A stretch of DNA of 64,000 bases, from contig CAZCXV010000001.1 of the NCBI GenBank assembly GCA_964502815.1, positions 7,907 to 71,906 on the forward strand, written 5' to 3'. The DNA is from an uncultured Gammaproteobacteria bacterium (GTDB taxonomy: Bacteria > Patescibacteriota > Microgenomatia > UBA8517). Under the pieces are notes generated by a model, which saw nothing but the letters and a program-made list of their open reading frames with translations, ran no database searches and was not told the origin of the DNA. This document shows, in pieces, positions 1 through 64,000 of the stretch. The translations under genes were made by a program, and so were the position numbers. Positions within the stretch are counted from its first letter, which is position 1; every line of letters starts with the position of its first letter.

Positions 1-94
1 TCACTCCCACAGAAGAAAGGACCAGGATACCTAAAAAAATTAGGTATACAAGGCCAATCTTACTTCTTCTTTTTTTTGGTTCAAGTATTTTCAT
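1..94 (-). CDS. 5' end (31 codons) of a small bitopic membrane protein, FtsL-like cell-division protein; truncated by window edge
   Basis: Not in the ORF track. Reverse complement of 1..94 reads ATG(94..92) MKILEPKKRRSKIGLVYLIFLGILVLSSVGV..., a basic N-terminus followed by a hydrophobic helix. It lies 8 bp downstream of rsmH in the mraZ-rsmH order, where ftsL normally sits. Confidence 0.4.
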   Translation of the reverse strand, partial: MKILEPKKRRSKIGLVYLIFLGILVLSSVGV

Positions 95-102
95 TTTTAT
101 TA

Positions 103-1008
103 TTAAATTTTTTCCACCACTCTTAAAATTGCACTTCTGGATCTTGGATTATCATTTATTTCTTCTTGGTTTGTTTTAACAGGATCTTTGGTAATTATTT
201 TTGCCAAATTCTTTTCACTCAAGTCTTTAAAGTAGGTTTTGACAATCCGGTCTTCACCTGAATGAAAGGAAATAATCACTAGTCTTCCTTGTGGCTTCAA
301 AAGCTCAAAGCTTTGTGCTAGTCCTTCTTTCAGGTTTTCAAGTTCTGTATTAACGGCAATCCGAAGAGCCATAAAGGCTTTAGTTGCAGGATTTGTTTTT
401 TGATTTTTATTTTTATGAAATTGACCGGCAAGTAAAATATCCGCAACAGAATTAATTTTTGTTTCTCTTCTAAAGTTAACAATTCTTCTAGCCAGTTTCT
501 TACCTTCAAAAGCAGTCATTCCAAGTTCAAAAAGATTAGTTAGTTGGTTTACGTCCAAACTATTAACCAAATCGGCTGCTGTCACTCCTTGGTGTTGAGG
601 ATCCAAACGCATATCTAACGGCGCATCTGGGTTTTTAAAGGAAAAACCCCTTTGACTGTCGTCAAAATGTATGCTTGAAACGCCTAAATCCATTAAAACC
701 CCATCTACTGGATAAAAAGCTTCTCTTTTGGCAATCTCAGCTATCTTTGCGAAATTTGCAGTGATGAGTTTGAATTTCGTCCGACTAAAGTCAGGCGTTG
801 GGCAAGTATTCAATAGTTTCTCTTCTGCAAATTTAAGCATTGTAGGATCCATATCTAAACCTAAAACATTTCCTCCAGCCTTAACAATCTCGGCCGAGTG
901 TCCCCCGGCTCCTACGGTTGCATCGATAAACAGTCCTTGACTTTCAATGTGCAAAAGTTCTATTACTTCTAGTAAAAGTACCGGTTTATGATAGTTGTCT
1001 TCAGTCAT
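103..1008 (-). CDS. rsmH: 16S rRNA (cytosine1402-N4)-methyltransferase RsmH (MraW)
   Basis: HKPVLLLEV...GAGGHSAEIV...GLDMDP motifs typical of RsmH. The track ORF extends to 1116, but the likely start is the Met of MTEDNYHKPVLL (ATG at 1008..1006), which gives about 301 aa. It lies immediately downstream of mraZ. Confidence 0.88.
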   Translation of the reverse strand: MTEDNYHKPVLLLEVIELLHIESQGLFIDATVGAGGHSAEIVKAGGNVLGLDMDPTMLKFAEEKLLNTCPTPDFSRTKFKLITANFAKIAEIAKREAFYPVDGVLMDLGVSSIHFDDSQRGFSFKNPDAPLDMRLDPQHQGVTAADLVNSLDVNQLTNLFELGMTAFEGKKLARRIVNFRRETKINSVADILLAGQFHKNKNQKTNPATKAFMALRIAVNTELENLKEGLAQSFELLKPQGRLVIISFHSGEDRIVKTYFKDLSEKNLAKIITKDPVKTNQEEINDNPRSRSAILRVVEKI

Positions 1009-1432
1009 TTTTCCCAATACTTTCAATGTATTCCTTAGTTGTCTTGGCCAATTCCTGCGATTTTTTATCCCAAATTTCTTTTGGCCAAATTTCAATTCTG
1101 TCCACCAATCCCACAAACATCAGTTCTTTTTGTATTCCCGCGTAGTCGGTTAAGACTTGCGGTATGACAATTCTGCCTTGGTTATCGGGCTCAGTTTCAA
1201 ATGCACTTCCCAAAATAAATCTTTCAATATCCCTAACTCCAAGACTCAAGCTTTTTACTCCTCCAGTAAGTCTTGTCAGCAGTTGATTCCAAAACTGGTT
1301 TGAAACCATTACTAAACAATCTTCATACCATTTTGCTATTACTGGACTCTCGCCAAGCTCACTCAAAAAAATTTTAGGTACAGCGACTCTTCTTTTGTCG
1401 CCTACTATGCCCAGATACGCTCCAATCAACAT
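1001..1432 (-). CDS. mraZ: Transcriptional regulator MraZ
   Basis: 143 aa with two tandem MraZ/SpoVT-AbrB-like halves. DNQGRIVIPQVLTDYAGIQKELMFVGLVDRIEIWPKEIW parallels the E. coli MraZ C-terminal half. It sits upstream of rsmH with an 8-bp overlap. Confidence 0.9.
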   Translation of the reverse strand: MLIGAYLGIVGDKRRVAVPKIFLSELGESPVIAKWYEDCLVMVSNQFWNQLLTRLTGGVKSLSLGVRDIERFILGSAFETEPDNQGRIVIPQVLTDYAGIQKELMFVGLVDRIEIWPKEIWDKKSQELAKTTKEYIESIGKND

Positions 1433-1481
1433 TTTATTTTAATTAATCCCTGGGCAGAATTATGTATGAGTAACAAGTAGT

Positions 1482-1511
1482 TTGTCACCACTTCTTACCA
1501 CTTGTCACCAT
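1482..1511 (-). promoter_or_regulatory. MraZ operator: three tandem 10-bp direct repeats (minus-strand reading ATGGTGACAA GTGGTAAGAA GTGGTGACAA) overlapping the putative mraZ promoter
   Basis: Plus strand reads TTGTCACCAC/TTCTTACCAC/TTGTCACCAT at 1482-1491, 1492-1501 and 1502-1511. Exact 10-bp periodicity with a GTGG core lies 50-80 bp upstream of the mraZ ATG (1432). The 3' box supplies a GTGACA -35-like hexamer about 18 bp from a CATAAT/ATAATT -10-like element (about 1458-1465). Confidence 0.6.
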
Positions 1512-1571
1512 TTTGATCTATTTTCACACAGCAGTCAACACCAAGTAAATCCGAAAAAAGTATGAGGTTAG

Positions 1572-1637
1572 ATAAAAAGAGAAGCTTTACTTATAAGCAA
1601 AGCTTGAGTAAAACTAAAGCAAAGCTTGGCCTTTTTT
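1572..1637 (-). terminator. Hairpin-forming cluster of three AAGCTT palindromes with flanking T-runs; putative intrinsic terminator for gene 1636..2331, insulating it from the mraZ promoter
   Basis: AAGCTTT (1582-1588) and AAAGCTT (1599-1605) form a 7-bp stem with a 10-nt loop, followed on the minus strand by CTCTTTTTATC. A third AAGCTT at 1622-1627 is followed on the plus strand by GGCCTTTTTT (1628-1637). Confidence 0.35.
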
Positions 1638-2331
1638 AACGGTAGTATATTCCCAAACTTGAAGCATTGGGGTTATCTACTTTTGTCCACTCACCTTTTG
1701 GAATACCAGTCAAACCTGTACTTTCTGTAAAGATACCGTATGGGCCTTCAGAGACTGCAGATACTTCTTTGGGTAGTCCAAAAGTATTCATGACTACAAA
1801 GAAAACTCCTTTAGGAGTTTTGTCTAAAGTGTACTTAAATTTACTATCGACAGAAGTTAATTCCTTGTCCCCTGATTGCAGATGAAAATCAGTTGCCAAT
1901 TTTCCAACCAGTTTTCCTTTTTCGTTTCTAAACCTCAAAGTGAGTGTTCCCTCTTCCACTCCCTCATCATATCTAAACTTACCTGAGGATTCTGACCCTA
2001 GTAAAAGTTCTCTTTCGATATTTGCTCCAGCTGTGTCAAGCTTAATTGTTCCAGGCACTCCTTGGGTTGACCCATCTTTGGTTTTGTAAAGAAGTTCATA
2101 ATCAAGAGATTGAGCTTTAACTTCAATGCCTGAGATATTAAGTTTCAGCCAGTGTCCGTCTTTAATTGGCGTTAAAGTTGTAACCGGTCTTTGACTCAAG
2201 GCAATTTCTGCGACAATATCTTCTTCCTCTTCAACAACTTTAGTTTTATTGCTCTTAATTACAAAAAAATAAACTCCCGAAAATACTGCTATTCCTAATA
2301 GAAAAAAAGCTATTGGCAAATATTTTTTCAT
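1636..2331 (-). CDS. Hypothetical membrane-anchored protein (N-terminal TM helix, ~200-aa extracytoplasmic domain)
   Basis: 231-aa ORF. The N-terminus YLPIAFFLLGIAVFSGVYFFVI is hydrophobic. No recognisable family. Confidence 0.55.
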   Translation of the reverse strand: MKKYLPIAFFLLGIAVFSGVYFFVIKSNKTKVVEEEEDIVAEIALSQRPVTTLTPIKDGHWLKLNISGIEVKAQSLDYELLYKTKDGSTQGVPGTIKLDTAGANIERELLLGSESSGKFRYDEGVEEGTLTLRFRNEKGKLVGKLATDFHLQSGDKELTSVDSKFKYTLDKTPKGVFFVVMNTFGLPKEVSAVSEGPYGIFTESTGLTGIPKGEWTKVDNPNASSLGIYYR

Positions 2332-2335
2332 CTAG

Positions 2336-3643
2336 TTAATTCTCTAAGTATTCACCAAGTTTGTCAACTGACACTCTTTCTTGTTTTCCAGTATCTCTAT
2401 CTCTTAGTGTCACAGTATTATCACCCAAGCTTTGATAATCAACAGTTATGCAAACAGGTGTTCCAATTTCATCTTGACTAGCATATCTTTTTCCAATATT
2501 ACCCCGGTCATCCCAAGCTACTGAAACGCCTTTTTGAAGAAGGTCTTCATAGATTTTTCTAGCTTTATCAACCAGTTCAGGTTTATTGCGCAGAAGTGGA
2601 AAAACAGCTGCTTTATAGGGAGCAAGCTTAGGGTGAAGCTTTAAATATATTCTGCCTTCCTCCTCTCTATAAGCATCCATTAAGAAAAATAAAGTTGCCC
2701 GGTCTACTCCGCCAGAAGTTTCAATTACCCAAGGAATATAGTTTTCATTAGTCTCAAGATCCATGTAAGACAGCTTATGCCTTGATAAATCCCAATCACC
2801 TCGGTGATGAATGCCTTCAAACTCTTTCCAGCCAAAAGGGGAGTTGTATTCTATATCCTCTGCAAATTTAGCATAGTGAGCTCTTTCTTTAGGTTCATGC
2901 TCTCTAAATCTTAAGTTTTCTTGTCTAATGCCCAAGCCGACATACCAGTTAAGTCTTAAATTTTTAAAATATTCAAAGGTTTCTTTAGATGCTTGGTCAT
3001 CGGGTTTGACAAAAAATTCCAACTCCATCTGCTCAAATTCTCTGCTTCTGAAAGTAAAGTTTCCCGGAGTGATTTCATTTCTGAAAGCCTTGCCAATTTG
3101 GGCAACACCAAATGGAATTTTTACTCTAGAAGAATCAACTATATTTCTAAAGTTAACAAAAACTCCTTGGGTAATTTCCCCCCTAAGGTAAGCCAGATGT
3201 TTGGGTTCAGTTACGCCAAGATATACCTCAGTCATTAAGTTAAAGGTTTTTGGCTCAGTCCAATCACTTTTCCCGTTGTGAGTTTGCTCGTGCTCTTTAA
3301 CTTTATCTTCCTGATCAGCCCTGACTCGTTGATGACAGATTTTGCATTCAATTAAGGGATCTGTAAAGGCATCCAAGTGGCCTGAAGCTTTCCAGACTTC
3401 ATTATTCATAACAATGGCAGCGTCTAAGCCTACAACATCATCACGGCCGTAAACCATAGTTTTCCACCATTCATTTTTAATATTTCTTTTTAATTCAGTT
3501 CCCAATGGACCGTAATCCCAAAAGCCTTGCAGTCCGCCATAAATTTCAGAGCCAGGAAAAATAAATCCCCTTCTTTTGGCTAAGCTGGTTATTTTACTCA
3601 TGACGTCGTCAGGCGCCAAGCTTTGCTTATCCATCAAATCCAT
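2336..3643 (-). CDS. glyQS: Glycine--tRNA ligase (alpha2 dimeric class II GlyRS)
   Basis: N-terminus ...LAKRRGFIFPGSEIYGGLQGFWDYGPLGTELKRNIKNEWW is the hallmark of glyQS-type GlyRS. The C-terminal anticodon-binding region KAAVFPL...VCITVD is present. The start may be the downstream Met of MSKITSLAK. Confidence 0.9.
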   Translation of the reverse strand: MDLMDKQSLAPDDVMSKITSLAKRRGFIFPGSEIYGGLQGFWDYGPLGTELKRNIKNEWWKTMVYGRDDVVGLDAAIVMNNEVWKASGHLDAFTDPLIECKICHQRVRADQEDKVKEHEQTHNGKSDWTEPKTFNLMTEVYLGVTEPKHLAYLRGEITQGVFVNFRNIVDSSRVKIPFGVAQIGKAFRNEITPGNFTFRSREFEQMELEFFVKPDDQASKETFEYFKNLRLNWYVGLGIRQENLRFREHEPKERAHYAKFAEDIEYNSPFGWKEFEGIHHRGDWDLSRHKLSYMDLETNENYIPWVIETSGGVDRATLFFLMDAYREEEGRIYLKLHPKLAPYKAAVFPLLRNKPELVDKARKIYEDLLQKGVSVAWDDRGNIGKRYASQDEIGTPVCITVDYQSLGDNTVTLRDRDTGKQERVSVDKLGEYLEN

Positions 3644-3661
3644 AATTAAACCAATTATACG

Positions 3662-4216
3662 CTAAAGAAGGAGTTTTTTGCCAATCCTAATCGAGGATAA
3701 ATCTCGTTCCAAAATACTTTCCAAAACTTGATCTGGATTTGGCATATCTTTTTCTTTATCCCAATAGCCCAAAGTCACTAATATTTCTCTAGTAAAGTTA
3801 TTTCTCAACTCTTTGACCTGGGTTTCTTTTTCTAGGCTTTTTAAATATTTCAACAATAAATCAAAGACTTCTTCGTGCGGCACTCCTTCATGGGTTATTT
3901 TATTTACGGTCTCCAAAAAAAAGTAAGCTACTGACAGTTTTTTAAGATTTGTTCGAAGTATCGTAAAGTTTTCTACAGTTTCAGTCTCCGTGATAACCGA
4001 CATACTTTTTCCAACAGAAGCTGAAAACCTAATATGGGAAAAGCTTTCGATGTGGCCCCTTTTTCTACTTGTTGGCTTTCTGACGCCTTTGGCAATACAG
4101 ACCACCTTGCCATGGCTTTTGGAATATAAGCTTAATATTCTGTCTGCTTCACCATACGTTTTTCGGGAAAGAATAATACCTTCGTCTTGATAACTACGCA
4201 GCTTCATGGCAAACAA
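3662..4216 (-). CDS. recO: DNA repair protein RecO (short form)
   Basis: N-terminal OB-fold region GIILSRKTYGEADRILSLYSKSHGKVVCIAKGVRKPTSRKRG matches the RecO N-terminal pattern. 184 aa. Confidence 0.7.
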   Translation of the reverse strand: MFAMKLRSYQDEGIILSRKTYGEADRILSLYSKSHGKVVCIAKGVRKPTSRKRGHIESFSHIRFSASVGKSMSVITETETVENFTILRTNLKKLSVAYFFLETVNKITHEGVPHEEVFDLLLKYLKSLEKETQVKELRNNFTREILVTLGYWDKEKDMPNPDQVLESILERDLSSIRIGKKLLL

Positions 4217-4233
4217 AGTGTAACACGAAGCAG

Positions 4234-6336
4234 TTAAATCTTAAGCTTTATTTCTTTGTCGGTATTTAGAAAGAACTCTTCTCTCTGTTTACTCAAGGTG
4301 AGAGTAGAAAGAGGCATGTCGGTTCCCGGCTGTTTTTGGATTAAGATTTTGTATTCACCTTTCATTTTTACTGGAACCATATAGGTCAGTTTTATCTTTA
4401 TAACGCCTTGGGGACGCAGGGTAAAGCCACCTGCAAAAACAGTTTTGCCCAATTCCTCATATGGTTCTACCTTTTCTTCAAAGCCTGAAATGTCAATTAG
4501 TTTTGAGCCTTTTGGCACATAAATTCTGGTCCATGTAGGAAGAGGTGAATTTAACCAACCGTCATAGCTTTGGGGGTTTTTATAGGTAATCTCAACAGTT
4601 TTTTGAACAGTACTGTCTTTTTTGATGCTTATTTCTTGGTGGATTTCAGAAGTTGCATATAGGTTCGATTTTCTACCACCAAGATTGGCGTCACTTACGT
4701 GCAGATAATCGCCATCATAATCTTTGAGTCTGCCTGCAATATTAAAGCTTTCCGCTCCTTTTTGAGCTTTCTCGTCAAACATATAAAGTAGGATATGTTT
4801 TTCAATTATTGATTTCCAACCTGCTTCAAACAAAGCCGGCAGCTTTTCTTTTGGTTGACCCAAGGCATTTGATAATACTGAATTCATCAAAGGCCCGACG
4901 ATTTTTTTTCTGTTCTCATAATTTGGCGGAGCAAAAACTATTTTAGTCGGATCATTTTCACTCCAAACAATTGCTCCTTCTTGATCGGCAAAATCCTCAA
5001 GTTCATAGACTACCTGCGGACAATTACATCTGGCGTCTGGCTCGGCGCTGAAGTTACCAAAACCAGGAACGCCAATTTGGCCGAGAACTTTTAAGATATT
5101 AACAACGACATGAGTATCGACGGCAATTATACCATCAATGTCTTTAATACCGACTGACTTTATTTCCTGCGAAAACATGTCCATACTTTCTTTAAAGTCT
5201 GGATTAAAGTTCATATCCCGAAGTCTTAAGTTGGGATTTAAGACATATGGGCCTTTGATGTAGGAGATTATTGGCTCAGGAGCTTTAATGTGTGGCTTAT
5301 AGAGCTTGTCTATATTATAAATATCATTTGAAGATGCTTGCTCAAACTTACCTTTATTAATAGAAACTAATGAATAGCCGGTCAAAAATCCACCAGTAGG
5401 CCTTAGTTCCTTGTCGTTTTGGAAAATCAGCATATATTTCCTGGGTTCATCAATGCCCAAAATATATGGTGCCGCCTCAAGTAAAGGCTTACTTGAAGAA
5501 GCCATTATTGAAGCTTGGGAAACCACGTCTTTTACTTTTTTGATATTTTCTCTAACCCTTTTACCTTTAAAAGTTTCCGGATATTTGGCAGAATCAATGT
5601 AGGATAGTTCATTATCTGCCGCTTTAGCTTTTTCAGCAATTTTGTCTATCTTTGGCGTAATGCCTTTAATAGTTTCAACAATAAATTCAATTCGGTCATT
5701 AGCTGTTTCTTGACCATCTTTAGCTTCTTCGGCTCCCTTTTTAAAACCTATAATGTCAGCATAGGGTTCGACTGCATCAACTGTAAGTTGGGCTCCCTCG
5801 ATGCCATATATACCCGCATTTATGGCGTGTGAGCCGTCAGAAATAAATGGACCTGCCCAAGGCAAAATTTTTGCCCAGGAAATTAATTTATAGGAAGATT
5901 TTAAAGAAATAAAGCTAGTCTTGGTATTGTCTAGTTCTTTTTTGACTTCGAGGATGTCCTCTTTGTCCATTGCCGTTTTCAAGACATTTACAGATTTATT
6001 TACTTTTTGAGCTTTGATGTAAACTGTATAGCCTGGAATGCCAAGGAAAATAATTAAAAGAGCTAAAATTACTCCCAAACCAATGGCAACAGGGCGTAAA
6101 ATCTTTTTTGCCTTGGTTGTAATTTGTTTTTTCTTTTCTTCAATCTGCATATCTTTTTGCACTATTACTTGATCAGTTGCCTTTTTGTCTTGAGCCGCTT
6201 GGGAATAGTTCTCCAAACCTTCTGGGTCAAGAATTGTTTTAGGTCCAGAGTCCTCCATTATAATGCTTTCACCAGTATGGGCCTGTGTATCTGGCTTTAT
6301 CTCTGGAATATCAATATTGTTGGAATCTTCAGGCAT
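4234..6336 (-). CDS. Large single-pass membrane protein with a DUF4012-like extracytoplasmic domain
   Basis: 700 aa. A cytoplasmic acidic N-terminus of about 90 aa precedes one TM helix (ILRPVAIGLGVILALLIIFLGIPGYTVYI) and a large outer domain containing the segment YMLIFQNDKELRPTGGFLTGYSL. That segment is reminiscent of the conserved core of DUF4012 envelope proteins. The family call is from memory. Confidence 0.6.
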   Translation of the reverse strand: MPEDSNNIDIPEIKPDTQAHTGESIIMEDSGPKTILDPEGLENYSQAAQDKKATDQVIVQKDMQIEEKKKQITTKAKKILRPVAIGLGVILALLIIFLGIPGYTVYIKAQKVNKSVNVLKTAMDKEDILEVKKELDNTKTSFISLKSSYKLISWAKILPWAGPFISDGSHAINAGIYGIEGAQLTVDAVEPYADIIGFKKGAEEAKDGQETANDRIEFIVETIKGITPKIDKIAEKAKAADNELSYIDSAKYPETFKGKRVRENIKKVKDVVSQASIMASSSKPLLEAAPYILGIDEPRKYMLIFQNDKELRPTGGFLTGYSLVSINKGKFEQASSNDIYNIDKLYKPHIKAPEPIISYIKGPYVLNPNLRLRDMNFNPDFKESMDMFSQEIKSVGIKDIDGIIAVDTHVVVNILKVLGQIGVPGFGNFSAEPDARCNCPQVVYELEDFADQEGAIVWSENDPTKIVFAPPNYENRKKIVGPLMNSVLSNALGQPKEKLPALFEAGWKSIIEKHILLYMFDEKAQKGAESFNIAGRLKDYDGDYLHVSDANLGGRKSNLYATSEIHQEISIKKDSTVQKTVEITYKNPQSYDGWLNSPLPTWTRIYVPKGSKLIDISGFEEKVEPYEELGKTVFAGGFTLRPQGVIKIKLTYMVPVKMKGEYKILIQKQPGTDMPLSTLTLSKQREEFFLNTDKEIKLKI

Positions 6337-6384
6337 TAGACTAATTGTAGAGGAAATTTAAAAAGAAAGAAACTTCATCTTGTT

Positions 6385-9228
6385 CTAATATAGAACCAAC
6401 TGGAGTAATATGTTGGAATTTCCATCCAGTTGATCTGCGTATTTAATTAATTGTTTCACTCCTTTATTAAACCCAGAAAGAGTATCAGGTTTTAATTCAT
6501 AAACTGCTTTTACTACGCCACTTAATGAATCTACTGCATCAGGTCTCATCTTCACACCATCAAGAGCTTTATCTGAAAGCATTGCCAAATCATTAGTGTC
6601 CAATTTAAAAATACCATGAATTTTCTGGCCTTTTTTTAGAGCAGCTTTAACTATTGGATTGTTTGCACCTTTACGAATTACATTCGCAGGAGGCGCAACT
6701 TTTAACACTTTCGCCAGGTCAACAACAGGTACAATCATAACCACTGACATCCCAGCATCTCCATATCTCCCTTCAACAGCGTAGAAAAAGGCATTTTCTA
6801 CATCGGCTAGAGGGTTAATTAAACCTACTACATCCAAAGTCCCATGCATTTGTTCCAGCTTTGCCTCCGCCTCTCTGAGTTGTTGCAACTGCTCCGGACT
6901 AAGCATTATCTCTTGACATGAAACTAATTTCGGATCGATCATTCCCTGACACACCAACTTTTTTCCATCTTCAAAAACCAAATCTGCCTCCTGACCAATC
7001 GCTAAATCCGATATAACTCTTAAATCACTCGCTTCTACCGGATCAAGGTTTGTCTCTTCAACAAAACCACCTCTACCATCAGAGGTTCCAATTGTCCACC
7101 AGATTGTATTATCCTCACAGCTGGGTCCAGAGACTACTGTAATTTGTTCGCCTGTGTTTAAGGTAAATAGATTGTTAGCTGAAAATCTGGGATTATCACG
7201 CACAACGGTACTGGTATTTAGAGTTATTATATTTCCAAGCGCAATTGTTGAATTACTGTAACAAGAAACGTTACTTGGGTCAGGATATGGATTAAACGGT
7301 TTGTTTCTGTCTGGAGCACTATAATTCACCCCCTGGTTTAAACAAGATCTACCACCGTAACCAACAGGAGCAATTCCCCTTGGTTCCTCTCCGAAAGTAT
7401 CATACAGCCACTGCCTTTCTTCCTGCGTAAGATCAATTGGATTATACGCTCCAGGAATCATACTATGGGGACCCAGAGCCCCACTTGCACAAGTTTTTGC
7501 AACGAAAAGATCATCAACTGTCATATTACTTGTCTGATTTGGGCACCTGTGGCCACCAAAACCAACCGGGGCAATACCGGTATTTCCAAAAATCTCAAAC
7601 AGCCACTGTCTCTGATCCTGAGTTAATTCCTCTGGGTTATATCCTCCTGGAATAATTCCTCCAGGGCCAGTTTGTCCACTGCTGCAAACACTTGCCACAA
7701 AGTTATCCATAGCATTGTCATATGAATTTCCACATCTTTCTCCGCCGTAGCCGACAGAAGCAGTTCCCGAATTGCCAAAAATCTCAAACAGCCACTGCCT
7801 TTGATCTTGAGTCAGTTTTTCAGGAGGATAATTAGCAGCCAATATTCCTCCAGGGCCAGTTCCTTGTGGACAAGCTTTTGGAGAAATAACAATTGGCTCC
7901 AAGACAACCAACATGACTTCATTTGGAGTTGGTGATGGAGATGGAGATGTTGTGGGAGTTGGCTGTGGTGTTGGAATAGCGGTTGGAGTGGAAGAAGGAG
8001 TTGGTGTTGGTAGTGTATAAGTTAGTGTAAGTTTACCTGCATCTACTGAGTCCCAATTTAATGACCAAACTCTTCTATAGCTTGTACCACTTTGCAACTT
8101 TGCAATAACTGCCACATTGTTTCCTGATTGCCAGTTATCTCTATTTATTACCTGTTGGATACTGCTTGCAAGATTTGGTGTTGTATATTTTTGGGCGTAT
8201 GACCAGGTTGATAAAGCCCAGGGAATAGACGACGTAAGTACGCGACTAGATGGTGGATTAGTACTACTAAAGGCAACACTGTCATCTACATCCTCTGCTG
8301 ATAAATTAAGGGTCACTGGGCTGGTGTAACTGGTTCTTGAAGTTACTGTCAAATCAGCCTGCTGAATAATTGCTTCTTTGGGAATGTTAAAGTTGCAAAA
8401 GCGCCAACCTGCTGTCCATTTTGCACTACTGGTGTATGGACCTAAATACAAAGTACTGCTGTCATAATAGTACCCAGGGCGGTCAGATGCATCATCACAA
8501 GTTGTAAATGTAAGCATTGTCGATCCTTCTGGAGTAGGGGTAGTTGTTGGAACAGGGGTAGATGTTGGTGTTGCTGTCGGGGTTAGGGTAGGTGTGGGAG
8601 AAGCAGTTGGCGCTGACGTTGGGGAAATAGTTGGCGATGGAAGAATAGTGGGCGCAGGAGTTGTACCTGAATAAACTCCAGTTAGAATTACTTTATCTAT
8701 TTCTTTTTCTTCGGAAAGGCTGTCACTTACACCTGTAAATCTGATGTTAAAATTGGAATTTAAATATTTTTCTGGTAATAAATATTGTTCCTGGTGCCAG
8801 ATGTCGTCATTTCCGGAGCCCGCCGTCCAATAATAAATCTGGTTCCAGAAAGAACCATCAAAAATTTCAACTTTTAAATACTCACCGGCATCAAGATCAT
8901 TATCTACATACCTCCAAAAATTTAGGGTTACGTCAGAATATTGGCCTAAGTCCAAAGGTGAAGTTAAAAGTATCTTGCAGCCATCAAGCCGACAATAATC
9001 ACCATTGGCTACATCATTAGAGGAGGCTTGGCCAGGAATTTGTAACTCATCCGGGGACTCAGATGTAAAAGAGTATCTACCGGTTTGCGTCCATTTATTT
9101 AAATTATCAAACTCCTCAGAAAAAATAGTTACACCTGTAGACTGTGCTAAAATGTTGTTTCCAGAAAAAAACAGGAGGACTAAAAATGTGAAGAGAGAAA
9201 AGAAGATTAACTTTCTGTTTAACTTCAT
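6385..9228 (-). CDS. Secreted multi-domain surface protein with Pro/Thr-rich linkers and three Cys-containing ~55-aa tandem repeats
   Basis: Signal peptide MKLNRKLIFFSLFTFLVLLFFSGNNILAQS. There are two PT linkers (TTPAPTILPSPTISPTSAPTASPTPTLTPTATPTSTPVPTTTPTPEGS and LPTPTPSSTPTAIPTPQPTPTTSPSPSPTPN). Three repeats carry the motif YNPxxLTQ(D/E)(Q/E)RQWL(F/Y)(E/D)(I/T)FG...GxAPVG(Y/F)GG(x)RC. No C-terminal TM or sortase signal. Confidence 0.8.
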   Translation of the reverse strand: MKLNRKLIFFSLFTFLVLLFFSGNNILAQSTGVTIFSEEFDNLNKWTQTGRYSFTSESPDELQIPGQASSNDVANGDYCRLDGCKILLTSPLDLGQYSDVTLNFWRYVDNDLDAGEYLKVEIFDGSFWNQIYYWTAGSGNDDIWHQEQYLLPEKYLNSNFNIRFTGVSDSLSEEKEIDKVILTGVYSGTTPAPTILPSPTISPTSAPTASPTPTLTPTATPTSTPVPTTTPTPEGSTMLTFTTCDDASDRPGYYYDSSTLYLGPYTSSAKWTAGWRFCNFNIPKEAIIQQADLTVTSRTSYTSPVTLNLSAEDVDDSVAFSSTNPPSSRVLTSSIPWALSTWSYAQKYTTPNLASSIQQVINRDNWQSGNNVAVIAKLQSGTSYRRVWSLNWDSVDAGKLTLTYTLPTPTPSSTPTAIPTPQPTPTTSPSPSPTPNEVMLVVLEPIVISPKACPQGTGPGGILAANYPPEKLTQDQRQWLFEIFGNSGTASVGYGGERCGNSYDNAMDNFVASVCSSGQTGPGGIIPGGYNPEELTQDQRQWLFEIFGNTGIAPVGFGGHRCPNQTSNMTVDDLFVAKTCASGALGPHSMIPGAYNPIDLTQEERQWLYDTFGEEPRGIAPVGYGGRSCLNQGVNYSAPDRNKPFNPYPDPSNVSCYSNSTIALGNIITLNTSTVVRDNPRFSANNLFTLNTGEQITVVSGPSCEDNTIWWTIGTSDGRGGFVEETNLDPVEASDLRVISDLAIGQEADLVFEDGKKLVCQGMIDPKLVSCQEIMLSPEQLQQLREAEAKLEQMHGTLDVVGLINPLADVENAFFYAVEGRYGDAGMSVVMIVPVVDLAKVLKVAPPANVIRKGANNPIVKAALKKGQKIHGIFKLDTNDLAMLSDKALDGVKMRPDAVDSLSGVVKAVYELKPDTLSGFNKGVKQLIKYADQLDGNSNILLQLVLY
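7320..7900 (-). repeat. In-frame coding tandem repeat (3 units, ~165-180 bp each) within the secreted-protein gene
   Basis: DNA units recur around 7385-7440, 7595-7640 and 7775-7830 (ccactgcctttcttcctg / ccactgtctctgatcctg / ccactgcctttgatcttg). They encode the three ...RQWLF/YE... repeats. Confidence 0.7.
7905..8015 (-). repeat. Low-complexity Pro/Thr/Ser linker-coding region 2 (GGTGTTGG/GGAGTTGG-type DNA periodicity)
   Basis: Encodes LPTPTPSSTPTAIPTPQPTPTTSPSPSPTPN. Confidence 0.7.
8521..8660 (-). repeat. Low-complexity Pro/Thr/Ser linker-coding region 1
   Basis: Encodes TTPAPTILPSPTISPTSAPTASPTPTLTPTATPTSTPVPTTTPTPEGS. Confidence 0.7.
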
Positions 9229-9326
9229 ACTTACCTAACTAGGTAATAGTAATAGTCATTGTCACTATTAGCAATTCATATCGAATGTGAATCAATCCTG
9301 ATCTGAGCACAATTTTTTATCTAAAT

Positions 9327-9950
9327 TTATTTTCTTTTTGTCTCACTTTTTCGATTTACATCTTTTTCAATTAGTTTTCTAATATATTCCGAACGGGAAG
9401 TTTCTGATTTGGCTATTAAGTCGAGTTGATTTCTAAGGTTACTTGGCAAAATCAAAGTAAATCTACTTTCAAGCCAAACCTGCACACTTTCAAACGCCCA
9501 TGAAAGTTGTTCTTTTAAATCCTCGTCAGTATAGTCAACAATTAATAGTTTTGATTCTACTTCTCCAGCTCCAACAAGAAAAATATTACTGGTTTGTTTT
9601 TGATACTTAAGTGCAATTACCGGTTTTTTCCAAATCAATGATTGTTGGATTAACTGACCTATACTGGTACTGGAAACAGAAATTTCCATCACAGCCACAT
9701 CGGATCTAAAAAGGCTGTTTATCATTTTTTTGTAGTGATTCTTCCATTTATCACGGGGAAGAGTAAAAAGTGGCCCGTTGAAATCAAGAATCCAGCGCGA
9801 AGTTAATTCGTGTCCCAAACCTTCGATAGTTTTGCCAATTAATTGATAGTTTTTTCCAAATTCATCTAACTGACTAGGAGTGGCATTAAAAAACACCTTC
9901 ATTTGGTGAACTATTTTACAACAATTGTCAAGCTGCGCCTTTGCCGGCAA
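9327..9950 (-). CDS. Two-domain protein: N-terminal nucleoside-2-deoxyribosyltransferase/SLOG-like Rossmann domain fused to a C-terminal ribbon-helix-helix (CopG/Arc-like) DNA-binding domain
   Basis: The N-terminus follows the NDT-like pattern. It reads VFFNATPS...SDVAVMEISVSSTSIGQLIQQSLIWKKPVIAL, against iYLAGPfFs...sDvviAnld..DsGTafEiGyAyAlgKPVial. Gln sits at the position of the catalytic Glu. The C-terminus RFTLILPSNLRNQLDLIAKSETSRSEYIRKLIEKD is a classic beta-alpha-alpha RHH. The start could be the downstream Met (MKVFF, 9902). Confidence 0.55.
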   Translation of the reverse strand: MPAKAQLDNCCKIVHQMKVFFNATPSQLDEFGKNYQLIGKTIEGLGHELTSRWILDFNGPLFTLPRDKWKNHYKKMINSLFRSDVAVMEISVSSTSIGQLIQQSLIWKKPVIALKYQKQTSNIFLVGAGEVESKLLIVDYTDEDLKEQLSWAFESVQVWLESRFTLILPSNLRNQLDLIAKSETSRSEYIRKLIEKDVNRKSETKRK

Positions 9951-10617
9951 CCATCACCCAGGGGGTTTTAAGTAAAACTAAGACATCTAGAAGTATTGAT
10001 CTTTTCCTGGCATAGTAGGCGTCCATTTCTATTCTTTTGTCAAAAGCCACTTCACTTCGGCCCGATACTTGCCAAAAGCCGGTAATTCCAGGTCTTACTG
10101 TCAAAACATCTTTTAGTAAGTGCTTTTTTTCTGGAAATTTGGCAAACTGTTTTTCCAACTCCTCATGGTAATATGGCCTGGGGCCTACAATGCTCATTTC
10201 TCCTTTTAAGACATTAATAAGTTGGGGAATTTCATCAATTGAGTGCCTCCTGATAAATTTTCCCACTGGGGTAACTCTGGGATCATTCATAATTTTATAG
10301 TTGCCTCCTTTTTGTTGTTCTTCGTAGGCTTTTTTGAATCTGGGGTCAGTTTGTAAAAGTTGATAGGCATTAACTATCATTGACCTAAATTTATAGGCAT
10401 AGAAAAGCTTGCCAAGTCTACCTACCCTTTTTGGCGTATCTGCAAAAACTGGGCCTTGGGAAGTAAATTTTATAGCAAGGGCTGTAATTATGAGGATGGG
10501 AGAAAAAAGAATCAATAAAAATATTGATCCAGCTAGATCCATTATCCTTTTTGTTACCTCAAAAAACATAATTTGGGCAGAGAAATTATACCACGGTCTG
10601 CTATTCAGTATACTCAT
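9928..10617 (-). CDS. Initiating phosphoglycosyl transferase (bacterial sugar transferase family; WbaP/PglC-like polyprenyl-phosphate hexose-1-phosphate transferase)
   Basis: The N-terminus is hydrophobic. The C-terminal catalytic region reads FRSMIVNAY...DEIPQLINVLKGEMSIVGPRPY...RPGITGFWQVSGRS, which matches Bac_transf. Confidence 0.85.
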   Translation of the reverse strand: MSILNSRPWYNFSAQIMFFEVTKRIMDLAGSIFLLILFSPILIITALAIKFTSQGPVFADTPKRVGRLGKLFYAYKFRSMIVNAYQLLQTDPRFKKAYEEQQKGGNYKIMNDPRVTPVGKFIRRHSIDEIPQLINVLKGEMSIVGPRPYYHEELEKQFAKFPEKKHLLKDVLTVRPGITGFWQVSGRSEVAFDKRIEMDAYYARKRSILLDVLVLLKTPWVMVAGKGAA

Positions 10618-11689
10618 CGTGATACTGTTCTAGTTTCTTATACAAATCCTTCACCTTGCTCGTTTCACTCAGTGGACAAACTAAAAGTCCATTATGGGTA
10701 TCAATTACAGCCATATTTGACAATCCAATCACAGTAATGATTTTGCCTTTAGGGCCATAAATCAAGTTTTCTTGGGAGTCAAGAAAGGCGGTATCAGCTC
10801 CTCCTTCTACAATGGTAGTTTTAGTGTCAGTAATTAAAGACCGATAAAACCACTCCCAGGAAATTCCGATGTCTTCCCAACCCATATCACAAGCAATCGT
10901 TGCTCTCACGTTTCCGGGAAGTTTCTCAAAAATTCCATATTCTATCGAATCAGAGGTAAATTTATGGTATTCGCTTTTTAATACTTTATGCTGATCTTTA
11001 CTACCCCAAGCTTTAACAATTTTTTGTAAGCCTTCATAAATCTTTGGCTGGAATTCTTTATAGTAACCAAGCATTATATCTGTTTTCCAAACCCTGTAGC
11101 CAGTATTTATTAACCACTGTCTAGATTTAAATAGTTCATTGGCCACTTTCTCGTCTGGCTTTTCGACATGTTTTTCAATTTGCTTTATCTGAAAGCCATT
11201 TATCTTTTCTATCGTTTTTCCCAGTTTTACCCAACCATTGTGGACACTAGGGTATGATGGCTTGGCATCAACTGATACAATCAGGCCAGTTTTTTCCGCC
11301 ACTTCTCCTGCTGCCACAACGGCATTTAAAAATACAGATTCTTTGGCAATTAAATGCTTTGCCCAAGAAATAAGTACAGTTTCTCCGGGAAAATATTTAT
11401 TAACAACTGCAGTTGCCAAACCACAAGCTGCTAAAATATCCTTTCTTTCTGGTTCTGCAATGATATTAGTTCTGGGAATTTCTGGAGCTTGCCTTCGAAC
11501 ATATGAAACATATCTGTCTTCAGTGGAGACAAATATTTCCTCTGGGTCAAACTCTTTTCGAAATCTTTGATAGGTCATTTGGAAAAAAGATTTACCATTA
11601 ACTAAAGGTACGAAGGGCTTTGGGGTCGACTTACGACTTACGGGCCATAGCCTTGTTCCATGACCCCCGGCAAATATTACAACTTTCAT
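10601..11689 (-). CDS. Mannose-1-phosphate guanylyltransferase (GDP-mannose pyrophosphorylase) family nucleotidyltransferase
   Basis: N-terminus KVVIFAGGHGTRLWPVSRKSTPKPFVPL matches the ManC/CpsB signature. Confidence 0.8.
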   Translation of the reverse strand: MKVVIFAGGHGTRLWPVSRKSTPKPFVPLVNGKSFFQMTYQRFRKEFDPEEIFVSTEDRYVSYVRRQAPEIPRTNIIAEPERKDILAACGLATAVVNKYFPGETVLISWAKHLIAKESVFLNAVVAAGEVAEKTGLIVSVDAKPSYPSVHNGWVKLGKTIEKINGFQIKQIEKHVEKPDEKVANELFKSRQWLINTGYRVWKTDIMLGYYKEFQPKIYEGLQKIVKAWGSKDQHKVLKSEYHKFTSDSIEYGIFEKLPGNVRATIACDMGWEDIGISWEWFYRSLITDTKTTIVEGGADTAFLDSQENLIYGPKGKIITVIGLSNMAVIDTHNGLLVCPLSETSKVKDLYKKLEQYHDEYTE

Positions 11690-12765
11690 ATGTTTTTAAT
11701 TGCCTTAAGAAATTCTTTTTTAAATCTTTCTTTAGAAAATCTCTTAGCGTTTTCTATTATAATCTTAACACTAAACTTATATTCGTGAAAAGAGTTTAGT
11801 GTTTTAATTAAAGCATTTTTTTCTTGTTTGTCAAAAAATAGTCCCGTTTTGCCTTCAATTATAGTGTCCAGTGCTCCCCCACTTTTGTAAGCAATAACTG
11901 GCTTGCCAAAAGTTTGGGCTTCCACTGCAGTTAAGCCAAAATCTTCATTTTGAGGAAAAATTAAGGCTTTACAGTTTTGATAATAGAAAGACAAATCCTC
12001 TTCTTCTACATAACCTGTAAAGTAAATATTGGATTTTGCCATATATTTTAGTCTCTCTTCTTGGCTTCCTGTACCAACAACCACTAGAGGCAGTTCTAAC
12101 TCATTAAATGCTTCAACTACTAAATCAACCTTTTTATAAGGGACAAGTCTGGAAACAACTAAAAAGTAGTCTTTTGGCACATCTGATGTTTTATTCTTTT
12201 CATCCGTTTTCAATCCTTCAACTGGAGGAAAAATTACTACCGAATCCCTGCCGTAATATTTTTTAGTTCTTTTCTGAACTTCTGTTGAAATTGCAATAAT
12301 TTTATCAGGTCTTGCAGCTGCAATTTTGTCCCATCTTTTTAGATAGTTAATTAACGGCCTGGTGACAACCTGCAGGGTCTCACCCTGCAGGTACTCATTG
12401 TAATGGCTCCACAAATATCTGGTTGGAGTAAGAAGATAGCATATATGCTTTGTTGGAGGTTTGGTGATTATACCTTTGGCAGCTTCTGAAGTAACCGAGA
12501 TTACTAAATCATATTGATCAAAATTGAACTGCTCAAAGGCAATTGGCATAAGCAGTGGATAAAACTCGTGCTTGTCTTTAGCGAAAGGAAAACGCTGTAA
12601 AAACGAAGTAAAGACTTTTGGAAATACTAAGGCCCATTTAGCCCTATCGGAATTATAAACAGAGGTGTAAAGAGGTGCGTCGGGAAACATATCATGCAAG
12701 GCAAGTAAAACTCTCTCCGCTCCACCCCATTTGTTTACCCGGTCATAGACTATTGATACCTTCAT
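11686..12765 (-). CDS. Glycosyltransferase family 4 (GT-B); carries one in-frame copy of the 23-bp palindrome
   Basis: C-terminal GT4 motif EDFGLTAVEAQTFGKPVIAYKSGGALDTI. The palindrome encodes YLQGETLQV. Confidence 0.85.
   Translation of the reverse strand: MKVSIVYDRVNKWGGAERVLLALHDMFPDAPLYTSVYNSDRAKWALVFPKVFTSFLQRFPFAKDKHEFYPLLMPIAFEQFNFDQYDLVISVTSEAAKGIITKPPTKHICYLLTPTRYLWSHYNEYLQGETLQVVTRPLINYLKRWDKIAAARPDKIIAISTEVQKRTKKYYGRDSVVIFPPVEGLKTDEKNKTSDVPKDYFLVVSRLVPYKKVDLVVEAFNELELPLVVVGTGSQEERLKYMAKSNIYFTGYVEEEDLSFYYQNCKALIFPQNEDFGLTAVEAQTFGKPVIAYKSGGALDTIIEGKTGLFFDKQEKNALIKTLNSFHEYKFSVKIIIENAKRFSKERFKKEFLKAIKNI
12369..12391. repeat. 23-bp perfect hairpin palindrome CCTGCAGGGT-CTC-ACCCTGCAGG, in frame inside GT4 gene 11686..12765 (copy 1 of 3)
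   Basis: Arms 10/10 complementary. GC-rich in an AT-rich background. Near-identical copies at 27870..27892 and 31526..31548. Confidence 0.85.
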
Positions 12766-13877
12766 GAAAGAACACTATTGTATACCTCCAAAGTTTCCTG
12801 AGCCATCTTTTTCCAGGAGTAATTACTTACAAACTTTTTGGCTTTTGCGATTATTTCTTTTCTTCTTGGCTCGCTCATTTCTTTGGCAATTTCCATTTTT
12901 CTGGCAATATCTGAAAAATCAAAAGGATTAAAGTAAATTGCATTGTCTTTATAAATTTCTTTGAAAACAGGAATTTCTGATGCTAAAAGTAAAGTTTCTG
13001 ATGTCATTGCTTCAAGTCCTTGGAGTCCAAAGCCTTCCATAATAGATGGATAAACAAAAGCAATCGAGTTTTTATAGAGCACTGCTATCTCTTCGTCTGG
13101 CACAAAACCAAGAAGCTTGACATTATCTTTGGCGTGCAAATCGCCTACTAATTTTTGCAGTCTTTCTAAAAAGACGTCTCTCGCGCCAGATATTGCCAAT
13201 GTACTTCGTGATTGGACAACTGCTTCAATTGCTCTTTTTAAGTTTTTGTGAGGATAGGCATTTCCGATATACAGGAAATATTTCCTTGGTTCAAGATTGT
13301 ACTTAGTCAGTATTTCCCTATCATTGTTTTTTTCTTTTATGCCAGGCAAATCAACGCCTTCGTAAGTAACAAACACTTTTTTGGGATCAAGTTTGTAAGT
13401 TTTTATGACATCTTCTTTTACAAAGTTTGAAGGAACAATAATTGCTGCAGCTTTTTTAACAGCTTCCAAAAATACTTTTTTGTAGCCAAGTCTTTTAAGA
13501 TAGTAAAATGCCGGGTTTAAAGTTGTCGCCTCAAGGCCTTTTTGCCGGTGCATGAGTAAATCATGAATTGTCACCACCAATTTCCCTTTAAACCTAATTG
13601 GGACATTGAAATGCAAAAAGTGGCTAAGATCTGGCTTTTCAGCCAAGATTATCTTTGGTAGTAACAGTTGTTCTCCCAATGAATAATGTTGAAAGTCAGC
13701 CAGTACTTTCTTAAAGTTTTTTGGTAAAACCAATTCTTCAAAGTATTTCTTCCTAAGAAGAAGTACATAGTCATTAGCTTTGTCTAATTTCGCAAGTTGG
13801 TCTATTAAGTTGACTGCATATCTACCAAGTCCAGCATTTTCAAGTCCATAGAGCCTGGCATCAATTAGGATCTTCAT
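12762..13877 (-). CDS. Glycosyltransferase family 4
   Basis: SIMEGFGLQGLEAM motif. 371 aa. Confidence 0.85.
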   Translation of the reverse strand: MKILIDARLYGLENAGLGRYAVNLIDQLAKLDKANDYVLLLRKKYFEELVLPKNFKKVLADFQHYSLGEQLLLPKIILAEKPDLSHFLHFNVPIRFKGKLVVTIHDLLMHRQKGLEATTLNPAFYYLKRLGYKKVFLEAVKKAAAIIVPSNFVKEDVIKTYKLDPKKVFVTYEGVDLPGIKEKNNDREILTKYNLEPRKYFLYIGNAYPHKNLKRAIEAVVQSRSTLAISGARDVFLERLQKLVGDLHAKDNVKLLGFVPDEEIAVLYKNSIAFVYPSIMEGFGLQGLEAMTSETLLLASEIPVFKEIYKDNAIYFNPFDFSDIARKMEIAKEMSEPRRKEIIAKAKKFVSNYSWKKMAQETLEVYNSVLS

Positions 13878-14767
13878 TTTACAATTATCCTCTTAATGTT
13901 TCTCACTATCTTCATTAGCCTTATTGCAAAAAACACCAAATAATTTAAAACTGCTGGATATTTGTCCCACAAAAACTTTCGGTAAAAAATAGCCATTGAT
14001 TCAACTCCTGTTCCGCTAAAAACATTCTTCACTTTCTTTTTGGTTTGTTTTTTAAGATGGATAATTGAAACTTTTGGAAAGTAAATTATTTTGTAGCCAG
14101 CTTGCTTTATTTTATATGAAAGGTCAATATCTTCCCCATCCAAGAAATATTCCTCACTAAACCAACCAACTTCATCAAGTACTTTTTTTGGCGCCATACA
14201 ATAAGCTCCCTGCAAAACATCTATCTCATGCGTGGTGTCAGCTGACAGATAGCCATACCAATATTTAGAGAAAGCTTTTGATTTTGGAAACAGTCTATCG
14301 AGTCCTGAAAAGTGAGTCAAGGCAACCCAAGGCGTAGGGAAAGATCTTCTAGCATCTTTATCTAAACTGCCATCGGGCAAGATTGTTTTACAGGTCAAGG
14401 CGCCAACATTCGGATGGTCTTCTAAATACTTAATGCTTTCTTTTAGGGTGTCTGGATTCATTAAGGTGTCGCTATTGAGAAACAAAATATATCTTCCAAT
14501 GCAGAAGTCTTTAGCAGCATTATTACCTTTGGCAAAACCCAGGTTTGCATTGTTTTTTACCAGCTTGATTTCTGGCTTGACAGTTTTTTCTATCAATTTT
14601 TCTACTTCTTCTATAGAGCCGTCTATCGAGCCATTGTCCACCAAAAGTACTTCAAAATTAAGCTCATCTTTGACTTTTATCAATGAATTCAGGCAGTTTA
14701 AAGTTACATCTTTAGTGTTGTAGTTTAAAACTATTACTGAAAGAGCTGGGTTGGATTTTTTTTCCAT
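13874..14767 (-). CDS. Glycosyltransferase family 2
   Basis: LSVIVLNYNTKDVTLNCLNSL...VDNGSIDGS and DxD-region motifs. Confidence 0.85.
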   Translation of the reverse strand: MEKKSNPALSVIVLNYNTKDVTLNCLNSLIKVKDELNFEVLLVDNGSIDGSIEEVEKLIEKTVKPEIKLVKNNANLGFAKGNNAAKDFCIGRYILFLNSDTLMNPDTLKESIKYLEDHPNVGALTCKTILPDGSLDKDARRSFPTPWVALTHFSGLDRLFPKSKAFSKYWYGYLSADTTHEIDVLQGAYCMAPKKVLDEVGWFSEEYFLDGEDIDLSYKIKQAGYKIIYFPKVSIIHLKKQTKKKVKNVFSGTGVESMAIFYRKFLWDKYPAVLNYLVFFAIRLMKIVRNIKRIIVK

Positions 14768-14781
14768 AAGCTTAAGGGTAA

Positions 14782-16002
14782 TTATTTCTTGTCTTTAGCT
14801 ATTTGTGCAATTTTTTTGACATCTTTATAAATGCTGTCATGCATCTCAACAATTGCCTTCCAATCAAATTTTTCTTTGACAAACTTTTGGCCTGCTTCCC
14901 CTATTTTTTTAGCTAGTTGTGGATTTTTAAGAAGAGAAATAGTTTTTCTTGCCAGTCCTTGCATACTATCTTCAATCAAAACATGTTTGCCATTTTCCAC
15001 TCCAAGGCCTGCAACCCCAGTAGAAGTTGAAACTGTGGGCAGTCCTGCAGCCATAGCCTCAAGAATCTTGAGTCTTGTTCCCCCTGAACCCCTAATTGGG
15101 GCAACCATGACATAGGCTCCTAAGTAAGCGTCTCTAGCCTCGGGGATATTTTCCGAAATTTCAATGTCACTTTCTCTATTGGCCATCTGCTTAATGCTTT
15201 CAGGAATCATTCTGCCAACAATCCACAATTTGGCGTGTTTGATTTCTTTGTGAACAACTGGCCAAACTTCACTAATAAGCAAATCTGCAGCCTCTCTATT
15301 TTGCATCCATTCAAAATTGGTTACCCCGTACATCACTCTTGGCGGATCGTATTTTTTCACTTCCTTTTCAGTGTAGTAAGCTGTATCTACCCCATTTGGA
15401 ATAACGCCAATTTCCTCTCCACCAACAAGTTCCTGCATAATAACTTTATCATCTGGTGAAACGGTAAAGAGTTTTGTCGCCTTTTTCCAAAAGTATATTT
15501 CCCAAAACTTGAGTTTTAAAACATCAATCATGAAAAAAGGCCTGAGGAAGGGGTTTACCTCATTTTTGACATGGTGTTCATAGACTTTATGCCAAATAGT
15601 TTGCTCTACTTGAATTGAAGGGACATCGGTCTTTGGAATATGGGGCATGACATAGAAAGCTTCGGCATGAATTAGATCATAATCCCCTTTTTCTAATTCT
15701 TTTTTAACAGCCCACCTTTCTTGAAAAGAAAAGTTGCGAATCAAAAGAAGAGGGAAGGGAGAAAAGACTGAAAGTAGGATATTCCTGGCTGTCCAAGGGG
15801 ATTTGGGACGCTTAAAAACCATTACTTTTTTACAGTATTTTTCGAGTTCTGGAATAAATCTTCTCTCAGATTCATCTTTAATAAGAGAAAAAAGGGTAAT
15901 TTTGTGCTCCTGGGAGAGAAACTTAACAATGTTGTACCACCTAGTTTGACCACCAGAGGTCTGGGTGTTAGGCAAGAATGGGACAAGCATCAGAATTTTC
16001 AT
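14782..16002 (-). CDS. Glycosyltransferase family 4
   Basis: GGTRLKILEAMAAGLPTVSTSTGVAGLGVENGKHVL. Confidence 0.85.
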   Translation of the reverse strand: MKILMLVPFLPNTQTSGGQTRWYNIVKFLSQEHKITLFSLIKDESERRFIPELEKYCKKVMVFKRPKSPWTARNILLSVFSPFPLLLIRNFSFQERWAVKKELEKGDYDLIHAEAFYVMPHIPKTDVPSIQVEQTIWHKVYEHHVKNEVNPFLRPFFMIDVLKLKFWEIYFWKKATKLFTVSPDDKVIMQELVGGEEIGVIPNGVDTAYYTEKEVKKYDPPRVMYGVTNFEWMQNREAADLLISEVWPVVHKEIKHAKLWIVGRMIPESIKQMANRESDIEISENIPEARDAYLGAYVMVAPIRGSGGTRLKILEAMAAGLPTVSTSTGVAGLGVENGKHVLIEDSMQGLARKTISLLKNPQLAKKIGEAGQKFVKEKFDWKAIVEMHDSIYKDVKKIAQIAKDKK

Positions 16003-16059
16003 GATTACCTTTAGTATAGCAAACAGAAGGCGATTTTCTGTGCTAAAATTTCAAACACT

Positions 16060-16341
16060 ATGTTATTTGAAAGACTGAAAGACCATATTGAAGAATTAAG
16101 ACAGATTAAGGAAAAATTGTATAAAAGCGGCAGAATTGATGTGAAACACCCTCTTTATGAAAAAAATTCCTACGTCTACATTAAATTGTTAAATGCCACA
16201 GATATGAGAGATGTCGTTGATGCCGGGATCTTAGAAGGGTTGGATCCTGATAAATTCATTACCGAGATTATAAAGAAAACCGGAAGATCAACCATAGAAT
16301 CCTTCGCCCAATACCCAGAGGAGTATGATTATGGCTACTAA
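16060..16341 (+). CDS. Hypothetical 93-aa soluble protein (plus-strand orphan inside minus-strand cluster)
   Basis: Intergenic ORF that does not overlap its neighbours. No recognisable domain. Confidence 0.4.
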   Translation: MLFERLKDHIEELRQIKEKLYKSGRIDVKHPLYEKNSYVYIKLLNATDMRDVVDAGILEGLDPDKFITEIIKKTGRSTIESFAQYPEEYDYGY

Positions 16342-16358
16342 AGTTCCTGCAAGGTAGC

Positions 16359-17900
16359 CTATTCTCGGGAAACTGGAAGATGTAAATCAATAACTATATA
16401 TTTATCGGTTTTTTCTATTGTTTTATATTTCTTCATTAAACTATTAGTGTCATTATCATAGTTTACCGACACATAGTAATCAGCTCCCCTGGCAATCATT
16501 TTTTCTACTGATTCATCAATCACTGGATAGCCATATCTATTTGTCTGGTAAAGAAAAGCTGTGTCCCCATTATAAGGTGCTATTATTACTGCATCCTTTG
16601 GAGTTAATCTCTGAGCTGCTTTACCTGCTTCGATTATTTCATAGTGATTTATTTTGTAATACTCTCTGGCTTGATAAAAACCCAAAAGAAGCATGAGAAA
16701 AATTACAAAGACAGATAGAAATCTAGAAATTGCCAGATTAAACTGCTTATTTGTCCAGAGTGATATCATGCCTTGAGCTAACAAGAGACATATTGAAGGG
16801 ACAATTAATATCTGGTAATAGTCATGCCTGACGCTGGCTGTTGCCACTATAGTGACATATAAAATGCTTCCAAAAAAGAAAATAATGTTAAAAAGATTAT
16901 TTTTCTTGGTCATTGCAAGACCAAGAGCAAAAGGAATAAGCCCCCAGATGCCAAGAATTAGTTTTCCAATTCTCTCGCCAAAAATCCAAAACCAAAAAGC
17001 TGGCCTGAACCTTATTTTGTCGCTATTGAAGGCCCAATCAAAATGCGGAATACCTTGGGGAAAATTATTAACCCAAATCCTCCAGGCAAAAAACGGCACA
17101 ATTGCCAAAAGGGCAAAGACAAAGATTTCAGTTTTTTTGTAAAGCCAAGCCAAACCATATTTATTTATTAGAAGATACAAAAACACAGGAGAGTAGAAAA
17201 AGACAAACGGTTTAATTAGAGTGGCCAAAGCAAAAAGAATCCCAGAAACAATTAAGGGTAGAATTTTTTCTTTGTCGATGTATCTTGAAAAGAAATACAA
17301 AGAAGACACCAAAAACATCACTCCAATTGGCTCGGGTAAAATTACCCTTGTAAAGTAAATGTTATAGGGAATAAAAAGATAGAAAAAAGAAGCCAGTATC
17401 CCTCCCCAATCATTAATGTATTTTTTACCAAGCAAATACAAAAAGAAAGCTGTGGTAAGCGCAGAAAAGATGGTCACCAATCTTCCCCAGACTGTAAAGG
17501 AATCTGCCTCAATAAAGACAACTGAAACTGGATTTTTCTTTTGTATTAGTAATAATTTGTTGAAAGAAAATTGTGGAAGTTTTTGAATATGGAAATTCTT
17601 TTCCAAAGCTGCATGAATGACATTATAAACAGGAAACTCAACCATCCTTAAACCGATCGGATTTAAAATTCCAGTTTGGATTCTTGAAACATCGTAATAT
17701 CTAGGAAGTAGGATATTTACTCCTTCATCCAGGTATATCCTTGAAACAGAGGCCGTGTCTGCTTGCCTCCAGGAGTGCCAATCGGCAATTGGGAAGTTTA
17801 TATGCCAAGTCCTTACTAAAAAACCAAATAGAAAAATAGTAATTAAGGTCGATGTCTGGAAAAACTTATTATTTATTATGTTTATCATTATTACTTCCAA
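16359..17900 (-). CDS. Polytopic membrane glycosyltransferase, GT-C fold (GT39/ArnT/PMT_2-like)
   Basis: About 12 predicted TM helices. N-terminal loop reads WHINFPIADWHSWRQADTASVSRIY, as in ArnT-like enzymes. Confidence 0.65.
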   Translation of the reverse strand: MEVIMINIINNKFFQTSTLITIFLFGFLVRTWHINFPIADWHSWRQADTASVSRIYLDEGVNILLPRYYDVSRIQTGILNPIGLRMVEFPVYNVIHAALEKNFHIQKLPQFSFNKLLLIQKKNPVSVVFIEADSFTVWGRLVTIFSALTTAFFLYLLGKKYINDWGGILASFFYLFIPYNIYFTRVILPEPIGVMFLVSSLYFFSRYIDKEKILPLIVSGILFALATLIKPFVFFYSPVFLYLLINKYGLAWLYKKTEIFVFALLAIVPFFAWRIWVNNFPQGIPHFDWAFNSDKIRFRPAFWFWIFGERIGKLILGIWGLIPFALGLAMTKKNNLFNIIFFFGSILYVTIVATASVRHDYYQILIVPSICLLLAQGMISLWTNKQFNLAISRFLSVFVIFLMLLLGFYQAREYYKINHYEIIEAGKAAQRLTPKDAVIIAPYNGDTAFLYQTNRYGYPVIDESVEKMIARGADYYVSVNYDNDTNSLMKKYKTIEKTDKYIVIDLHLPVSRE

Positions 17901-18904
17901 CCAAAAACCTCTCCCAAGTCAGCCTCCATATCCTTGACACTTGGATATCTATCGTGTGGACTAATTGCTAGAGCCTTATGTAATATATCAGAGAGTTTTT
18001 GCAGCTTTTCAGGATGAGAGTCAAAATAATTTCTGTAGTCTGAGCTTAAAGGAAATTGTCTGTCAATTCTTTCTTGAAAAATATCTCTGTGATCCTTTGC
18101 AGTTTGTCCTAACATACCAGAAAAAATATTAAATATCATAGTTCCGGTTGAATATACATCTGTTCTCGTAGAGAGATATCCATCGATTTGTTCAGGCGGA
18201 CAATACCATAAAGTAAACATCAAGCCTTCTTTTTTGATAGCATCTTCGTTACCTGGACTTGCCACCCCGAAATCTATTATCTTAACAACACCATATTTAT
18301 CAATCATTACATTTTGAGGTTTTAAATCTCCATGAATCACATTCTTTGAATTTATATAGGCAATTCCTGCCAATGCTTGTTTCAAGACGTTTCCTACTTC
18401 TTCAAAAGATCTGTTAAATACCATCCAATCAGCTAGAGTTTCTCCTTCAATCCATTCTGTAATCATGCATAATTTACCTTTACCTGTGATTGCAATATCA
18501 AAAACTTTGGCCACATTCGGGTGATTGAATCGTGCCATTATCCTAGCTTCAGCAACACTATCAATGGTCTTGTGTTGAACATACTTAGCAGCAATTCTAG
18601 TACCTGTTTTATTATCAAACATTTCCATAACACGACCTATTCCAGCTTTTGGTTCAATGCTTCCTGGAATTTGTGTATATCTTGGTTCATCGCCCAAACG
18701 AACCATTTTTACGAAGTTTTCTCTCTGTCTGTAAACGCGAGAGCCATCCGTCATATCAGTTAAAATCGTATATTTGTCAGTTGATCCATCGTTATATTTG
18801 GTTTCTGCTGTTTTCTCGGTGATATTCGAAAAATCTACAGGTTCGAGTTTAATATCATATAATCGAACTAAAGGCTTGCTAAGTATTTCTTGGTTATCAC
18901 TCAT
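17891..18904 (-). CDS. Hanks-type Ser/Thr protein kinase, soluble, non-RD (HGD catalytic loop)
   Basis: Motifs: lysine in RIAAKYV, catalytic loop VIHGDLKPQNV, DFG in IIDFGVA, CPPE (APE-like). No TM or PASTA domains. An N-terminal extension of about 80 aa. Confidence 0.85.
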   Translation of the reverse strand: MSDNQEILSKPLVRLYDIKLEPVDFSNITEKTAETKYNDGSTDKYTILTDMTDGSRVYRQRENFVKMVRLGDEPRYTQIPGSIEPKAGIGRVMEMFDNKTGTRIAAKYVQHKTIDSVAEARIMARFNHPNVAKVFDIAITGKGKLCMITEWIEGETLADWMVFNRSFEEVGNVLKQALAGIAYINSKNVIHGDLKPQNVMIDKYGVVKIIDFGVASPGNEDAIKKEGLMFTLWYCPPEQIDGYLSTRTDVYSTGTMIFNIFSGMLGQTAKDHRDIFQERIDRQFPLSSDYRNYFDSHPEKLQKLSDILHKALAISPHDRYPSVKDMEADLGEVFGWK

Positions 18905-20312
18905 TTACTATCTTCCTCCTTACAATGCTTATAACAAAACCAAGCAACAGCCAAAAGCTAATTGCAAATTTGCTGGCTTCAAAAATATCAATAAACACTG
19001 CATTGACAAGTGTTCCTGCAATTGCTCCAATCATCCCCAAAATAAAGATGGTTTCCAAAGTTAAAGTATCTAGTTTTTGTTTGAAATTTAATAGCCCTTT
19101 TTGTCTTATAAATCCAAACAGTTCAATAAATAACCTTACAAATATTAGTGAAAAGGCCAACAATCCAAATATCCCCAATTCCCCCATCAGTCTTAAATAG
19201 TCATTGTCGGTAGCTAGGGTTATGGAAGAATAGCCGGTTCCAAGAATTGGGTTTTTAGTAAAAGCCCTAATTGCCCTTGGCCACTCAACATTAAATCTAA
19301 TTGATGAAGATCTGTCCTCTGCAGCTAAAACTTTTCCTAAAGGACTGGCTGCATAGACTACAAAAGCATTTTCCATTTCGTAGCTAATCTTTTCCTTAAC
19401 CACTTGAAAAATCATTTGGTATCTGGAAAGCAAATTTCCGGAAAAGATACTAAAGACAAAAACTACTAGAACCAAAACTGGGATTACCCAGTATTTACGC
19501 ATTAACAATAAAGAGGTTGTAATAGCCATGACAAAAGAAACAATTGAGATTCTGGATGCTGTATAAACAAGAAGCCAAAAGCATTGGAAGAGGATCAGCA
19601 AAAAAATTGCCCTAGCAGTTTTTCTGCTTGACACAATATTAATTTCATCCAAAGCCTTGTTCGACAAAACCAGACCTACAAATATTGGGGCGACTAGAAT
19701 TAAAAATGACGCTAAATCATAGTGACCTGCAAAAGTAGACACCAAATGACCAGAAACAGTGTAGTATAGCGCTCTGCCTTTGGCATATTCTTCATTTTGG
19801 GTAGTCACAATCGGAAGAGAGAAATACTTTTGGCCTATGCCATATAAAAAGACAAAGAAGATGACTACCATTATTATTTTCAAGAAAAAGCTCAAGTTTT
19901 CTTTTTTCTTAACGGCTGCAAGGCCAATGAAAAAGGGAATCATATATTGAATTCTTCTAGCCCAATGCAGGAAACCAATATGCCAATCAACTGTGGCAGT
20001 CAAAAAAACTGCCGAAACAGTTGACACTAACCCAACCAACCAAAAAAGGGAAATAGTTGTAAAAAACTTGTCCTTAAAAAGCTTTCTAATATTTGGCAGG
20101 ATATATATTAGCCAGACAAACAAGGAGATAAGCAAAACAAAATCCTCAAGCCTAATAGATACATAAGTGCCAGGAATTCTGATAAATGGGAATTTGGGAT
20201 ATAAAGGCACCGCCAGAAGTATGGTTGCGGCAAAATACTTGAGCAGTCCTTCTGCTTTGTCAGACAATTTTTTTGGAACTAGTTTTTCAAGCCTCACGAA
20301 AAGCTTTTGCAT
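18897..20312 (-). CDS. O-antigen ligase / Wzy-like polymerase family membrane protein
   Basis: About 10-12 TM helices. Wzy_C-like periplasmic loop WPRAIRAFTKNPILGTGYSSITLATDNDYLRLMGELGIFG. Confidence 0.8.
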   Translation of the reverse strand: MQKLFVRLEKLVPKKLSDKAEGLLKYFAATILLAVPLYPKFPFIRIPGTYVSIRLEDFVLLISLFVWLIYILPNIRKLFKDKFFTTISLFWLVGLVSTVSAVFLTATVDWHIGFLHWARRIQYMIPFFIGLAAVKKKENLSFFLKIIMVVIFFVFLYGIGQKYFSLPIVTTQNEEYAKGRALYYTVSGHLVSTFAGHYDLASFLILVAPIFVGLVLSNKALDEINIVSSRKTARAIFLLILFQCFWLLVYTASRISIVSFVMAITTSLLLMRKYWVIPVLVLVVFVFSIFSGNLLSRYQMIFQVVKEKISYEMENAFVVYAASPLGKVLAAEDRSSSIRFNVEWPRAIRAFTKNPILGTGYSSITLATDNDYLRLMGELGIFGLLAFSLIFVRLFIELFGFIRQKGLLNFKQKLDTLTLETIFILGMIGAIAGTLVNAVFIDIFEASKFAISFWLLLGFVISIVRRKIVNE

Positions 20313-21219
20313 AGATATTAAAAGCCTCCTTTCCTTCTAGTATACCCAAGACCAGCATTCTGCCCAAGGCGCCAAGCTTCAAAAAAAATCTCAAGACAGG
20401 AAATTGCCAACCAGGGTAGTGTTTTTTGTAAAAGAGCTTAATGCTTTGATATTCTGAAAGAAGCGGAAACTCCCGAGATTTACTTGAGGCTCCCCCAAGG
20501 TGAGTAATTTGCCAATTTGGTAGATATACTATTATGTAGCCTTTTTCGCGAATTTTAAAGCATAAATCCACGTCTTCAGTGTACATGAAGTAATCTTCAC
20601 TCCAACCACCAACTTCGTCGATGATTTCTTTTCTGACAAAAATGAAGGCGCCGATTAGCCAGTCAAGATATTGAGTGTGTGTGAAAAAGTTTTCATTGTT
20701 AGCTAATGACTTTCTTTTTAGAGGGTGAAAAGGCTTTATTAGAGTGTCCACAAAAGGTAAATCTTGAATAGTCATCCAAGAAAACACTCTTGGAAGGGTA
20801 GGAAAATATCCCCCTGTTTCCTGCACTTGGCCATCTTTGCCAATAATCTTAACTGAACTAGCTCCGATATCTTTATTGTCATCCATCCAGTTGGTCAGCT
20901 CGCCAATGACATTTGAACTAACAACAGTATCGCTATTCAAAAAAAGCACATATCTGCCTTTGGAAACCTTTGTCCCTTGGTTATTGCCAGCTGCAAAACC
21001 AGGATTTGTTTTATTTTCTATTATTCTTAAGCCGGGAAATTTGGCATTGATTTTTTTGATTGCCTCAACCGAGCCATCTTGTGAGTTGTTGTCTACTACT
21101 ACTATTTCACAGTTAATGCCCTCAGTATTTTTAATTACTGAAGTCAAGCAATCAATAGTAATGTCTTTTGTGTTAAAGCTGATAATTACAATAGAAACAT
21201 CCACTAGTTTGTTTTCCAT
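20287..21219 (-). CDS. Glycosyltransferase family 2
   Basis: VSIVIISFNTKDITIDCLTSV...VVVDNNSQDGS. Confidence 0.85.
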   Translation of the reverse strand: MENKLVDVSIVIISFNTKDITIDCLTSVIKNTEGINCEIVVVDNNSQDGSVEAIKKINAKFPGLRIIENKTNPGFAAGNNQGTKVSKGRYVLFLNSDTVVSSNVIGELTNWMDDNKDIGASSVKIIGKDGQVQETGGYFPTLPRVFSWMTIQDLPFVDTLIKPFHPLKRKSLANNENFFTHTQYLDWLIGAFIFVRKEIIDEVGGWSEDYFMYTEDVDLCFKIREKGYIIVYLPNWQITHLGGASSKSREFPLLSEYQSIKLFYKKHYPGWQFPVLRFFLKLGALGRMLVLGILEGKEAFNIYAKAFREA

Positions 21220-21746
21220 TTAAAGGCCCTTCCTAGATCTGGGAGCACTAAAAACCAGGCTTCAATTAGCTTCCAGCCAACAATTAAAGTTAAAATTCCA
21301 ACTGTTAGCCTAACTGGTAGACTTGAAGGAATATATTTAATAGTAATCTTTTCTTCGTAGTGGACTCCCTTGTACCAAATATCATCTTTGGGAACCATTG
21401 GAATAAAACCGTTTATAAAGAGAGATTCACGGAAGGGATGGACTAATTCTTGCAGGTACCTGCTTCTGGTTTGATCGCGAATTAGAGTTTGGGCATCTTC
21501 TGGGGGATAATTTAGAACCAATGACTTTCTACTAAATTGATTTAAGTAGTGGTCAATTACCTGTTCTCTAGTGTAATTAGTAAAATAGGCTCTTTTTAAG
21601 GGTGTTTCAATGTCTGCATCTTCCATAGATTGAAATGCATCAGGGGGTGGAACTGGAAACTTAGGAGAATGAAGGCAAAGATAGATCAAGAAAAATATTG
21701 AGCCGATTAGATACAAAACAAGAAATATTTTCTTCCCCAAAGTCAT
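21204..21746 (-). CDS. Hypothetical membrane protein (N- and C-terminal TM helices)
   Basis: 180 aa. Hydrophobic termini, no family recognised. Overlaps the upstream GT2 by 16 bp, which implies an operon. Confidence 0.5.
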   Translation of the reverse strand: MTLGKKIFLVLYLIGSIFFLIYLCLHSPKFPVPPPDAFQSMEDADIETPLKRAYFTNYTREQVIDHYLNQFSRKSLVLNYPPEDAQTLIRDQTRSRYLQELVHPFRESLFINGFIPMVPKDDIWYKGVHYEEKITIKYIPSSLPVRLTVGILTLIVGWKLIEAWFLVLPDLGRAFKWKTN

Positions 21747-21810
21747 AGCTAAATTATACTACAACTTCTGAATTTAACTTTTTGATTATTTTAGAATATA
21801 ATAGCTTTCC

Positions 21811-22905
21811 ATGAGTAGAGAAATTGACCGAGCCATCGAAGAAAGTGGTCAACCACTAAACTATATTGAATATGAAGCTGGCGGGTTTAAACATCAGACT
21901 TTTTATATAAAGGGGGGATTGCCAAAAGAAGTTTATAACGAGCTTATTGCAAAACTAACTACACCTTCAAAACAACAAATCGATAAATACAAAAAAATAG
22001 GTACTGAGTTCGACTTCTTTGACGACAATCCTCCTGTTGCTGACAGAATGGCATATGAAGCATCAGGGACAATAGAGATTCATTATCATCTTGATGACGG
22101 CACAGTATATACAATTGACACAAGAAACAATTTAATCTCCATAAAGATATCAGACTCTGGATTTGTCACTACACACTTAGCGAGATTAACTTATGAACCC
22201 AGAACCGGATTTCTTCTATATGTGACATTAGGTCAAGATGAAGACCTAGATATTGATGCGATACTAGATGAAGAGTTTGAGATGGAAAAGGAATACATAA
22301 TCACAAACCCTCAAGCATTACAAAGTGCATTAGATGCAGCCATAGAGCTTGGTATTACAACTCCAGATGAAGTCAATAGGATTCAAAATTTGATTACTAC
22401 AGAAAGAGTATTTCTGTTAAACGATATTTTAGATATAGTTTTGAAAGAATATGAAGCAGAAAGATTTCTTGGGGAGGATTTATCTTCTGAAGCCCAGGAA
22501 GTAGGAGCAGAAAGAGCAGACAAATACAGAGTTGGCCAAAACCATATGGCTACTTTAACGATAAATCTCACTGGTGGTGGATTGACCCTAGAGTTCTATC
22601 AAGATTACAACAGCTATCTTGGTGATCCAAGAGATGAGATGGTAAGCAAACCAGACAAAATAGAAAACATAGACCTAACAGGTGGTGAATATAATTATTT
22701 CGGAGATAAATACACAGTTTACCTAAATCCAAATAAAACCATATCGTTTGGCGTTGAAAGAGAAAACGGAAACAAAAAGACTTTAACTTTCCCAATAGAA
22801 ATTCCTAAAGATCAACATAGAAAACTAAAAGACCTAAATTCTTTTGACTGGCTAAATTTAAAGTGGCCACATAAAATTAACTTAAGCAAAAATTTTAGTT
22901 CTTAA
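21811..22905 (+). CDS. Hypothetical acidic soluble protein, 364 aa (plus-strand orphan)
   Basis: Long ORF divergent from the flanking minus-strand genes. No TM or signal peptide, and no motif I recognise. Confidence 0.55.
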   Translation: MSREIDRAIEESGQPLNYIEYEAGGFKHQTFYIKGGLPKEVYNELIAKLTTPSKQQIDKYKKIGTEFDFFDDNPPVADRMAYEASGTIEIHYHLDDGTVYTIDTRNNLISIKISDSGFVTTHLARLTYEPRTGFLLYVTLGQDEDLDIDAILDEEFEMEKEYIITNPQALQSALDAAIELGITTPDEVNRIQNLITTERVFLLNDILDIVLKEYEAERFLGEDLSSEAQEVGAERADKYRVGQNHMATLTINLTGGGLTLEFYQDYNSYLGDPRDEMVSKPDKIENIDLTGGEYNYFGDKYTVYLNPNKTISFGVERENGNKKTLTFPIEIPKDQHRKLKDLNSFDWLNLKWPHKINLSKNFSS

Positions 22906-22917
22906 GCCAATTTTGAC

Positions 22918-23559
22918 TTATTGGAATAATCTTGCTCTTCCAAGTTTGTAGTGAAGGTCATTTAATTTTCTTTCCCCAATTTCTTTTGCTGGAACCCCGC
23001 CAACCATTTTAAAGTCTGGTACATTTTTTGTTACCACTGCCCCTGCTGCAACTATTGCCCCTTTGCCAATTCTTACTCCTGGAAGGATAATGCTTCTTGG
23101 CCCAAGAAACACATAGTCGCCAATTTCAACTGCTGCAGTTATTGCTTTAAAGGCTGCATCGTTCATGTCGTGTTCGGAGTTATAGATTAAAACCTGGGAG
23201 GCAATATCTACATGACTTCCTATAATTAGGTTGTCCCGGCCATCCAAAAAGACATTGTCGCCTACCATTGTATCTTGTCCAATTATTACTCCACTTGGGT
23301 CAAAGAATTTCGTCCCCATATGAATGGTTGTTCCTTTACCTATCTTTACTCCCGCCATTTGAAACACAATTTTTCGAAGTGGCCAGATGGCAACAGTATT
23401 ACTTACTAGGTGAATTACAAAAAGCTTAAAGTCTAAGTACCAATTATAAAATCTGACAAAGGCTTTCTTGAAGGCCACGGACAAAGAAAGCTCCCCGCCA
23501 TGTTTATCAGTAAAGACTATTCCCTTTTTGGTGAGATGAATATTTTCGGCGTATAACAT
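22918..23559 (-). CDS. Hexapeptide-repeat (LbH) sugar O-acetyltransferase, WcaF/WbbJ-like
   Basis: GDNVFLDGRDNLIIGSHVDIASQVLIYNSEHDMND...IGDYVFLGPRSIILPGVRIGKGAIVAAGAVV hexapeptide repeats. Confidence 0.8.
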   Translation of the reverse strand: MLYAENIHLTKKGIVFTDKHGGELSLSVAFKKAFVRFYNWYLDFKLFVIHLVSNTVAIWPLRKIVFQMAGVKIGKGTTIHMGTKFFDPSGVIIGQDTMVGDNVFLDGRDNLIIGSHVDIASQVLIYNSEHDMNDAAFKAITAAVEIGDYVFLGPRSIILPGVRIGKGAIVAAGAVVTKNVPDFKMVGGVPAKEIGERKLNDLHYKLGRARLFQ

Positions 23560-23563
23560 TTTT

Positions 23564-24697
23564 TTACTTAACAGCTTTCTCTAATACTTCCAAAGTTCTC
23601 TTGGCTGTTTCCTGCCAAGAGAATTTACTTGCTTGCTGCAGTCCTTTTTTGACTAACTCATTATAGTCTTTTTCACTTAAAGACAAAACTTTTTCGATGC
23701 CAGCAGCTATAGATTTTGTCTGGTAGGGATCCACTAAAATTCCTGCTTTACCTACAACTTCTGGCAAACTTCCTTGATCTGAAACCACTACTGGAACACC
23801 TACTGCCATTGCGTTTAATGCATCAATACCAAAGCCTTCCCAGAAAGATGGGAGGACAAAAAGCTTTGAGCCTGCAATCAAGTATGGCTTATCTTTTTCC
23901 GCAACGTAGTCCGTAAAAATAATACTCTCTTCCAGTGAAAAGTCCCGAACTTTGCGGAAAATCTCCTCATACAGCCAACCCTTCTTCCCTGCAATGACCA
24001 GCTTTAAGTCTGGATGACCTTTTACCGCCTCTTTCCAAGCACTTACTAGTCCTTCAACATTCTTACTTGGTTTTAAAGTACTAAGGAAAAGGATGTATTC
24101 ACCTGTTATGCCATACTTCTTGACTACCTGTCTTATGATGTCTTTGGACAGATGATGATTGAACAACTTGGGGTCATATGCCAAGGGTGTCACTACAACT
24201 TTATCTTTAGTAAAAGGGTAGTGAGTGATAATTTCTTGTTTTGTGCTTTGCGAGATGGCAAAAATATATTTTGCGACCAACATCGAGTAAGCACTCCAAA
24301 GAGTTAACTGCCAAAAGTCATATTTTTTCAGATGTTCCGAAAACTTGAGGTAACCAAGATCCATGATTGCGCATACCCGAGGCTGTGGAGCCAATAGGGG
24401 AACATAATGGCTGGGTTCAAAAAATACATCCGGCTTGTCGTTCTCAAAAAAGAGAGTTGGCATGAGTTTGGTGATAATCCAAAGACCACCACCACCGAGG
24501 ACTTTATAGTGCCAGTTGGTTTTTTCTTGCGGCAAGTCTTTATTGGGTGCATTTTTTAGGTAGATGACGTACTTTTTACTGTCATCTTCCAATTCATACA
24601 AACCCCACAACAGTTCTAAGGCATAAGTATTCACCCCTACCCTATTTTCCGCATTTGCTTCATTGCCATCTATCCCTATAGTTATGTTTTTAGTCAT
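23564..24697 (-). CDS. Glycosyltransferase family 4
   Basis: FWEGFGIDALNAMAVGVPVVVSDQGSLPEVVGKAGILVDP. Confidence 0.85.
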   Translation of the reverse strand: MTKNITIGIDGNEANAENRVGVNTYALELLWGLYELEDDSKKYVIYLKNAPNKDLPQEKTNWHYKVLGGGGLWIITKLMPTLFFENDKPDVFFEPSHYVPLLAPQPRVCAIMDLGYLKFSEHLKKYDFWQLTLWSAYSMLVAKYIFAISQSTKQEIITHYPFTKDKVVVTPLAYDPKLFNHHLSKDIIRQVVKKYGITGEYILFLSTLKPSKNVEGLVSAWKEAVKGHPDLKLVIAGKKGWLYEEIFRKVRDFSLEESIIFTDYVAEKDKPYLIAGSKLFVLPSFWEGFGIDALNAMAVGVPVVVSDQGSLPEVVGKAGILVDPYQTKSIAAGIEKVLSLSEKDYNELVKKGLQQASKFSWQETAKRTLEVLEKAVK

Positions 24698-24741
24698 TTT
24701 TGAATTTTACCTTAGAAAACTTATGTACCCAAAACAAATAT

Positions 24742-25821
24742 TTAACGCCTACTTTCGAGATATACGGTTAATGTCATTTCCGCAGCCTTTTTCCAGCTAA
24801 AACGACTTGCTCTGGCCGTTGCTTTATCTATTAGACTCTTTCGCCTTCTTAACCCAGTCTTAATACCTTCGGAAATTGATTCTATTTCATATGGGTCAAC
24901 TAAGATTGCAGCATCCCCTGCTACCTCCGGCATACCAGAAGTATTTGAAGTAACAACTGGCACTCCAGCATTAAAAGCTTCAAGTATAGGAAGGCCAAAA
25001 CCTTCATATAAAGATGGGTAAACCATAAGTGTTGCGCCAGTTACTAGCGACCTGAATTCTTCATCTGTTACCCGTCCAGTAAAACGAATATTTCTTAAAT
25101 CCTTAAATTTTTCAACTGACCTACCGATCAGGACGAGTTTCAAGTCTTGACCTGCTGCCGCTTTTTCAAAAGCTTCAATAAGTCTGGTGGTATTTTTTCG
25201 CTGACCAACTCCTACTGTAACCAGATAATCGCCGTCAATGTTGTATTTTTTCTTTACTTGCCTAATTTCTTCCATCCCCGCTTTTTTAGTTATAATACTG
25301 GCCGCTTCTGGAATAACCCTAATTTTTTCTTCCTTGATGCCAAAGTCAATCAAGTCTTCCTGAGTTGCAAGTGAAGGAACAATTACCCTATCGACTTCTT
25401 TTTTCACCCAAGTAAGTCTTGCCTTGTGAGCCGAAACAATTCTTGGGTGAGTAAGTCTAGGAAATCTGAGTGGAGCCAAATCATGCACTGTAGTTACTTT
25501 AAAAGCTTTAGAAGGTGGTTGGGTCCAATCTGAAGAATGGAGAACGTCAACCTTGCCAATTAAGCGTTCAATCGGAAGTGTGTGTAGTCTATTCCACAAG
25601 AAATCTGCCAGGGTTGGGGCAATGGGGAAAACTTTAGTTTGACATTTTCCTTGAAATTGACCCAGCAAATTTTTTAATTCTCTTCCTCTTCTCAAAGATC
25701 CACCAAAAAGCAGATAATCGTTTTGTTGGTCAATTTCCAGCAATGCCTTAATTAGGTCTCTGGTGTAGACGGAAACGCCAGTGCCATACAGTAAGGCCGA
25801 GGTATCAATTGCGATTTTCAT
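24742..25821 (-). CDS. Glycosyltransferase family 4
   Basis: YEGFGLPILEAFNAGVPVVTSNTSGMPEVAGDAAILVDP. Confidence 0.85.
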   Translation of the reverse strand: MKIAIDTSALLYGTGVSVYTRDLIKALLEIDQQNDYLLFGGSLRRGRELKNLLGQFQGKCQTKVFPIAPTLADFLWNRLHTLPIERLIGKVDVLHSSDWTQPPSKAFKVTTVHDLAPLRFPRLTHPRIVSAHKARLTWVKKEVDRVIVPSLATQEDLIDFGIKEEKIRVIPEAASIITKKAGMEEIRQVKKKYNIDGDYLVTVGVGQRKNTTRLIEAFEKAAAGQDLKLVLIGRSVEKFKDLRNIRFTGRVTDEEFRSLVTGATLMVYPSLYEGFGLPILEAFNAGVPVVTSNTSGMPEVAGDAAILVDPYEIESISEGIKTGLRRRKSLIDKATARASRFSWKKAAEMTLTVYLESRR

Positions 25822-27193
25822 ATTGCCAAATAATTACTCCTTTAAAATCCTTTTCAAGGATCTTATTATACCCCTTCTCTTCAAGCTTTTTCCTGGCCAA
25901 ATCTGCAGGATCTGAAATATCCTGAACATATCTAACTAAGTAAACTATTTCATGGTCTTCTATCTCTTCTGACCTAATTACTTGCAAACCATCTTTGGCA
26001 TAATATTTAAAAGCTTCCTGCTGGGAATCTGCCGGAAAGACAACTGCAGTTTTTTTGTCTCTGGAAGCATCCAGAATAAAGTCTACTGCACTTCTCCAGT
26101 CCTCCCGGTGATATCTGTCATTTAAGAGGTATGTTAATGAAAATGTAATGTTTAAGGCGATTAGAATGAGAAACAGTATTGGAAAAACCGCCTCCTTCAC
26201 TTTCGTTAGTCCAATGGCTATTAGAAGATAGAAAGCAGGTAGGACAAAAATTAACCTAAAATAACTAAAGACTGAAACTTTAAAACCTAAAAGAAATGCT
26301 AAAGTTATTGGCACTAAAAGCCACAACCAGAAAAGCAGGTCTTTTTTGACAGCTTTAACACTCTTGGCATTTTGCAGAATTGCATAGCCAAAAGAAGCGG
26401 CTGCAAAAACTACAACCAAGGCATAGGAAAATTTGTTTGTAAAACTAAGTCTACCTATCAAAAACTTAGTTGGCACAAGTAGGAGTTCTTTCAAATTGGA
26501 TTTACCAAGAACTTGCCACCAAGCTTGAGAACTTGCTTGAACACTCAAGCCAGCACTAAGCTGGTGGGCAAAAGTTGGCGCCCAGACCGCAAAACCTATA
26601 GCCAAGGGAAAGTGGCTTAAAATTAGCTTGCCAAACCAAGGCAATTTTTTCTGATTAAATATCCCATACAACCAGAAAACAGGAATAATTAGTAGGGGTA
26701 AATAGTCGGTCGCGCCAACGAGCAAAAGTGCCAGGCTAAATAAGAGCCAATGAACAAATTTTTCTTTTTGGATGTTTTTTGCGAACAAAAAAACCGCCAA
26801 GGTTACCAAAAAAGTTTGCATCGAGTACATCCTGGCTTCCTGGGCGTAATAGATTAGAAGAGGCGCTGTAGCAGTAAGCAAAGCCGCTGCAATAGCCACA
26901 GTTTTGTCTTTATATAGTTTGCTTATCTGGTAAACCAATAGTATTGTTGCCAGCGAGAAAACAATTGACAGTGACCTGGCAGAAATTTCAGTTACACCGA
27001 AAGGAAGTGTCCAAACCTTTAAAGCTAAATAGTAAAGTGGCGGGTGAAAATCCCCTGGAGAAAATTTTGTTAGAATATCCAAAAAAGAAAAGTTCTTGGC
27101 AACTGTTGCCGAGGTTGCTTCATCCAACCAAAAAGATTGGTTTAGAGAAATTACTCTTAAGATAAGTCCGAGAAATAAAATTAGGTAAATCAT
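25805..27193 (-). CDS. Polytopic membrane glycosyltransferase, GT39/GT83 ArnT/PMT_2-like
   Basis: N-terminal signature LNQSFWLDEATSA...GDFHPPLYYLALKVW (DE..a and hPPLyy motifs). Many TM helices follow. Confidence 0.8.
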   Translation of the reverse strand: MIYLILFLGLILRVISLNQSFWLDEATSATVAKNFSFLDILTKFSPGDFHPPLYYLALKVWTLPFGVTEISARSLSIVFSLATILLVYQISKLYKDKTVAIAAALLTATAPLLIYYAQEARMYSMQTFLVTLAVFLFAKNIQKEKFVHWLLFSLALLLVGATDYLPLLIIPVFWLYGIFNQKKLPWFGKLILSHFPLAIGFAVWAPTFAHQLSAGLSVQASSQAWWQVLGKSNLKELLLVPTKFLIGRLSFTNKFSYALVVVFAAASFGYAILQNAKSVKAVKKDLLFWLWLLVPITLAFLLGFKVSVFSYFRLIFVLPAFYLLIAIGLTKVKEAVFPILFLILIALNITFSLTYLLNDRYHREDWRSAVDFILDASRDKKTAVVFPADSQQEAFKYYAKDGLQVIRSEEIEDHEIVYLVRYVQDISDPADLARKKLEEKGYNKILEKDFKGVIIWQYENRN

Positions 27194-28032
27194 TTGGAAA
27201 CTTTTGCCTGTAGGCTATATTCCATTATACCCAAAAAGCTGCCCATGTCTGAGATAATTTTGAAGGGCAGAAATGCAGGGAGGCTATAACTAAGTGCCAA
27301 TAAGATTCCCAAGACAAGAGAAGCAGGCAAACTTACCCTCACTAAAGCAATGAATGTTCCCAAAATACCCAGCTTATATTTTCTTTTAGCCATCCATTTA
27401 GATTGCGCAAAAACTTCCCTATAGGTGTCTGGGTTTTTGTGATAAAAAATGGCCCCTGGAGCATTAATTGCCATAACATTAAGTTTGTCAAAAAGAGAAT
27501 AATCGTCGGTGTAGCCCGCTTTCTCGTCAAAGCCACCTACTTTATCGAATTCCTTTGTTAAAATTGCCCGATATACTTTTTGTTGGTCTGGATAATTACT
27601 TGGATGCATTCTATCTTTCGGCAGTCTCCTATTTAAATTCCAGGCTACTGCTAGAGGATTGTCTTTATTTTCCAAATACTCTTCTTTGGAAAAAGTGCCA
27701 ATTATTTTCCCCTTTGTTATTGGTTCAATTAATTTTTTCAAAAAACCTTTGTCAAGAGTCATATCTGCATCTACAAAAACCAATATATCTCCCCGTGCTT
27801 GACTTGCTCCCAGGTTTCTAGCAGCTCCCGCTCCTTTATGACTTTGTTTAAAAATTATTAATTTCTTTCCCTGCAGGGTCTGACCCTGCAGGATAGATAA
27901 AGTGGAGTCTGTTGAACCATCATCAACAAAGATTATTTCAAAATCTGCAAGCGTTTGCTTACTCAAAGACTTCAAACAATTAAGGATTACTTTTTCTTCA
28001 TTGTAGATAGGAATAATAACTGAGACTTTCAT
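27190..28032 (-). CDS. Glycosyltransferase family 2 with C-terminal TM segments; carries one in-frame copy of the 23-bp palindrome
   Basis: MKVSVIIPIYNEEKVILNCLKSLSKQT...FEIIFVDDGSTDST. The palindrome encodes ILQGQTLQG. Confidence 0.85.
   Translation of the reverse strand: MKVSVIIPIYNEEKVILNCLKSLSKQTLADFEIIFVDDGSTDSTLSILQGQTLQGKKLIIFKQSHKGAGAARNLGASQARGDILVFVDADMTLDKGFLKKLIEPITKGKIIGTFSKEEYLENKDNPLAVAWNLNRRLPKDRMHPSNYPDQQKVYRAILTKEFDKVGGFDEKAGYTDDYSLFDKLNVMAINAPGAIFYHKNPDTYREVFAQSKWMAKRKYKLGILGTFIALVRVSLPASLVLGILLALSYSLPAFLPFKIISDMGSFLGIMEYSLQAKVSK
27870..27892. repeat. 23-bp perfect hairpin palindrome CCTGCAGGGT-CTG-ACCCTGCAGG in frame inside GT2 gene 27190..28032 (copy 2 of 3)
   Basis: Arms 10/10 complementary. 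The loop differs from copy 1 by one base. Confidence 0.85.
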
Positions 28033-29063
28033 AGCATTAAGTTTCTAAACAACTCTTCATACTGTCTTGCAATTTTTTCCCAGTCAAACTTTTCAGCTTG
28101 TCTTCTGGGTTTTTCTGCCCATTTAATACTCAAGGCCTTTTTTAAAGCTTCAGCCAGTTCTTGAGAATTCTCTGGATTCTTGGTCAAGACGCCAGCGTCT
28201 CCGACAATCTCTCTCCTTTGTTCATCGTCTCTGGCTACAACTGGAAGTCCTGAGGCCATAGCTTCGGCGTAAACAATGCCAAAAGCTTCGCTTTCATCAG
28301 AAGTCAGGACAAAAACATCGGCACAGCCATACACTCCAGGCATTTGCTCGTGAGGAAAAGTTTTGAGATCGAATCTATCTTTCAATAAGCTTCTTCCAAG
28401 AAAATTTATCTCCTCTCTCAAATAACCATCTCCTATTACCAATAAACTAGCATTTTCCATTTCTTTAACCGCCTTAATTACCAAATCAATATTCTTACTT
28501 TTAGTCAAAGCCGAGACACACAAGACTATAGGTTTAGGTAAACTTAAACTATGGGCTGTACATTGGGGGTTAAACTTTTTTAGGTCCACTCCGTTCGGAA
28601 TATACATTGACTTGACCAAAGGGTTGACCTTCCTGGCCCAAGCTGAGGCTTTAGAAGAAATACCTACAAATACGTTTGGAAAAGTAAGAATATTAAATCG
28701 GTCATCCCAGCCAATACCTGATTGGCCTGAGATTATCACTTTTCCTCCATAGACCCAAGTTATAAGTCTCACAATAACAGACTGCCAACCTCCATTTAGA
28801 GGAATGAGAATATCGTATTTCTTTCGCCAAATAATAGGTATTTGTCTAAGAGTAAAAAGAAAAATTGCCAAACCAGTTGGATCCAAAAAAAATCTCCACA
28901 AAATTGGCCATCTGGCAAAAGCCGATTTACCCCCTGCAATTACTTCAACATCGTATTTTTGGGAAAGCCTCACTGAAAGTTCCTCTATAAAAGTCTCTGC
29001 ACCCCTACCCACTCTCCCTTGATAAATATTCAAGAAGGCTATTTTTAGTCTTTTTTGATCCAT
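28029..29063 (-). CDS. Glycosyltransferase family 4
   Basis: GT-B architecture. SDESEAFGIVYAEAMASGLPVVARDDEQRREIVGDAGVL. Confidence 0.8.
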   Translation of the reverse strand: MDQKRLKIAFLNIYQGRVGRGAETFIEELSVRLSQKYDVEVIAGGKSAFARWPILWRFFLDPTGLAIFLFTLRQIPIIWRKKYDILIPLNGGWQSVIVRLITWVYGGKVIISGQSGIGWDDRFNILTFPNVFVGISSKASAWARKVNPLVKSMYIPNGVDLKKFNPQCTAHSLSLPKPIVLCVSALTKSKNIDLVIKAVKEMENASLLVIGDGYLREEINFLGRSLLKDRFDLKTFPHEQMPGVYGCADVFVLTSDESEAFGIVYAEAMASGLPVVARDDEQRREIVGDAGVLTKNPENSQELAEALKKALSIKWAEKPRRQAEKFDWEKIARQYEELFRNLML

Positions 29064-30412
29064 TCACTAACATTATCGCTTACTTTCTCATTAAAAGTAT
29101 AGTTTTCAACTATCCAATCGATTATCTCTTTTGGTTGATAACTAGCAAGATTATACCAATTGCCCTGTTGGGGAGTTTGCCAGTAAATATAGTCTGGTGG
29201 ATTTTCTCCCCACTTTGAAATTATTTTCTCCTGCATGCCTGGAATTTCTAAGTACCAGCCAAAATTATCAGTCCAAGGCTTGGAAGGAAGGGAATTTGAA
29301 TAGGCATACAGTCCTGAGTGCGGGCCAAGCAAATACAAGCTTTTGCCTTTAAGTTTCTGTGCCAAATTAATATCGGTCTTACCCCAAAATCTGGCTTCTT
29401 TTTGCCAATTTACTGAAACTATTGGTCTGACAATAACAATGCCTACAGCCAAACCCACAAATAGAAAAATTCTAAGCTGGCTAAGTTTTTTATTATAAAA
29501 ACTCAGTAGGTAGCCAAAAATAATTGCAATTAAAGCTATTGCCAGTTGGAAATGAAAAAAAGAGAATCTAGGATAGACCATAATGAAAGAAACCAACAAA
29601 AAGCTAAATAATAATGCAAACTTGGTATCTTTCAATATACTGATTTTCCTTAATGTCAATAATAGTATTGGGCCAAGAAGAGTCATGAGAATTCTCCTTT
29701 GACCAGTGTCTAGATTCATTTGTACATAATCTGGATATTTACTCCAGAAAGTAAAAGGGTAAACCAAATTCCAATTAAGAAAATCTAAAAACTGATTTGT
29801 GGTAAAAAGCCAAGCCAAAAAACCCAAACCCAAAATTAATCCTGGAGCTAAAAAGTGAGCTAGGCTTTTAAGTTTTCTGTCTCGATATATTATATATAGT
29901 ATTGCTACTATCACACAAAGGACAGTTGTTTGTTTGATAAATACAGCTAAAGTGAAAAACAGGCCAGCTAAGATGGTGTTTTTAATAGTTTTATCTGCTA
30001 ACAAAAAATAAATTCCTGCAAGTATTGGTGTAACAATAGCCAGATCAAACCACAACATGTTGCCCTCCAAGAACGGCTGGACTAAGACATATAAAACAAC
30101 CGAGGCTAAGGCTGCACTGTTATTCCTGGTAAGTTTATTTAAAATTAAGTAAATGAGTATGTCGTTTAAAACAAGAAGCAGCCAAGTAAATATTTTTAGA
30201 ACAATTAGCTTAGCGCCAAAAACTTTAAACACCAAAGCCAAAGTTGCAGTTAAAAGCGGTGGATATGGATGAATAAAATCTGAGTAAAGCTTAAAACCAT
30301 TATTGACTAGATATGGGTAACTGATCATTTCTGGCCAAACAGTGAATTGGAGGTTAATCAAAAAGAATAAATGCAAGCCAACGAGTAAAAATAGTAATAC
30401 AGACTTCTTCAT
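29045..30412 (-). CDS. Polytopic membrane protein, probable GT-C glycosyltransferase (PMT_2/GT39-like)
   Basis: About 12 TM helices. N-terminal LYSDFIHPYPPLLTATLALVFKVFG resembles the hPPL loop of GT39/83 enzymes. Confidence 0.55.
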   Translation of the reverse strand: MKKSVLLFLLVGLHLFFLINLQFTVWPEMISYPYLVNNGFKLYSDFIHPYPPLLTATLALVFKVFGAKLIVLKIFTWLLLVLNDILIYLILNKLTRNNSAALASVVLYVLVQPFLEGNMLWFDLAIVTPILAGIYFLLADKTIKNTILAGLFFTLAVFIKQTTVLCVIVAILYIIYRDRKLKSLAHFLAPGLILGLGFLAWLFTTNQFLDFLNWNLVYPFTFWSKYPDYVQMNLDTGQRRILMTLLGPILLLTLRKISILKDTKFALLFSFLLVSFIMVYPRFSFFHFQLAIALIAIIFGYLLSFYNKKLSQLRIFLFVGLAVGIVIVRPIVSVNWQKEARFWGKTDINLAQKLKGKSLYLLGPHSGLYAYSNSLPSKPWTDNFGWYLEIPGMQEKIISKWGENPPDYIYWQTPQQGNWYNLASYQPKEIIDWIVENYTFNEKVSDNVSEWIKKD

Positions 30413-31224
30413 TTTCTTCCAATCATGCTCATACTATCTCCCCTATTTAGGAGTGTTGCAATTAAATCATATGGAAAATCAAAAACTGTGGTCACAAATC
30501 TTTTCTTTAATCCAGTTAAGGATTCATGCAATTCTTCAAGTGGATTTGCAAATTCAAACATTCCCGATCTGGATTCAAAGTGCACTACTTCAAAACCGGC
30601 TTTGACAAACATTTTTGTTAGCGACTGCTTGGTAAACTGGAAATTGTGTTCAAGTGGCAAAAGGTATTGCCAATATTTTCCCAAGATTCGTGAAGCCAAA
30701 CTGTCAAAGTTTGGCACATCAATCAACAGTAGTCCACCTTTTTCGAGCAAGCTGTGGGCTTTCTTTAACACCAAAAGGGGGTTTTCTAAATGCTCTAGCG
30801 TGTGATTCATGACAATAAGATCAAATTTGGTTCGGAAGTTGACCTTTTCAAATACCGTCTGAAAAACTTTGTGACCTTTGTCTATTGCAAACTCGGCATT
30901 TTCAGAAGGTTCAACTCCCCAAGTTTCGAAGCCTTCACTTTTGAAAATATCAAGCATTACTCCATTTGAACAACCAATTTCTAAAACCTTGCCTGCCCTC
31001 TCGATATATTTTTTTATGATATTTACTCTTTTTTGGAAAATATTTTTGAAATGTTGCTCCAATTTTTTATAATCTTCATCCCGGTGGTAAAAATCATAAC
31101 TCACGTTTTCTACTTCTCTGTCTATTTTTACCAAGCCACATTTTTTGCATTTCAAGGCTTTCCAATTCTTGCCTTGAAACAATTCCTGAAAGTTACTACT
31201 GTTACACAAAATACATTTTGTCAT
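30409..31224 (-). CDS. Class I SAM-dependent methyltransferase with N-terminal CxxC...CxxC zinc ribbon
   Basis: CILCNSSNF...CKKCGL zinc ribbon, then VLEIGCSNGVMLD (motif I) and LIVMNHTLEHL. Confidence 0.8.
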   Translation of the reverse strand: MTKCILCNSSNFQELFQGKNWKALKCKKCGLVKIDREVENVSYDFYHRDEDYKKLEQHFKNIFQKRVNIIKKYIERAGKVLEIGCSNGVMLDIFKSEGFETWGVEPSENAEFAIDKGHKVFQTVFEKVNFRTKFDLIVMNHTLEHLENPLLVLKKAHSLLEKGGLLLIDVPNFDSLASRILGKYWQYLLPLEHNFQFTKQSLTKMFVKAGFEVVHFESRSGMFEFANPLEELHESLTGLKKRFVTTVFDFPYDLIATLLNRGDSMSMIGRK

Positions 31225-31991
31225 ATAATCCTTCTTTTCATTTTCTTAATTGGTGTCTGCAAAAATGCCTGTAATTTATACTGCCAGATCATTGGTTTCC
31301 AAGGATTTAATATTAATTCTGGCTTATCAACAAAAAATACTTCTGGATAGAAATAATCCAGGGGCAACTGGTTTCCAATTTCATACTTAATCTTTCGTTC
31401 GACTTTGACTGATCTTTGTAAAAAGCTTGCATGTAGGTAAAAATTGTCACTAAATGAAATTCTTTCCCTGGGAAATTCCTGTACTTTTATCCCATTTAAG
31501 ACATAAGCCTCGGTTGGATACACTCCCTGTAGGGTAAGACCCTGCAGGTTTTTAATGAAGCGGATGTTATAGTGGCCAATTCGATCATGAATTCTATACT
31601 TTCCAGACGACTTAGGCAAAATATGGTACATATCCCCAATAAGAACAGTGTTTGGGTTAATTACCAAATCAAATTTGTCACCCTCGCTTCTTATTTTTTC
31701 TGTCTGGGATTTAATTTGGTCTCGGTGCCAAATTTCATCCCCATCGTGGATAAAGATCCAGTCAGCTTCAGTTTGATCAAGCATCTTTTGTCTAACAACT
31801 GCCACATCCCCTTGCGCTCCTTTTGTCAATTTTATTTTTGGACTGTTAATCGATTCAATAATTTTCACAGTGTTATCGATGCTTTGATTATCCCAAACCA
31901 GAATTTCATCAACATAGTCAATTATCGAGTTTAGTGAGAACCAAATAAAATTCTCTTCATTTTTAACTAACATATGACAAGTTATTTTCAT
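31221..31991 (-). CDS. GT2-like nucleotide-diphospho-sugar transferase (Glyco_tranf_2_4-like); carries one in-frame degenerate copy of the palindrome
   Basis: HMLVKNEENFIWFSLNSIIDYVDEILVWDNQSIDNT...DWIFIHDGDE. The palindrome encodes NLQGLTLQG. Confidence 0.6.
   Translation of the reverse strand: MKITCHMLVKNEENFIWFSLNSIIDYVDEILVWDNQSIDNTVKIIESINSPKIKLTKGAQGDVAVVRQKMLDQTEADWIFIHDGDEIWHRDQIKSQTEKIRSEGDKFDLVINPNTVLIGDMYHILPKSSGKYRIHDRIGHYNIRFIKNLQGLTLQGVYPTEAYVLNGIKVQEFPRERISFSDNFYLHASFLQRSVKVERKIKYEIGNQLPLDYFYPEVFFVDKPELILNPWKPMIWQYKLQAFLQTPIKKMKRRII
31526..31548. repeat. 23-bp hairpin palindrome CCTGTAGGGT-AAG-ACCCTGCAGG (one arm mismatch) in frame inside gene 31221..31991 (copy 3 of 3)
   Basis: 9 of 10 arm positions complementary. 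Divergent loop. Confidence 0.8.
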
Positions 31992-33262
31992 TGTTTTATC
32001 TTCTTAAATCTACTTAATACCCAAATTGCTGGAATTACAAAGTTTGAGAGGTTTCCAACTAATACTGTCACACTTGCCCCCATATAACCAAACCTAGAAA
32101 TAAGTATCCACCCAAGACCACCAATTATTAGCAAATGCACTAGACTTATCCAAATGAAAAGAGATGGTTTGGAAAAATAGTAAAAAACTGCAGTGTGAGC
32201 AGGGATAGAGATTAAAAATACTGCTTGAGCAATAAGTAAAACAATAAAAGGCTTGACTGCTTGCGCAAATTCACTTCCAAAAAAGTTGGGTATCACCAGA
32301 TAGGCCAAAGGAATTCCGATTACAATTTCAACAAGCCCTAAAATTACTACAAAGACCTGGAGCTTATTTAAATATTTGATTACCTTCTTTTTAGAATCAA
32401 AAGCCGCAAGTTTTGGAGCAACAACCGTTGCAATCCCCGCGACAATTTGTGAGCCAACAGCCGCCAAAGACACAGCTGCCGAATAAATGCCAACTTCACG
32501 AAGAGTCAATATTTTAGCGGAAAGATAAGTATCAAGTCGTCCAGAAATCGCAGCTATTAAAATAAATAGCGCTACCCATTTATTATAGTGCATAAATTCC
32601 TTTGCAACTTCGTGGCTTCTTTCTACTTTAAGATAATTTGGCAGGAAAAATGATCCAACTATAAAACCAATAAATGGAAAAAGAACATATATCTGGAGCG
32701 AACTCTCAGTATTAAGGTTGCCTAGAAAAAACAAAATTACTATACCAATAAGCCGTATGGCATTTAAACAGATGTTTAAAACTCCCCAAACTGCAAATTT
32801 TTCAAAGGCCTGAATGGCATTGGTTGTTAAGCTAAAAAGAAGTATTCCCAGTGTTCCTAAAAATGCGTATCTTAACGGATAAGCCAGTTCTGGTTTTTCC
32901 AACAGATAAGAAATCGAGGGACTTAAAAGCCAACCAAAGGCAAAAACCATTAGTCCTGCCAAAACCTTAATCTCTAATCCCAACTTAATAAACCTAAGGG
33001 CTTTATTTAGATTTTTCGCCCGATATTTGCCGACAAACTTAATTATGCCAGTATCTGTTCCGACATTTGCAATATCAGCTAAAAGCGTCATCGTAACAAC
33101 TACGACTGAAAAGATGCCAAACTTTTCAGAGCCCAAAAATCTTCCAAGAAGAATGTAAAAAGCCACACCCAAAAGCCCATTTGTTACAGTTGAAGTTGAA
33201 GTAAGTATAGATTGCCTGACAGTCCTCGCCGAGAGAATATTTTTTAAAACCTCAATTTTCAT
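31988..33262 (-). CDS. Polysaccharide/oligosaccharide flippase, Wzx-like (MOP superfamily)
   Basis: 12-14 TM helices. The N-terminus TVRQSILTSTSTVTNGLLGVAFYILLGRFLGSEKFGIFSVV is typical of Polysacc_synt. Confidence 0.8.
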   Translation of the reverse strand: MKIEVLKNILSARTVRQSILTSTSTVTNGLLGVAFYILLGRFLGSEKFGIFSVVVVTMTLLADIANVGTDTGIIKFVGKYRAKNLNKALRFIKLGLEIKVLAGLMVFAFGWLLSPSISYLLEKPELAYPLRYAFLGTLGILLFSLTTNAIQAFEKFAVWGVLNICLNAIRLIGIVILFFLGNLNTESSLQIYVLFPFIGFIVGSFFLPNYLKVERSHEVAKEFMHYNKWVALFILIAAISGRLDTYLSAKILTLREVGIYSAAVSLAAVGSQIVAGIATVVAPKLAAFDSKKKVIKYLNKLQVFVVILGLVEIVIGIPLAYLVIPNFFGSEFAQAVKPFIVLLIAQAVFLISIPAHTAVFYYFSKPSLFIWISLVHLLIIGGLGWILISRFGYMGASVTVLVGNLSNFVIPAIWVLSRFKKIKQ

Positions 33263-35855
33263 AGTTTGATTTTTTCAAAAGATAATAAATTGTGAGAACA
33301 AGTCCAAAAACAACTGTCAAATACATCCCCCATCTAACGTTTTTCTGACCTATAAATTCTATTCCAGTGTTACCCCAAGTGCTCTCGACGTAGAAAGCAT
33401 TAACCATGGAATAAAGAGGAATAGAATCAAAATATTCTATTCCCCTTCTTAGTTGCCAAAATGGATGATAGTTTTCATTCATAATTAGCCAGTGATTTTC
33501 TTCCAAAGTCGTAAACTTATAGTTAAGTGTTCCAAACTTCTCCATAACTGCCGGGATGATTTTATTTGTTTCATTTTCAAGCTGTTTTGTATTTACTACC
33601 CCAAAATGGGTTAAAAATGTCTCTGAAAGTGTTTGAGCTTTAGCAAACTCGGCTTTTGGAATCAAAGCAAGAGTATTTAGAACAGTTAATCCGCCTCTAT
33701 TTTTAATAGTTACTTTTTGCTGCCCTCTCTTCAAATCTTTTAGTTCTTCAGATAGCCAAACAAAGTTATCCCTCTTAACAGTCCCAGTGTCGAAAATATT
33801 TTGAGTATTTGCATTCTCAAGTCCTTGTGAATCTTTGTTTGTCATCATGCGGACTAGAAGTAAATAATTTCCCTCTTCTGGAATATTCAGTTCAAACTTT
33901 ATTTCTTCTCCATCTTTGGTAGAAAAAGCAATGCCTTTTTGATAATCAAAATCTTTATATGTGACTCCTCTAATTAAAAGCTCATACTTGGCCTTCAAAT
34001 ATTGATTAGTAGGAAAAACAGACCACTGCGTAGAAGTATTTTGTCCTGGAGATACAAAATACTTCTGCAAAAAGCTCATTGTCAAATCTATTTTATCTAA
34101 ACTATTAAAGTAAATTTTTAGCGAATCTGGTTTTTTGCCTTCAAGAAGCCTTGGATCCCACTTTCCGTCCTCAAAATAAACGGTTGGAAGTGTGGTAGAC
34201 AACGGTTGACCAACAACCGCAAAGATTTTATCGACAAAGTAGTAGTTGGGATAAATTGGTTTACTATTAGAAACTTCATAGACTGGAATCTCGGTTCCCC
34301 AATCTACTTTTCTAAGGTCTTTATTTGCAGCAAGTAAGTTATCTATCGTTTGCCAATTCTCCTGCTCTTTCTGATCTTTTTTAATAGTTCTAGGATCGTC
34401 AGACAATATTAAATACTTGATTCCAAGCGTTCTAAACCAATCAACAAAATCAGGATGATGCAAAAAATTAAACCAGTCTTCACTAGTGTTCATTTTAGCG
34501 AAAGGATAGGAGTTAACTAAAGTAAAGGCATCGAGTGCTGGTTGGTCGTTTGTTTCAAAAGTCAAAGGATGTCTTTCTGGAAACCAAACGGCTCTAAAGG
34601 TATCGATTTGTTGATCTAGGTTTTTTGAAATAGTCAAATAGTCACTGCTCTGATTCCTATCAGAAAGTATAAAGTTCAATTTACCAAGAAGTGCTGGATA
34701 AATTAGAAATAAAATATACACATAAACAACAACAGAGGGGATAAAAGAGAAATTTCTGATTTTAAACATCCTAGTCAGTTTTTCAACTGTATGTCCAATT
34801 AGTAGTCCTGCAAACAAAATCACAGGAAGGAAAAACTTTGATGAATCTCTAAAAGCAAAACCAAAAGGAAGGTTAACAACTAGGTCATACCAATCACCAA
34901 GGGGAGGCGTGTTGCCTTTGGCAAAAAATGAAAATAATAAAAATAAAAATGCGATTAGGAAATATTTTTTCTTCTTAGTAAAAATTAAGCCTGTAAAAAT
35001 AAGTATTTGCAAGAAAGCAAAATACCAGAAGGGCTGCTGAACTTTGCCAAACAGATTTCCTGGCCAGTGGGGCGAGAAAAGAAACAAAGGATGTAGGATC
35101 GACGTCAACTGCAAATTAGAAACACCCAAAGAAACATTTCCGGTTGTGTTTTTAAGAAGTGGAAACAGCCAATACAAATTAAGAGCTATAAACGCAACTA
35201 ACAACAGTCCTAAGCTTTTGAGTTTTTTAAACTCTCCTGCAATCAAGATCCAAGCAAAGATTGTTAGAAAGGCAATAGTCGCAACTCTAGGGTCAGCGAT
35301 TGAATTGAAAGTCAATAGGGTTAAGGCCAAATAAAAACTATGTAGATTTGGCTTAACTGTCAATCTTTTAGTTGCCAAAATACTAAATGGAAAAATACCA
35401 TAGGCCAAAACAACACCAACCTGCCCGCCGTCTATCAGAAGCAAAAAGTAGGTGTTGAATAGATACACAAGGCAAGTAAAAAAAGAACCTAATTTTGAAA
35501 GTTTCAGACTTCTAGCAAGAAAGTACGAGCCAAAAACAGCAAAAAGAATACCAGGAAGGTAAAAAACTATCAGTGAGGTTAGATCTGAAGACAATGAAAA
35601 AAACTTGGCCAAAAGGCCATACAAAATCGTCAGTGGAGAAAGCCATAACAGCAAGTTTACTCCACCGAAATTTATCCCTCTTTGTGTCCAGGCTAGTGGT
35701 TCAAAAACAAGTTCGTTAACTTCTGAAGGCAGAAAATGCGGAGCATCACCCCAATTCATTGAGCCATGCCAGTAAATATTTCTGATAAGAAAAACAATTG
35801 GCACAAGAATGAGAAAAGAGAAAAATACATTAAGAAGTAGAGTTTTAGTTTTCAT
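33252..35855 (-). CDS. Large polytopic membrane protein (867 aa) with C-terminal extracytoplasmic domain and terminal TM; probable GT-C-like glycosyltransferase
   Basis: About 14 N-terminal TM helices, a soluble domain of about 450 aa, then a C-terminal TM (MYLTVVFGLVLTIYYLL). Confidence 0.55.
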   Translation of the reverse strand: MKTKTLLLNVFFSFLILVPIVFLIRNIYWHGSMNWGDAPHFLPSEVNELVFEPLAWTQRGINFGGVNLLLWLSPLTILYGLLAKFFSLSSDLTSLIVFYLPGILFAVFGSYFLARSLKLSKLGSFFTCLVYLFNTYFLLLIDGGQVGVVLAYGIFPFSILATKRLTVKPNLHSFYLALTLLTFNSIADPRVATIAFLTIFAWILIAGEFKKLKSLGLLLVAFIALNLYWLFPLLKNTTGNVSLGVSNLQLTSILHPLFLFSPHWPGNLFGKVQQPFWYFAFLQILIFTGLIFTKKKKYFLIAFLFLLFSFFAKGNTPPLGDWYDLVVNLPFGFAFRDSSKFFLPVILFAGLLIGHTVEKLTRMFKIRNFSFIPSVVVYVYILFLIYPALLGKLNFILSDRNQSSDYLTISKNLDQQIDTFRAVWFPERHPLTFETNDQPALDAFTLVNSYPFAKMNTSEDWFNFLHHPDFVDWFRTLGIKYLILSDDPRTIKKDQKEQENWQTIDNLLAANKDLRKVDWGTEIPVYEVSNSKPIYPNYYFVDKIFAVVGQPLSTTLPTVYFEDGKWDPRLLEGKKPDSLKIYFNSLDKIDLTMSFLQKYFVSPGQNTSTQWSVFPTNQYLKAKYELLIRGVTYKDFDYQKGIAFSTKDGEEIKFELNIPEEGNYLLLVRMMTNKDSQGLENANTQNIFDTGTVKRDNFVWLSEELKDLKRGQQKVTIKNRGGLTVLNTLALIPKAEFAKAQTLSETFLTHFGVVNTKQLENETNKIIPAVMEKFGTLNYKFTTLEENHWLIMNENYHPFWQLRRGIEYFDSIPLYSMVNAFYVESTWGNTGIEFIGQKNVRWGMYLTVVFGLVLTIYYLLKKSNYEN

Positions 35856-36004
35856 GCGTAAAAATTCCTATAACTACCGGAATAAACAACAGAAAGAAAA
35901 AGTAGTTTGCAACTCTAAGAGCAAAGCCAGCGTGATTTGTAAACAAAAGTCCCCCGATTAAGATTATTTCTATCAATGCTATACTAAGAGCCAATTTAAG
36001 GATC

Positions 36005-37789
36005 ATGTCCAAGTCAATTATACTAAAAATCCTTGCCCCAATACTAATGGTAACTTTTTTCCTTTACTTACCTTTCTTAGCTAACAAAAAGCTGCTTCTG
36101 GAAAGATCAAATGACTTAGAAGGATTTTTTTGGCCAATAATTTATTACATCAAAGAAAGCATCCTCATTCATAAACAAATCCCTTTATGGAACAATCTCT
36201 TTTTCATGGGCACTCCGTTAGTTTCAGACCCGCAAAACCTATACTGGTATTTGCCAAATATTATCTTTTTAATTTTTCCAATTGATACAGGAATTATTTT
36301 AACTTACTTTATACATTCTCTTTTTGGTGGCTTCGGCATGTATTTGGCAGCCAGGCAATTCAAGTTTTCCCAAAACGCCTCCGTTATCACGGCTTGTTTA
36401 TTTATTATTACACCCAAGCTCGCAAGTTATTTGGAGGCCGGACATTTTGGCTTAGTGTTGTCTTTCACATATTTACCTTGGGTAATTTACACTTTAAAAA
36501 AACTAGTTAACGAACCAAAACCAATCTGGTCCGTTATTCTTGCTTTTTGCCTGTCGGCAATCTATGTCAACCACATTCTAACTGCTTTTCTAACTTTGTC
36601 TGTCTCTTTATTTTTTGCCCTAATTCTTTTTCTGCAAAGACCAAAAACAAAAACCATCTGGTATGGTCTTTTGGCAGGGATTTTGTTTGCAGCAATTATT
36701 TCTCCCATCGTCTATGTTCAACAACAGTGGTTTGGACAAACAACAAGAGATATGCTACTTAACTATCCAGACGTTTACCCCAAATGGGACACCGAATTGG
36801 AGTTTTTGCAAAACCTGATTATTTTAAAGCGAATTGAAACTGAAAAAATACTCCTTCTTGGAACAATTCCAACTCTGCTGGCAATTATCGGTTTTTTTAA
36901 ACTCAAACTGAAAGTTAAGATTGCCTTAGTATCTACTGGCCTAGCTATTTTTCTAATTGCCCTAAACAATCTCTCACCAATTTATAACTTGCTGATTAGT
37001 TGGGATTGGTATGTACTTTTAAGAGTATCGACCAGGCCTTGGTTTATTCTTACCTTGATTGCAATTTTCTTGATGGGTTATGGCTTTGAAGTTTTAGAGA
37101 AAAAAAATAAAGCTTTTGCCTATACCTTTGTCATAATTGCAATTGGCCAATCGCTTTTCATTTGCTACAAGATATTTTCTAAGCCAATTATCGTCTCTCA
37201 ACAAGTTCCAACAGAAATATATGAGTATTTAAATGCAGACAAAGATCACTTTAGGGTTTTTTGCACTACCAGATGTTTGGCTCAGAAACAGTCTGCTATC
37301 TACGGCTTAAAACTTGCCGAGGGCTATGGAACTTTGCAACAGAAAAATTACTATCAAGCAGCTCTGGCTATTGGTCAGTATTATTCTGACAAGTATTCTC
37401 TTTCCATTCCCCCTTTTGACGTTTATCTCTATCAAGATTTGCAACCTAAGTCAGAAATACTTGCCAGATACGGCATTAAGTATGTCGTTTCACCCCACAA
37501 ATTAACTGACAGCAACCTATTGGCAGTTAAAGAAAGTTCTGGCTATATGGTCTATCAAAACAAATTTTTTAGACCCATAACCTACCTTTATTATTCGCCA
37601 AATATTATTGAAATAGAAAATAATGAGTTTAAAGACAACTTAATTATTCCCGAAATATATAATTCCAACTGGAAAGCGTTTAATGAATTTAGCTTGCCAC
37701 TTAGCGTTAGCCAATCAGATGACCACTTACTCAAGATCTCAACCCAAAAATCAAGAGTTGTTGTGCTTAAATTTATCCCTTTTAGATAA
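36005..37789 (+). CDS. YfhO-family polytopic membrane glycosyltransferase-like protein
   Basis: N-terminal region IHKQIPLWNNLFFMGTPLVSDPQNLYWYLPN mirrors the conserved YfhO loop (iPlWnpy.fsG.Pf.adpqsa.fYP). Confidence 0.65.
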   Translation: MSKSIILKILAPILMVTFFLYLPFLANKKLLLERSNDLEGFFWPIIYYIKESILIHKQIPLWNNLFFMGTPLVSDPQNLYWYLPNIIFLIFPIDTGIILTYFIHSLFGGFGMYLAARQFKFSQNASVITACLFIITPKLASYLEAGHFGLVLSFTYLPWVIYTLKKLVNEPKPIWSVILAFCLSAIYVNHILTAFLTLSVSLFFALILFLQRPKTKTIWYGLLAGILFAAIISPIVYVQQQWFGQTTRDMLLNYPDVYPKWDTELEFLQNLIILKRIETEKILLLGTIPTLLAIIGFFKLKLKVKIALVSTGLAIFLIALNNLSPIYNLLISWDWYVLLRVSTRPWFILTLIAIFLMGYGFEVLEKKNKAFAYTFVIIAIGQSLFICYKIFSKPIIVSQQVPTEIYEYLNADKDHFRVFCTTRCLAQKQSAIYGLKLAEGYGTLQQKNYYQAALAIGQYYSDKYSLSIPPFDVYLYQDLQPKSEILARYGIKYVVSPHKLTDSNLLAVKESSGYMVYQNKFFRPITYLYYSPNIIEIENNEFKDNLIIPEIYNSNWKAFNEFSLPLSVSQSDDHLLKISTQKSRVVVLKFIPFR

Positions 37790-39068
37790 CTCTAATGTAG
37801 AGAATGAAGGAGTAGATTGTTAGAAAATATGACATTATTAATATTTTTTTATCCTTTGTCAAGCCAAAGTAAACTGCCAATAAAGAAAGAAGCGATAAAG
37901 TATACCAAGGCAAAATTAAGTTCAAATAGACAAGAGTGAATAAAGCAAAAACAATAACTAGCGTTCTAACAAAGACTTTGTTGTCTGTAAACTTAGTTTG
38001 TAAAATGGCTTTCACTAAAAGTGAAAGATAACCTATCTTGAATATCCACTGGGCAACCGTTTGCGCCACTTTTATGTTGACCCTAAATACCTCAAATAGC
38101 TTAATTAAAATTAGCATTGCCAAGCTTGGGGTTATAAAAGTTCCATTTGCAAGCCGAAGAAAGCTGCCAAGCCCTAAGTTGTCCATGAAAGGCAAATAGG
38201 CGAAAAAGACAATTCCCAGCTGGATTAGTCCGGCAAAAAATAAAAACAGCAGCTTCTCTTTTAGAGTTTTAAGCTTTTTAATTGCATATAAAACAAAAAA
38301 TGGATAAATAATTAAGCTAAAAAACTTTGTTAAGGTTCCAAGCGTTAAAACACTTAAGCCTAGTATAAATCTTTTCCAGCTGATTTTTGAAACAAAGAGA
38401 TAAAGAGCAAAAATCATCGGAAAAACGGTCAAAACTTCGAAATGATTGTTCATTTGAATCTCAAAAATAACCAAAGGATTCCAAGCGTAGATTAGTGATG
38501 CAGCTGCACTTTTAGTGATTTTGTAAATAAAATAGCCAACTAAAACATTGAAGACAGAGTAAAGTAGCTTATAAATGATAATGTGGTTTAAAAGGCTGTC
38601 ACTTGCAAGCTTTGAAATGAATGCACCAAATAGGGTAAATGCTGGACCATAGATTGATAGCTGACCAGACCAAACTGTTCGAGTTTCCTGGTAAAATTCG
38701 TCGTAATTGAATTGATCGTAGGTAGAAGAATACGGGCTGGCTCCGTATTTGGTTAGCATTCTCCCTCTTTGAATATGGGTGTACAAATCGTTTGAGGCAA
38801 AGTTCCAGATGAAAAGCAATGAGAGATTAAAGACAACCGAAAACCAAAAAACATACTTATAACTGATTTTATATTTTGCAACCGTTTGGCCAGCAAAGTA
38901 CTGAACTATTAAAGCAATAGCCAAAAGAACAAAAGTAGGAATAAAAACTCGGTTGTCTTCCAGAAAAAGTTTATCAACTCCCCAACTGGCTCTTAGATAA
39001 TTCAAAAAGTAAAACGACAGAAAGATGGTTTCCAAAAAAACGCCAAGTGCCAAAAATGATTTTTTCAT
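37782..39068 (-). CDS. Polytopic membrane protein (428 aa), possible GT-C (GT87/DUF2029-like)
   Basis: Hydrophobic throughout, with one large loop. No confident family. Confidence 0.5.
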   Translation of the reverse strand: MKKSFLALGVFLETIFLSFYFLNYLRASWGVDKLFLEDNRVFIPTFVLLAIALIVQYFAGQTVAKYKISYKYVFWFSVVFNLSLLFIWNFASNDLYTHIQRGRMLTKYGASPYSSTYDQFNYDEFYQETRTVWSGQLSIYGPAFTLFGAFISKLASDSLLNHIIIYKLLYSVFNVLVGYFIYKITKSAAASLIYAWNPLVIFEIQMNNHFEVLTVFPMIFALYLFVSKISWKRFILGLSVLTLGTLTKFFSLIIYPFFVLYAIKKLKTLKEKLLFLFFAGLIQLGIVFFAYLPFMDNLGLGSFLRLANGTFITPSLAMLILIKLFEVFRVNIKVAQTVAQWIFKIGYLSLLVKAILQTKFTDNKVFVRTLVIVFALFTLVYLNLILPWYTLSLLSLLAVYFGLTKDKKILIMSYFLTIYSFILYIRVI

Positions 39069-39099
39069 ATATGATATGTCTTGTATTAGTGTTTAAATT

Positions 39100-39738
39100 A
39101 TGTTGAACCAAAAACAGCTTACTAAAATTTGGAACCAAGTGCCAGCCGATTATTATGAAACTGAAATCGCCAAAAGTTTTCTAAAGAGACATTGGCACAC
39201 TCTTAAGGTTAATACTTTCAAAGAACTAACTATAGATTTAAAACCCAAAACAATTCTTGATGACGGCTGCGCCAGCGGACGAATGGCAAACGAAGTTTCA
39301 AAAATTTTTCCTAAAGCCAAAGTATCTGCTGTTGATGTTTACCAAAAGGCCTTGGACTTTGGCAAAAAAAACTATAAGCATATAAAGCTTAGAAAAGCAG
39401 ATGCTCACAAATTGCCTTTTAGAGCCAATACCTTTGATCTGGTTATAAATTACGAAGTAATTGAACACCTTGTTAATCCAGAAAAAGCTTTGCAGGAAAT
39501 GAAGCGAGTGGTAAAAAAGAATGGTCGAGTAATTGTTGCTATGGACTCCGGCAATTGGCTTTTCCGAATAGTTTGGTGGATATCAGAAAAAACCATCTCC
39601 AAAGTATGGCAAGGAGCACATTTGCACCCTTTTAAGCACCAAGAGCTTGAGACACTTATTAAAAAGGTTGGCTTTAAGATTTTGGAAAAAAGGTTTTCGC
39701 ACTACGGAATGGAAGTGTCGTTCCTTTTGGAAAAATAG
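39100..39738 (+). CDS. Class I SAM-dependent methyltransferase (Methyltransf_11-like)
   Basis: ILDDGCASGRMANEV (motif I) and LVINYEVIEHLVNP. Confidence 0.8.
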   Translation: MLNQKQLTKIWNQVPADYYETEIAKSFLKRHWHTLKVNTFKELTIDLKPKTILDDGCASGRMANEVSKIFPKAKVSAVDVYQKALDFGKKNYKHIKLRKADAHKLPFRANTFDLVINYEVIEHLVNPEKALQEMKRVVKKNGRVIVAMDSGNWLFRIVWWISEKTISKVWQGAHLHPFKHQELETLIKKVGFKILEKRFSHYGMEVSFLLEK

Positions 39739-39805
39739 CTCGCTAACTCATTTAATTTGAATCTGGTTCTGGAATTTGAGTTGAAAATTAATTACAATTG
39801 ACGTC

Positions 39806-41434
39806 ATGATAGAAAGTCTACTACAAAAGAGAAACATAAATATTATCGAGACACTAAGTCTAATTTTTGTGCTTGCTTTTGCCTTTATTTACAGAATTTA
39901 TTTGCTAATTCACACTTCAGTAACTTTATACTCAGATGATGCTATCTATGCCGAACTCGCAAGATTTGCCACTCAAGGCCAATGGTATCGAACTTTTCAT
40001 CCGACGTGGTCACCACTATTCCCAACCGTCTCTTCTTTAATCTATCCATTTTTTGAAAGCTGGGAAACGACATTAAGGTTTATTTCAATCCTGTCGGGAA
40101 TAGCAACATTGATACCGTTGTACTTTCTTGCCAAGAGTTTATTGTCTAGACCTCAAGCTGTAGTGTTTATTTTAATAACTAGTTTTCTTATTCCCCTTCT
40201 TGATTTATCTATTTTTCCTTTGTCTGATACACTCTCAACCTTTTTTGCAATAACCGGGATTACTTTTATTTTTTTTGGCCTCAAAAGAAATATTGAAAAG
40301 TACTATTATTTTGGCTCTTTTTTCTTTGGCTTGACTTACCTAACTAGATCAGAAGGAACAGTTTATTTTTTCTTCACCCTATTATTTTTGTCAATCTATT
40401 TTTCCTTCCTATGTTTTATTAGACATGATAAAAAGACTCCATACTTCAGAAGCCTACTTTTATTCGTAATTATATTTCTCATAACTGTCAGTCCTTACTT
40501 AATTGCTACCAAAAATCAACTTGGGAAATGGACACTATCTCACAAGGTGTCTGCTCAATTCAAACAAGGCCACGCATTCCAGGTTAGAGAAAATACGGGA
40601 TTAACCTGGATTCAAGAGGTAGTCTCAGTGAAAACTCCGAATTACAAATCTGAATACTTTACCGGTGGAATTAGTTATATCATCGATAACCTTGATTGGT
40701 ATATGTTTTGGTTTGGTGAGAAATCAGCAACTTGGTCAAAAGTGTTTAAAGAGAATTTTCCACTTTGGTCAACTCCTATAATATTGATCGGTAGTTTGAA
40801 ATTTCTTCAAAAGAAGAATTTCTGGAGTTTTGGTTATTTGGTTGCTATTTTGTCATTTGCAATACCACTAACTATTTTTGCCACTCCTTTGGCACAAATG
40901 CGTTATCTTTTTTGGACTATTCCATTTTTAATGCTTCTTGTCTTTTTGGGAATCGATTTGCTAATACACCTAATTTTACCAAAACCAAAAGGAATTACTA
41001 TTTTACTTGCAACAGTTGCGGCTGTTTTAATGGTCACAAAATTTCCATCTTTTGACAAAGCACTTATTTTTCAGCCAAAAGCATATATTCAAGCTTTTAC
41101 CAACATTCACAAAAGAGAAGAAATTTATGATTCAGGTGTATGGCTAAAAGAAAATAGTAAAAGCACAAATCCAAAAATTATGATGTTGCATGAAGGAATT
41201 GAATTCTATGCAGACGGAGAGACTATCTACATTCCCCAAAATCATACAATTGATGAAGTAATAATTTATGGAAAGAAATTGAAAGCGCAATATATAATTG
41301 CTTGGACTGAAGAGCTTTCTCACGACAAAAATCTTTCTGTTTTGCTCACTGAAAATTACACCCACCCTAATTTGAAAAGGATTTATAAAACTGAATCAAA
41401 TGGCCGAAAAGTCATTATTTATGAGATTTACTAA
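39806..41434 (+). CDS. Polytopic membrane glycosyltransferase GT39/ArnT/PMT_2-like
   Basis: N-terminal loop LYSDDAIYAELARFATQGQWYRTFHPTWSPLFP (DD..Y and hP..PL motifs). About 13 TM helices. Confidence 0.75.
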   Translation: MIESLLQKRNINIIETLSLIFVLAFAFIYRIYLLIHTSVTLYSDDAIYAELARFATQGQWYRTFHPTWSPLFPTVSSLIYPFFESWETTLRFISILSGIATLIPLYFLAKSLLSRPQAVVFILITSFLIPLLDLSIFPLSDTLSTFFAITGITFIFFGLKRNIEKYYYFGSFFFGLTYLTRSEGTVYFFFTLLFLSIYFSFLCFIRHDKKTPYFRSLLLFVIIFLITVSPYLIATKNQLGKWTLSHKVSAQFKQGHAFQVRENTGLTWIQEVVSVKTPNYKSEYFTGGISYIIDNLDWYMFWFGEKSATWSKVFKENFPLWSTPIILIGSLKFLQKKNFWSFGYLVAILSFAIPLTIFATPLAQMRYLFWTIPFLMLLVFLGIDLLIHLILPKPKGITILLATVAAVLMVTKFPSFDKALIFQPKAYIQAFTNIHKREEIYDSGVWLKENSKSTNPKIMMLHEGIEFYADGETIYIPQNHTIDEVIIYGKKLKAQYIIAWTEELSHDKNLSVLLTENYTHPNLKRIYKTESNGRKVIIYEIY

Positions 41435-41777
41435 CAACTTTTTTAATCTTCCTTTCATCGTCTAACGCTAAATTTCGTACTAATTTAGTTATTTTTCGAT
41501 CAACCTCGTTTAATGCAACTAAAAGTCTATACAATAGATAAAAAATAACTATCAAAGAAATGTATATTACCAAGTCAACCCCTCTACTAATTTTCAAGTA
41601 GTGAGCAATATTGGAAACAAGTTGTTGCTGAAAAATAAGAAATAACACCGACAGCCAAAATAGTATCCAAATTAAAGCAAAACTCACAGAGAGGTTTTTA
41701 TCGCGAAACGCGATCAACGTCCTCGTTATGATGAAGACAACAACTATTGAAAGTAATATCTGTGACGGCATAATCAT
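41415..41777 (-). CDS. Small 4-TM membrane protein (DUF2304/GtrA-like accessory of polyprenyl-phosphate glycosyltransferases)
   Basis: 120 aa with 3-4 hydrophobic helices. Overlaps the upstream GtrB-like GT2 by 4 bp (ATGA). Confidence 0.55.
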   Translation of the reverse strand: MIMPSQILLSIVVVFIITRTLIAFRDKNLSVSFALIWILFWLSVLFLIFQQQLVSNIAHYLKISRGVDLVIYISLIVIFYLLYRLLVALNEVDRKITKLVRNLALDDERKIKKVVSKSHK

Positions 41778-42508
41778 TTGCTAAGTAATGCTTTTGATAT
41801 CAACTCAAACGGGATCTTTAGCGCTTCTGAGTTTTTCTGGCCTTTTCTGATTGAATAGTTAGTATACTTTACAGTTACTGGAACTTCCTTAATTCTCAGT
41901 TTGTTTTTACTGATTTGATAGATAATATCTGAAGGATGTGCCCAGCGATTGTGTTTAATATCCAGAGTGGCAAGCGCCTTTCCACTAAATGCTCTAAAGC
42001 CGTTGTGGGTGTCTGTTAATTTTAAGCCAGAATACAATCTTGTAAAAATTAAGCCCAGACGAAGAACAATAAATCTCACTAACGGAATATTTATTGTTTT
42101 TCCCAAAAACCTAGAGCCAAGGACAACATCAGCTTGCCCAAGTATTACTGGTTCTATTAAGCGACTGATCTCACTTGCTGTTTGTTGCCCATCAGCATCG
42201 AAAGTTACTACAACACTCGTCTTAATTTTTCGAGCAAAATCAAAACCTGTTTGAAGTGCTGCTCCTTGACCAAGATTGATTACGTGTCTTAAAACTGTAA
42301 TTTTATTGCTTCTTATCATCTTTACTTTTTCAAATGTATCATCAGTTGAACCATCATCAATCAAGATTAACCGATCGCAAAAACGTAAAACTCTTTGCAT
42401 AACCCCAGTAATAGTTTTTTCTTCATTGTATGCAGGCATAACTACAACTCTATCTCCAGTAAGGCTTTGTTTGTTTCTCTTCATATATACAGAGTTTACT
42501 GCGGACAC
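41774..42508 (-). CDS. Polyprenyl-phosphate sugar synthase, GT2 DPM1/GtrB/ArnC-like
   Basis: VVVMPAYNEEKTITGVMQRVLRFCDRLILIDDGSTDDT...VVVTFDADGQQ. Short (244 aa), lacking the C-terminal TMs. Confidence 0.85.
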   Translation of the reverse strand: MSAVNSVYMKRNKQSLTGDRVVVMPAYNEEKTITGVMQRVLRFCDRLILIDDGSTDDTFEKVKMIRSNKITVLRHVINLGQGAALQTGFDFARKIKTSVVVTFDADGQQTASEISRLIEPVILGQADVVLGSRFLGKTINIPLVRFIVLRLGLIFTRLYSGLKLTDTHNGFRAFSGKALATLDIKHNRWAHPSDIIYQISKNKLRIKEVPVTVKYTNYSIRKGQKNSEALKIPFELISKALLSK

Positions 42509-42526
42509 TACATGAAAGCAAAGAAG

Positions 42527-44278
42527 TTATTTTTTAACTATCAAATAATTTTCCACTACTAAGGCATCAATTCCACTTTTCATAAATGTGTTATAAGCGT
42601 CTTGAATAGTATTTACTATTGGCTCTCCTTTTAAATTGAATGATGTGTTCATAAGAACGTTCACACCAGTTTTCTTACCAAAAGCACGGATAACATCATA
42701 GTAAGCCTTATTGTCTTGTCTTTTTATGAATTGTGGTCTTGCCGTACCATCCACATGGGTTATCGCTCCCAAACTCTTCTGCCATTTTGGTTTCACTGGT
42801 ACAACCGCTATCATATATTGAAGTGGTTGCTGGTCTGCTCCCTTGCCAACTCCACCACTAACATCAAAATATTTATCACCATATTCGTACAAGCAAACTG
42901 GGGCAAATGGTCTAAAAGCTTCCCTGAATTTTATTTTTGCATTAACCAAATCGCGCATTTTTCTATCTCTTGGATCAGCAAGTATACTTCTTGACCCCAA
43001 AGCTCTTGGCCCCCATTCAAAACCACCTTTTACCCAACCAATCACCCTCTTGTTTGTTAACATAGAGGAAACTATTTGTGTAATTTGATTGTCACTTAGT
43101 TTATTAAATTTAATATTGTTTTCCTTTAGGAATACCTCAATATCACTATCTTTGTTACCAGCTCCTAAATATGGGGTTGTAAATTCACTTTTCACAGGCT
43201 TTGGATTACCCAATACATGATGATAAAGATAAAGGGCTGCTCCCAATGCTCCTCCGGAATCTCCAGCCGCCGGATGGATAAAAATATTTTTAAAACCTGC
43301 CTCTCGGAAAATTTTCCAGTTAGTAACACCATTTAGAGCTACTCCTCCGGCATAACAAAGATTTTCCTCCCCAGTTTTAGCTATTACGTTTTTTGCAATT
43401 ACCAATAGTTTGTCGTCCAATACTTTTTGAGCAGATGCTGCTATATCAGCATATACTTTTTCAACATTGTCGCTTTTTTTGGGATCCATCGGGCTGATAC
43501 CAAATAAATCTATAAATTTTTGAGAATACGAAACCTGATCATTCAAATGAAAAGTAAAATATTCAAGGTTCAAACTAAACGCTCCGTCAGCAGATTGATT
43601 TATAAGTTTTTCGACCTTATCCTCATATTTCGGCTCTCCATACGGGGCGAGTCCCATCACTTTGAATTCACCTTCATTTACCTGAAAACCTAAGAACTGT
43701 GTAAAAGTAGAATATAAAAGTCCAAGTGAGTGAGGGAACTTTAGTTCATGAGACAAAGTAACTTTGTTTTCCTGCGCGGTTCCCCAAGCGGTCGTAGTCC
43801 ATTCACCAACACCATCACATGTCAGAACGGCTGCTGACTTAAATGGAGAGGTGTAATAGGCTGCTGCTGCATGAGAAATATGGTGACCAGTAAACAATAT
43901 TTTTTTTGAGTCAACTCCTACTTCTTTAGCAAGAGTCGACTTGATCCAAAGCTTATCCTTCAACCAAGTCCTATACGCGTTTACAAATTGACTCCGAGCA
44001 TGTGGAACTGTAGCAAAGGAAGAAAGAGTAATTCTTTCAAATTTTGTGAACGGCTTCTCATAAAAAACAACATAGTTTAAATCCTTTGCGGTTATTTGTG
44101 CTGTTTCCAAACAATAGTCGATGGCCTTTCTGGGAAAACCAGAATCATGTTTTTTACGACTAAACCTTTCTTCTTCGGCAGCAGCAACTATTTTGCCATC
44201 AATAATAAGTGCGGCGGCAGCGTCATGATAGTAACAAGACACTCCCAATATTCTGGTAATTTTGTTTTTATTTTTCAT
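42527..44278 (-). CDS. NodU/CmcH-family O-carbamoyltransferase
   Basis: N-terminus ILGVSCYYHDAAAALIIDGKIVAAAEEERFSRKKHDSGFP and the downstream HHISHAAAAYYTSPF are hallmark carbamoyltransferase motifs. 583 aa. Confidence 0.9.
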   Translation of the reverse strand: MKNKNKITRILGVSCYYHDAAAALIIDGKIVAAAEEERFSRKKHDSGFPRKAIDYCLETAQITAKDLNYVVFYEKPFTKFERITLSSFATVPHARSQFVNAYRTWLKDKLWIKSTLAKEVGVDSKKILFTGHHISHAAAAYYTSPFKSAAVLTCDGVGEWTTTAWGTAQENKVTLSHELKFPHSLGLLYSTFTQFLGFQVNEGEFKVMGLAPYGEPKYEDKVEKLINQSADGAFSLNLEYFTFHLNDQVSYSQKFIDLFGISPMDPKKSDNVEKVYADIAASAQKVLDDKLLVIAKNVIAKTGEENLCYAGGVALNGVTNWKIFREAGFKNIFIHPAAGDSGGALGAALYLYHHVLGNPKPVKSEFTTPYLGAGNKDSDIEVFLKENNIKFNKLSDNQITQIVSSMLTNKRVIGWVKGGFEWGPRALGSRSILADPRDRKMRDLVNAKIKFREAFRPFAPVCLYEYGDKYFDVSGGVGKGADQQPLQYMIAVVPVKPKWQKSLGAITHVDGTARPQFIKRQDNKAYYDVIRAFGKKTGVNVLMNTSFNLKGEPIVNTIQDAYNTFMKSGIDALVVENYLIVKK

Positions 44279-44496
44279 TGCTCTTTGAGTTTAGACAGAG
44301 TCGACGAATTGTCTTCGACCTTTTCCCAGGCTGGAAAGGATTTAATTCTAAAATAATCATTCACCAAGTTGGCAATCAAGCCAGTTGGAACAATAATCAA
44401 GAAATACAATATGGAAAAAATAACGCCCGCCTGAAAATTTCCAATTTTTTCGGCAACTTCCTTCCACTTATTCCATAGACCTTTAACGGTTTTCAT
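44275..44496 (-). CDS. 73-aa single-TM membrane protein translationally coupled to both OTC (upstream) and carbamoyltransferase (downstream)
   Basis: ATGA overlaps at both ends: its stop overlaps the carbamoyltransferase ATG at 44276-44278, and its start overlaps the OTC stop. It has a hydrophobic core AGVIFSILYFLIIVPTGLIANLV. Small proteins of this kind commonly accompany NodU-like genes. Confidence 0.6.
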   Translation of the reverse strand: MKTVKGLWNKWKEVAEKIGNFQAGVIFSILYFLIIVPTGLIANLVNDYFRIKSFPAWEKVEDNSSTLSKLKEQ

Positions 44497-45413
44497 TTTG
44501 TTTTTCTCGCCTTCGACATTAAATAGATTAGCAGTGCCTTTTGAACATGAAGTCGATTTTCGGCTTCATCATAGACTACAGAACTACTTGAATCAATTAC
44601 ATCTGTAGTCACTTCATAACCACGATACGCAGGTAAACAATGCATAAAGATAGCTTTTTTGTCTGCCAAGTCAAACAGTTTCCTATTAACTTGGTAGTTT
44701 TTAAACTTTCTTAGTCTTTCCTCTTTCTCTCCTTCACTGCCCATTGATACCCAAGTGTCAGTAACTACAACGTCTGCGCCAATTACGGCTTCAGCGGGAT
44801 CTTCAATTTGAATTAAATTTTTTCCCAACTTTTCGACAATTGATTTAGCCATTTTGTACCCTTTAGGGCTTGCGCAAGAAAATTTCATACCCATTTTACT
44901 TGCAAGCAGTGCCAAAGAATGAGTAACATTATTGTTGCCATCTCCGACGAAAACGACTTTCAATCCTTCAAGTTTTTTCTTGTGCTCCAAAATAGTAAAT
45001 ACATCCGCCAGCGCTTGGCAAGGATGTTCAAAATCAGATAAAGCATTAATTACAGGAATCTTTGTATTCTCCGCTATATCAATTAGTTTTTGATGTTCAA
45101 AAACTCTCGCCATAACAATATCAACCATCCGTTCCAGGTTTCTAGCAATGTCTTGAGGTGTTTCCCTTTTCCCCATTTGAATATCATTTGGCCCCAAGTA
45201 AATCGCATGTCCACCAAGCTGGGTCATCCCTACTTCAAAAGACACTCTTGTCCTCAGGGAGGGTTTTTCAAATATCATTGCCAAAGTCTTCCCTTCCAAA
45301 GTTTTTCGAATATAACCTCTTTTGATCTCGGCTTTTAGTTTTTTTGTTAAGTCAAAAATCTTCCATACCTCTGATAGTGTTAGATCATCGATTCCAAGAA
45401 AATGCTTAATCAT
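44493..45413 (-). CDS. Ornithine carbamoyltransferase family (ArgF/ArcB-like transcarbamylase)
   Basis: Carbamoyl-phosphate site PSLRTRVSFE, ornithine-site DTWVSMG, and HCLPAYRGYEVT. 306 aa. Confidence 0.88.
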   Translation of the reverse strand: MIKHFLGIDDLTLSEVWKIFDLTKKLKAEIKRGYIRKTLEGKTLAMIFEKPSLRTRVSFEVGMTQLGGHAIYLGPNDIQMGKRETPQDIARNLERMVDIVMARVFEHQKLIDIAENTKIPVINALSDFEHPCQALADVFTILEHKKKLEGLKVVFVGDGNNNVTHSLALLASKMGMKFSCASPKGYKMAKSIVEKLGKNLIQIEDPAEAVIGADVVVTDTWVSMGSEGEKEERLRKFKNYQVNRKLFDLADKKAIFMHCLPAYRGYEVTTDVIDSSSSVVYDEAENRLHVQKALLIYLMSKARKTK

Positions 45414-45578
45414 AAATTTAAAAAAGTGGATAAATTATTGGAGCCAATGGACTGGAACCAATAAAAAGGATAAGCACCGCAAAAACTAGAAATATGATCA
45501 ACATTGGCATAAGCCACCAAAGTTTTCTTTTCCAAAGAAAAGAAAACAGTTCCTTTAATATCGAAAATTTTTCTAGCA

Positions 45579-45974
45579 TTAATTATCCTTCGTTTTTCTC
45601 TTTGTAATAATGCCACTAGTTTCAATAAAAAGCAATAGTGTACCAAGCAAGAAAGCTTGGAAAGCATATACCGAAGTTCTTTCGGACCAAATATCCACTC
45701 CAACAATTCTTAATACCCCTGCAAACAACCAAAACAAAAGTGCTATCAAATAAAACGCAACACTACGAGCATCCAATAAGAAAATTGCAAAAATAAGTGC
45801 TAAAACTACAACAATATTCACACTAATTGGCAAATATGGATGGAAATAACCAGCAGAACGCAATAAAACTAACAACATAACAAGGCCGTTAAAAATACCA
45901 ATTCTCAAATAATGAGTTTTAATCCAATGAAAAACATCGTCATTAAACATCTCAATAAATTTTGTTAATTTCAT
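45579..45974 (-). CDS. Small polytopic membrane protein (131 aa), coupled (ATGA) to the upstream 1032-aa membrane protein
   Basis: 3-4 hydrophobic helices. The start overlaps the stop of 45971..49069. Confidence 0.5.
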   Translation of the reverse strand: MKLTKFIEMFNDDVFHWIKTHYLRIGIFNGLVMLLVLLRSAGYFHPYLPISVNIVVVLALIFAIFLLDARSVAFYLIALLFWLFAGVLRIVGVDIWSERTSVYAFQAFLLGTLLLFIETSGIITKRKTKDN

Positions 45975-48900
45975 TTTCTGTCCTTTAAATAGACCGTTAA
46001 GACAATCATCGCACTTAGCGTTGCAAGTAAAACTCCCAAATAAAAATATTTCTGGTTTTCAAAGTATATCTCTAGATCGTATTCTGAAGGAGTGTCTTTT
46101 AGATACCAAGCGTTGGCATATAAATTGGCCGAAAAATGAAGTGGTGTCCCCAAGATAGCTCCACCATTTGAATAACTCAATTTAGTTTTCCAAGCTGGAT
46201 GATAATTCTCAGCAAAAATTATCACATGGGGACCAAGGACATTTTTAACTTTAGCTTTATACTTTACAGGCGAAATTTTCTCAAAAGTTATGTTTGGTGT
46301 CGCCAGAATAGGAGTATCTTTTTCCATAAACAATAATTTGTTGGTAAATACTTTTCTTACTGTAATATTATCGTAATTTATTTTTGTTCCGAGCGGGTCA
46401 TTAGTATATGGGGCGGATAAAATTACCTTCATTTCAGAATTTGTCTTAACTGGTTCATAGTAATAACTGAAATGGTTCCACTCGGGATAGTTTGGTAAAC
46501 GTTCCGTTTGAGTTTTGACTAAAGATGTCTTTGTACTTTGCCCTGCATATGAAACGCCGTTGTTTCCATAGATCTGCCGATAATCAAATTCAACCAAATA
46601 AGGAGAGAAAAAGTCAAAATTCTGCACATCAAAATCTGCTGATACGTCTGCCTTACCAATATTATATATTTCTAAATATTTCCTGCCATCTGTGTCAACT
46701 ACTCTATATCTGGCTTCACCAACGGTACCGTAACCTCCCTCGTTGAATTTTTGATTGTCAAGTACATCTACACCGACCAGATTATTGTTAACGAGGTATA
46801 TTTCGGTTTTATGATTACCCTTGGTTAAAAATATTTCCTCATATAAGATAACAGAACTATTTATGTCACTAATTTTAAATTTTTCTTTTTTTCCATCTAG
46901 TACAACTTCCAAGTCATTTGTGGGATCTATTCCAAAATCATCTAATTTATACCGCTCCAATTGAGGTCTGTAATTACCGTCCTTAGGTATATAAAAAGTG
47001 AAAAGCACTTTTGATAAATCTCTTTGAGTTAAACGATTGGCTAGTTTAGACTGTGAATAATTAAACTCCCTATATTCTCTTTCTTGAGTGTTTTCCGATA
47101 ACACTATTCTCCCCACCATCGTGTCTAGATCACTAATCTGGGCAGCTACCTTGTCGTCAGGATTCAAAAGAGTTTGTTTAGCCAAAGGTAGAGCCAAGAA
47201 CCCCTTCGCACCCGCATTATAAGGGTAATAGTAAAAAAAATTATTTGTACTATAAATCTTACCTTCAATTTCAGAGCCTATCGGAAACTTAATAAACTTC
47301 CATGGTCCATACTCTACTTTTTCAGTTAAAACTAATTCATTAGCTAACTTCGGTGCAAGACTTGGTTGATCTCCTTTCAAGAAGATATAACCTATGTTTA
47401 GCCTATCAGCCAACCCACTTGCATATTCTAATTGCCCCATCTTCATGCCAAGGTATAAGTCCTTTATTGTTTCAGATATTGCAGTGCTAGTTGCATTAAG
47501 CGCAGAGAAAACTGTCTCAACATTTGATCCCAAAGAAAGAATAGACTCAATTCCTCTATACCCCCAAGCATAGTTCTCTATCTCATCGTCTGGATAGCTA
47601 ATCACTCTTTCAGATATGTTTTTGTTTGACCAATTATTTGCATCAAAGACATATTGTGGAAATTTGACAAAAAAACCATCACTTCTACCAATCCTAAAAA
47701 TTTTTCCAGTGACTAACGGATAACAATACACTAGATTTGCTAAAACCAAAACAAGAAAAAATATATTGTTAAAAAGTACAAAGGGTTTATTAGCATCATC
47801 CTTAAAAAATTTATCTACTTTTTGATACAAAAGTCCAAATAAGGCAGCATATGAAAAAATAAGCAATGGTGTGAATATATACCAAGGACTACGGAAAAGT
47901 GAGAAAAATGGTACATGCTCACTCAACCAAACAAATACAACTCCAGTTGGATGGTGAGAACCCGCTCCCAAAAAGGTTCCCAGTAGCATCATTACAGCAA
48001 AAGACAAATAATAGTTGGTATTGGCAAATTTACCGCCTATCTTTGTTCTAATTGTTCCAACAATAAGCGACAACAGCGCCAAAGTGGGAAGTAAAATACT
48101 AAAAGCTACAAATGGAAATTTCCTAAAATAGTTGAGTGCATAAGGAATATATAATGGAAGCTTTGTAATTTGATCAAAAGCATACCAGTCCCAAGCACCT
48201 TGAAGCCGAAGGACATTTACCAAATTGGTATTTTCTGACAAACTATTAAGCCAATTAGTAAAACCAATGGCACCAATACTTGCAGATGGGGAAATACTCC
48301 CCAAAATGAATACAAGCGTAGGAATTATCCAAAATAAGTTAAATAAGAAGACTGCCAAATATATAATTAAGAGATTTCTTATTAAGAAAATAAGTTCATT
48401 TTTTCCTCTCGTAAGTATATATCCAAATTGGAAAACAAATATGATCAAATAAAGGGTTATAAAATAAGCTGGGTTTATTCCTGTTCCTGAAATCAATATC
48501 GCCAATGGGATCGAAAGAAAAGCTGCCTTTTTCCAGCTAATTTCTCTATTATTCAACCTATTTATAATTCCTAAAGCTAGAGGAATTCCAATAACCAAAG
48601 AGAGGTTGGCAACTTTAACATTCTCCCAAGTGTTGAAAAGGTACGTATTGAATGAATAGAAGACGACAAAAATAAGGTTGGCAATGCTTTTTTTACCAAA
48701 AATTGAACTTGAAAAATAATATGCTAAGTAAACAATGCCCAAAAACCAAAAAAGTAAACTAATTATTTGAACGAACTGTAAAGAGAACCCAAGTGCATAT
48801 GGCAATGCCTGGATAAAATGAAAAAGTATCCCGGCAGTTGAGCTTGAAAAATCATTACCAGCGTTGGCAATCCCATTCCAAACAAAAAACCTTCTTAGAA

Positions 48901-49069
48901 ACCAGACTAAAGGATTTAAAGGAAAGTTGGTATCAACGCCATTAATTAATGTTCCATTGACCAAGGCATTACTTTTCCCTAGAAACCAAATCAGTGGTGT
49001 AAAGCCAAGCAACAAAATCAAAGGTAAAATCGTTTTTTTCAACACACTGCTATTGATCTTTAACTTCAT
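45971..49069 (-). CDS. Very large polytopic membrane protein (1032 aa), N-terminal ~12-TM domain + ~550-aa extracytoplasmic domain + C-terminal TM; probable GT-C glycosyltransferase (AftD/DUF3367-like architecture)
   Basis: The hydrophobic N-terminal half holds multiple helices. The C-terminal anchor reads YFYLGVLLATLSAMIVLTVYL. The family assignment is tentative. Confidence 0.6.
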   Translation of the reverse strand: MKLKINSSVLKKTILPLILLLGFTPLIWFLGKSNALVNGTLINGVDTNFPLNPLVWFLRRFFVWNGIANAGNDFSSSTAGILFHFIQALPYALGFSLQFVQIISLLFWFLGIVYLAYYFSSSIFGKKSIANLIFVVFYSFNTYLFNTWENVKVANLSLVIGIPLALGIINRLNNREISWKKAAFLSIPLAILISGTGINPAYFITLYLIIFVFQFGYILTRGKNELIFLIRNLLIIYLAVFLFNLFWIIPTLVFILGSISPSASIGAIGFTNWLNSLSENTNLVNVLRLQGAWDWYAFDQITKLPLYIPYALNYFRKFPFVAFSILLPTLALLSLIVGTIRTKIGGKFANTNYYLSFAVMMLLGTFLGAGSHHPTGVVFVWLSEHVPFFSLFRSPWYIFTPLLIFSYAALFGLLYQKVDKFFKDDANKPFVLFNNIFFLVLVLANLVYCYPLVTGKIFRIGRSDGFFVKFPQYVFDANNWSNKNISERVISYPDDEIENYAWGYRGIESILSLGSNVETVFSALNATSTAISETIKDLYLGMKMGQLEYASGLADRLNIGYIFLKGDQPSLAPKLANELVLTEKVEYGPWKFIKFPIGSEIEGKIYSTNNFFYYYPYNAGAKGFLALPLAKQTLLNPDDKVAAQISDLDTMVGRIVLSENTQEREYREFNYSQSKLANRLTQRDLSKVLFTFYIPKDGNYRPQLERYKLDDFGIDPTNDLEVVLDGKKEKFKISDINSSVILYEEIFLTKGNHKTEIYLVNNNLVGVDVLDNQKFNEGGYGTVGEARYRVVDTDGRKYLEIYNIGKADVSADFDVQNFDFFSPYLVEFDYRQIYGNNGVSYAGQSTKTSLVKTQTERLPNYPEWNHFSYYYEPVKTNSEMKVILSAPYTNDPLGTKINYDNITVRKVFTNKLLFMEKDTPILATPNITFEKISPVKYKAKVKNVLGPHVIIFAENYHPAWKTKLSYSNGGAILGTPLHFSANLYANAWYLKDTPSEYDLEIYFENQKYFYLGVLLATLSAMIVLTVYLKDRK

Positions 49070-51080
49070 ATATTTGTAATTCGTTTATTACCCAAGGCGC
49101 AAATTGATGATAACCGATTTGATGTATTGTAACAAAACGTACCGGTTTTGGTAGTACATATATTTCCGTTATCCCCTTTTCGTTGGGTAGGCGTCTTTCG
49201 ACTTTATATAACTCTTGCCAAATAATTTTGTCTTGTGACCCTTCAACTAAAAATCCAACTTCATTTTGATCCTTACTGGCACTCGAGTCTATTCTAATAA
49301 GTGAAATGTTTTTACTTTTTCCAAAATCAATTGTAATACTTTGAGGATAATAATAGGCAAGAAGTGAGCTCCAATAACTATTTTTGTTTGAATCAATCAA
49401 TTTTTTGATATCATTCTGGTTATTGGTTGAGGTAATTTGATTTTCCTGTAAAAATATTTGCCTCTGATTTAATTTTTTAGATAAATATTCATTTCGAACT
49501 CTTAGCGAGATATCGCTCAAACTCCTATTATTACTATTAAAAGAAAAAGCATAGACTGATTCCACAGGAATCTTTTCTTTTTCTATTATATTTTCCATCT
49601 GTGTTTGATCATAGAAAAAGCCAAAACCAAAATCATCAGCTTCTTTGTATCCTTGATCTTGTATTCCCCAAAGAAATTCATCTCTAAAAAAGTAAACCGG
49701 TATCTTTTGCTTCTGTTCATAATTTACAAGCAGTAATTGCCCAAACCCAGATTGAAAAGGTAAGATTTTTTTATTTATTCCATAATGTGCTCTATCCGAT
49801 TCTACGTACACCAAAGATTTTTGAGGGAGAATAGGTAAATACGAGTTAACTGCATAAACAATATCTTTTCTTATTTTGGCCTGCGAAAGTAAATGCTCAA
49901 ATGTTTTCTGAAGATAATAAACATTAGTGACAACAAGCAGTGCGAAAAATAACACAACAATGGTCTTATAGAAAAACTTCTTTGGGTTGTCGAATTTACT
50001 AAATAAATAACCAATATAGATACTCGCGGCAATGCTTGCTGTATAAAAATATCTTGAGTCGGGATAGATCAAATATTTGTTAGTTATCACCAAAGGAAGA
50101 CTACTAAATAGGTTGAAAGTGAAATACAAGAAAAGTATTTTTGTATTTTTTCTAGTTGTCAAAAAGACTAGCAAAGTTACAATAGCTCCAAGCAATAAAG
50201 CTATTAACTCGAAAGAATAATCATTACTGACAACCCAGATTTTATTTGGGTCTGGCAAAAACTCAATTAGCCTCGGGGTAAGCCAATTGGCTGCATTTAT
50301 CAAAACATCCTGAGGAACAAATATTTGACTTATAAATTTTAGCGGTAGTGTCGCTAGATTATATACAATATTATTTAGATAGTCAGTAGGTTGACTAGTT
50401 AAATTGGTAGTCGCACTCGCTTGGCCAAAGAAAATATAAGAAAATTTCAGAAACAAATACATAAATGCTACTGAGAGTAATTTTAGAAACCTATTTAAGT
50501 TTTTTTCGATGAAGATTGAGCTCACTATTAATATACCATAGAAGGTTAAAGCATTTTCCCTATAAAGAAGTGAAACAAAGATAAAAACGAGTGAAAGCCA
50601 GAATCTTCGTTTGTAGGTCAAAAGAGATAATATTCCAAATAATGTTGACCCCAAAATACCTTCAAATGTGCCAATCCAAGTGATTGCTTGGTGATTGCTT
50701 GCGCTCAATGCAAAAAAAAGTGCTCCTAAAAAGGCTGATTTTTTCTTTTTTAGTAAATCGAGTAGAAAAAAATATAGAGAAACTACCACAGTAGAATGAA
50801 GCAAAATACTCACAACAAAATATGGTTTTTCGTCAAGTCCAAAAAGATTGAATATAGTCGATTTTGTAAGAAGCGATAATGGCGTAAAGTGTGCCAAAAG
50901 CCCTCCTTTTAATATTATGGCAAGCGCATCAGATAGGGAATTTGAAAACACATAAATATAGTGTCCAAAACTATGCCATTCGTCTTGTTCGAAGTAACTA
51001 TTGATTATTTGGCTATAGAAGACTATTACTATCACCAGCAATATTGAAACAGGTAGAATATGTTTTACAAGATTTTTCAT
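49050..51080 (-). CDS. Polytopic membrane protein with C-terminal F5/8 type C (discoidin) carbohydrate-binding domain
   Basis: About 11 N-terminal TM helices. The C-terminus NSYWSSLLAYYYPQSITIDFGKSKNISLIRIDSSASKDQNEVGFLVEGSQDKIIWQELY fits the discoidin pattern (W.s...pqw..iDlg....i..i.i......y.ve.S.dg..W). Confidence 0.7.
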   Translation of the reverse strand: MKNLVKHILPVSILLVIVIVFYSQIINSYFEQDEWHSFGHYIYVFSNSLSDALAIILKGGLLAHFTPLSLLTKSTIFNLFGLDEKPYFVVSILLHSTVVVSLYFFLLDLLKKKKSAFLGALFFALSASNHQAITWIGTFEGILGSTLFGILSLLTYKRRFWLSLVFIFVSLLYRENALTFYGILIVSSIFIEKNLNRFLKLLSVAFMYLFLKFSYIFFGQASATTNLTSQPTDYLNNIVYNLATLPLKFISQIFVPQDVLINAANWLTPRLIEFLPDPNKIWVVSNDYSFELIALLLGAIVTLLVFLTTRKNTKILFLYFTFNLFSSLPLVITNKYLIYPDSRYFYTASIAASIYIGYLFSKFDNPKKFFYKTIVVLFFALLVVTNVYYLQKTFEHLLSQAKIRKDIVYAVNSYLPILPQKSLVYVESDRAHYGINKKILPFQSGFGQLLLVNYEQKQKIPVYFFRDEFLWGIQDQGYKEADDFGFGFFYDQTQMENIIEKEKIPVESVYAFSFNSNNRSLSDISLRVRNEYLSKKLNQRQIFLQENQITSTNNQNDIKKLIDSNKNSYWSSLLAYYYPQSITIDFGKSKNISLIRIDSSASKDQNEVGFLVEGSQDKIIWQELYKVERRLPNEKGITEIYVLPKPVRFVTIHQIGYHQFAPWVINELQIYEVKDQ

Positions 51081-51784
51081 TTCTCAGCCACAACCACACA
51101 ATATGAAGAGTGATTTGTATCTATTTTGGTAACAATATTTGCTAAGAAAATTGGTAAAGGATAGAAACCTACTCCAATAATTTTATTAATTTTAAATTTA
51201 TACGCCTTTAGAAGTTGAACCAATGCTTTAGTAGTCATAACATTCAGATGTGGATACATATTTTCCCCCATATCACTTGTGTAATATTCAGCATTAGGTC
51301 TATGACCAATTGGGTAGATGCGTGAGATATATGGCCCCGTATATGGTTGATTTCCAAGTACTAGAGCGAAAATATTATGGTACGCTGCCAAATTTTCTGT
51401 AGAAATTATAAATTTTCCACCTTTTCTTAATGTTCTTGCCGCTTCGGCAACAAATTTATCAACATTAACAAGATGCTCAATAACTTCAGTTGCTGTAAGG
51501 CAGTCAATACTTGCAGAATCAATTGGCCAAGACTTATTAAGATCTGCTGTTTTTATCTGAATTTTATTATTTCTTGCTGCTTTGACATATTTTGCACTAA
51601 TCTCAATCCCAAATATTTTCGTCGTACCTATTTGTTGTGCACGCTTCAAGGTTTTGGCTCCATCATAGCAACCCAAATCTAAATACTTTACATTAATTCC
51701 TCTAGGTAAGGCCTTAATAACCTCCTCTTCAATTTTTACTTCGTAACTCGCGCCTAGCTTTTTTATATATTTTCCTAATTTCAT
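51077..51784 (-). CDS. Class I SAM-dependent methyltransferase
   Basis: VKYLDLGCYDGAKTL (motif I) and CLTATEVIEHLVN. Confidence 0.8.
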   Translation of the reverse strand: MKLGKYIKKLGASYEVKIEEEVIKALPRGINVKYLDLGCYDGAKTLKRAQQIGTTKIFGIEISAKYVKAARNNKIQIKTADLNKSWPIDSASIDCLTATEVIEHLVNVDKFVAEAARTLRKGGKFIISTENLAAYHNIFALVLGNQPYTGPYISRIYPIGHRPNAEYYTSDMGENMYPHLNVMTTKALVQLLKAYKFKINKIIGVGFYPLPIFLANIVTKIDTNHSSYCVVVAEK

Positions 51785-51788
51785 ATAG

Positions 51789-52751
51789 TCATATCAAAAA
51801 TCTTCTTTTGATAAACACCACCAAATAACTTACAACAGAAACAAAACACATAAGTGGATGGAGCAACCAAGCTTTCTGGCGCTCTTTAATACAATTAAAC
51901 ACGCCTTCAATAAACGGACCAATTATCGAAGCGCAATAGACAGCACTCATGACAAAACGTAATTTTGGTATACCCTCAACCCAAGTTCTTTTCTTTTCAT
52001 CTTTTCTATTTAGATACTTATTGCCAATCTTAAGGCGTTTGTTGATAAAATCCCTCAACGAGTTAACATGGTAATGGTAAATACCAACACCAGGGATCCT
52101 AGCAAATTTTCTAAAACCTGCCTCTTTAGCAAAGAAGGAGAAATTTGACTCTTCAAATTTTTGCGAGTACTGGCCAACTTTTTTAATAACTCTCTTGTTC
52201 CATAAAAACCCATTTGCACCTAAGGGATAACTGGAATTCTTTGGAATTGTAAGCTCGATATAGCCTGATTTTTGTTTTTGCTCCAATTTTCCAGCAATAC
52301 TTCGAGAAAATGGGTCTGCAATATGCGCAACCATGCAATAGGTGTTGTAAATACTCTCACCTTTTTTTGGAAAATAATAAGATTCGACACCAAATAGATT
52401 CGGGTCGTCAAGTAATGGTTTTACCATTTTAGCTAACCAATACTTACTTATTATCTCATTATCAGAATCAAGTAGGGCAACTATTTCCCCTTTTGAATGC
52501 TTTATACCAATTGATTTTGCTGATTCCGGATCTACTTTAGGGTTATCAATCACTTTTGCTCCATGTTTATGGGCAATTGTACGTGTAGCATCTTTTGATC
52601 CTCCATCAATAACAAAAATTTCATACTTATTTTTAGGGTAGATTTGTTTTTTAACACTTTTCAAGCATTTTTCCAGATATATTTGAGAATTGTATGTAGG
52701 TACAATAAAGGTGACAAATGGATGTTGCATCTCGTGCTTATTGTACCTCAA
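51789..52751 (-). CDS. Glycosyltransferase family 2
   Basis: FVTFIVPTYNSQIYLEKCLKSVKKQIYPKNKYEIFVIDGGSKDAT...LLDSDN. A C-terminal TM is present. Confidence 0.8.
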   Translation of the reverse strand: MRYNKHEMQHPFVTFIVPTYNSQIYLEKCLKSVKKQIYPKNKYEIFVIDGGSKDATRTIAHKHGAKVIDNPKVDPESAKSIGIKHSKGEIVALLDSDNEIISKYWLAKMVKPLLDDPNLFGVESYYFPKKGESIYNTYCMVAHIADPFSRSIAGKLEQKQKSGYIELTIPKNSSYPLGANGFLWNKRVIKKVGQYSQKFEESNFSFFAKEAGFRKFARIPGVGIYHYHVNSLRDFINKRLKIGNKYLNRKDEKKRTWVEGIPKLRFVMSAVYCASIIGPFIEGVFNCIKERQKAWLLHPLMCFVSVVSYLVVFIKRRFLI

Positions 52752-55449
52752 CTTTTGGAATTTGGATAATCATCTCCTCAAGAACTACTTGACCTGGAAT
52801 CTTAAAGTTAGATAATCTAATTTTATCTATCTTAGTTCCACCTGCAGGGAGGATGAAACTATAGTAATGTAGCTTTCCATCATAGATGATTTTAATTTCA
52901 GATTTAGTTTGTGTTAGCCATTTTTCACCCCCGTCTCCCCACCAATATGGTTGGAGTGTACCGGTGTAGTTAATAGCAGATAATCGGTCAATAAAACCTT
53001 TTTTATTATTAACAAAGATAAAAGGGTTATTGATAAAGTCTTGAATCTCTGTAACATTGGCGGAGGAAAATTCTTCTGGGATAACAATGAATTCTGAAAT
53101 CATTGGTGAATCCTGCCCTAAGGTATCAAAAATAGTCATTTTTACATATCTTGCTAAAGAAGGTTTAAGTTTGACTTCTTGAGGAATTTGAATATCAATA
53201 GAGAAGTCCTCCACTTTTGCAACCTCTTGCCAAGATTTTCCATCAAGCGAGGTTTCAATTACATAGCTTATTGGAAAGTTATTTCTAGATCCACCTTGCC
53301 AATTTACTTTTCCTAGTTTTGTCAACTGGGGTAACTCAACTTGCAAAAACGTCTGTTCGGTAGTCCAAGCAGTTCTATCAGATTGCCAAACTGTTGACTC
53401 ATCCATATCAGCAAGATGTTTTTCGATTCTTGCTTGCCATTGACTACTGGTCTTTATTTTAATTTTTTGATAATACATTTCGATATACTTTTTGTATCCA
53501 ATGGCCATCTCTTCTAATTTAGGTTCTTTCCAAGGTGTACCACTGAAATCTCTGGTCGCTGATTTCAAATTGACAAAAGGATAAACAGTTGCAGTACTGT
53601 TGAGAGGAATTGCCTTCAAAGCAAGTATAACTTCTAATGGATGAATACTTGATATCGGCTCTTTAAAACTAATCTCAAGATCAGATGCTGACCACGTAGG
53701 TAATCCTTTATTTTCAGATACTTGTGTTTCAGAGACAGTAGGAAGATTAAAAGCTGGCTCAAAGGATTTTAAACTGCCTTCAAAGTAAGCCCTTATACTA
53801 TTTGATGTGTCAACAAGTCCAGCTTGTGAATACCAAAAGGAATGTATTTTACCTGGATCAACTTTTTCTTTTGCAAGTGTTTTGACTAAACTGTCAAAAT
53901 CTGTAATTAAAAAAAAGTCATAGCGATCTACCCCATATCTCCAAGCAAATGATCCACTGTCTGGAACCATGGCGGCAGAAATAGCATCTCTAAAATTCCT
54001 TTGTCTGCCTGGAGCAACATCAAAATACAACACATCACCCTTGTTAAGGGTCGGGAGTAGCACCTTAAGGTCCTGATAGAAACTCTTAACTGGAAAGCTT
54101 CTAGTTTCAAGAATTTTTCTTTGATACAAAAAGGCATTAACAAGATTACCCACAGTCACAAGAACAATCAAAGCAGCTGCAATGTTGCTTATTTTGTTTT
54201 TTGATTCTCTCAAATTTACAAACAGAAAGCCCAATATTCCCGCGTAAATAAAGAATGAATGCGCAATGTATCTGTTTACTGTATCGTAGGCAACAGTTGG
54301 ATAATAGGAGGAATATGCCAAAATGTTTGCAACCATCCAGAAAAACAGAAATAGAAAGATTCGATTACCTTTTTTCAATGAAACGAAGATACAAAGAGCA
54401 AAGATCAGCACCAAACCCCCCACAAAAGCAGTTAACTGATATATTTGGCCAACTCCGAGAAGAAGGTTGGTAAAAATCGACCTAGACCAAAGAGACCATA
54501 ATATCAACAGAAAGACAAAAATAGGAATCAAGATTTTTCTTTTTTTATGATTTCTCAATAATAATATTATGATTACAAACGAAATCATAAATAGAATTAT
54601 TCTTTCAACTGTTAAATTTTTTGAAATATTTAGTACAGGGTTAAATAGCCAATCTGGAAAGATTAAATTAGCCAAAGAAGACAAATATCCATATGCTAGA
54701 TACAGCTTTCCACTCAATATTCCCAAAACGTAGTCTTTTGCAACTGAAGACCTACTGTCACCAGCAAAAAGAATTTTGTTGAAAATAACAAAAAAAGGTA
54801 AAATTCTAAATATTGGAAATACAATAGTCTTAATTGATTTAAAAGAAAAAAAGAAAATTAATTCAAAAGCTAGGACAACCAAAAATAAATAGTGAGTTCT
54901 ACTGATAGCAATATGCATAGAGAAAAAAAATGTGGCTAAAGCGATAAGATACCAATAAATTTTCTGTTGTTTAAAATATTTCCAATAAAACAAGAAAAAC
55001 AATCCTACTAAGATAATCGTTATGCTTGTAGTTGCACTATTTGCCATTCGCCAAAATCCGTCCGAGGTTGTGTAACCTGCTCCGAAAACGAGTCCGGCAA
55101 CTTTCCCCTCCCTCTCACCCAAAACGGCGGTAAATACCTTATATACTGAAATAGTTGCTAAACAATAAAGAATAATCAACAAAGCAAAATAGAACACTGG
55201 ATTGTGGCCAAAAAAACTGTAAATTGGGATAAATGGAATGGCTGCATACTTATATACTCCCTCACCTAAGGGCCCTTTCCCAAAAAAACCTACTGATTCT
55301 TGTAAGTTGGCTAATTTAATAAACAAAGCATTGTCGTCTTCCCAAGGTTGCATCCAAAGCATCTGTCCGTAAGAGACAAATACTAGCAAAATCAAAACTA
55401 ACCAAAAGTTTGTCAACAGTTTTTTCACAATACCACAATGATACACCAT
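52738..55449 (-). CDS. Large polytopic membrane protein (903 aa) with C-terminal F5/8 type C (discoidin) domain
   Basis: About 13 N-terminal TM helices. The C-terminus VWQSDRTAWTTEQTFLQVELPQLTKLGKVNWQGGSRNNFPISYVIETSLDGKSWQEVAKV fits the discoidin pattern. Confidence 0.7.
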   Translation of the reverse strand: MVYHCGIVKKLLTNFWLVLILLVFVSYGQMLWMQPWEDDNALFIKLANLQESVGFFGKGPLGEGVYKYAAIPFIPIYSFFGHNPVFYFALLIILYCLATISVYKVFTAVLGEREGKVAGLVFGAGYTTSDGFWRMANSATTSITIILVGLFFLFYWKYFKQQKIYWYLIALATFFFSMHIAISRTHYLFLVVLAFELIFFFSFKSIKTIVFPIFRILPFFVIFNKILFAGDSRSSVAKDYVLGILSGKLYLAYGYLSSLANLIFPDWLFNPVLNISKNLTVERIILFMISFVIIILLLRNHKKRKILIPIFVFLLILWSLWSRSIFTNLLLGVGQIYQLTAFVGGLVLIFALCIFVSLKKGNRIFLFLFFWMVANILAYSSYYPTVAYDTVNRYIAHSFFIYAGILGFLFVNLRESKNKISNIAAALIVLVTVGNLVNAFLYQRKILETRSFPVKSFYQDLKVLLPTLNKGDVLYFDVAPGRQRNFRDAISAAMVPDSGSFAWRYGVDRYDFFLITDFDSLVKTLAKEKVDPGKIHSFWYSQAGLVDTSNSIRAYFEGSLKSFEPAFNLPTVSETQVSENKGLPTWSASDLEISFKEPISSIHPLEVILALKAIPLNSTATVYPFVNLKSATRDFSGTPWKEPKLEEMAIGYKKYIEMYYQKIKIKTSSQWQARIEKHLADMDESTVWQSDRTAWTTEQTFLQVELPQLTKLGKVNWQGGSRNNFPISYVIETSLDGKSWQEVAKVEDFSIDIQIPQEVKLKPSLARYVKMTIFDTLGQDSPMISEFIVIPEEFSSANVTEIQDFINNPFIFVNNKKGFIDRLSAINYTGTLQPYWWGDGGEKWLTQTKSEIKIIYDGKLHYYSFILPAGGTKIDKIRLSNFKIPGQVVLEEMIIQIPKVEVQ

Positions 55450-55503
55450 CTTTGATTTGACTCAATAGTAGATAAATTTGCTGATCAATAGAAAATATCG
55501 AAG

Positions 55504-56646
55504 CTACTTTTTCTTAAAGCGAAGTAAAAACCAAAGGCTAGATATCCCCAAAAGTGTTTTTATTATTACAAAAGGATTTGCTCCTTTTGATTTTCCACCT
55601 GCCCTGTCGTGCCAGTAAATTGGTACTTCTGTAAACTTATATTTTTTTTGCAGAGCTTTAACAAAAAATTCTGGTAAAAACATCGCACTTCTATCTTCAG
55701 AGTTTATTTCAATCGATTCAATAACTCTTCTTCTCCACAAAAATACTGATGAAATTTGTCTAAATGGAATGCCCAGTAAATTCTTAATTAACAAATGGAA
55801 TGCCCAAGAGTTAAAATCACGAATTATACCTTCATCCCTGTAGACCCTATACCCAATTGCTCCATCATATCCGCGAACAGCTTCTGTAAATTTGTTAAAT
55901 TCCTTAAAGTCAAACTGACCATCAGCAGGTGCCAAAAAAACAAGGTGCTTTTTTGCAGAATAGAGTGCAGTTTTCATAGCTCCGGTAAAACCTTTGTTTT
56001 TTTGATGATGGATAGCTCGTATTTTTTTGTTTCTCTTGGCAAGTCTATCTATTATCCTTCCTGTATTATCAGTAGAGCCGTCGTTAACTAATACTATTTC
56101 AAAATCTTTAGATTCTTTACCTACATTTTCCAAAATATCAGAAACAACTTTTTCAATTGTTTTTTCTTCATTAAATGCTGGAATGACAATAGAAACCGAT
56201 TCTTTCTCGATATCTTTTAAGAATTTTTTACTTGAGCCAATTATTTTAGCCGGCACACCAACAACTAAAGAGTATGGTGGAACAACCATTCTCTCAGAAA
56301 CAACAGCTCCTGCCCCGATAACAGAATGGTGACCAATTTTTGCACCTCGCAAAATAACAGCGTTGGTACCAATAAAACAAAATTCACCAATTTCAGTTGG
56401 TAGTGCATCCACATCCGGGTGTCGCCTTTCAGAAATACACCTTCTTACTGTTGAATGTGTAAGTATTTGTGCACCACTTGAAATGTCTGTGCCACGTCCC
56501 ACTTTTAGCGGCGCATAAAGTGCATCAATTAAACAAAACGATCCTACCCAAACCCTCGGGCCTATTTCAGGATTTCCTAAAATCCAAGCATGCTTATTGT
56601 ATGGATTGTCTGGTAGCCCGTGATCGAAGCTGTCTACACTCATCAT
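55504..56646 (-). CDS. Bifunctional fusion: N-terminal hexapeptide-repeat (LbH) acyl/acetyltransferase + C-terminal GT2 polyprenyl-phosphate sugar synthase (DPM1/ArnC-like) with C-terminal membrane anchor
   Basis: The N-terminus carries hexapeptide repeats ...EIGEFCFIGTNAVILRGAKIGHHSVIGAGAVVSERMVVPPYSLVVGVPAKIIG. The C-terminus reads VSIVIPAFNEEKTIEKVVSDILENV...FEIVLVNDGSTDNTGRII...FLAPADGQ. The terminal hydrophobic segment is LLGISSLWFLLRF. Confidence 0.75.
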   Translation of the reverse strand: MMSVDSFDHGLPDNPYNKHAWILGNPEIGPRVWVGSFCLIDALYAPLKVGRGTDISSGAQILTHSTVRRCISERRHPDVDALPTEIGEFCFIGTNAVILRGAKIGHHSVIGAGAVVSERMVVPPYSLVVGVPAKIIGSSKKFLKDIEKESVSIVIPAFNEEKTIEKVVSDILENVGKESKDFEIVLVNDGSTDNTGRIIDRLAKRNKKIRAIHHQKNKGFTGAMKTALYSAKKHLVFLAPADGQFDFKEFNKFTEAVRGYDGAIGYRVYRDEGIIRDFNSWAFHLLIKNLLGIPFRQISSVFLWRRRVIESIEINSEDRSAMFLPEFFVKALQKKYKFTEVPIYWHDRAGGKSKGANPFVIIKTLLGISSLWFLLRFKKK

Positions 56647-57770
56647 TTTGTAAGCTTAATAATGCTGTCAATAACTAGGTCTTGCTCTGCCAATGTCATT
56701 GTAGGATACAAAGGAAGTGCAATGGTTTGGAGAGTTGCCTTTTCTGTTTCTGGAAGGCTAATTTTTCCAAACATATTTTGATATGGTTTTTCCAAGTGAC
56801 TTGCCATTACTCCACGTCGTGTCGATATCCCACTATCAGCAAGTTTTTGCATCAATTCATCTCTTGAGATAGTTGAATTTTCCTTCAATCTAATAACATA
56901 GGTTTGCCAATTGTGTTTGTAGCTTTCTGGAACAAAAGGTGGAACGATTAAATTGCTTCCCCAAAAAGCCTTAGTGTATCTTGCTACCAACTTCTCTCTT
57001 TTCACTAAAATTTCCGGAAGCTTTTTCATTTGTTCTATGCCAATTGCGGCCTGAATATCAGTCATTCTAAAATTATAACCAATTGTTGTGTATTCTTCAT
57101 GAATTACCTTTTTAGCATCATGGCGGGCCACATCTGAAATATTCATACCATGATGCCTCAAAGCCCTAGCTTTGTCTGCAAGTTCTTTGTCGTTTGTAGT
57201 GATCATTCCCCCTTCACCTGTAGTAATTACTTTTCTAGGGTGAAAGCTAAAACAAGCAATGGGTGCCTTTGCGCCAACTTTTTCTCCATTATATTCACTA
57301 CCTATTGCAGGGGCAGCGTCCTCAACCACGATAAGTTTGTGCTCTTTGGCAATCTCATTAATTTGATCCATATCACAAGGCATTCCAATCTGGTCAACCG
57401 GCATAATTACTTTTGTTTTTTTAGTAATTTTCCTTTCTATTTCTTTTGGATCGAGGTTGTAGGTTAATGGGTCAATATCAACAAATATGGGTGTTGCTCC
57501 AGCATGGACAATCACGTTTACAGTTGCTATAAACGTAAATGAAGGAACAATGACTTCATCTCCAGGACCTACATCAAAAAGTTTAAGAGCCATAAAAAGA
57601 GCAGTGGTTGCCGAGGTTGTTGCAATTGCGTATTTTGTACCGATGTAGCTTGCAACCACTTCTTCAAACTCAGCTACTTTCGGTCCCTGGGTTACCCAAC
57701 CACTAGCCAATACCTCATTAACTGCTTTTTTCTCTTCATCATCAAATAGTGGTTTTTGAATGGGAATCAT
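56643..57770 (-). CDS. DegT/DnrJ/EryC1/StrS-family PLP-dependent sugar aminotransferase
   Basis: KAVNEVLASGWVTQGPKVAEFEEVVASYIGTKYAIATTSATTALFMAL. The PLP-lysine region is ...FSFHPRKVITTGEGG. Confidence 0.9.
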   Translation of the reverse strand: MIPIQKPLFDDEEKKAVNEVLASGWVTQGPKVAEFEEVVASYIGTKYAIATTSATTALFMALKLFDVGPGDEVIVPSFTFIATVNVIVHAGATPIFVDIDPLTYNLDPKEIERKITKKTKVIMPVDQIGMPCDMDQINEIAKEHKLIVVEDAAPAIGSEYNGEKVGAKAPIACFSFHPRKVITTGEGGMITTNDKELADKARALRHHGMNISDVARHDAKKVIHEEYTTIGYNFRMTDIQAAIGIEQMKKLPEILVKREKLVARYTKAFWGSNLIVPPFVPESYKHNWQTYVIRLKENSTISRDELMQKLADSGISTRRGVMASHLEKPYQNMFGKISLPETEKATLQTIALPLYPTMTLAEQDLVIDSIIKLTK

Positions 57771-58723
57771 TTTCGGTTATACCAGGTAACTAGCTTCTTC
57801 ATTCCTTCTTCCAAGGTTACTTCGGGTTTAAATCCAAGATCGTTTTTAACTTTTGTCAAATCAGCTTGTCTTCTAGATACATAGCCAATTTGGCCATTTC
57901 CTGGACGATGCTCAATCTTCAGTTTACTACCAGTCGCTTTTAAAAGAGCAGAGGCTAAATCGTTCAAACTAACTTGCTTTCCAAATCCTAAGTTATAAAA
58001 ACCCTCTATAACTTTACTTTTTAAAGCTTTAACGACTATTTTTGCAACGTCCTCAACATAGACAAAATCAAAAGTTTGTTTACCATCCCCAGAAATTACT
58101 GGCGACTCGTTAGAATTTATTCTTTCAAGCCATTTAATAAGTACTTCGGTATAAATTCCTGAAGCATCCATTCTTGGACCATATACATTAAAGGGTCTGA
58201 AACAAACATAACTTAATCCGAATTGTCTATGAAAGGCCTTAATAAACTGCTCATTTGCAATTTTAGCTGCGCCATACATGGCATCATTCCTGTATGGGTC
58301 TGTTTCTTTCATTGGAAGCTTCAGAGGATCACCATACACAGAAGCCGAAGAGTTGAAAACCATTTTTTTAACTTTGTGTTTTGCACAGGATTCAAAAACA
58401 TTAAATGTTCCATCCACAAGTATTTCATTACAAAGGCGTGGATCGTCATCACAGTTTCTATTTTTAATGACTGCCATATGTACAACCCAGTCTGCTCTTT
58501 TAATGTATTTATTTGTTACTTTGGGGTCTCTAATGTCTGCTTTAACAAATTGTACCCTTTTATCTTTTAAAAGGTGTGTAACATTTTCTTTTGTCCCTCT
58601 TATAAGATTGTCAATAATAATTATTTTGGAAACCTTTGCAGTCTTATCTTTTAAGAGGTAGTCAACAATCCACGAACCGATAAAGCCTGCTCCTCCTGTG
58701 ATAACCACCTTTCTTGAGGTCAT
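57767..58723 (-). CDS. NAD-dependent sugar epimerase/dehydratase (extended SDR)
   Basis: VVITGGAGFIGSWIVDYLL Rossmann motif and YGAAK (YxxxK) catalytic motif. Confidence 0.85.
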   Translation of the reverse strand: MTSRKVVITGGAGFIGSWIVDYLLKDKTAKVSKIIIIDNLIRGTKENVTHLLKDKRVQFVKADIRDPKVTNKYIKRADWVVHMAVIKNRNCDDDPRLCNEILVDGTFNVFESCAKHKVKKMVFNSSASVYGDPLKLPMKETDPYRNDAMYGAAKIANEQFIKAFHRQFGLSYVCFRPFNVYGPRMDASGIYTEVLIKWLERINSNESPVISGDGKQTFDFVYVEDVAKIVVKALKSKVIEGFYNLGFGKQVSLNDLASALLKATGSKLKIEHRPGNGQIGYVSRRQADLTKVKNDLGFKPEVTLEEGMKKLVTWYNRK

Positions 58724-59826
58724 CTTTCAAAAAATTCTCCTATTTTGTCGCAGACATACTTAACTTCTTCAGGAGTTAAATATGGATGCATAGGCAGAGA
58801 AAGTATGTCCTTTGCATATTTTTCTGTGATTGGAAAATCACCTTTTTTATATCCCAAAAATGCGGTTGATTTATTTAGGTGGACCGGAATCGGATAATGG
58901 ATGCCCGTTCCTACTCCATTTTGTTTAAGAAATTCAATTAATTTATCTCTTTTAGGAGTGCGAATAACATATAAATGAAAATTGCTTTTATTAGGTTTTT
59001 CCCAAATCTTTGGTGTGACTACTGGAATACTGGAGAGTAGTTTATTGTAAAGCTTTGCAGATTCTATTCTTTTAGAATTTCTTACGTTTAATCTTTTTAA
59101 GTTGTGGAGCAGAAAAGCTGCATGAATTGTTGCTAATCTACTGTTGTAGCCATAAACATCATGGTGATACTTTTTAGTTTGGCCAACATCTCTCATGGCC
59201 TTAATCTTCTTATATAGTTTCAGGCTATTTGTTGTAATCGCCCCACCATCACCAGATGCACCAAGATTTTTGGCGGGATAGAAAGAAAAAGCTGCAATTG
59301 TCCCAAGAGAGCCACACCTTTTGCCATTAAACTCTGCACCGTGCGCCTGACAAGCATCTTCAATTACAAAAAGTTTATGCTTCTTTGCAATTTTATTAAT
59401 TTCTTTCATATCACAAGGCTGACCGTACAAGTGAACCGGAATAATTGCTTTCGTTTTTTTAGTAACTGCTTTTTCAATTCTTTCTGGGTCAATTAGATAA
59501 GTCTCTGAATCAACATCTACAAGGATCGGTTTTGCCCCTAAATCAATGATTGGCATAACAGTGGCAATAAAGGTATTAGCTGGAACAATTACTTCATCCC
59601 CTGATCCAATACCTAAACTTCGAAGCGAGAGAAGGAGAGCGTCTCTTCCAGACGCTAATCCAAGAGCGTATTTAGTTCCTGTATATTTTGCAAATGCTTG
59701 CTCAAATTCACCAACTTCTTGCCCTAAAATAAATCTCCCGTTTGTCAAAATATCCAGAACTGATTCATCGATCTCTTTCTTTACCTCTTTGTATTGTGAT
59801 TTTAAATCAATAAAGGAAACGTTCAT
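58720..59826 (-). CDS. DegT/DnrJ/EryC1/StrS-family PLP-dependent sugar aminotransferase (second copy)
   Basis: GQEVGEFEQAFAKYTGTKYALGLASGRDALLLSL...FSFYPAKNLGASGDGG. Confidence 0.9.
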   Translation of the reverse strand: MNVSFIDLKSQYKEVKKEIDESVLDILTNGRFILGQEVGEFEQAFAKYTGTKYALGLASGRDALLLSLRSLGIGSGDEVIVPANTFIATVMPIIDLGAKPILVDVDSETYLIDPERIEKAVTKKTKAIIPVHLYGQPCDMKEINKIAKKHKLFVIEDACQAHGAEFNGKRCGSLGTIAAFSFYPAKNLGASGDGGAITTNSLKLYKKIKAMRDVGQTKKYHHDVYGYNSRLATIHAAFLLHNLKRLNVRNSKRIESAKLYNKLLSSIPVVTPKIWEKPNKSNFHLYVIRTPKRDKLIEFLKQNGVGTGIHYPIPVHLNKSTAFLGYKKGDFPITEKYAKDILSLPMHPYLTPEEVKYVCDKIGEFFER

Positions 59827-59831
59827 TTTGT

Positions 59832-60275
59832 TTATTTTTTCTTAATAATTCTTGCCGGGTTACCAACAACCACTACTCCTTCCGGAACATCTTTGACCAC
59901 TACTGCTCCCGCTCCAATAATAACATTATTTCCAATGTTTACTGGAAGTATTGTGGCATTTGAGCCAATACTCACCCTATCACCAACAATTGTTTTTCTC
60001 ATAGTCCATTTTGTTTTATCTCCATCAGGCCAATCAAACAAATCGTTTATAAACATTACCCCATGGGCAACAAAACAGTCCTTTCCAATTACCACTCCTT
60101 CACACACAAAGGTATGACTACTGATTCTTGATCTATCACCAATACTTACACCTTTTTGAATTTCAACAAAAGGTCCTATGAATACCCCATCTCCCAAAGT
60201 GCACCCATACATATTTACCATCTCAGGGAGAGGTACTTTTACATCTTTTCCTTTAGTTACGTCTCTTTCAGCCAT
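59832..60275 (-). CDS. Hexapeptide-repeat N-acetyltransferase (WbpD/PglD-like amino-sugar N-acetyltransferase)
   Basis: 147 aa. LGDGVFIGPFVEIQKGVSIGDRSRISSHTFVCEGVVIGKDCFVAHGVMFIND...IGAGAVVVKDVPEGVVVVGNPAR. Confidence 0.8.
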   Translation of the reverse strand: MAERDVTKGKDVKVPLPEMVNMYGCTLGDGVFIGPFVEIQKGVSIGDRSRISSHTFVCEGVVIGKDCFVAHGVMFINDLFDWPDGDKTKWTMRKTIVGDRVSIGSNATILPVNIGNNVIIGAGAVVVKDVPEGVVVVGNPARIIKKK

Positions 60276-60277
60276 AT

Positions 60278-61294
60278 TTAAATTAAACTTACTTTTACAC
60301 TTTTTCTTGACGATTCATTTGCTTTTTCCAAAATATTTACAACACTCATCCCAAATTCCCCACTACTCATGGTGGTTTTTCTTTCAGAAATAGCCGTAAG
60401 GAATTCTTGACTAAGAGTTTTAAGTCCTTCAACTATGTCTATCCTAGGGGCCCAAACATCTCCTGATCTGTAACCAATCTTTGTCTGTAACACTTTACTT
60501 GTAGAATTTTTATGTTTATTCACAGTCACTCCTTTATCGTAAATTTTAACTTTTTCTGATGGCTCAACATCATTATAGACAATCATTTTCTTTGTGCCAA
60601 CAATCATCATTTGTCTTATCTTTAGTGGGGACAGCCAACTAACATGGATATGACAGGTAGTCTTTCCTGGATAATCCAAATGCAAGTGGCATACCTCTTC
60701 TTGCTTATCGTAATAAGATGCACCAACGGAGGTTAGAGATTTTGGAAACTTACCCAATAAATATTGAATAATTGAAATATCGTGGGTAGCAAGATCAAAA
60801 ACAACATTTGAGTCTGGTTGAAAAAGGCCGAGATTGGCTCTAGTGGAATCAATATGCAATACTTCTCCAATTTCGCCACTGTCGATAATTTCTTTTAGTT
60901 TTCTAACTTCTTGCGTAAATAAAAACGTGTGATCAACCATAAGTATTTTATTATTCTTTTGCGCAATCTCGACTAATTCTTTTGCTTCTTTAGTGTCAAG
61001 CGTCATTGGCTTTTCAATTAAAACATCTTTACCAGATTCGAGTGCTGCCTTAGCAAGTGGATGGTGAAATTTGGTGGGAGTTGCAATCACTACCGCATCT
61101 ACCTCACTATCATTTAGAATATCCTCGTAATTTTTAGTTAACATTATAGAAGGATAGGCTTTTCTTACCTTTTTAAGCTTTACAATATCTAAGTCACAAC
61201 AGTACAAAACCTCACAATCAAGATTGTTAGAAAAATTTCTAAGAAGATTAGGTCCCCAATAACCATACCCAACAATTGCGATCTTTTTTAACAT
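60278..61294 (-). CDS. Gfo/Idh/MocA-family NAD-dependent sugar oxidoreductase (WbpB-like UDP-sugar dehydrogenase)
   Basis: The Rossmann N-terminus MLKKIAIVGYGYWGPNLLRNF starts at ATG 61294..61292. The track ORF extends 19 codons further 5', which is probably not translated. Confidence 0.85.
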   Translation of the reverse strand: MLKKIAIVGYGYWGPNLLRNFSNNLDCEVLYCCDLDIVKLKKVRKAYPSIMLTKNYEDILNDSEVDAVVIATPTKFHHPLAKAALESGKDVLIEKPMTLDTKEAKELVEIAQKNNKILMVDHTFLFTQEVRKLKEIIDSGEIGEVLHIDSTRANLGLFQPDSNVVFDLATHDISIIQYLLGKFPKSLTSVGASYYDKQEEVCHLHLDYPGKTTCHIHVSWLSPLKIRQMMIVGTKKMIVYNDVEPSEKVKIYDKGVTVNKHKNSTSKVLQTKIGYRSGDVWAPRIDIVEGLKTLSQEFLTAISERKTTMSSGEFGMSVVNILEKANESSRKSVKVSLI

Positions 61295-61347
61295 ATAGAG
61301 ATTTAATATAGGATCCAAAATATATATACTACCAAAACCAAAGATAA

Positions 61348-63663
61348 TCAATATCCAACTTCATCAAAAGACAAATCATCAACCGCCAAATTTAAATCAT
61401 CATTTGAGAAACTGGAAACTGAAAGGATCGCATATTTTACATTCTCAGGTGCTTGAGATTTTACGTTCACTTGCTGCCAATTGTCTTTAACTTTCGTTCG
61501 TGGTGATAAAGCAATTACTTTCCCTGGCAAATGTTTATTGTTGTATTCTCCATCAAGAAGTCTGATTTGCTCACTGGCCATAGGTGTTAAGCCGTAGTAG
61601 AAGTTAATCCAAAGTTTACTTAATTGATGGCTGATTTTCCTAAACATAGACTTATTGACTTTAGTATAGTAATCAATTCGCAAATAAATTGTCTGTTCTT
61701 TTTTCATCTGCCTTTGACTTCCCTTAATCCAACCTGAAAATTCATACATTTTCCCAGAAGTGACTTCGATTTCTTTTGACATTAATCTTGGTGGGGTAAA
61801 ACCTAAGTTTTTCTGATTGAACTCTAGAGAATCCTTTTTCGTTTTGCCTTCGAGTTCATTGTATTTTATTTCCACAGTATCTTCTGGAGAATAACTATCT
61901 ATTTCCCAATAACTCAAATCTTGCTTATAACTAAAATCAAAGGATCTAACATTAGTTTTTTTACCCGACTCTTTTTGAGGAGGAAGCTTAAAAAAATAAA
62001 TCCTAGAATTGTCACACATGGGTGATTTTGCAATATTTGATTTTAAATCTGCTCTTGAAAAATACTCTGAAAGTGCAAGGGGAACATATGAATTTTCATA
62101 GGCCTCGGTTGGAGGTGGAAAAAAATGGAGAAAATACATATAGGTAAAGTAATCAAGTTTGCCACCATTCATAAAAACATAGTCCACTCCCTCGCGTCTT
62201 ACTTCTTCTAAAGAGAAAATATTAACATACTCAAGTCTTAAAAGTTTTGCTAACTCAATTGAAGGAAATGTTACTTCAGGTTGATAGGCTACAGTTGATC
62301 CTGGCGGAATATTATTTTCGATCCACTTCTTTCCTTGTTTCTCAATTTGCTCCTGAGAACAAGAAATACTTGCGCTTCCAGCCAAAATTAAAGGTTGAAA
62401 AATTGTGATGCCAATAATCAAGGTAACTAATAAGTTCAGTCGATATTTAGGTTGGTTTCGTAGATATTTAATCAACTCAAAAATAAAATAGGCAGCAAAG
62501 AATACCAAAAAACTAACTGTCGGAAGAACAAGCCGCTCATAATAAACAGGGACATAGGAAGTGATATAGACAAGGTTAATTAGGGGAATAATTGCCAATA
62601 GTAAAAATTTTCTTTTATCCTTGATAAACAGCAGTATTAGCCCAAGAATCGATACTAGAGTGGGAATTAAACCATATGCCTGTGTTAATAAAAAATTCAC
62701 AAAAAACGGCTGAAATTTAATAGGTAGGAGTGTAGTTATTGGCGGAAGATTAGTTCTTCCAAGAGTCAGTACATATTTAGGAAGTGCAAAGATAAATGTA
62801 GTTACTGAAGTTCCATACCAAGGAAGAGCATATTTGCCCAAATCAACCATAAAGTTAGTCAAACCGTTGGGATCTAAAAACAAAAACGGTAAACCAATGA
62901 ATATTCCCACAAAAATTGCCATTAAGCTAAGCACTATTTTGACTAACGCTTTATTATTTTTATTCAAACTTAAGACAATAGCTACCGGATACGCAAGAAA
63001 AGCAATTGGGAAAAACTTGGTAGTCGCCGAAATACCTATAAATATCCCAGCAAGTATGTACCACTTAACTCTCTTGTCTTCAATCAATCTAACTAAAAAA
63101 TAGAACGACATGAGAATGAAAAGAACCATCGGAATATCGGTTGTTACGTAATGAGAATCTTTAACATGGGTCGGAGTAATCGAAATTAGTAATGCAGCTA
63201 TTAGCCCAACTTGTTTACTGAAAAGTCTTTTTCCAATAAGGTAAGTCACTAAAACTGTAGCAGTCCCAAGTACAGCAGTTAAACTTCTACCGACAATAAA
63301 AAGTATTTCGTCAATATCACTGATTGCCAGTGTATGGATTTGTGAGAAAGAAAGTATTGGACTCTGAGAAAAGACTGGTTCAATAATCTTTAAAAGGTAG
63401 TATGCTAAAAAAACTGGTAGTGAGACCAAAGCATGCAGGTAGAAATTTAGTGTTCCATATTTATAAATGTGCGGATTGAAATCAAATTTTGATATGACAG
63501 AATCAACCAACTTCCAAGAATAAACTTGTAAAACTCCTTCATCAGGGTGGCCAATGTTTGGCCAAATGCCAACCAATCGAATTATTAAAGCAAAAAAAAG
63601 AATGAATGATAATAACTTATTCCTCTTTAACATCTTTACAATGTAAAATATCACTTTCTTCAT
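61348..63663 (-). CDS. Polytopic membrane glycosyltransferase, GT-C (ArnT/GT39-like) with large C-terminal extracytoplasmic domain (771 aa)
   Basis: About 13 TM helices in the first 480 aa. N-terminal loop reads VGIWPNIGHPDEGVLQVYSW. It lies immediately upstream of the Arn-like amino-sugar genes. Confidence 0.7.
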   Translation of the reverse strand: MKKVIFYIVKMLKRNKLLSFILFFALIIRLVGIWPNIGHPDEGVLQVYSWKLVDSVISKFDFNPHIYKYGTLNFYLHALVSLPVFLAYYLLKIIEPVFSQSPILSFSQIHTLAISDIDEILFIVGRSLTAVLGTATVLVTYLIGKRLFSKQVGLIAALLISITPTHVKDSHYVTTDIPMVLFILMSFYFLVRLIEDKRVKWYILAGIFIGISATTKFFPIAFLAYPVAIVLSLNKNNKALVKIVLSLMAIFVGIFIGLPFLFLDPNGLTNFMVDLGKYALPWYGTSVTTFIFALPKYVLTLGRTNLPPITTLLPIKFQPFFVNFLLTQAYGLIPTLVSILGLILLFIKDKRKFLLLAIIPLINLVYITSYVPVYYERLVLPTVSFLVFFAAYFIFELIKYLRNQPKYRLNLLVTLIIGITIFQPLILAGSASISCSQEQIEKQGKKWIENNIPPGSTVAYQPEVTFPSIELAKLLRLEYVNIFSLEEVRREGVDYVFMNGGKLDYFTYMYFLHFFPPPTEAYENSYVPLALSEYFSRADLKSNIAKSPMCDNSRIYFFKLPPQKESGKKTNVRSFDFSYKQDLSYWEIDSYSPEDTVEIKYNELEGKTKKDSLEFNQKNLGFTPPRLMSKEIEVTSGKMYEFSGWIKGSQRQMKKEQTIYLRIDYYTKVNKSMFRKISHQLSKLWINFYYGLTPMASEQIRLLDGEYNNKHLPGKVIALSPRTKVKDNWQQVNVKSQAPENVKYAILSVSSFSNDDLNLAVDDLSFDEVGY

Positions 63664-63764
63664 TTAATATAGATTTCTCATTAATGTTTGCATTAGCAAA
63701 CACTTAGTAGTATATATCAATCACAACTTAGTGTAGTAAACTAAAATATTGCCTATTAAGTTAA

Positions 63765-64000
63765 ATGCAAAAAGACTACATAGTATCACTTATAATTCTT
63801 ACTCGTAATGATGCTGACATTATCTTAAGTCGCTTACTAAAAATTAAAAGGGCTTTATTACAACTAGATTGTCATTTCGAAATTGTGATAATTGACAATA
63901 ACTCAGCTGATGAAACAATTGAGGAGATAACAAGTTTAAAAACAGTTATACGTCATACCAGAATACTTAGACTTTCAAAAACATATGATGACGAAGTGGC
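63765..64000 (+). CDS. 5' part of a GT2 glycosyltransferase (DPM1-like), truncated by window end
   Basis: Not in the ORF track. ATG at 63765 reads MQKDYIVSLIILTRNDADIILSRLLKIKRALLQLDCHFEIVIIDNNSADETIEEI..., a GT2 N-terminal signature. It is divergent from 61348..63663. Confidence 0.6.
   Translation, partial: MQKDYIVSLIILTRNDADIILSRLLKIKRALLQLDCHFEIVIIDNNSADETIEEITSLKTVIRHTRILRLSKTYDDEV

Follow-up and report, generated by a model that had tools for sequence, protein, structure and literature searches.

The closest described systems in design are the mycobacterial enzymes AftD (PDB 6W98) and EmbA/B/C, in which a polytopic GT-C core precedes sizeable extracytoplasmic domains; beta-sandwich CBMs are among these domains and bind the acceptor polysaccharide. 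One CBM of AftD is structurally homologous to the CBM32 entry 4A45 (bioRxiv 10.1101/2019.12.22.885152). PMC11127046 describes acceptor binding by the CBMs of EmbC, AftD and ORF12, and reports that mutations in the EmbC CBM reduce both the amount and the length of the arabinan. In ORF12 (GT136), the C-terminal CBM binds the unmodified acceptor and is dispensable for catalysis (PMC11127046; PMC8035078). A related logic is found in the three-component systems GtrA-GtrB-Gtr*, CsbB-GtcA-YfhO and ORF15-ORF14-ORF12, which combine a GT2 that charges polyprenyl phosphate at the cytoplasmic face, a small multi-TM protein and a GT-C enzyme that transfers the sugar outside (PMC11127046; PMC8035078). A defining feature of GT-C_A enzymes is the presence of conserved acidic residues at the start of the first helix in the external loop that follows TM1 (PMC13503287).

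The locus described here lies in a 64,000-nucleotide stretch of contig CAZCXV010000001.1, hereafter the window, from an uncultured bacterium of the ultra-small Microgenomates type. Two of its proteins, D903 and D676, combine a polytopic core with a discoidin (F5/8 type C, CBM32) domain. With a probability of roughly 0.6, they represent a GT-C_A (PMT_2/ArnT-related) branch of Microgenomates-type CPR bacteria, and their cassette acts on an extracytoplasmic surface glycan. No paper on the D903/D676 family was found, and it would be a previously undescribed GT-C family; the GT-C plus CBM design itself is already documented (EmbC, AftD, ORF12/GT136), so the idea is less novel than a preliminary description of this DNA had implied, and no new mechanism is involved. 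The cassette comprises the following genes:

52738..55449, minus strand: D903, 903-aa predicted GT-C-class glycosyltransferase (ORF, Pfam, AF2 model and family homology)
51789..52751, minus strand: GT2 (GT2_320), 320 aa, two C-terminal TM helices (PF00535, E 2.9e-26)
51077..51784, minus strand: class-I SAM-dependent methyltransferase, 235 aa, predicted cytoplasmic (Pfam Methyltransf_11/23/25, E 4e-15)
49050..51080, minus strand: D676, 676-aa predicted GT-C-class glycosyltransferase (ORF, Pfam, AF2 model and PMT_2 hhalign)
45971..49069, minus strand: 1032-aa AftD-like GT-C candidate, named from its homologs
45579..45974, minus strand: 131-aa 4-TM protein (TM prediction and conserved position)

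Both large ORFs are present as the preliminary description had them, and Pfam confirmed the GT2 and the SAM methyltransferase between them. That all four genes overlap proved incorrect: the methyltransferase and D676 genes overlap by 4 nt, but the GT2 and methyltransferase genes are separated by a 4-nt gap, and the D903/GT2 overlap depends on the start codon. A TTG start at 52751 gives an overlap of 14 nt, whereas the ATG at 52730 gives a 313-aa GT2 and a 7-nt gap. The 1032-aa and 131-aa genes do follow directly, with overlaps of 20 nt (D676/1032-aa) and 4 nt (1032-aa/131-aa). The PDB relatives of GT2_320 are generic GT2 enzymes, not specifically DPMS/GtrB-like, and an ortholog with 64% identity occupies the equivalent position in locus L011. 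No TM segment was predicted in the methyltransferase, which must thus act in the cytoplasm rather than as part of an extracytoplasmic methyl-sugar transferase, an activity that had been among the earlier suggestions. The order D903, GT2, methyltransferase, D676, AftD-like GT-C and ~130-aa 4-TM protein is seen in several Microgenomates genomes; both this order and the position of the methyltransferase are kept in L011, L013 and L014.

The 1032-aa protein has about nine N-terminal TM helices, an extracytoplasmic domain of ~555 aa and a C-terminal TM anchor. The window protein itself gave no Pfam match; it has at least 318 homologs at 43-50% identity, many of them with PF11847 (GT-C_AftD) and NCBI names such as 'alpha-(1->3)-arabinofuranosyltransferase family'. 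An AftD-like gene adjoins D676-family genes in seven loci. The 131-aa protein matched no Pfam or NCBIfam family, including the flippase, GtrA, GtcA and ArnE/F models. In L013 and L014 its conserved homologs (129 aa and 132 aa) come immediately after the AftD-like gene, and it could be a flippase for a lipid-linked sugar or a subunit. Taken as a whole, the window forms an extensive glycan island that also encodes Wzx, Wzy_C, GT4s, GT2s and another five PMT_2 proteins. Genes on either side of the cassette include:

61348..63663, minus strand: canonical PMT_2 GT-C glycosyltransferase, 771 aa (PMT_2 E 6.6e-20, PMT 3.8e-14, STT3 1e-6), heading the co-directional gene string
60278-61351, minus strand: GFO/IDH/MocA oxidoreductase (Pfam)
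59832-60275, minus strand: hexapeptide acetyltransferase (Pfam)
58720-59826, minus strand: DegT aminotransferase (Pfam)
57767-58723, minus strand: SDR epimerase/dehydratase (Pfam)
56643-57770, minus strand: DegT aminotransferase (Pfam)
55504..56646, minus strand: HexGT2, 380 aa, LbH acyltransferase and GT2 fusion with one C-terminal TM helix (Pfam)
42527..44278, minus strand: NodU/CmcH-type carbamoyltransferase (Pfam; NCBIfam NodU 4e-40, below cut-off)

The five tailoring genes at 56643..61351 are syntenic in L001 and L003. Their nearest NCBIfam models are PseC/ArnB, 4,6-dehydratase/epimerase and UDP-GlcNAc 3-dehydrogenase, all below equivalog cut-offs, and as a set they indicate an acetamido/diamino-deoxy sugar. 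The GT2 domain of HexGT2 is of the polyprenyl-phosphate glycosyltransferase type; it resembles DPMS (5mlz, 1e-11), ArnC (9hwj, 9.6e-11) and GtrB (5eke, 4e-9) among PDB sequences and matches the NCBIfam ArnC model over the model length (6.8e-17). HexGT2 immediately precedes the D903 orthologs of L001, L003 and L004 and is likely the maker of the lipid-linked donor for D903. A carbamoyltransferase gene is also found near the AftD-like gene in L001, L003, L009, L013 and L014.

The polytopic cores of D903 and D676 were seen both by hydropathy and as helices in the AlphaFold models (pLDDT 94.5 and pTM 0.91 for D676; pLDDT 85.3 for D903). The models and positive-inside statistics give 11 TM helices for D676 and 13 for D903, both with the N-terminus inside and the C-terminus outside. 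Across 75 D676-family and 25 D903-family sequences, K+R density is 0.25-0.53 in predicted inside loops longer than one residue and 0.00-0.17 in outside loops longer than two, a distribution that places both C-termini outside. The lectin domains, according to the models, therefore face the cell exterior and not the cytoplasm, in line with the arrangement expected in the preliminary description. The two proteins had also been called paralogs, a relationship that is real but remote. By BLASTP, the lectin domains alone align (23% identity, E 3e-4), whereas hhalign joins the family profiles along a 602-column stretch that begins at TM1 and reaches the lectin domain (99.5% probability, E 1.6e-22, 17% identity), and a D676-family HMM built without lectin columns matches D903 residues 15-476 and 510-559 (E 3.9e-12). 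On these profile comparisons, D903 and D676 are anciently diverged paralogs, homologous along their length. At E <= 1e-10, the core-only profile matches 38,888 library proteins.

The GT-C-like nature proposed earlier for the cores is upheld for D676 by a profile link to PMT_2, and for D903 by its homology to D676 and a structural match to AftD. The D676-family profile aligned with 13 PMT_2 proteins over 177 columns, from TM1 to TM6 (hhalign 97.3%, E 1.7e-11), and its FEQDEW motif falls on the PMT_2 HxDE ("DE") motif. For D903 the probability of a match to PMT_2 was 65%, over the TM2-TM5 region shared with the D676 alignment, and this register was obtained independently of D676. Pfam PMT_2 matches 17 of the 75 D676-family members (best E 1.4e-6); in single scans, two members reached 24.4 and 26.1 bits, which is borderline against the gathering score of 26.1. 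The PMT_2 profile itself matches AglB, a solved GT-C enzyme. The candidate catalytic residues are encoded at:

55333..55341, minus strand: D903 E37-D38-D39 codons (motif WEDDNAL), candidate catalytic base region, aligning to D676 QDEW
50979..50984, minus strand: D676 D33-E34 codons (motif FEQDEW), candidate catalytic base, on the PMT_2 DE motif

D33-E34 are conserved in at least 90% of the 75 D676-family members and start helix 33-46 of the first external loop. In the D903 family, D38 and D39 vary in none of the 25 members, and their motif starts the first helix (37-47) of external loop 1. Thus, both AF2 models show TM1, then an external loop whose first helix opens with conserved acidic residues. 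Both proteins also have an invariant Arg (D676 R343, D903 R393) in one of the later external loops, the place at which the donor phosphate is bound in GT-C_A enzymes, and conserved polar and charged positions in both families lie specifically in external loops. Searches with D903 and D676 against GT-C models of Pfam and NCBIfam gave no match at E <= 0.1, their family profiles matched no GT-C chain among PDB sequences, and profile comparison with the neighbouring AftD-like family was not significant. Structural similarity to a GT-C enzyme was found by Foldseek against the PDB: AftD (6w98) is the best match for D903 (E 1.7e-8), and every other match in the top 50 for D676 is a CBM. The alignment to AftD is long but local, and the structures superpose poorly overall (TM-score 0.17-0.28, rmsd 20-31 A). 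The AftD score came from whole models and may owe much to shared CBM-type domains.

In the proposed mechanism, each enzyme would span the cytoplasmic membrane, its N-terminus on the inner side. The donor would be a polyprenyl-phosphate-linked sugar, made by a GT2 at the cytoplasmic face and flipped to the outer face, and the sugar would be passed to an extracytoplasmic acceptor glycan with the acidic pair D33-E34 (D676) or D38-D39 (D903) as catalytic residues. The outward alpha/beta domain and CBM32 may keep the acceptor polysaccharide near the active site (compare EmbC, AftD and ORF12 (GT136)). Together with the upstream amino-sugar genes and HexGT2, the cassette would, outside the membrane, decorate a glycan of the cell surface or extend it. 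Equally putative are the acceptor, the sugars bound by CBM32, the pairing of GT2s with GT-Cs and the substrate of the methyltransferase. The same enzymes may instead be PMT-type protein O-glycosyltransferases for secreted or surface proteins (S-layer protein, pilins), with CBM32 sensing glycans already on protein or aiding substrate finding. PMT_2, the only established family linked to them, includes protein O-mannosyltransferases as well as ArnT-like lipid/glycan modifiers, and the catalytic DE motif is a PMT signature. We regard this reading as doubtful, since membership of PMT_2 is borderline, the conserved partners build glycans (the AftD-like GT-C and amino-sugar tailoring and, in other parts of the island, Wzx and Wzy_C) and the cassette, across the loci examined, has no conserved gene for a candidate glycoprotein.

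The surface-glycan reading assigns a tethering role to the lectin modules, whose presence is directly supported by Pfam:

53092..53457, minus strand: D903 discoidin / F5/8 type C (CBM32) domain, residues 665-786 (PF00754, 45.4 bits, E 1.1e-11)
49089..49433, minus strand: D676 discoidin / F5/8 type C (CBM32) domain, residues 550-664 (PF00754, 38.0 bits, E 2.1e-9)

Both exceed the F5_F8_type_C gathering cut-off of 28.2 bits, and the D676 domain also matches PF22633 (37.1 bits). For the D903 lectin, the family profile matches PDB CBM32 modules (E 2.3e-13) and Foldseek CBM32 matches reach target TM-scores of 0.74-0.78; for the D676 lectin they reach 0.77-0.79 (4a42, 2v72). In the AF2 model of D676, a stalk helix (369-414) leads to an alpha/beta domain (421-540) and the C-terminal CBM32, whereas in D903 a long stalk helix (419-464) is followed by an alpha/beta domain (~472-560), a beta-sandwich (~563-627), the CBM32 and another beta-sandwich (~829-896). 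The single architecture ascribed to the two proteins thus holds for the TM core plus discoidin but not for the number of TM helices or the extra beta-sandwiches of D903, and the discoidin is C-terminal in D676 but in D903 is followed by ~115 beta-sandwich residues. The alpha/beta domain has conserved motifs of its own, PFQSGFGQ and GFGYF in D676 and FAWRYG.DRYD in D903.

The preliminary description had taken the lectin to recognise the growing glycan, possibly as the product ruler of a processive enzyme. Glycan recognition by the lectin is plausible by analogy with EmbC, AftD and ORF12, whose CBMs have this established role (PMC11127046; bioRxiv 10.1101/2019.12.22.885152); the product ruler found no support. 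Processive extracytoplasmic polymerases with the discoidin as a molecular ruler of product length are quite improbable, even if the EmbC mutants indicate that a CBM can affect chain length in a GT-C enzyme and the stalk helix keeps the soluble domains off the membrane. The discoidin is missing from 45 of 75 D676-family representatives in one set and 100 of 150 in another, and an integral ruler should not be dispensable; absence from about two-thirds of the family fits an optional acceptor-tethering accessory better. Nor is there any sign of processivity in the sequence, and a Wzy_C-type polymerase or ligase candidate is already present in the island. To judge from these relatives, only about one-third of which carry it, the discoidin is an accessory of the D676 family; lectin-free members still have the entire core as well as the alpha/beta domain.

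An episymbiotic life is common among CPR bacteria. It is accordingly conceivable that the outward-facing CBM32 modules, a type whose usual ligands on foreign glycans are of the Gal, GalNAc or GlcNAc kind, are adhesins for host-cell glycans on a core that is mainly an anchor or catalytically dead. This is very unlikely: across the families there is little or no variation in the acidic motif, the Arg and other residues of the core, a sign of a functional active site, the core persists where the lectin is absent, and in every locus examined the genes are co-directional with and embedded in glycan-synthesis genes. That the cores are not glycosyltransferases (but, for example, transporters or sensors, with the PMT_2 signal a compositional artefact of hydrophobic helices) would suit the missing direct match to curated models and the poor superposition on AftD, but deserves hardly any credence given the DE motif in register over the hhalign alignment, the independent D903 register, the tens of thousands of core-only matches and the external-loop specificity of polar conservation.

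Compared with known systems, the D903 and D676 lectins share fold and Pfam family with the CBM32 modules of clostridial and other glycoside hydrolases (4LKS, 4A42, 2V72, 2J1A), although identity is 16-26%, those modules belong to secreted hydrolases rather than a membrane glycosyltransferase, and ligand specificity is not transferable. A sequence link to a curated family was detectable for PMT_2/GT39/GT83 (protein O-mannosyltransferases, ArnT) only, and this family shares the N-in/C-out topology and an extracytoplasmic C-terminal domain. D903 and D676 fall below all PMT_2 thresholds, however, and have their own alpha/beta motifs and an added CBM32; their acceptor need not be lipid A or protein. 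In the Arn pathway (ArnB, ArnC, ArnT, ArnE/F), the ArnB/ArnC/ArnT order is mirrored by the upstream DegT aminotransferases and HexGT2 before D903. AftD and EmbA/B/C resemble D903 and D676 in the layout of core and extracytoplasmic CBM, and in neighbourhoods with several GT-Cs using lipid-linked donors (a putative donor here). Conversely, AftD has about 1400 aa and three CBMs against 676/903 aa and a single CBM32, the AftD-like family, even its next-door member, has no significant profile similarity to D903 or D676, the mycobacterial enzymes belong to a different phylum, and no decaprenyl-phospho-arabinose pathway genes were seen. The three-component systems have one GT-C where the cassette has three, and the cassette adds a cytoplasmic methyltransferase between GT2 and GT-C; its 131-aa protein matches none of the GtrA, GtcA or ArnE/F models, and GT2_320 cannot be clearly assigned to the GtrB/DPMS subtype. 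The cassette nevertheless shares their logic of GT2, small multi-TM protein and GT-C, and the dispensability described for the ORF12 CBM parallels the patchy presence of the discoidin in the D676 family.

The locus encodes two membrane proteins with a discoidin (F5/8 type C) domain, D903 and D676, both predicted GT-C glycosyltransferases, which bracket a GT2 glycosyltransferase and a methyltransferase. The surrounding DNA is low in GC (~35%) and nearly all of its genes are on the minus strand. The genes of the locus are the following:

52738-55449, minus strand: D903, an ORF of 903 aa
51789-52751, minus strand: GT2 glycosyltransferase of 320 aa (with a TTG start), with two TM helices at its C-terminus
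51077-51784, minus strand: soluble class-I SAM methyltransferase, between D903 and D676
49050-51080, minus strand: D676, an ORF of 676 aa
45971-49069, minus strand: AftD-like membrane protein of 1032 aa, downstream of D676 and overlapping it by 20 nt
45579-45974, minus strand: 131-aa protein with four TM helices, downstream of the 1032-aa gene and overlapping it by 4 nt

This arrangement, noted in the preliminary description, is confirmed by the ORFs and by Pfam, with corrections of detail. The translational overlap proposed for all four genes fails between the GT2 and methyltransferase genes, which do not overlap and are separated by 4 nt; between D903 and the GT2 gene it holds (14 nt) only if the TTG start is used, and with the ATG at 52730 the two are separated by a 7-nt gap. 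Two starts are possible for the GT2 gene (52728-52751, minus strand): the TTG of the longest ORF overlaps the stop region of D903, and the alternative ATG lies seven codons further on, with a GAGG about 14 nt 5' of it. No tRNA genes or Rfam families were found in the window.

When D903 and D676 are compared by BLASTP, the discoidin domains alone align (23% identity, E 3e-4), and the paralogy of the cores therefore had to be tested. The family samples comprise 24 full-length D903 homologues (35-48% identity) and 77 collected D676 homologues, with 75 members in the family counts. The two family profiles align by hhalign with a probability of 99.5% (E 1.6e-22, 17% identity) over 602 columns, which start at TM1, cover the soluble alpha/beta region and end in the discoidin domain. 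Paralogy due to the common lectin domain alone is rejected: the D676-family HMM has zero discoidin columns, because most members are without that domain, and it still matches the D903 core (residues 15-476 and 510-559, E 3.9e-12). By these sequence comparisons, D903 and D676 are genuine but ancient paralogs. The single architecture ascribed to them survives as homology along their length, and D903 has two TM helices beyond D676's count. A paralogous set of D903, D676 and the 1032-aa protein was dropped, since the AftD-like family gives non-significant comparisons with the profiles of the other two (probabilities 8.9% and 6.9%).

[quoted passage not shown] The AlphaFold2 models of D676 (pLDDT 94.5, pTM 0.91) and D903 (pLDDT 85.3, pTM 0.73) have 11 and 13 membrane-length helices, respectively, followed by soluble domains; as modelled, the number and order of these helices fit the GT-C_A membrane module. 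In D676, TM1 (8-27) is followed by helices 33-46 and 49-56, and the first of these starts with D33-E34, a pair shared by 90% or more of the 75 D676-family sequences. In D903, TM1 (15-32) is followed by helices 37-47 and 71-80, and helix 37-47 starts with D38-D39, invariant in 25 D903-family sequences. The models make D33-E34 and D38-D39 candidate catalytic acids in the first external loop. Both proteins also have a common invariant Arg (R343 in D676, R393 in D903) in a late external loop, the region that holds the donor phosphate in GT-C_A enzymes (PMC13503287).

Sequence profiles link the cores to PMT_2 enzymes. Pfam PMT_2 matches 17 of the 75 D676-family members (best E 1.4e-6), and among homologues scanned singly against PMT_2 (PF13231, gathering threshold 26.1 bits) P0097 scores 26.1 bits and P0049 24.4. 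D903 and D676 of the window have no PMT_2 match in Pfam at E <= 0.1 and are thus classed beside PMT_2, as a related sister family, rather than within it. Against a comparison profile built from 13 genuine PMT_2 proteins of the window and related loci, the D676 family aligns over 177 columns covering TM1-TM6 (hhalign, 97.3%, E 1.7e-11), with its near-invariant FEQDEW motif, which includes D33-E34, placed on the PMT_2 'HxDE' motif. D903 matches the same region more weakly (65%, E 5.9e-5). The same PMT_2 profile matches the solved GT-C enzyme AglB (E 2e-5). Pfam and NCBIfam have no curated model on either core, and NCBIfam has nothing for D903 or D676 as a whole; when the PDB was searched by sequence, with the single proteins and with the family profiles, CBM32 modules alone were matched and no GT-C chain.

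With the full-length models, Foldseek places AftD (6w98) at rank 1 in the PDB for D903 (E 1.7e-8) and at rank 23 for D676 (E 9e-6), with a poor superposition (TM-scores 0.17-0.28, rmsd 20-31 A) and a score that may largely stem from the lectin-type domains. AftD is the sole non-lectin match in D676's top 50, all other listed matches being CBM32 modules; the viral library returned lectin-type matches and two unnamed membrane proteins, which are uninformative. A GT-C fold of both cores is well supported by profile homology and by the motif architecture of the models, and superposition does not yet confirm it. The proposal of a GT-C-like core therefore stands on the profile link to PMT_2 and the register of the DE motif, and not on any sequence match of the window proteins to GT-C models. 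The outcome that would have spoken against that proposal, a TM core with no structural similarity to GT-C enzymes, did not arise, although the AftD match, poorly superposed as it is, is weak as structural evidence.

For the topology, AlphaFold2 helices were taken as TM segments and K+R were counted per loop across each family alignment. In both families the K+R density is 0.25-0.53 in loops predicted as cytoplasmic (those longer than one residue) and 0.00-0.17 in loops predicted as external (those longer than two residues). The predicted topology is thus 11 TM segments in D676 and 13 in D903, with the N-terminus inside and the C-terminus outside in both, so that the alpha/beta domain and the discoidin/CBM32 module would be extracytoplasmic. 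A cytoplasmic location of the discoidin domains, named in the preliminary description as an outcome that would refute it, is contradicted by the K+R statistics and the modelled helices, which put both domains outside.

Pfam F5_F8_type_C (PF00754) matches residues 665-786 of D903 (45.4 bits) and residues 550-664 of D676 (38.0 bits), both above the gathering cut-off of 28.2 bits, and the related model PF22633 matches the two proteins as well. The D903-family profile matches clostridial CBM32 modules at E ~1e-13, and Foldseek aligns both domains with CBM32 crystal structures (rmsd 2.3-3.1 A, TM-score on the target 0.74-0.79). Both lectin domains are, by profile and predicted structure, CBM32-type domains with a beta-sandwich fold. 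The ligand-contact residues of CBM32 modules are variable. The C-terminal position claimed for both domains holds for D676 and not for D903, in whose AlphaFold2 model further beta-sandwich modules flank the domain. The domain is found in 24 of 24 D903 homologues, in 30 of 75 D676-family members and in 50 of the 150 best library representatives; D676-family members without it retain the whole core and the alpha/beta domain. Judged from this distribution in sequences, the discoidin domain is accessory. The presence of a lectin domain on a GT-C-like core had suggested a processive enzyme or a polymerase with a product ruler. Nothing in the data speaks for a ruler or polymerase in D903 and D676; a ruler is unlikely, as is processivity. 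That the lectin domain occurs in some family members and is missing from others counts against a ruler as an integral part.

At E <= 1e-30 the D676-core profile matches 889 cluster representatives (clustered at 50% identity), and at E <= 1e-10 it matches 38,888, which points to a very large superfamily that includes the D676 core. The D903 type is less common: 185,579 species-representative genomes contain 10 loci of it. Named sources of relatives of D903, D676 and the AftD-like protein are Woesebacteria, Daviesbacteria, Microgenomates and Patescibacteria. Six of the 10 D903-family loci (L003-L012) are titled 'uncultured Gammaproteobacteria' (L004, L006, L008, L009, L010 and L011); four of these MAGs have a GC of 31-35% and two of 37-41%, and several of the loci have Woesebacteria/Microgenomates-like gene neighbourhoods. 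With this low GC and these neighbourhoods, the Gammaproteobacteria labels look doubtful. Three relatives carry tandem pairs of D903-type genes (L001 10001-15378, L003 9974-15351, L005 7416-12727; 35-46% identity to D903 of the window), whereas in the window D903 is paired with its smaller paralog D676. In the literature searched, neither this family nor any GT-C/discoidin fusion in CPR was the subject of a paper.

The order D903-like gene, GT2 gene (~320 aa), methyltransferase gene (~235 aa), D676-like gene and AftD-like gene (~1020 aa) recurs in three relatives' loci (L011, L013 and L014), and in L013 and L014 a gene for a ~130-aa protein with four TM helices follows the AftD-like gene. Two radical-SAM genes and a GT2 gene intervene after the D903-like gene of L014. 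This insert (GCA_964583685.1, 4436-8066) consists of a B12-binding radical-SAM gene, the GT2 gene and the second radical-SAM gene, placed before the GT2/methyltransferase/D676 block, and suggests additional sugar tailoring in that lineage. The D676-like and AftD-like genes are also adjacent in L001, L003 and L009, where a NodU-type carbamoyltransferase gene precedes them. NodU/CmcH-type carbamoyltransferase genes occur near D676-like and AftD-like genes in the window, L001, L003, L009, L013 and L014; in the window (42527-45413, minus strand) this gene adjoins one of the ornithine/aspartate carbamoyltransferase family (44493-45413). There are hints that the glycan carries O-carbamoyl groups.

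The 1032-aa protein has at least 318 homologues. Among the 120 listed (43-50% identical, full length), about 30 carry a precomputed assignment to PF11847 (GT-C_AftD) and several are named 'alpha-(1->3)-arabinofuranosyltransferase family' or DUF3367 by NCBI. The window protein has no Pfam match at E <= 0.1, and the AftD-like family profile did not match the AftD chain in a sequence search of the PDB. The 131-aa protein is a conserved partner of the AftD-like gene and matches neither GtrA nor any other family at E <= 0.1 (Pfam, NCBIfam).

Upstream of D903 are genes for a PMT_2 GT-C, a GFO/IDH/MocA oxidoreductase, a hexapeptide acetyltransferase, two DegT aminotransferases and an SDR epimerase/dehydratase, and these sugar-tailoring and PMT_2 genes are syntenic in L001 and L003. 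A DegT aminotransferase and the SDR epimerase/dehydratase are encoded by two overlapping genes in the window (57767-59826); in Woesebacteria-type relatives DegT and SDR are fused in a protein of 694 aa (L001 5629-7713, L003 4346-6430). Directly preceding D903 is HexGT2 (55504-56646, minus strand), in which a hexapeptide (LbH) acyltransferase is joined to a GT2 domain and one C-terminal TM helix. Its residues 149-355 match DPMS (5mlz, 1e-11), ArnC (9.6e-11) and GtrB (4e-9) in the PDB, and it matches the NCBIfam ArnC model over the model's length, below the equivalog cut-off. The fusion points to a coupling between the N-acylation of an amino sugar and the loading of that sugar onto polyprenyl phosphate. 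HexGT2 homologues adjoin D903 orthologs in L001, L003 and L004 (58-65% identity), and L005 has a copy with 58% identity ~6 kb upstream. With HexGT2 upstream of D903 and a membrane-anchored GT2 upstream of D676, the donor for both may be isoprenoid-phosphate-linked.

The window as a whole is one very large glycan-biosynthesis island (10000-44300 and 61348-63663), which has, in addition to D903, D676 and the AftD-like protein, several GT4s, several GT2s and the following genes:

16359-17900, 25805-27193, 29045-30412, 39806-41434 and 61348-63663: five canonical PMT_2 GT-C proteins
36005-37789: PTPS_related membrane protein
31988-33262: Wzx-type flippase
18897-20312: Wzy_C protein
33252-35855, minus strand: polytopic membrane protein of 867 aa, ~10 TM, no Pfam match at E <= 1e-4
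37782-39068, minus strand: polytopic membrane protein of 428 aa, ~11 TM, no Pfam match at E <= 1e-4

The last two are unmatched by the D903, D676, AftD-like and PMT_2 profiles. These 64 kb, part of what is presumably a very small genome, encode at least nine GT-C-type enzymes. Within the island, the gene at 17891-18904 (minus strand), with a PMT_2 gene on one side and the Wzy_C gene on the other, codes for a Ser/Thr protein kinase. A 947-aa protein (6385-9228, minus strand) ends in a Tox-REase-9 domain (E 6e-8), and its sequence indicates a putative polymorphic toxin.

In the proposed mechanism, a nucleotide amino sugar would be tailored by cytoplasmic enzymes and put on polyprenyl phosphate by a membrane-associated GT2, and the lipid-linked sugar would then be flipped. 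Outside the membrane, D903, D676 and the AftD-like enzyme would each pass a sugar to a surface glycan, with the acidic pair of EL1 as the base and the acceptor held by the CBM32 module and the alpha/beta domain. The methyltransferase has no TM helix and must therefore be cytoplasmic. This scheme builds on the observed domains, homology, motif register, topology and synteny, and we infer the donor type, the acceptor, the pairing of GT2 with GT-C enzymes and the roles of the methyltransferase and the 131-aa protein. The fullest reading of the locus is a Microgenomates-specific extracytoplasmic glycan assembly line, like mycobacterial arabinan/LAM synthesis and evolved from PMT_2-type enzymes; it is a speculative one, with a probability of roughly one in five. 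The line would consist of three GT-Cs, two of them CBM32-tethered and one AftD-like, and a new-type 4-TM flippase or subunit. Its product would be an envelope polymer, built from or heavily decorated with amino, methylated and carbamoylated sugars supplied in lipid-linked form. The cytoplasmic methyltransferase would have as its substrate the sugar on polyprenyl phosphate, ahead of flipping, and the paired CBM32 modules would read successive product stages and thereby impose a reaction order.

The cell envelope of CPR/Patescibacteria is little known and probably matters for their episymbiotic lifestyle. The GT-C family delimited here is uncharacterised and of considerable size, with 889 or more 50%-identity clusters at E <= 1e-30, and its core is outside curated models. 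What is new is the family, a PMT_2-related uncurated branch largely confined to Microgenomates-type genomes, and the conserved six-gene cassette that holds both paralogs, D903 and D676. The candidate catalytic residues, the high-confidence models and the cassette are concrete targets for work on CPR surface glycans.

The mechanistic principle of a CBM on a GT-C enzyme is not new. AftD has three CBMs, one of them homologous to the CBM32 entry 4A45, and binds arabinan (bioRxiv 10.1101/2019.12.22.885152), and the C-terminal CBM of ORF12, the founder of GT136, binds the O-antigen in its unmodified form and is not needed for catalysis (PMC11127046). EmbA/B/C, AftD and ORF12 are likewise GT-C enzymes with an acceptor-binding CBM, an established design, and in D903 and D676 the binding by CBM32 is predicted. 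The family is the third independent fusion of a lectin module with a GT-C enzyme, after Emb/AftD and GT136, which supports a rule that polymer-acting GT-C enzymes recruit CBMs to hold the acceptor. Multi-component extracytoplasmic glycosylation is well documented in Gram-negative as well as Gram-positive bacteria (PMC11127046, PMC8035078). The locus resembles the three-component systems (GtrB GT2, GtrA flippase and GT-C) in that a GT2 of the GtrB/DPMS/ArnC type, HexGT2, is encoded with D903 and the other GT-C genes; it differs from them in that the 131-aa protein does not belong to the GtrA/GtcA flippase family by Pfam and NCBIfam. It also resembles the Arn pathway, which leads from an aminotransferase through a polyprenyl-phosphate sugar synthase to a GT-C enzyme, with DegT, HexGT2 and D903 as the counterparts in the window.

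Follow-up and report, generated by a model that had tools for sequence, protein, structure and literature searches.

Probable synthesis of a multiply N-acetylated amino sugar, its loading on a lipid by an unusual acetyltransferase-glycosyltransferase fusion and its transfer to the cell surface, encoded by a conserved operon of a Woesebacteria-like CPR bacterium

A tightly packed run of sugar-modifying genes on one strand of a bacterial contig raises the question of which sugar they make and to which acceptor it is delivered. In the 64,000-nucleotide stretch analysed here (the window), a preliminary description had recognized an Arn-like operon of seven genes at 55504-63663, namely, an ArnT-like GT-C glycosyltransferase, a Gfo/Idh/MocA dehydrogenase, a left-handed β-helix (LbH) N-acetyltransferase, a DegT-family aminotransferase, an SDR, a second DegT aminotransferase, and a fusion of an LbH acyltransferase to an ArnC-like GT2. 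All seven ORFs were found on the minus strand at these positions with the domains ascribed to them, and the ORF coordinates showed their junctions to be 4-nt overlaps or 2-5 nt spacings. The fusion gene ending at 55504 is not the last of the operon, as had been supposed, since six further minus-strand genes follow down to 45579 with gaps of ≤54 nt, and the operon probably continues to that point. Upstream lies a divergent intergenic region (63664-63766), followed on the plus strand by a GT2 gene whose start is at 63767 and of which only the 5′ part lies in the window (to 64000), its translation beginning MQKDYIVSLIILTRNDADI...FEIVIIDNNSADET. Unless stated otherwise, all features given below are on the minus strand. 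The block Gfo-LbH-DegT-SDR-DegT-LbH::GT2 recurs in nine independent Microgenomates-type contigs, with the same order in L002, L003, L004, L082, L088, and L089 and variants in L084 and L086. The arrangement is thus not a product of chance, as the same order is seen in independent contigs. The block proteins share 52-69% identity across contigs, except for the small LbH protein (41-70%) and the SDR (30-57%). Matches to the characterized equivalog models of NCBIfam were, without exception, far below cut-off, which weighs against the reading preferred below.

The GlyRS shares 75% identity with its counterpart in Ca. Woesebacteria, and the host is an uncultured Woesebacteria-like CPR bacterium, i.e., a monoderm Patescibacterium. 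As CPR bacteria are monoderm, lipid A is not the acceptor, which is likely to be a surface glycan or glycoprotein. CPR cells bear S-layers and pili. With a probability of roughly 60%, the locus is read here as an Arn-like glycosylation system of the three-component, extracytoplasmic kind, equipped with a six-enzyme pathway for its donor sugar; the scheme by which Arn modifies lipid A would then operate in a cell devoid of lipid A.

The operon is headed by a 771-aa GT-C of the PMT_2/ArnT/PMT kind (61348..63663; Pfam PMT_2, 72 bits, E 6.6e-20; PMT, 53 bits). Residues 1-430 hold about 10 TM segments, and the first outer loop carries the motif D41-E42. The soluble C-terminal domain (∼340 aa) matched no family, and no solved relative of the protein was found by sequence. 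The window encodes six PMT_2 paralogs, this enzyme included. L002, L003, L082, and L089 have a divergent counterpart of it (22-24% identity) immediately upstream of Gfo, and L004, L084, and L088 have none at that position. While the ArnT-like transferase had thus been correctly placed at the head of the operon, the transferase most consistently linked to the block is a 903-aa GT-C-like membrane protein (52738..55449) encoded just beyond the range first described. A homolog was present ≤10 kb from the fusion gene in all eight loci that extend far enough, making it a steadier companion of the fusion than the PMT_2 enzyme. It has about 12 TM segments, the first of which precedes an invariant D38-D39, and the extracytoplasmic domain that comes next includes a CBM32/F5-8 type C module; F5_F8_type_C was the sole Pfam match, the membrane part matching no model. 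Its AlphaFold model (pLDDT 85) gave the GT-C AftD as the top Foldseek match (E 1.7e-8), followed by CBM32 modules, and hhalign aligned it with the PMT_2 paralogs at 78.7% probability (E 1.7e-5). The protein is hence a candidate GT-C for the lipid-linked sugar, its predicted fold resting on one Foldseek match of low TM-score and the hhalign match of 79%. The low TM-score against AftD is due to a different arrangement of domains. Similar to the mycobacterial AftD/Emb arabinofuranosyltransferases, which use a polyprenyl-phosphate sugar donor, a GT-C domain would be followed by extracytoplasmic carbohydrate-binding modules; the 903-aa protein nevertheless shows no detectable sequence similarity to them, and its module is of the CBM32/discoidin type. 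The last step, transfer of the sugar to the extracytoplasmic acceptor, may be performed by the 903-aa protein, the 771-aa enzyme, or both.

If the 771-aa enzyme were the main transferase, the principal acceptor could be protein, the sugar being attached to Ser/Thr of S-layer proteins, pilins, and other surface or secreted proteins, as by actinobacterial Pmt, which uses polyprenyl-phosphate mannose. The match to both PMT_2 and PMT models, the DE motif in loop 1, the GT2::PMT_2 fusions among the nearest relatives of the GT2 domain, and the surface structures known from CPR cells speak for such O-glycosylation. However, the PMT_2 partners differ greatly from locus to locus and are missing directly upstream of Gfo in three loci, and the CBM32 module of the better-conserved partner suggests a glycan acceptor. 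A predominantly protein acceptor is therefore considered possible but somewhat unlikely; it would leave the donor pathway unchanged and is compatible with, rather than exclusive of, the three-component reading.

The first half of the predicted donor pathway acts at C3. The Gfo/Idh/MocA protein (60278..61351; N- and C-terminal Pfam GFO_IDH_MocA domains) is an NAD-dependent sugar dehydrogenase and a candidate nucleotide-sugar 3-dehydrogenase, the translation of which probably starts at ATG 61294 (M20, just before the Rossmann motif IAIVGYGYWG) and not at TTG 61351. Its best NCBIfam model was archaeal UDP-GlcNAc 3-dehydrogenase (168 bits against a cut-off of 450), and it scored 59 bits against GnnA (7bvj); neither WlbA nor WbpB appeared by name among its 48 solved matches at E up to 1e-10. 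The 147-aa LbH protein (59832..60275), a candidate C3-amine N-acetyltransferase, had as its best solved relatives 4mzu (WxcM-like), 3mqg, 7s43, and QdtC, all of which we take to be acetyltransferases of a nucleotide-sugar C3 amine; 3mqg, deposited as "Lipopolysaccharides biosynthesis acetyltransferase," is presumably WlbB. In L086, an ACP/AMP-ligase/LuxCE set and an LpxD/NeuD-like LbH protein take its place. The first aminotransferase, DegT1 (58720..59826; 368 aa; Schiff-base lysine motif SFYPAKNLG), is of the C3 type, scoring 359 bits with QdtB, 315 with 2oga (presumably DesV), and 300 with WbpE as against 201 with perosamine synthase and 181 with ArnB. It is likely, on these grounds, that Gfo would oxidize C3 of a nucleotide sugar, most likely UDP-GlcNAc, that DegT1 would aminate this position, and that the small LbH protein would acetylate the resulting amine. 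The same set of a Gfo 3-dehydrogenase, a C3 DegT, and an LbH 3-N-acetyltransferase forms the WbpB/WbpE/WbpD (WlbA/C/B), archaeal, or GnnA/GnnB routes to UDP-GlcNAc3NAc(A), and, among characterized proteins, those of these routes are the closest to each of the three. Unlike in the Wbp route, the window contains neither a WbpA 6-dehydrogenase nor a WbpI epimerase, and the product would be processed further at C4. The absence of a UDP-GlcNAc 6-dehydrogenase from the window counts against the preferred reading.

The second half is predicted to act at C4. The SDR (57767..58723; 318 aa) has an epimerase-type active site (S-A-S ... YGAAK), the S-A-S triplet preceding VYG (NSSASVYG), and lacks the T-D-E of 4,6-dehydratases as well as the Glu of decarboxylases. 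Its best solved matches were 6dnt (a WbpP-type UDP-GlcNAc 4-epimerase), Pal, GalE, WbgU, and WbpP, so that the earlier assignment as a 4,6-dehydratase-type enzyme had to be given up; the PglF/E/D pathway, also invoked at that time, is a poor match. The relatives in L082, L084, L086, and L091 have another SDR, with S-S-E, that is UXS/ArnA-like. We infer that the SDR supplies the 4-keto substrate, but we know of no citable precedent for an S-A-S epimerase-type SDR releasing a net 4-keto sugar, and this is the weakest step of the proposed pathway. DegT2 (56643..57770; 375 aa; lysine motif SFHPRKVITTGEGG), which would aminate C4, is ArnB/perosamine-synthase-like: it scored 274 bits with perosamine synthase and 266 with ArnB as against 214 with QdtB and 192 with WbpE (174-214 for C3 enzymes), with NCBIfam scores for PseC (370) and ArnB (341) that were both under cut-off, and it is 56% identical to the DegT of an Arn-like operon in L091. 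Both aminotransferases therefore group with sugar aminotransferases and not with those of amino-acid metabolism. A C3 and a C4 aminotransferase accompanied by a Gfo enzyme resembling UDP-GlcNAc 3-dehydrogenase argue for a 2,3,4-tri-N-acyl sugar, provided that the pathway starts from UDP-GlcNAc, and against the 2,3- or 2,4-di-amino sugar proposed earlier.

The two halves could alternatively serve two products, the C3 module (Gfo, the 147-aa LbH protein, DegT1) making a 2,3-diacetamido sugar nucleotide for ordinary cytoplasmic glycosyltransferases encoded in the island around it and the C4 module (SDR, DegT2, fused LbH) alone supplying the GT2 domain, which would yield a lipid-linked 4-acetamido sugar as in Arn. 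In line with this, the C4 module stands alone, with a formyltransferase, in L091 (Ugd, UXS-like SDR, PMT_2, SDR, DegT, formyltransferase, GT2::GT-C), the C3 part in L086 is broken by seven other genes, and Leloir-type GT2 and GT4 genes are numerous in the window, which also encodes Wzx, Wzy_C, and an initiating transferase (Bac_transf). Such a division is nonetheless judged unlikely, as the six genes keep a fixed order and tight coupling in the nine contigs, their order is that of a single linear pathway, and DegT1 is joined in frame to the SDR in L003 and L089, physically connecting the two modules.

In the single-pathway reading, the nucleotide-linked 2,3,4-tri-N-acyl sugar would be completed and loaded by the 380-aa LbH::GT2 fusion (55504-56646; Pfam Hexapep and Glycos_transf_2). 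Its acetyltransferase domain (residues 1-143; 56218..56646), which is proposed to acetylate the C4 amine, is closest among solved structures to the N-acetyltransferase Pcryo_0619 of Psychrobacter cryohalolentis (8vr6/7/m; 71 bits, 35% identity, rmsd 1.2 Å). H64 was invariant across 79 family members, and T94 and R100 were aligned by HMMER with two histidines of the GHNCIIHG stretch of γ-carbonic anhydrase, presumably zinc ligands of that enzyme. A split form exists in L090, where a stand-alone LbH gene follows the DegT2 ortholog and precedes GT2. In L088, an ArnA-type formyltransferase lies between DegT2 and the fusion, beside both LbH acyltransferases; with three acyltransferases for two new amines, acetylation at C4 may, in L088 at any rate, not be the task of the fused LbH domain. 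The earlier suggestion that acetyl takes the place of formyl was upheld in that an N-acyltransferase holds the role of the ArnA formyltransferase, and the C4 aminotransferase and GT2 genes of L088 and L091 have a formyltransferase gene of the ArnA type between them. Fusion of the last tailoring step to lipid loading may thus be the counterpart of N-formylation by ArnA for ArnC.

The GT2 domain (residues 148-380; 55504..56205) aligned over its full length only with PfDPMS, ArnC, and GtrB, and the 15 best Foldseek matches of its predicted model (pLDDT 91) were ArnC, GtrB, and DPMS, with ArnC as the best. The earlier view of an ArnC-like GT2 is in agreement with this placement among enzymes of the ArnC/GtrB/dolichyl-phosphate mannose synthase kind. 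Its nearest relatives occur in natural fusions with GtrA and PMT_2 (P0188), PMT_2 (P0221, P0226, and others), the TM domain of the 903-aa family (P0147, E 1e-12), and an ArnD-type polysaccharide deacetylase (P0165). Sequence, predicted fold, and these fusions support the view that it loads polyprenyl phosphate with the sugar on the cytoplasmic side of the membrane, and the single hydrophobic helix at the C-terminus (358-377) would keep the protein at the membrane. An ordinary Leloir enzyme extending a polyprenyl-diphosphate-linked repeat unit, next to unrelated GT-C genes of a crowded glycosylation island, is improbable. GT2 is a very broad family, the scores against ArnC, GtrB, and DPMS models were low, the metal motif reads PADGQ and not DADLQ (a Pro shared by all family members replaces the first Asp of DXD, which also counts against the preferred reading), and six PMT_2 genes in the window make adjacency alone weak evidence; on the other hand, whole-domain alignments were limited to polyprenyl-phosphate transferases, which also occupy the first 15 fold matches, fusions to GT-C, GtrA, and deacetylase domains recur in the subfamily, and the C-terminal membrane helix is present.

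The resemblance to Arn (PmrHFIJKLM, adding L-Ara4N to lipid A in Enterobacteria) lies in the succession of an SDR, a C4 DegT, N-acylation, a GT2 acting on polyprenyl phosphate, and a PMT_2-type GT-C, with ArnB also among the best matches of DegT2. The differences are that acetyl transfer by an LbH domain replaces formylation, that the acyltransferase is fused to GT2 and not to the SDR, that the SDR has no decarboxylase residues, that a C3 amination/acetylation module is added, and that Pfam scans of the window revealed no ArnD-like deacylase or ArnE/F-like gene. The Arn logic first proposed holds for GT2, the N-acyltransferase, and the PMT_2 GT-C. A lipid A acceptor is excluded by the monoderm host, which has no outer membrane. 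A genuine Arn pathway modifying lipid A is hardly credible, its general likeness of parts being outweighed by the monoderm clade of the host, the lack of an ArnA-type decarboxylase motif (motif check) and of ArnD and ArnE/F, Arn equivalog scores that are all far below cut-off, and the additional C3 module.

Three-component extracytoplasmic glycosylation is exemplified by the polyprenyl-phosphoribose synthase/MATE/GT136 system (PMC11127046). Similar to that system, GtrA/GtrB/GtrC of Shigella and Salmonella, and CsbB-GtcA-YfhO of Firmicutes, a polyprenyl-phosphate sugar synthase is encoded together with a GT-C, which, like the GT136 prototype, carries a C-terminal carbohydrate-binding module, here CBM32. 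In contrast to these systems, six dedicated enzymes would make the donor, a heavily tailored amino sugar; the synthase forms one polypeptide with an acetyltransferase and ends in a single C-terminal helix in place of two TM helices; two GT-C types are linked; and no flippase gene is recognized in the operon. As for the sugar, 2,3,4-triacetamido-2,3,4-trideoxy-L-arabinose is a constituent of the P. cryohalolentis K5 O-antigen, and it is the only documented natural 2,3,4-triacetamido sugar found in the literature as far as accessible. Pcryo_0619 comes from that organism, and a pentose made by decarboxylation would be consistent with the cluster variants that have the S-S-E SDR (L082, L084, L086), unlike the SDR of the window, which is not decarboxylase-like. 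The K5 sugar enters an O-antigen repeat unit, and the available text describes no lipid-monophosphate route.

Downstream of the 903-aa gene, and overlapping its stop, lies a GT2 gene (51789..52751; 320 aa; Pfam Glycos_transf_2; two C-terminal helices by TM scan), followed by a SAM-dependent methyltransferase (51077..51784; 235 aa; Pfam Methyltransf_11/23/25) and a 676-aa multi-TM protein (49050..51080) that has an F5/8 type C module at its C-terminus and by hhalign shares only the CBM with the 903-aa family and nothing with PMT_2. Next is a 1032-aa multi-TM protein without a family match (45971..49069), a relative of which (26% identity) is found upstream of the cluster in L004. A flippase would have to carry the lipid-linked sugar across the membrane, and the lack of a recognizable GtrA, EamA, or MATE gene in the operon counts against the preferred reading. 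The final gene of the same-strand run encodes a 131-aa protein (45579..45974) that matched no Pfam model at E up to 5 and, with its three hydrophobic segments, is a flippase candidate; in L082, an EamA gene immediately follows the fusion.

Seven tightly packed minus-strand ORFs were found at 63663-55504, with exactly the limits assigned in the preliminary description, and searches with Pfam and NCBIfam bore out the gene content claimed there. The first gene encodes a 771-aa GT-C protein of the PMT_2/PMT family and is followed by genes for a Gfo/Idh/MocA oxidoreductase, a hexapeptide-repeat (LbH) transferase of 147 aa (small LbH), a DegT aminotransferase (DegT1), an extended SDR, a second DegT aminotransferase (DegT2) and a 380-aa protein with an N-terminal LbH and a C-terminal GT2 domain (LbH::GT2 fusion). 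The junctions among the seven genes are either 4-nt overlaps or gaps of 2-5 nt. The same-strand run continues past 55504, and after a gap of 54 nt it includes six further minus-strand genes, the last of which ends at 45579. In order, these code for a 903-aa membrane protein with an F5/8 type C module, a GT2 with two C-terminal TM helices, a methyltransferase, a 676-aa multi-TM protein with another F5/8 module and a 1032-aa multi-TM protein (both within 45971-51080), and a 131-aa membrane protein. A divergent GT2 gene starting at 63767 lies upstream of the operon. The promoter and terminator scan of 44400-64000 returned the same counts as shuffled sequence, and the tRNA scan found no tRNA. With hhalign, no membrane-domain similarity was detected between the two large multi-TM proteins (676 and 1032 aa) and the PMT_2 and 903-aa profiles.

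The two DegT proteins showed opposite patterns of similarity to characterized aminotransferases. DegT1 scored 359, 315 and 300 bits against QdtB, 2oga (which we take to be DesV) and WbpE, respectively, all three presumably C3-aminating enzymes, but just 201 and 181 bits against perosamine synthase and ArnB. DegT2, in contrast, scored 274 bits against perosamine synthase and 266 bits against the ArnB structures, which ranked second, vs. 214, 192 and 174 bits against QdtB, WbpE and 2oga. As DegT2 reached 341 on the NCBIfam ArnB model with a cut-off of 631, its sequence places it in the C4 group of ArnB and not as an ArnB equivalog. The presence of a lysine motif separates aminotransferases from dehydrases in this family. 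The Schiff-base lysine is retained in both proteins (SFYPAKNLG in DegT1 and SFHPRKVIT in DegT2); hence, they are aminotransferases, and a ColD/E1-type dehydrase identity was ruled out for either one. The nearest acetyltransferase entries of the small LbH were 4mzu, 3mqg (taken to be WlbB), 7s43 and QdtC, all of which presumably acetylate a C3 amine. The best match of the Gfo enzyme was the archaeal UDP-GlcNAc 3-dehydrogenase model (168 vs. a cut-off of 450). A C3 module consisting of Gfo, DegT1 and the small LbH is, therefore, credible on the basis of these profile matches, as is a C4 module consisting of the SDR, DegT2 and the fused LbH. In two of the related loci on other contigs, L003 (6792-8900, 697 aa) and L089 (6842-8908, 688 aa), a single reading frame encodes DegT1 together with the SDR.

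The C3 N-acyl group appears to differ among lineages, as suggested by the related locus L086, in which an acyl-carrier/AMP-ligase/LuxCE set with an LpxD/NeuD-like LbH is present instead of the small LbH. This replacement set, located at L086 497-6705, comprises a phosphopantetheinyl transferase, an 81-aa carrier-like protein, an AMP-ligase, an Fe-ADH, LuxE, LuxC and the LpxD/NeuD-like LbH, and it suggests a longer or unusual N-acyl group on the C3 amine in L086.

The SDR had been described as a 4,6-dehydratase type, which proved wrong: its catalytic triplet preceding VYG is S-A-S (NSSASVYG), and this triplet rejects a 4,6-dehydratase identity. The corresponding triplet of ArnA and human UXS is T-S-E. 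The best solved matches of the SDR were 4-epimerases and Pal, the top one being 6dnt, a WbpP-type UDP-GlcNAc 4-epimerase. In Pfam, the SDR scored 183 bits with Epimerase vs. 56 bits with Polysacc_synt_2, and dehydratase residues were absent. Published triplets are T-D-E for dTDP-glucose 4,6-dehydratase, S-A-E for a UDP-xylose synthase and T-S-A or T-C-A for WbpP and GalE (PMC12820599 Table 4). An SDR with the S-A-S triplet occurs in the window as well as in L002, L003, L004, L088 and L089. In L082, L084, L086 and L091, another SDR with an S-S-E triplet, a decarboxylase-like pattern, occupies the same place; these SDRs are 30-38% identical to the window SDR, whereas the flanking genes are 53-66% identical. 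Since DegT2 is equally conserved with either type, we infer from the sequences that S-S-E and S-A-S SDRs alike would deliver a 4-keto substrate, C6 probably being lost with the former and retained with the latter. The model is at its weakest where an epimerase-like SDR would have to carry out a net 4-oxidation.

If UDP-GlcNAc is the starting sugar, the C3 and C4 modules together would place nitrogen at C2, C3 and C4 of the product, and the di-amino sugar proposed earlier would be one nitrogen short. A natural precedent for a triacylamido sugar is 2,3,4-triacetamido-2,3,4-trideoxy-L-arabinose of Psychrobacter cryohalolentis K5. Among solved structures, the fused LbH comes closest to the N-acetyltransferase Pcryo_0619 (35% identity, rmsd 1.2 Å), which comes from Psychrobacter cryohalolentis, the triacetamido-arabinose organism; this relative offers a lead that may tie the fused LbH to the triacetamido-arabinose pathway. 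A gamma-carbonic anhydrase identity of the fused LbH was ruled out, as T94 and R100 occupy the HMMER-aligned positions of the two histidines of the GHNCIIHG stretch, which are presumably the zinc ligands of gamma-carbonic anhydrase; in addition, the fused LbH best matches an N-acetyltransferase and has the conserved His.

The GT2 half of the fusion could be aligned over its whole length solely with Pyrococcus dolichyl-phosphate mannose synthase (PfDPMS), ArnC and GtrB, while the alignment with the remaining GT2 structures was confined to the first 95 residues of the GT2 half. An AlphaFold model of the fusion, built with 79 homologs as input, had a pLDDT of 91, and its 15 top Foldseek matches in the PDB were ArnC, GtrB and PfDPMS, most of them with an rmsd of 2.6-3.5 Å across ∼235 columns and with values up to 11 Å at rank 15. 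With these three as the closest structures to the predicted model, the GT-A domain falls in the GtrB/ArnC/DPMS group. The top fold match of the GT2 half was ArnC (E 3e-13, TM 0.58 on target), and its score on the NCBIfam ArnC model was merely 61 vs. a cut-off of 529. The metal motif P240-A-D242-G-Q244 (PADGQ) is aligned with DADLQ of PfDPMS and ArnC; P240, D242 and G243 are invariant across the 79 sequences, and the Pro variant of the motif is found in about one-third of the nearest GT2 relatives. A single C-terminal hydrophobic helix at residues 358-377 of the fusion provides for membrane attachment, compared with two TM helices each in GtrB and ArnC.

A profile search of 1.8 billion representatives recovered the full LbH::GT2 architecture in one 50% cluster only. 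Closest to the GT2 half are stand-alone proteins of ∼240 aa and chains in which such a GT2 domain is joined to further components of a system of this kind. Among these relatives (numbered with P), P0188 combines GT2, GtrA and PMT_2 in one 923-aa chain, P0221, P0226 and about eight more are GT2-PMT_2 fusions, P0165 joins GT2 to a polysaccharide deacetylase of the ArnD fold, and P0147 joins GT2 to the membrane domain of the 903-aa family (E 1e-12). Of the indirect evidence for a GT2 half that makes a lipid-phosphate sugar for GT-C enzymes, these natural fusions are the strongest piece. An apparent fusion of GT2 with a histidine kinase was also observed (P0146). In L090, the two parts of the fusion are encoded separately: a DegT2 ortholog is followed by a stand-alone LbH that shares 63% identity with the fused LbH, and then by a GT2.

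Two membrane proteins of the operon are candidate users of the lipid-linked donor. Divergent counterparts of the 771-aa PMT_2 protein are located directly upstream of Gfo in L002, L003, L082 and L089, and a PMT_2 gene in that position is absent in L004, L084 and L088. The 771-aa protein matched the PMT_2 family and hit neither the ArnT-specific model nor a solved relative, and a sequence search of the PDB returned no match. In all loci that are long enough, a homolog of the 903-aa protein is encoded at most 10 kb from the fusion gene, and homologs occur on six or more additional contigs. The 903-aa protein has 12 predicted TM segments, with an invariant D38-D39 immediately after TM1, and a clear CBM32 module. 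Its membrane part had no Pfam match, and the CBM32 module was the sole match of the family profile in the PDB. The structural model of the 903-aa protein (pLDDT 85) had AftD as its top PDB fold match (E 1.7e-8, with a low TM-score), and hhalign of the family with the PMT_2 paralogs gave 79% probability over the core helices. In GT136, a prototype of three-component systems, a C-terminal CBM binds the glycan substrate (PMC11127046). By analogy with GT136 and its CBM, the 903-aa protein is read as a putative GT-C acting on a glycan acceptor, and the 771-aa PMT_2 protein is read as a second donor user or a protein O-glycosyltransferase. A 505-507-aa protein that lacks a firm family match is encoded convergently right after the fusion gene in L082 (12016-13539), L088 (11134-12657) and L089 (11121-12638), and it has no counterpart in the window.

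Three-component systems co-encode a lipid-phosphate sugar synthase and a GT-C, as seen here with the fusion, the 771-aa PMT_2 protein and the 903-aa GT-C-like protein. The linkage of synthase and GT-C is conserved among the related loci, and natural GT2::GT-C fusions are known from relatives. No GtrA, MATE or DMT flippase domain was detected in the operon, and the 131-aa membrane protein had no family match; a Wzx gene (31988-33262) is located about 12 kb past the last operon gene. An EamA/DMT transporter gene (289 aa) was observed right after the fusion gene at L082 11158-12027, and it was also noted for L082/L083. The superfamily of EamA/DMT transporters also includes ArnE and ArnF; hence, the L082 protein is a flippase candidate by analogy. 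A tblastn search of the window with this protein gave no match.

For the C3 enzymes, the nearest characterized group is the WbpB/E/D module of 3-dehydrogenase, C3 aminotransferase and 3-N-acetyltransferase, although none of Gfo, DegT1 and the small LbH reached the equivalog cut-off and no WlbA- or WbpB-named entry was among the solved matches of Gfo. Several defining features of the Arn pathway are different here. The C-terminal UDP-GlcA decarboxylase SDR of ArnA carries T-S-E, whereas the window SDR carries S-A-S and scored 49 bits on the NCBIfam ArnA model vs. a cut-off of 777. Instead of the N-terminal N-formyltransferase of ArnA, an LbH acetyltransferase domain is present; no Formyl_trans domain was detected in the window ORFs scanned with Pfam, and no ArnD-type Polysacc_deac_1 match was obtained among 50 window ORFs scanned. 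Small DMT/EamA proteins of the ArnE/ArnF flippase type were likewise absent from the window. Hence, the window system falls outside the Arn pathway and is best filed with the known three-component/Arn-like systems as a variant. The PglF/PglE/PglD bacillosamine pathway is dismissed, since the SDR lacks PglF/PseB-type dehydratase residues, DegT2 scored just 140 bits against 1o61 (presumably PglE), and the fused and small LbH reached 47 and 75 on the NeuD/PglB model, with a cut-off of 161. The interpretation in the preliminary description is supported in part: the Arn-like logic stands, the 4,6-dehydratase SDR does not, and the di-amino sugar would give way to one with three nitrogens if UDP-GlcNAc is the start.

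The suggestion of acetyl in place of formyl drew comparative support from formyltransferases at the same position in L088 and L091. The L091 locus, around P0147, encodes in order a UDP-sugar 6-dehydrogenase, a UXS-like SDR, a PMT_2 protein, an S-S-E SDR, a DegT with 56% identity to DegT2, a formyltransferase and a GT2::GT-C fusion; judged by its predicted gene content, it is effectively an Arn-type operon. In L088, the formyltransferase lies between DegT2 and LbH::GT2 and scored best on the stand-alone and ArnA formyltransferase models, below the Fmt cut-off. The ArnA-type formyltransferase genes directly upstream of the GT2 gene are located at L088 9051-9995 and L091 7054-8001. L088 retains the fused LbH beside the formyltransferase and thus encodes three acyltransferases, one more than the two new amines would require; the fused LbH may therefore have a role other than C4 N-acetylation, at least in L088.

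Host taxonomy was based on named homologs. The glycyl-tRNA synthetase (2336-3643) showed 75% identity to Candidatus Woesebacteria, its other named relatives being Microgenomates or Patescibacteria, and the fusion protein, too, has its named relatives in Woesebacteria and Microgenomates. CPR bacteria form part of a monoderm clade; lipid A as the acceptor is, therefore, very unlikely. The same cluster occurs in L002 (CAYWKL010000001.1), labelled "uncultured Gammaproteobacteria", with proteins 41-63% identical to those of the window. This level resembles that of L003 and L004, which are labelled Woesebacteria/Microgenomates, and the L002 label is thus probably a binning or labelling error.

The boldest reading, given a probability of about one in four, is that Microgenomates-type CPR make a polyprenyl-phosphate-linked 2,3,4-tri-N-acyl hexose, a previously undescribed donor, using a GalE-like SDR as a net C4 oxidase, an acetyltransferase::polyprenyl-phosphate-GT2 fusion and an undescribed 903-aa GT-C family. 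If true, both the use of a GalE-like SDR as a net C4 oxidase and the coupling of the last tailoring step with lipid loading in one fusion would be new, and a new GT-C family, with CBM32 and a membrane part that has no Pfam model, would decorate a surface glycan or S-layer of ultra-small episymbiotic cells. CPR/Patescibacteria make up a large part of bacterial diversity and are thought to be host-attached; to our knowledge, their surface chemistry is almost entirely uncharacterized. Owing to its conservation in many Microgenomates-type contigs, the operon is probably a core surface trait. Should the model hold, Arn-type logic would extend beyond lipid A and beyond diderms with an added enzyme joining sugar tailoring and lipid loading, a first handle would be gained on a GT-C family that lacks annotation, and a triacylamido sugar, a very rare class, could serve as a surface marker of CPR organisms. 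The operon enzymes are small and soluble enough to be assayed directly in vitro.

The window as a whole is a glycosylation island of ∼60 kb that harbors six PMT_2 GT-C genes, several GT2 and GT4 genes, a Bac_transf initiating transferase, Wzx, a Wzy_C protein, methyltransferases and a carbamoyltransferase. A second, separate three-component-like module apparently lies at 39806-42508, with a 244-aa GT2 carrying the canonical DADGQ (41774-42508, minus strand), a DUF2304 small membrane protein (41415-41777, minus strand) and a 542-aa PMT_2 GT-C (39806-41434, plus strand), the 3' ends of the last two genes overlapping. Between the two glycosylation modules, 42527-45413 encodes a NodU/CmcH-type carbamoyltransferase (583 aa) and an ornithine/aspartate carbamoyltransferase-fold protein (306 aa), which could carbamoylate a sugar. 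Four further PMT_2 GT-C paralogs are located at 37782-39068, 29045-30412, 25805-27193 and 16359-17900, giving six per 64 kb in total, and among these four lie the Wzx flippase gene, a Wzy_C protein (18897-20312) and a Ser/Thr protein kinase (17891-18904). Adjoining a DUF4012 protein (4234-6336), a 947-aa protein at 6385-9228 has a Tox-REase-9 nuclease toxin domain at its C terminus, suggestive of a polymorphic toxin.
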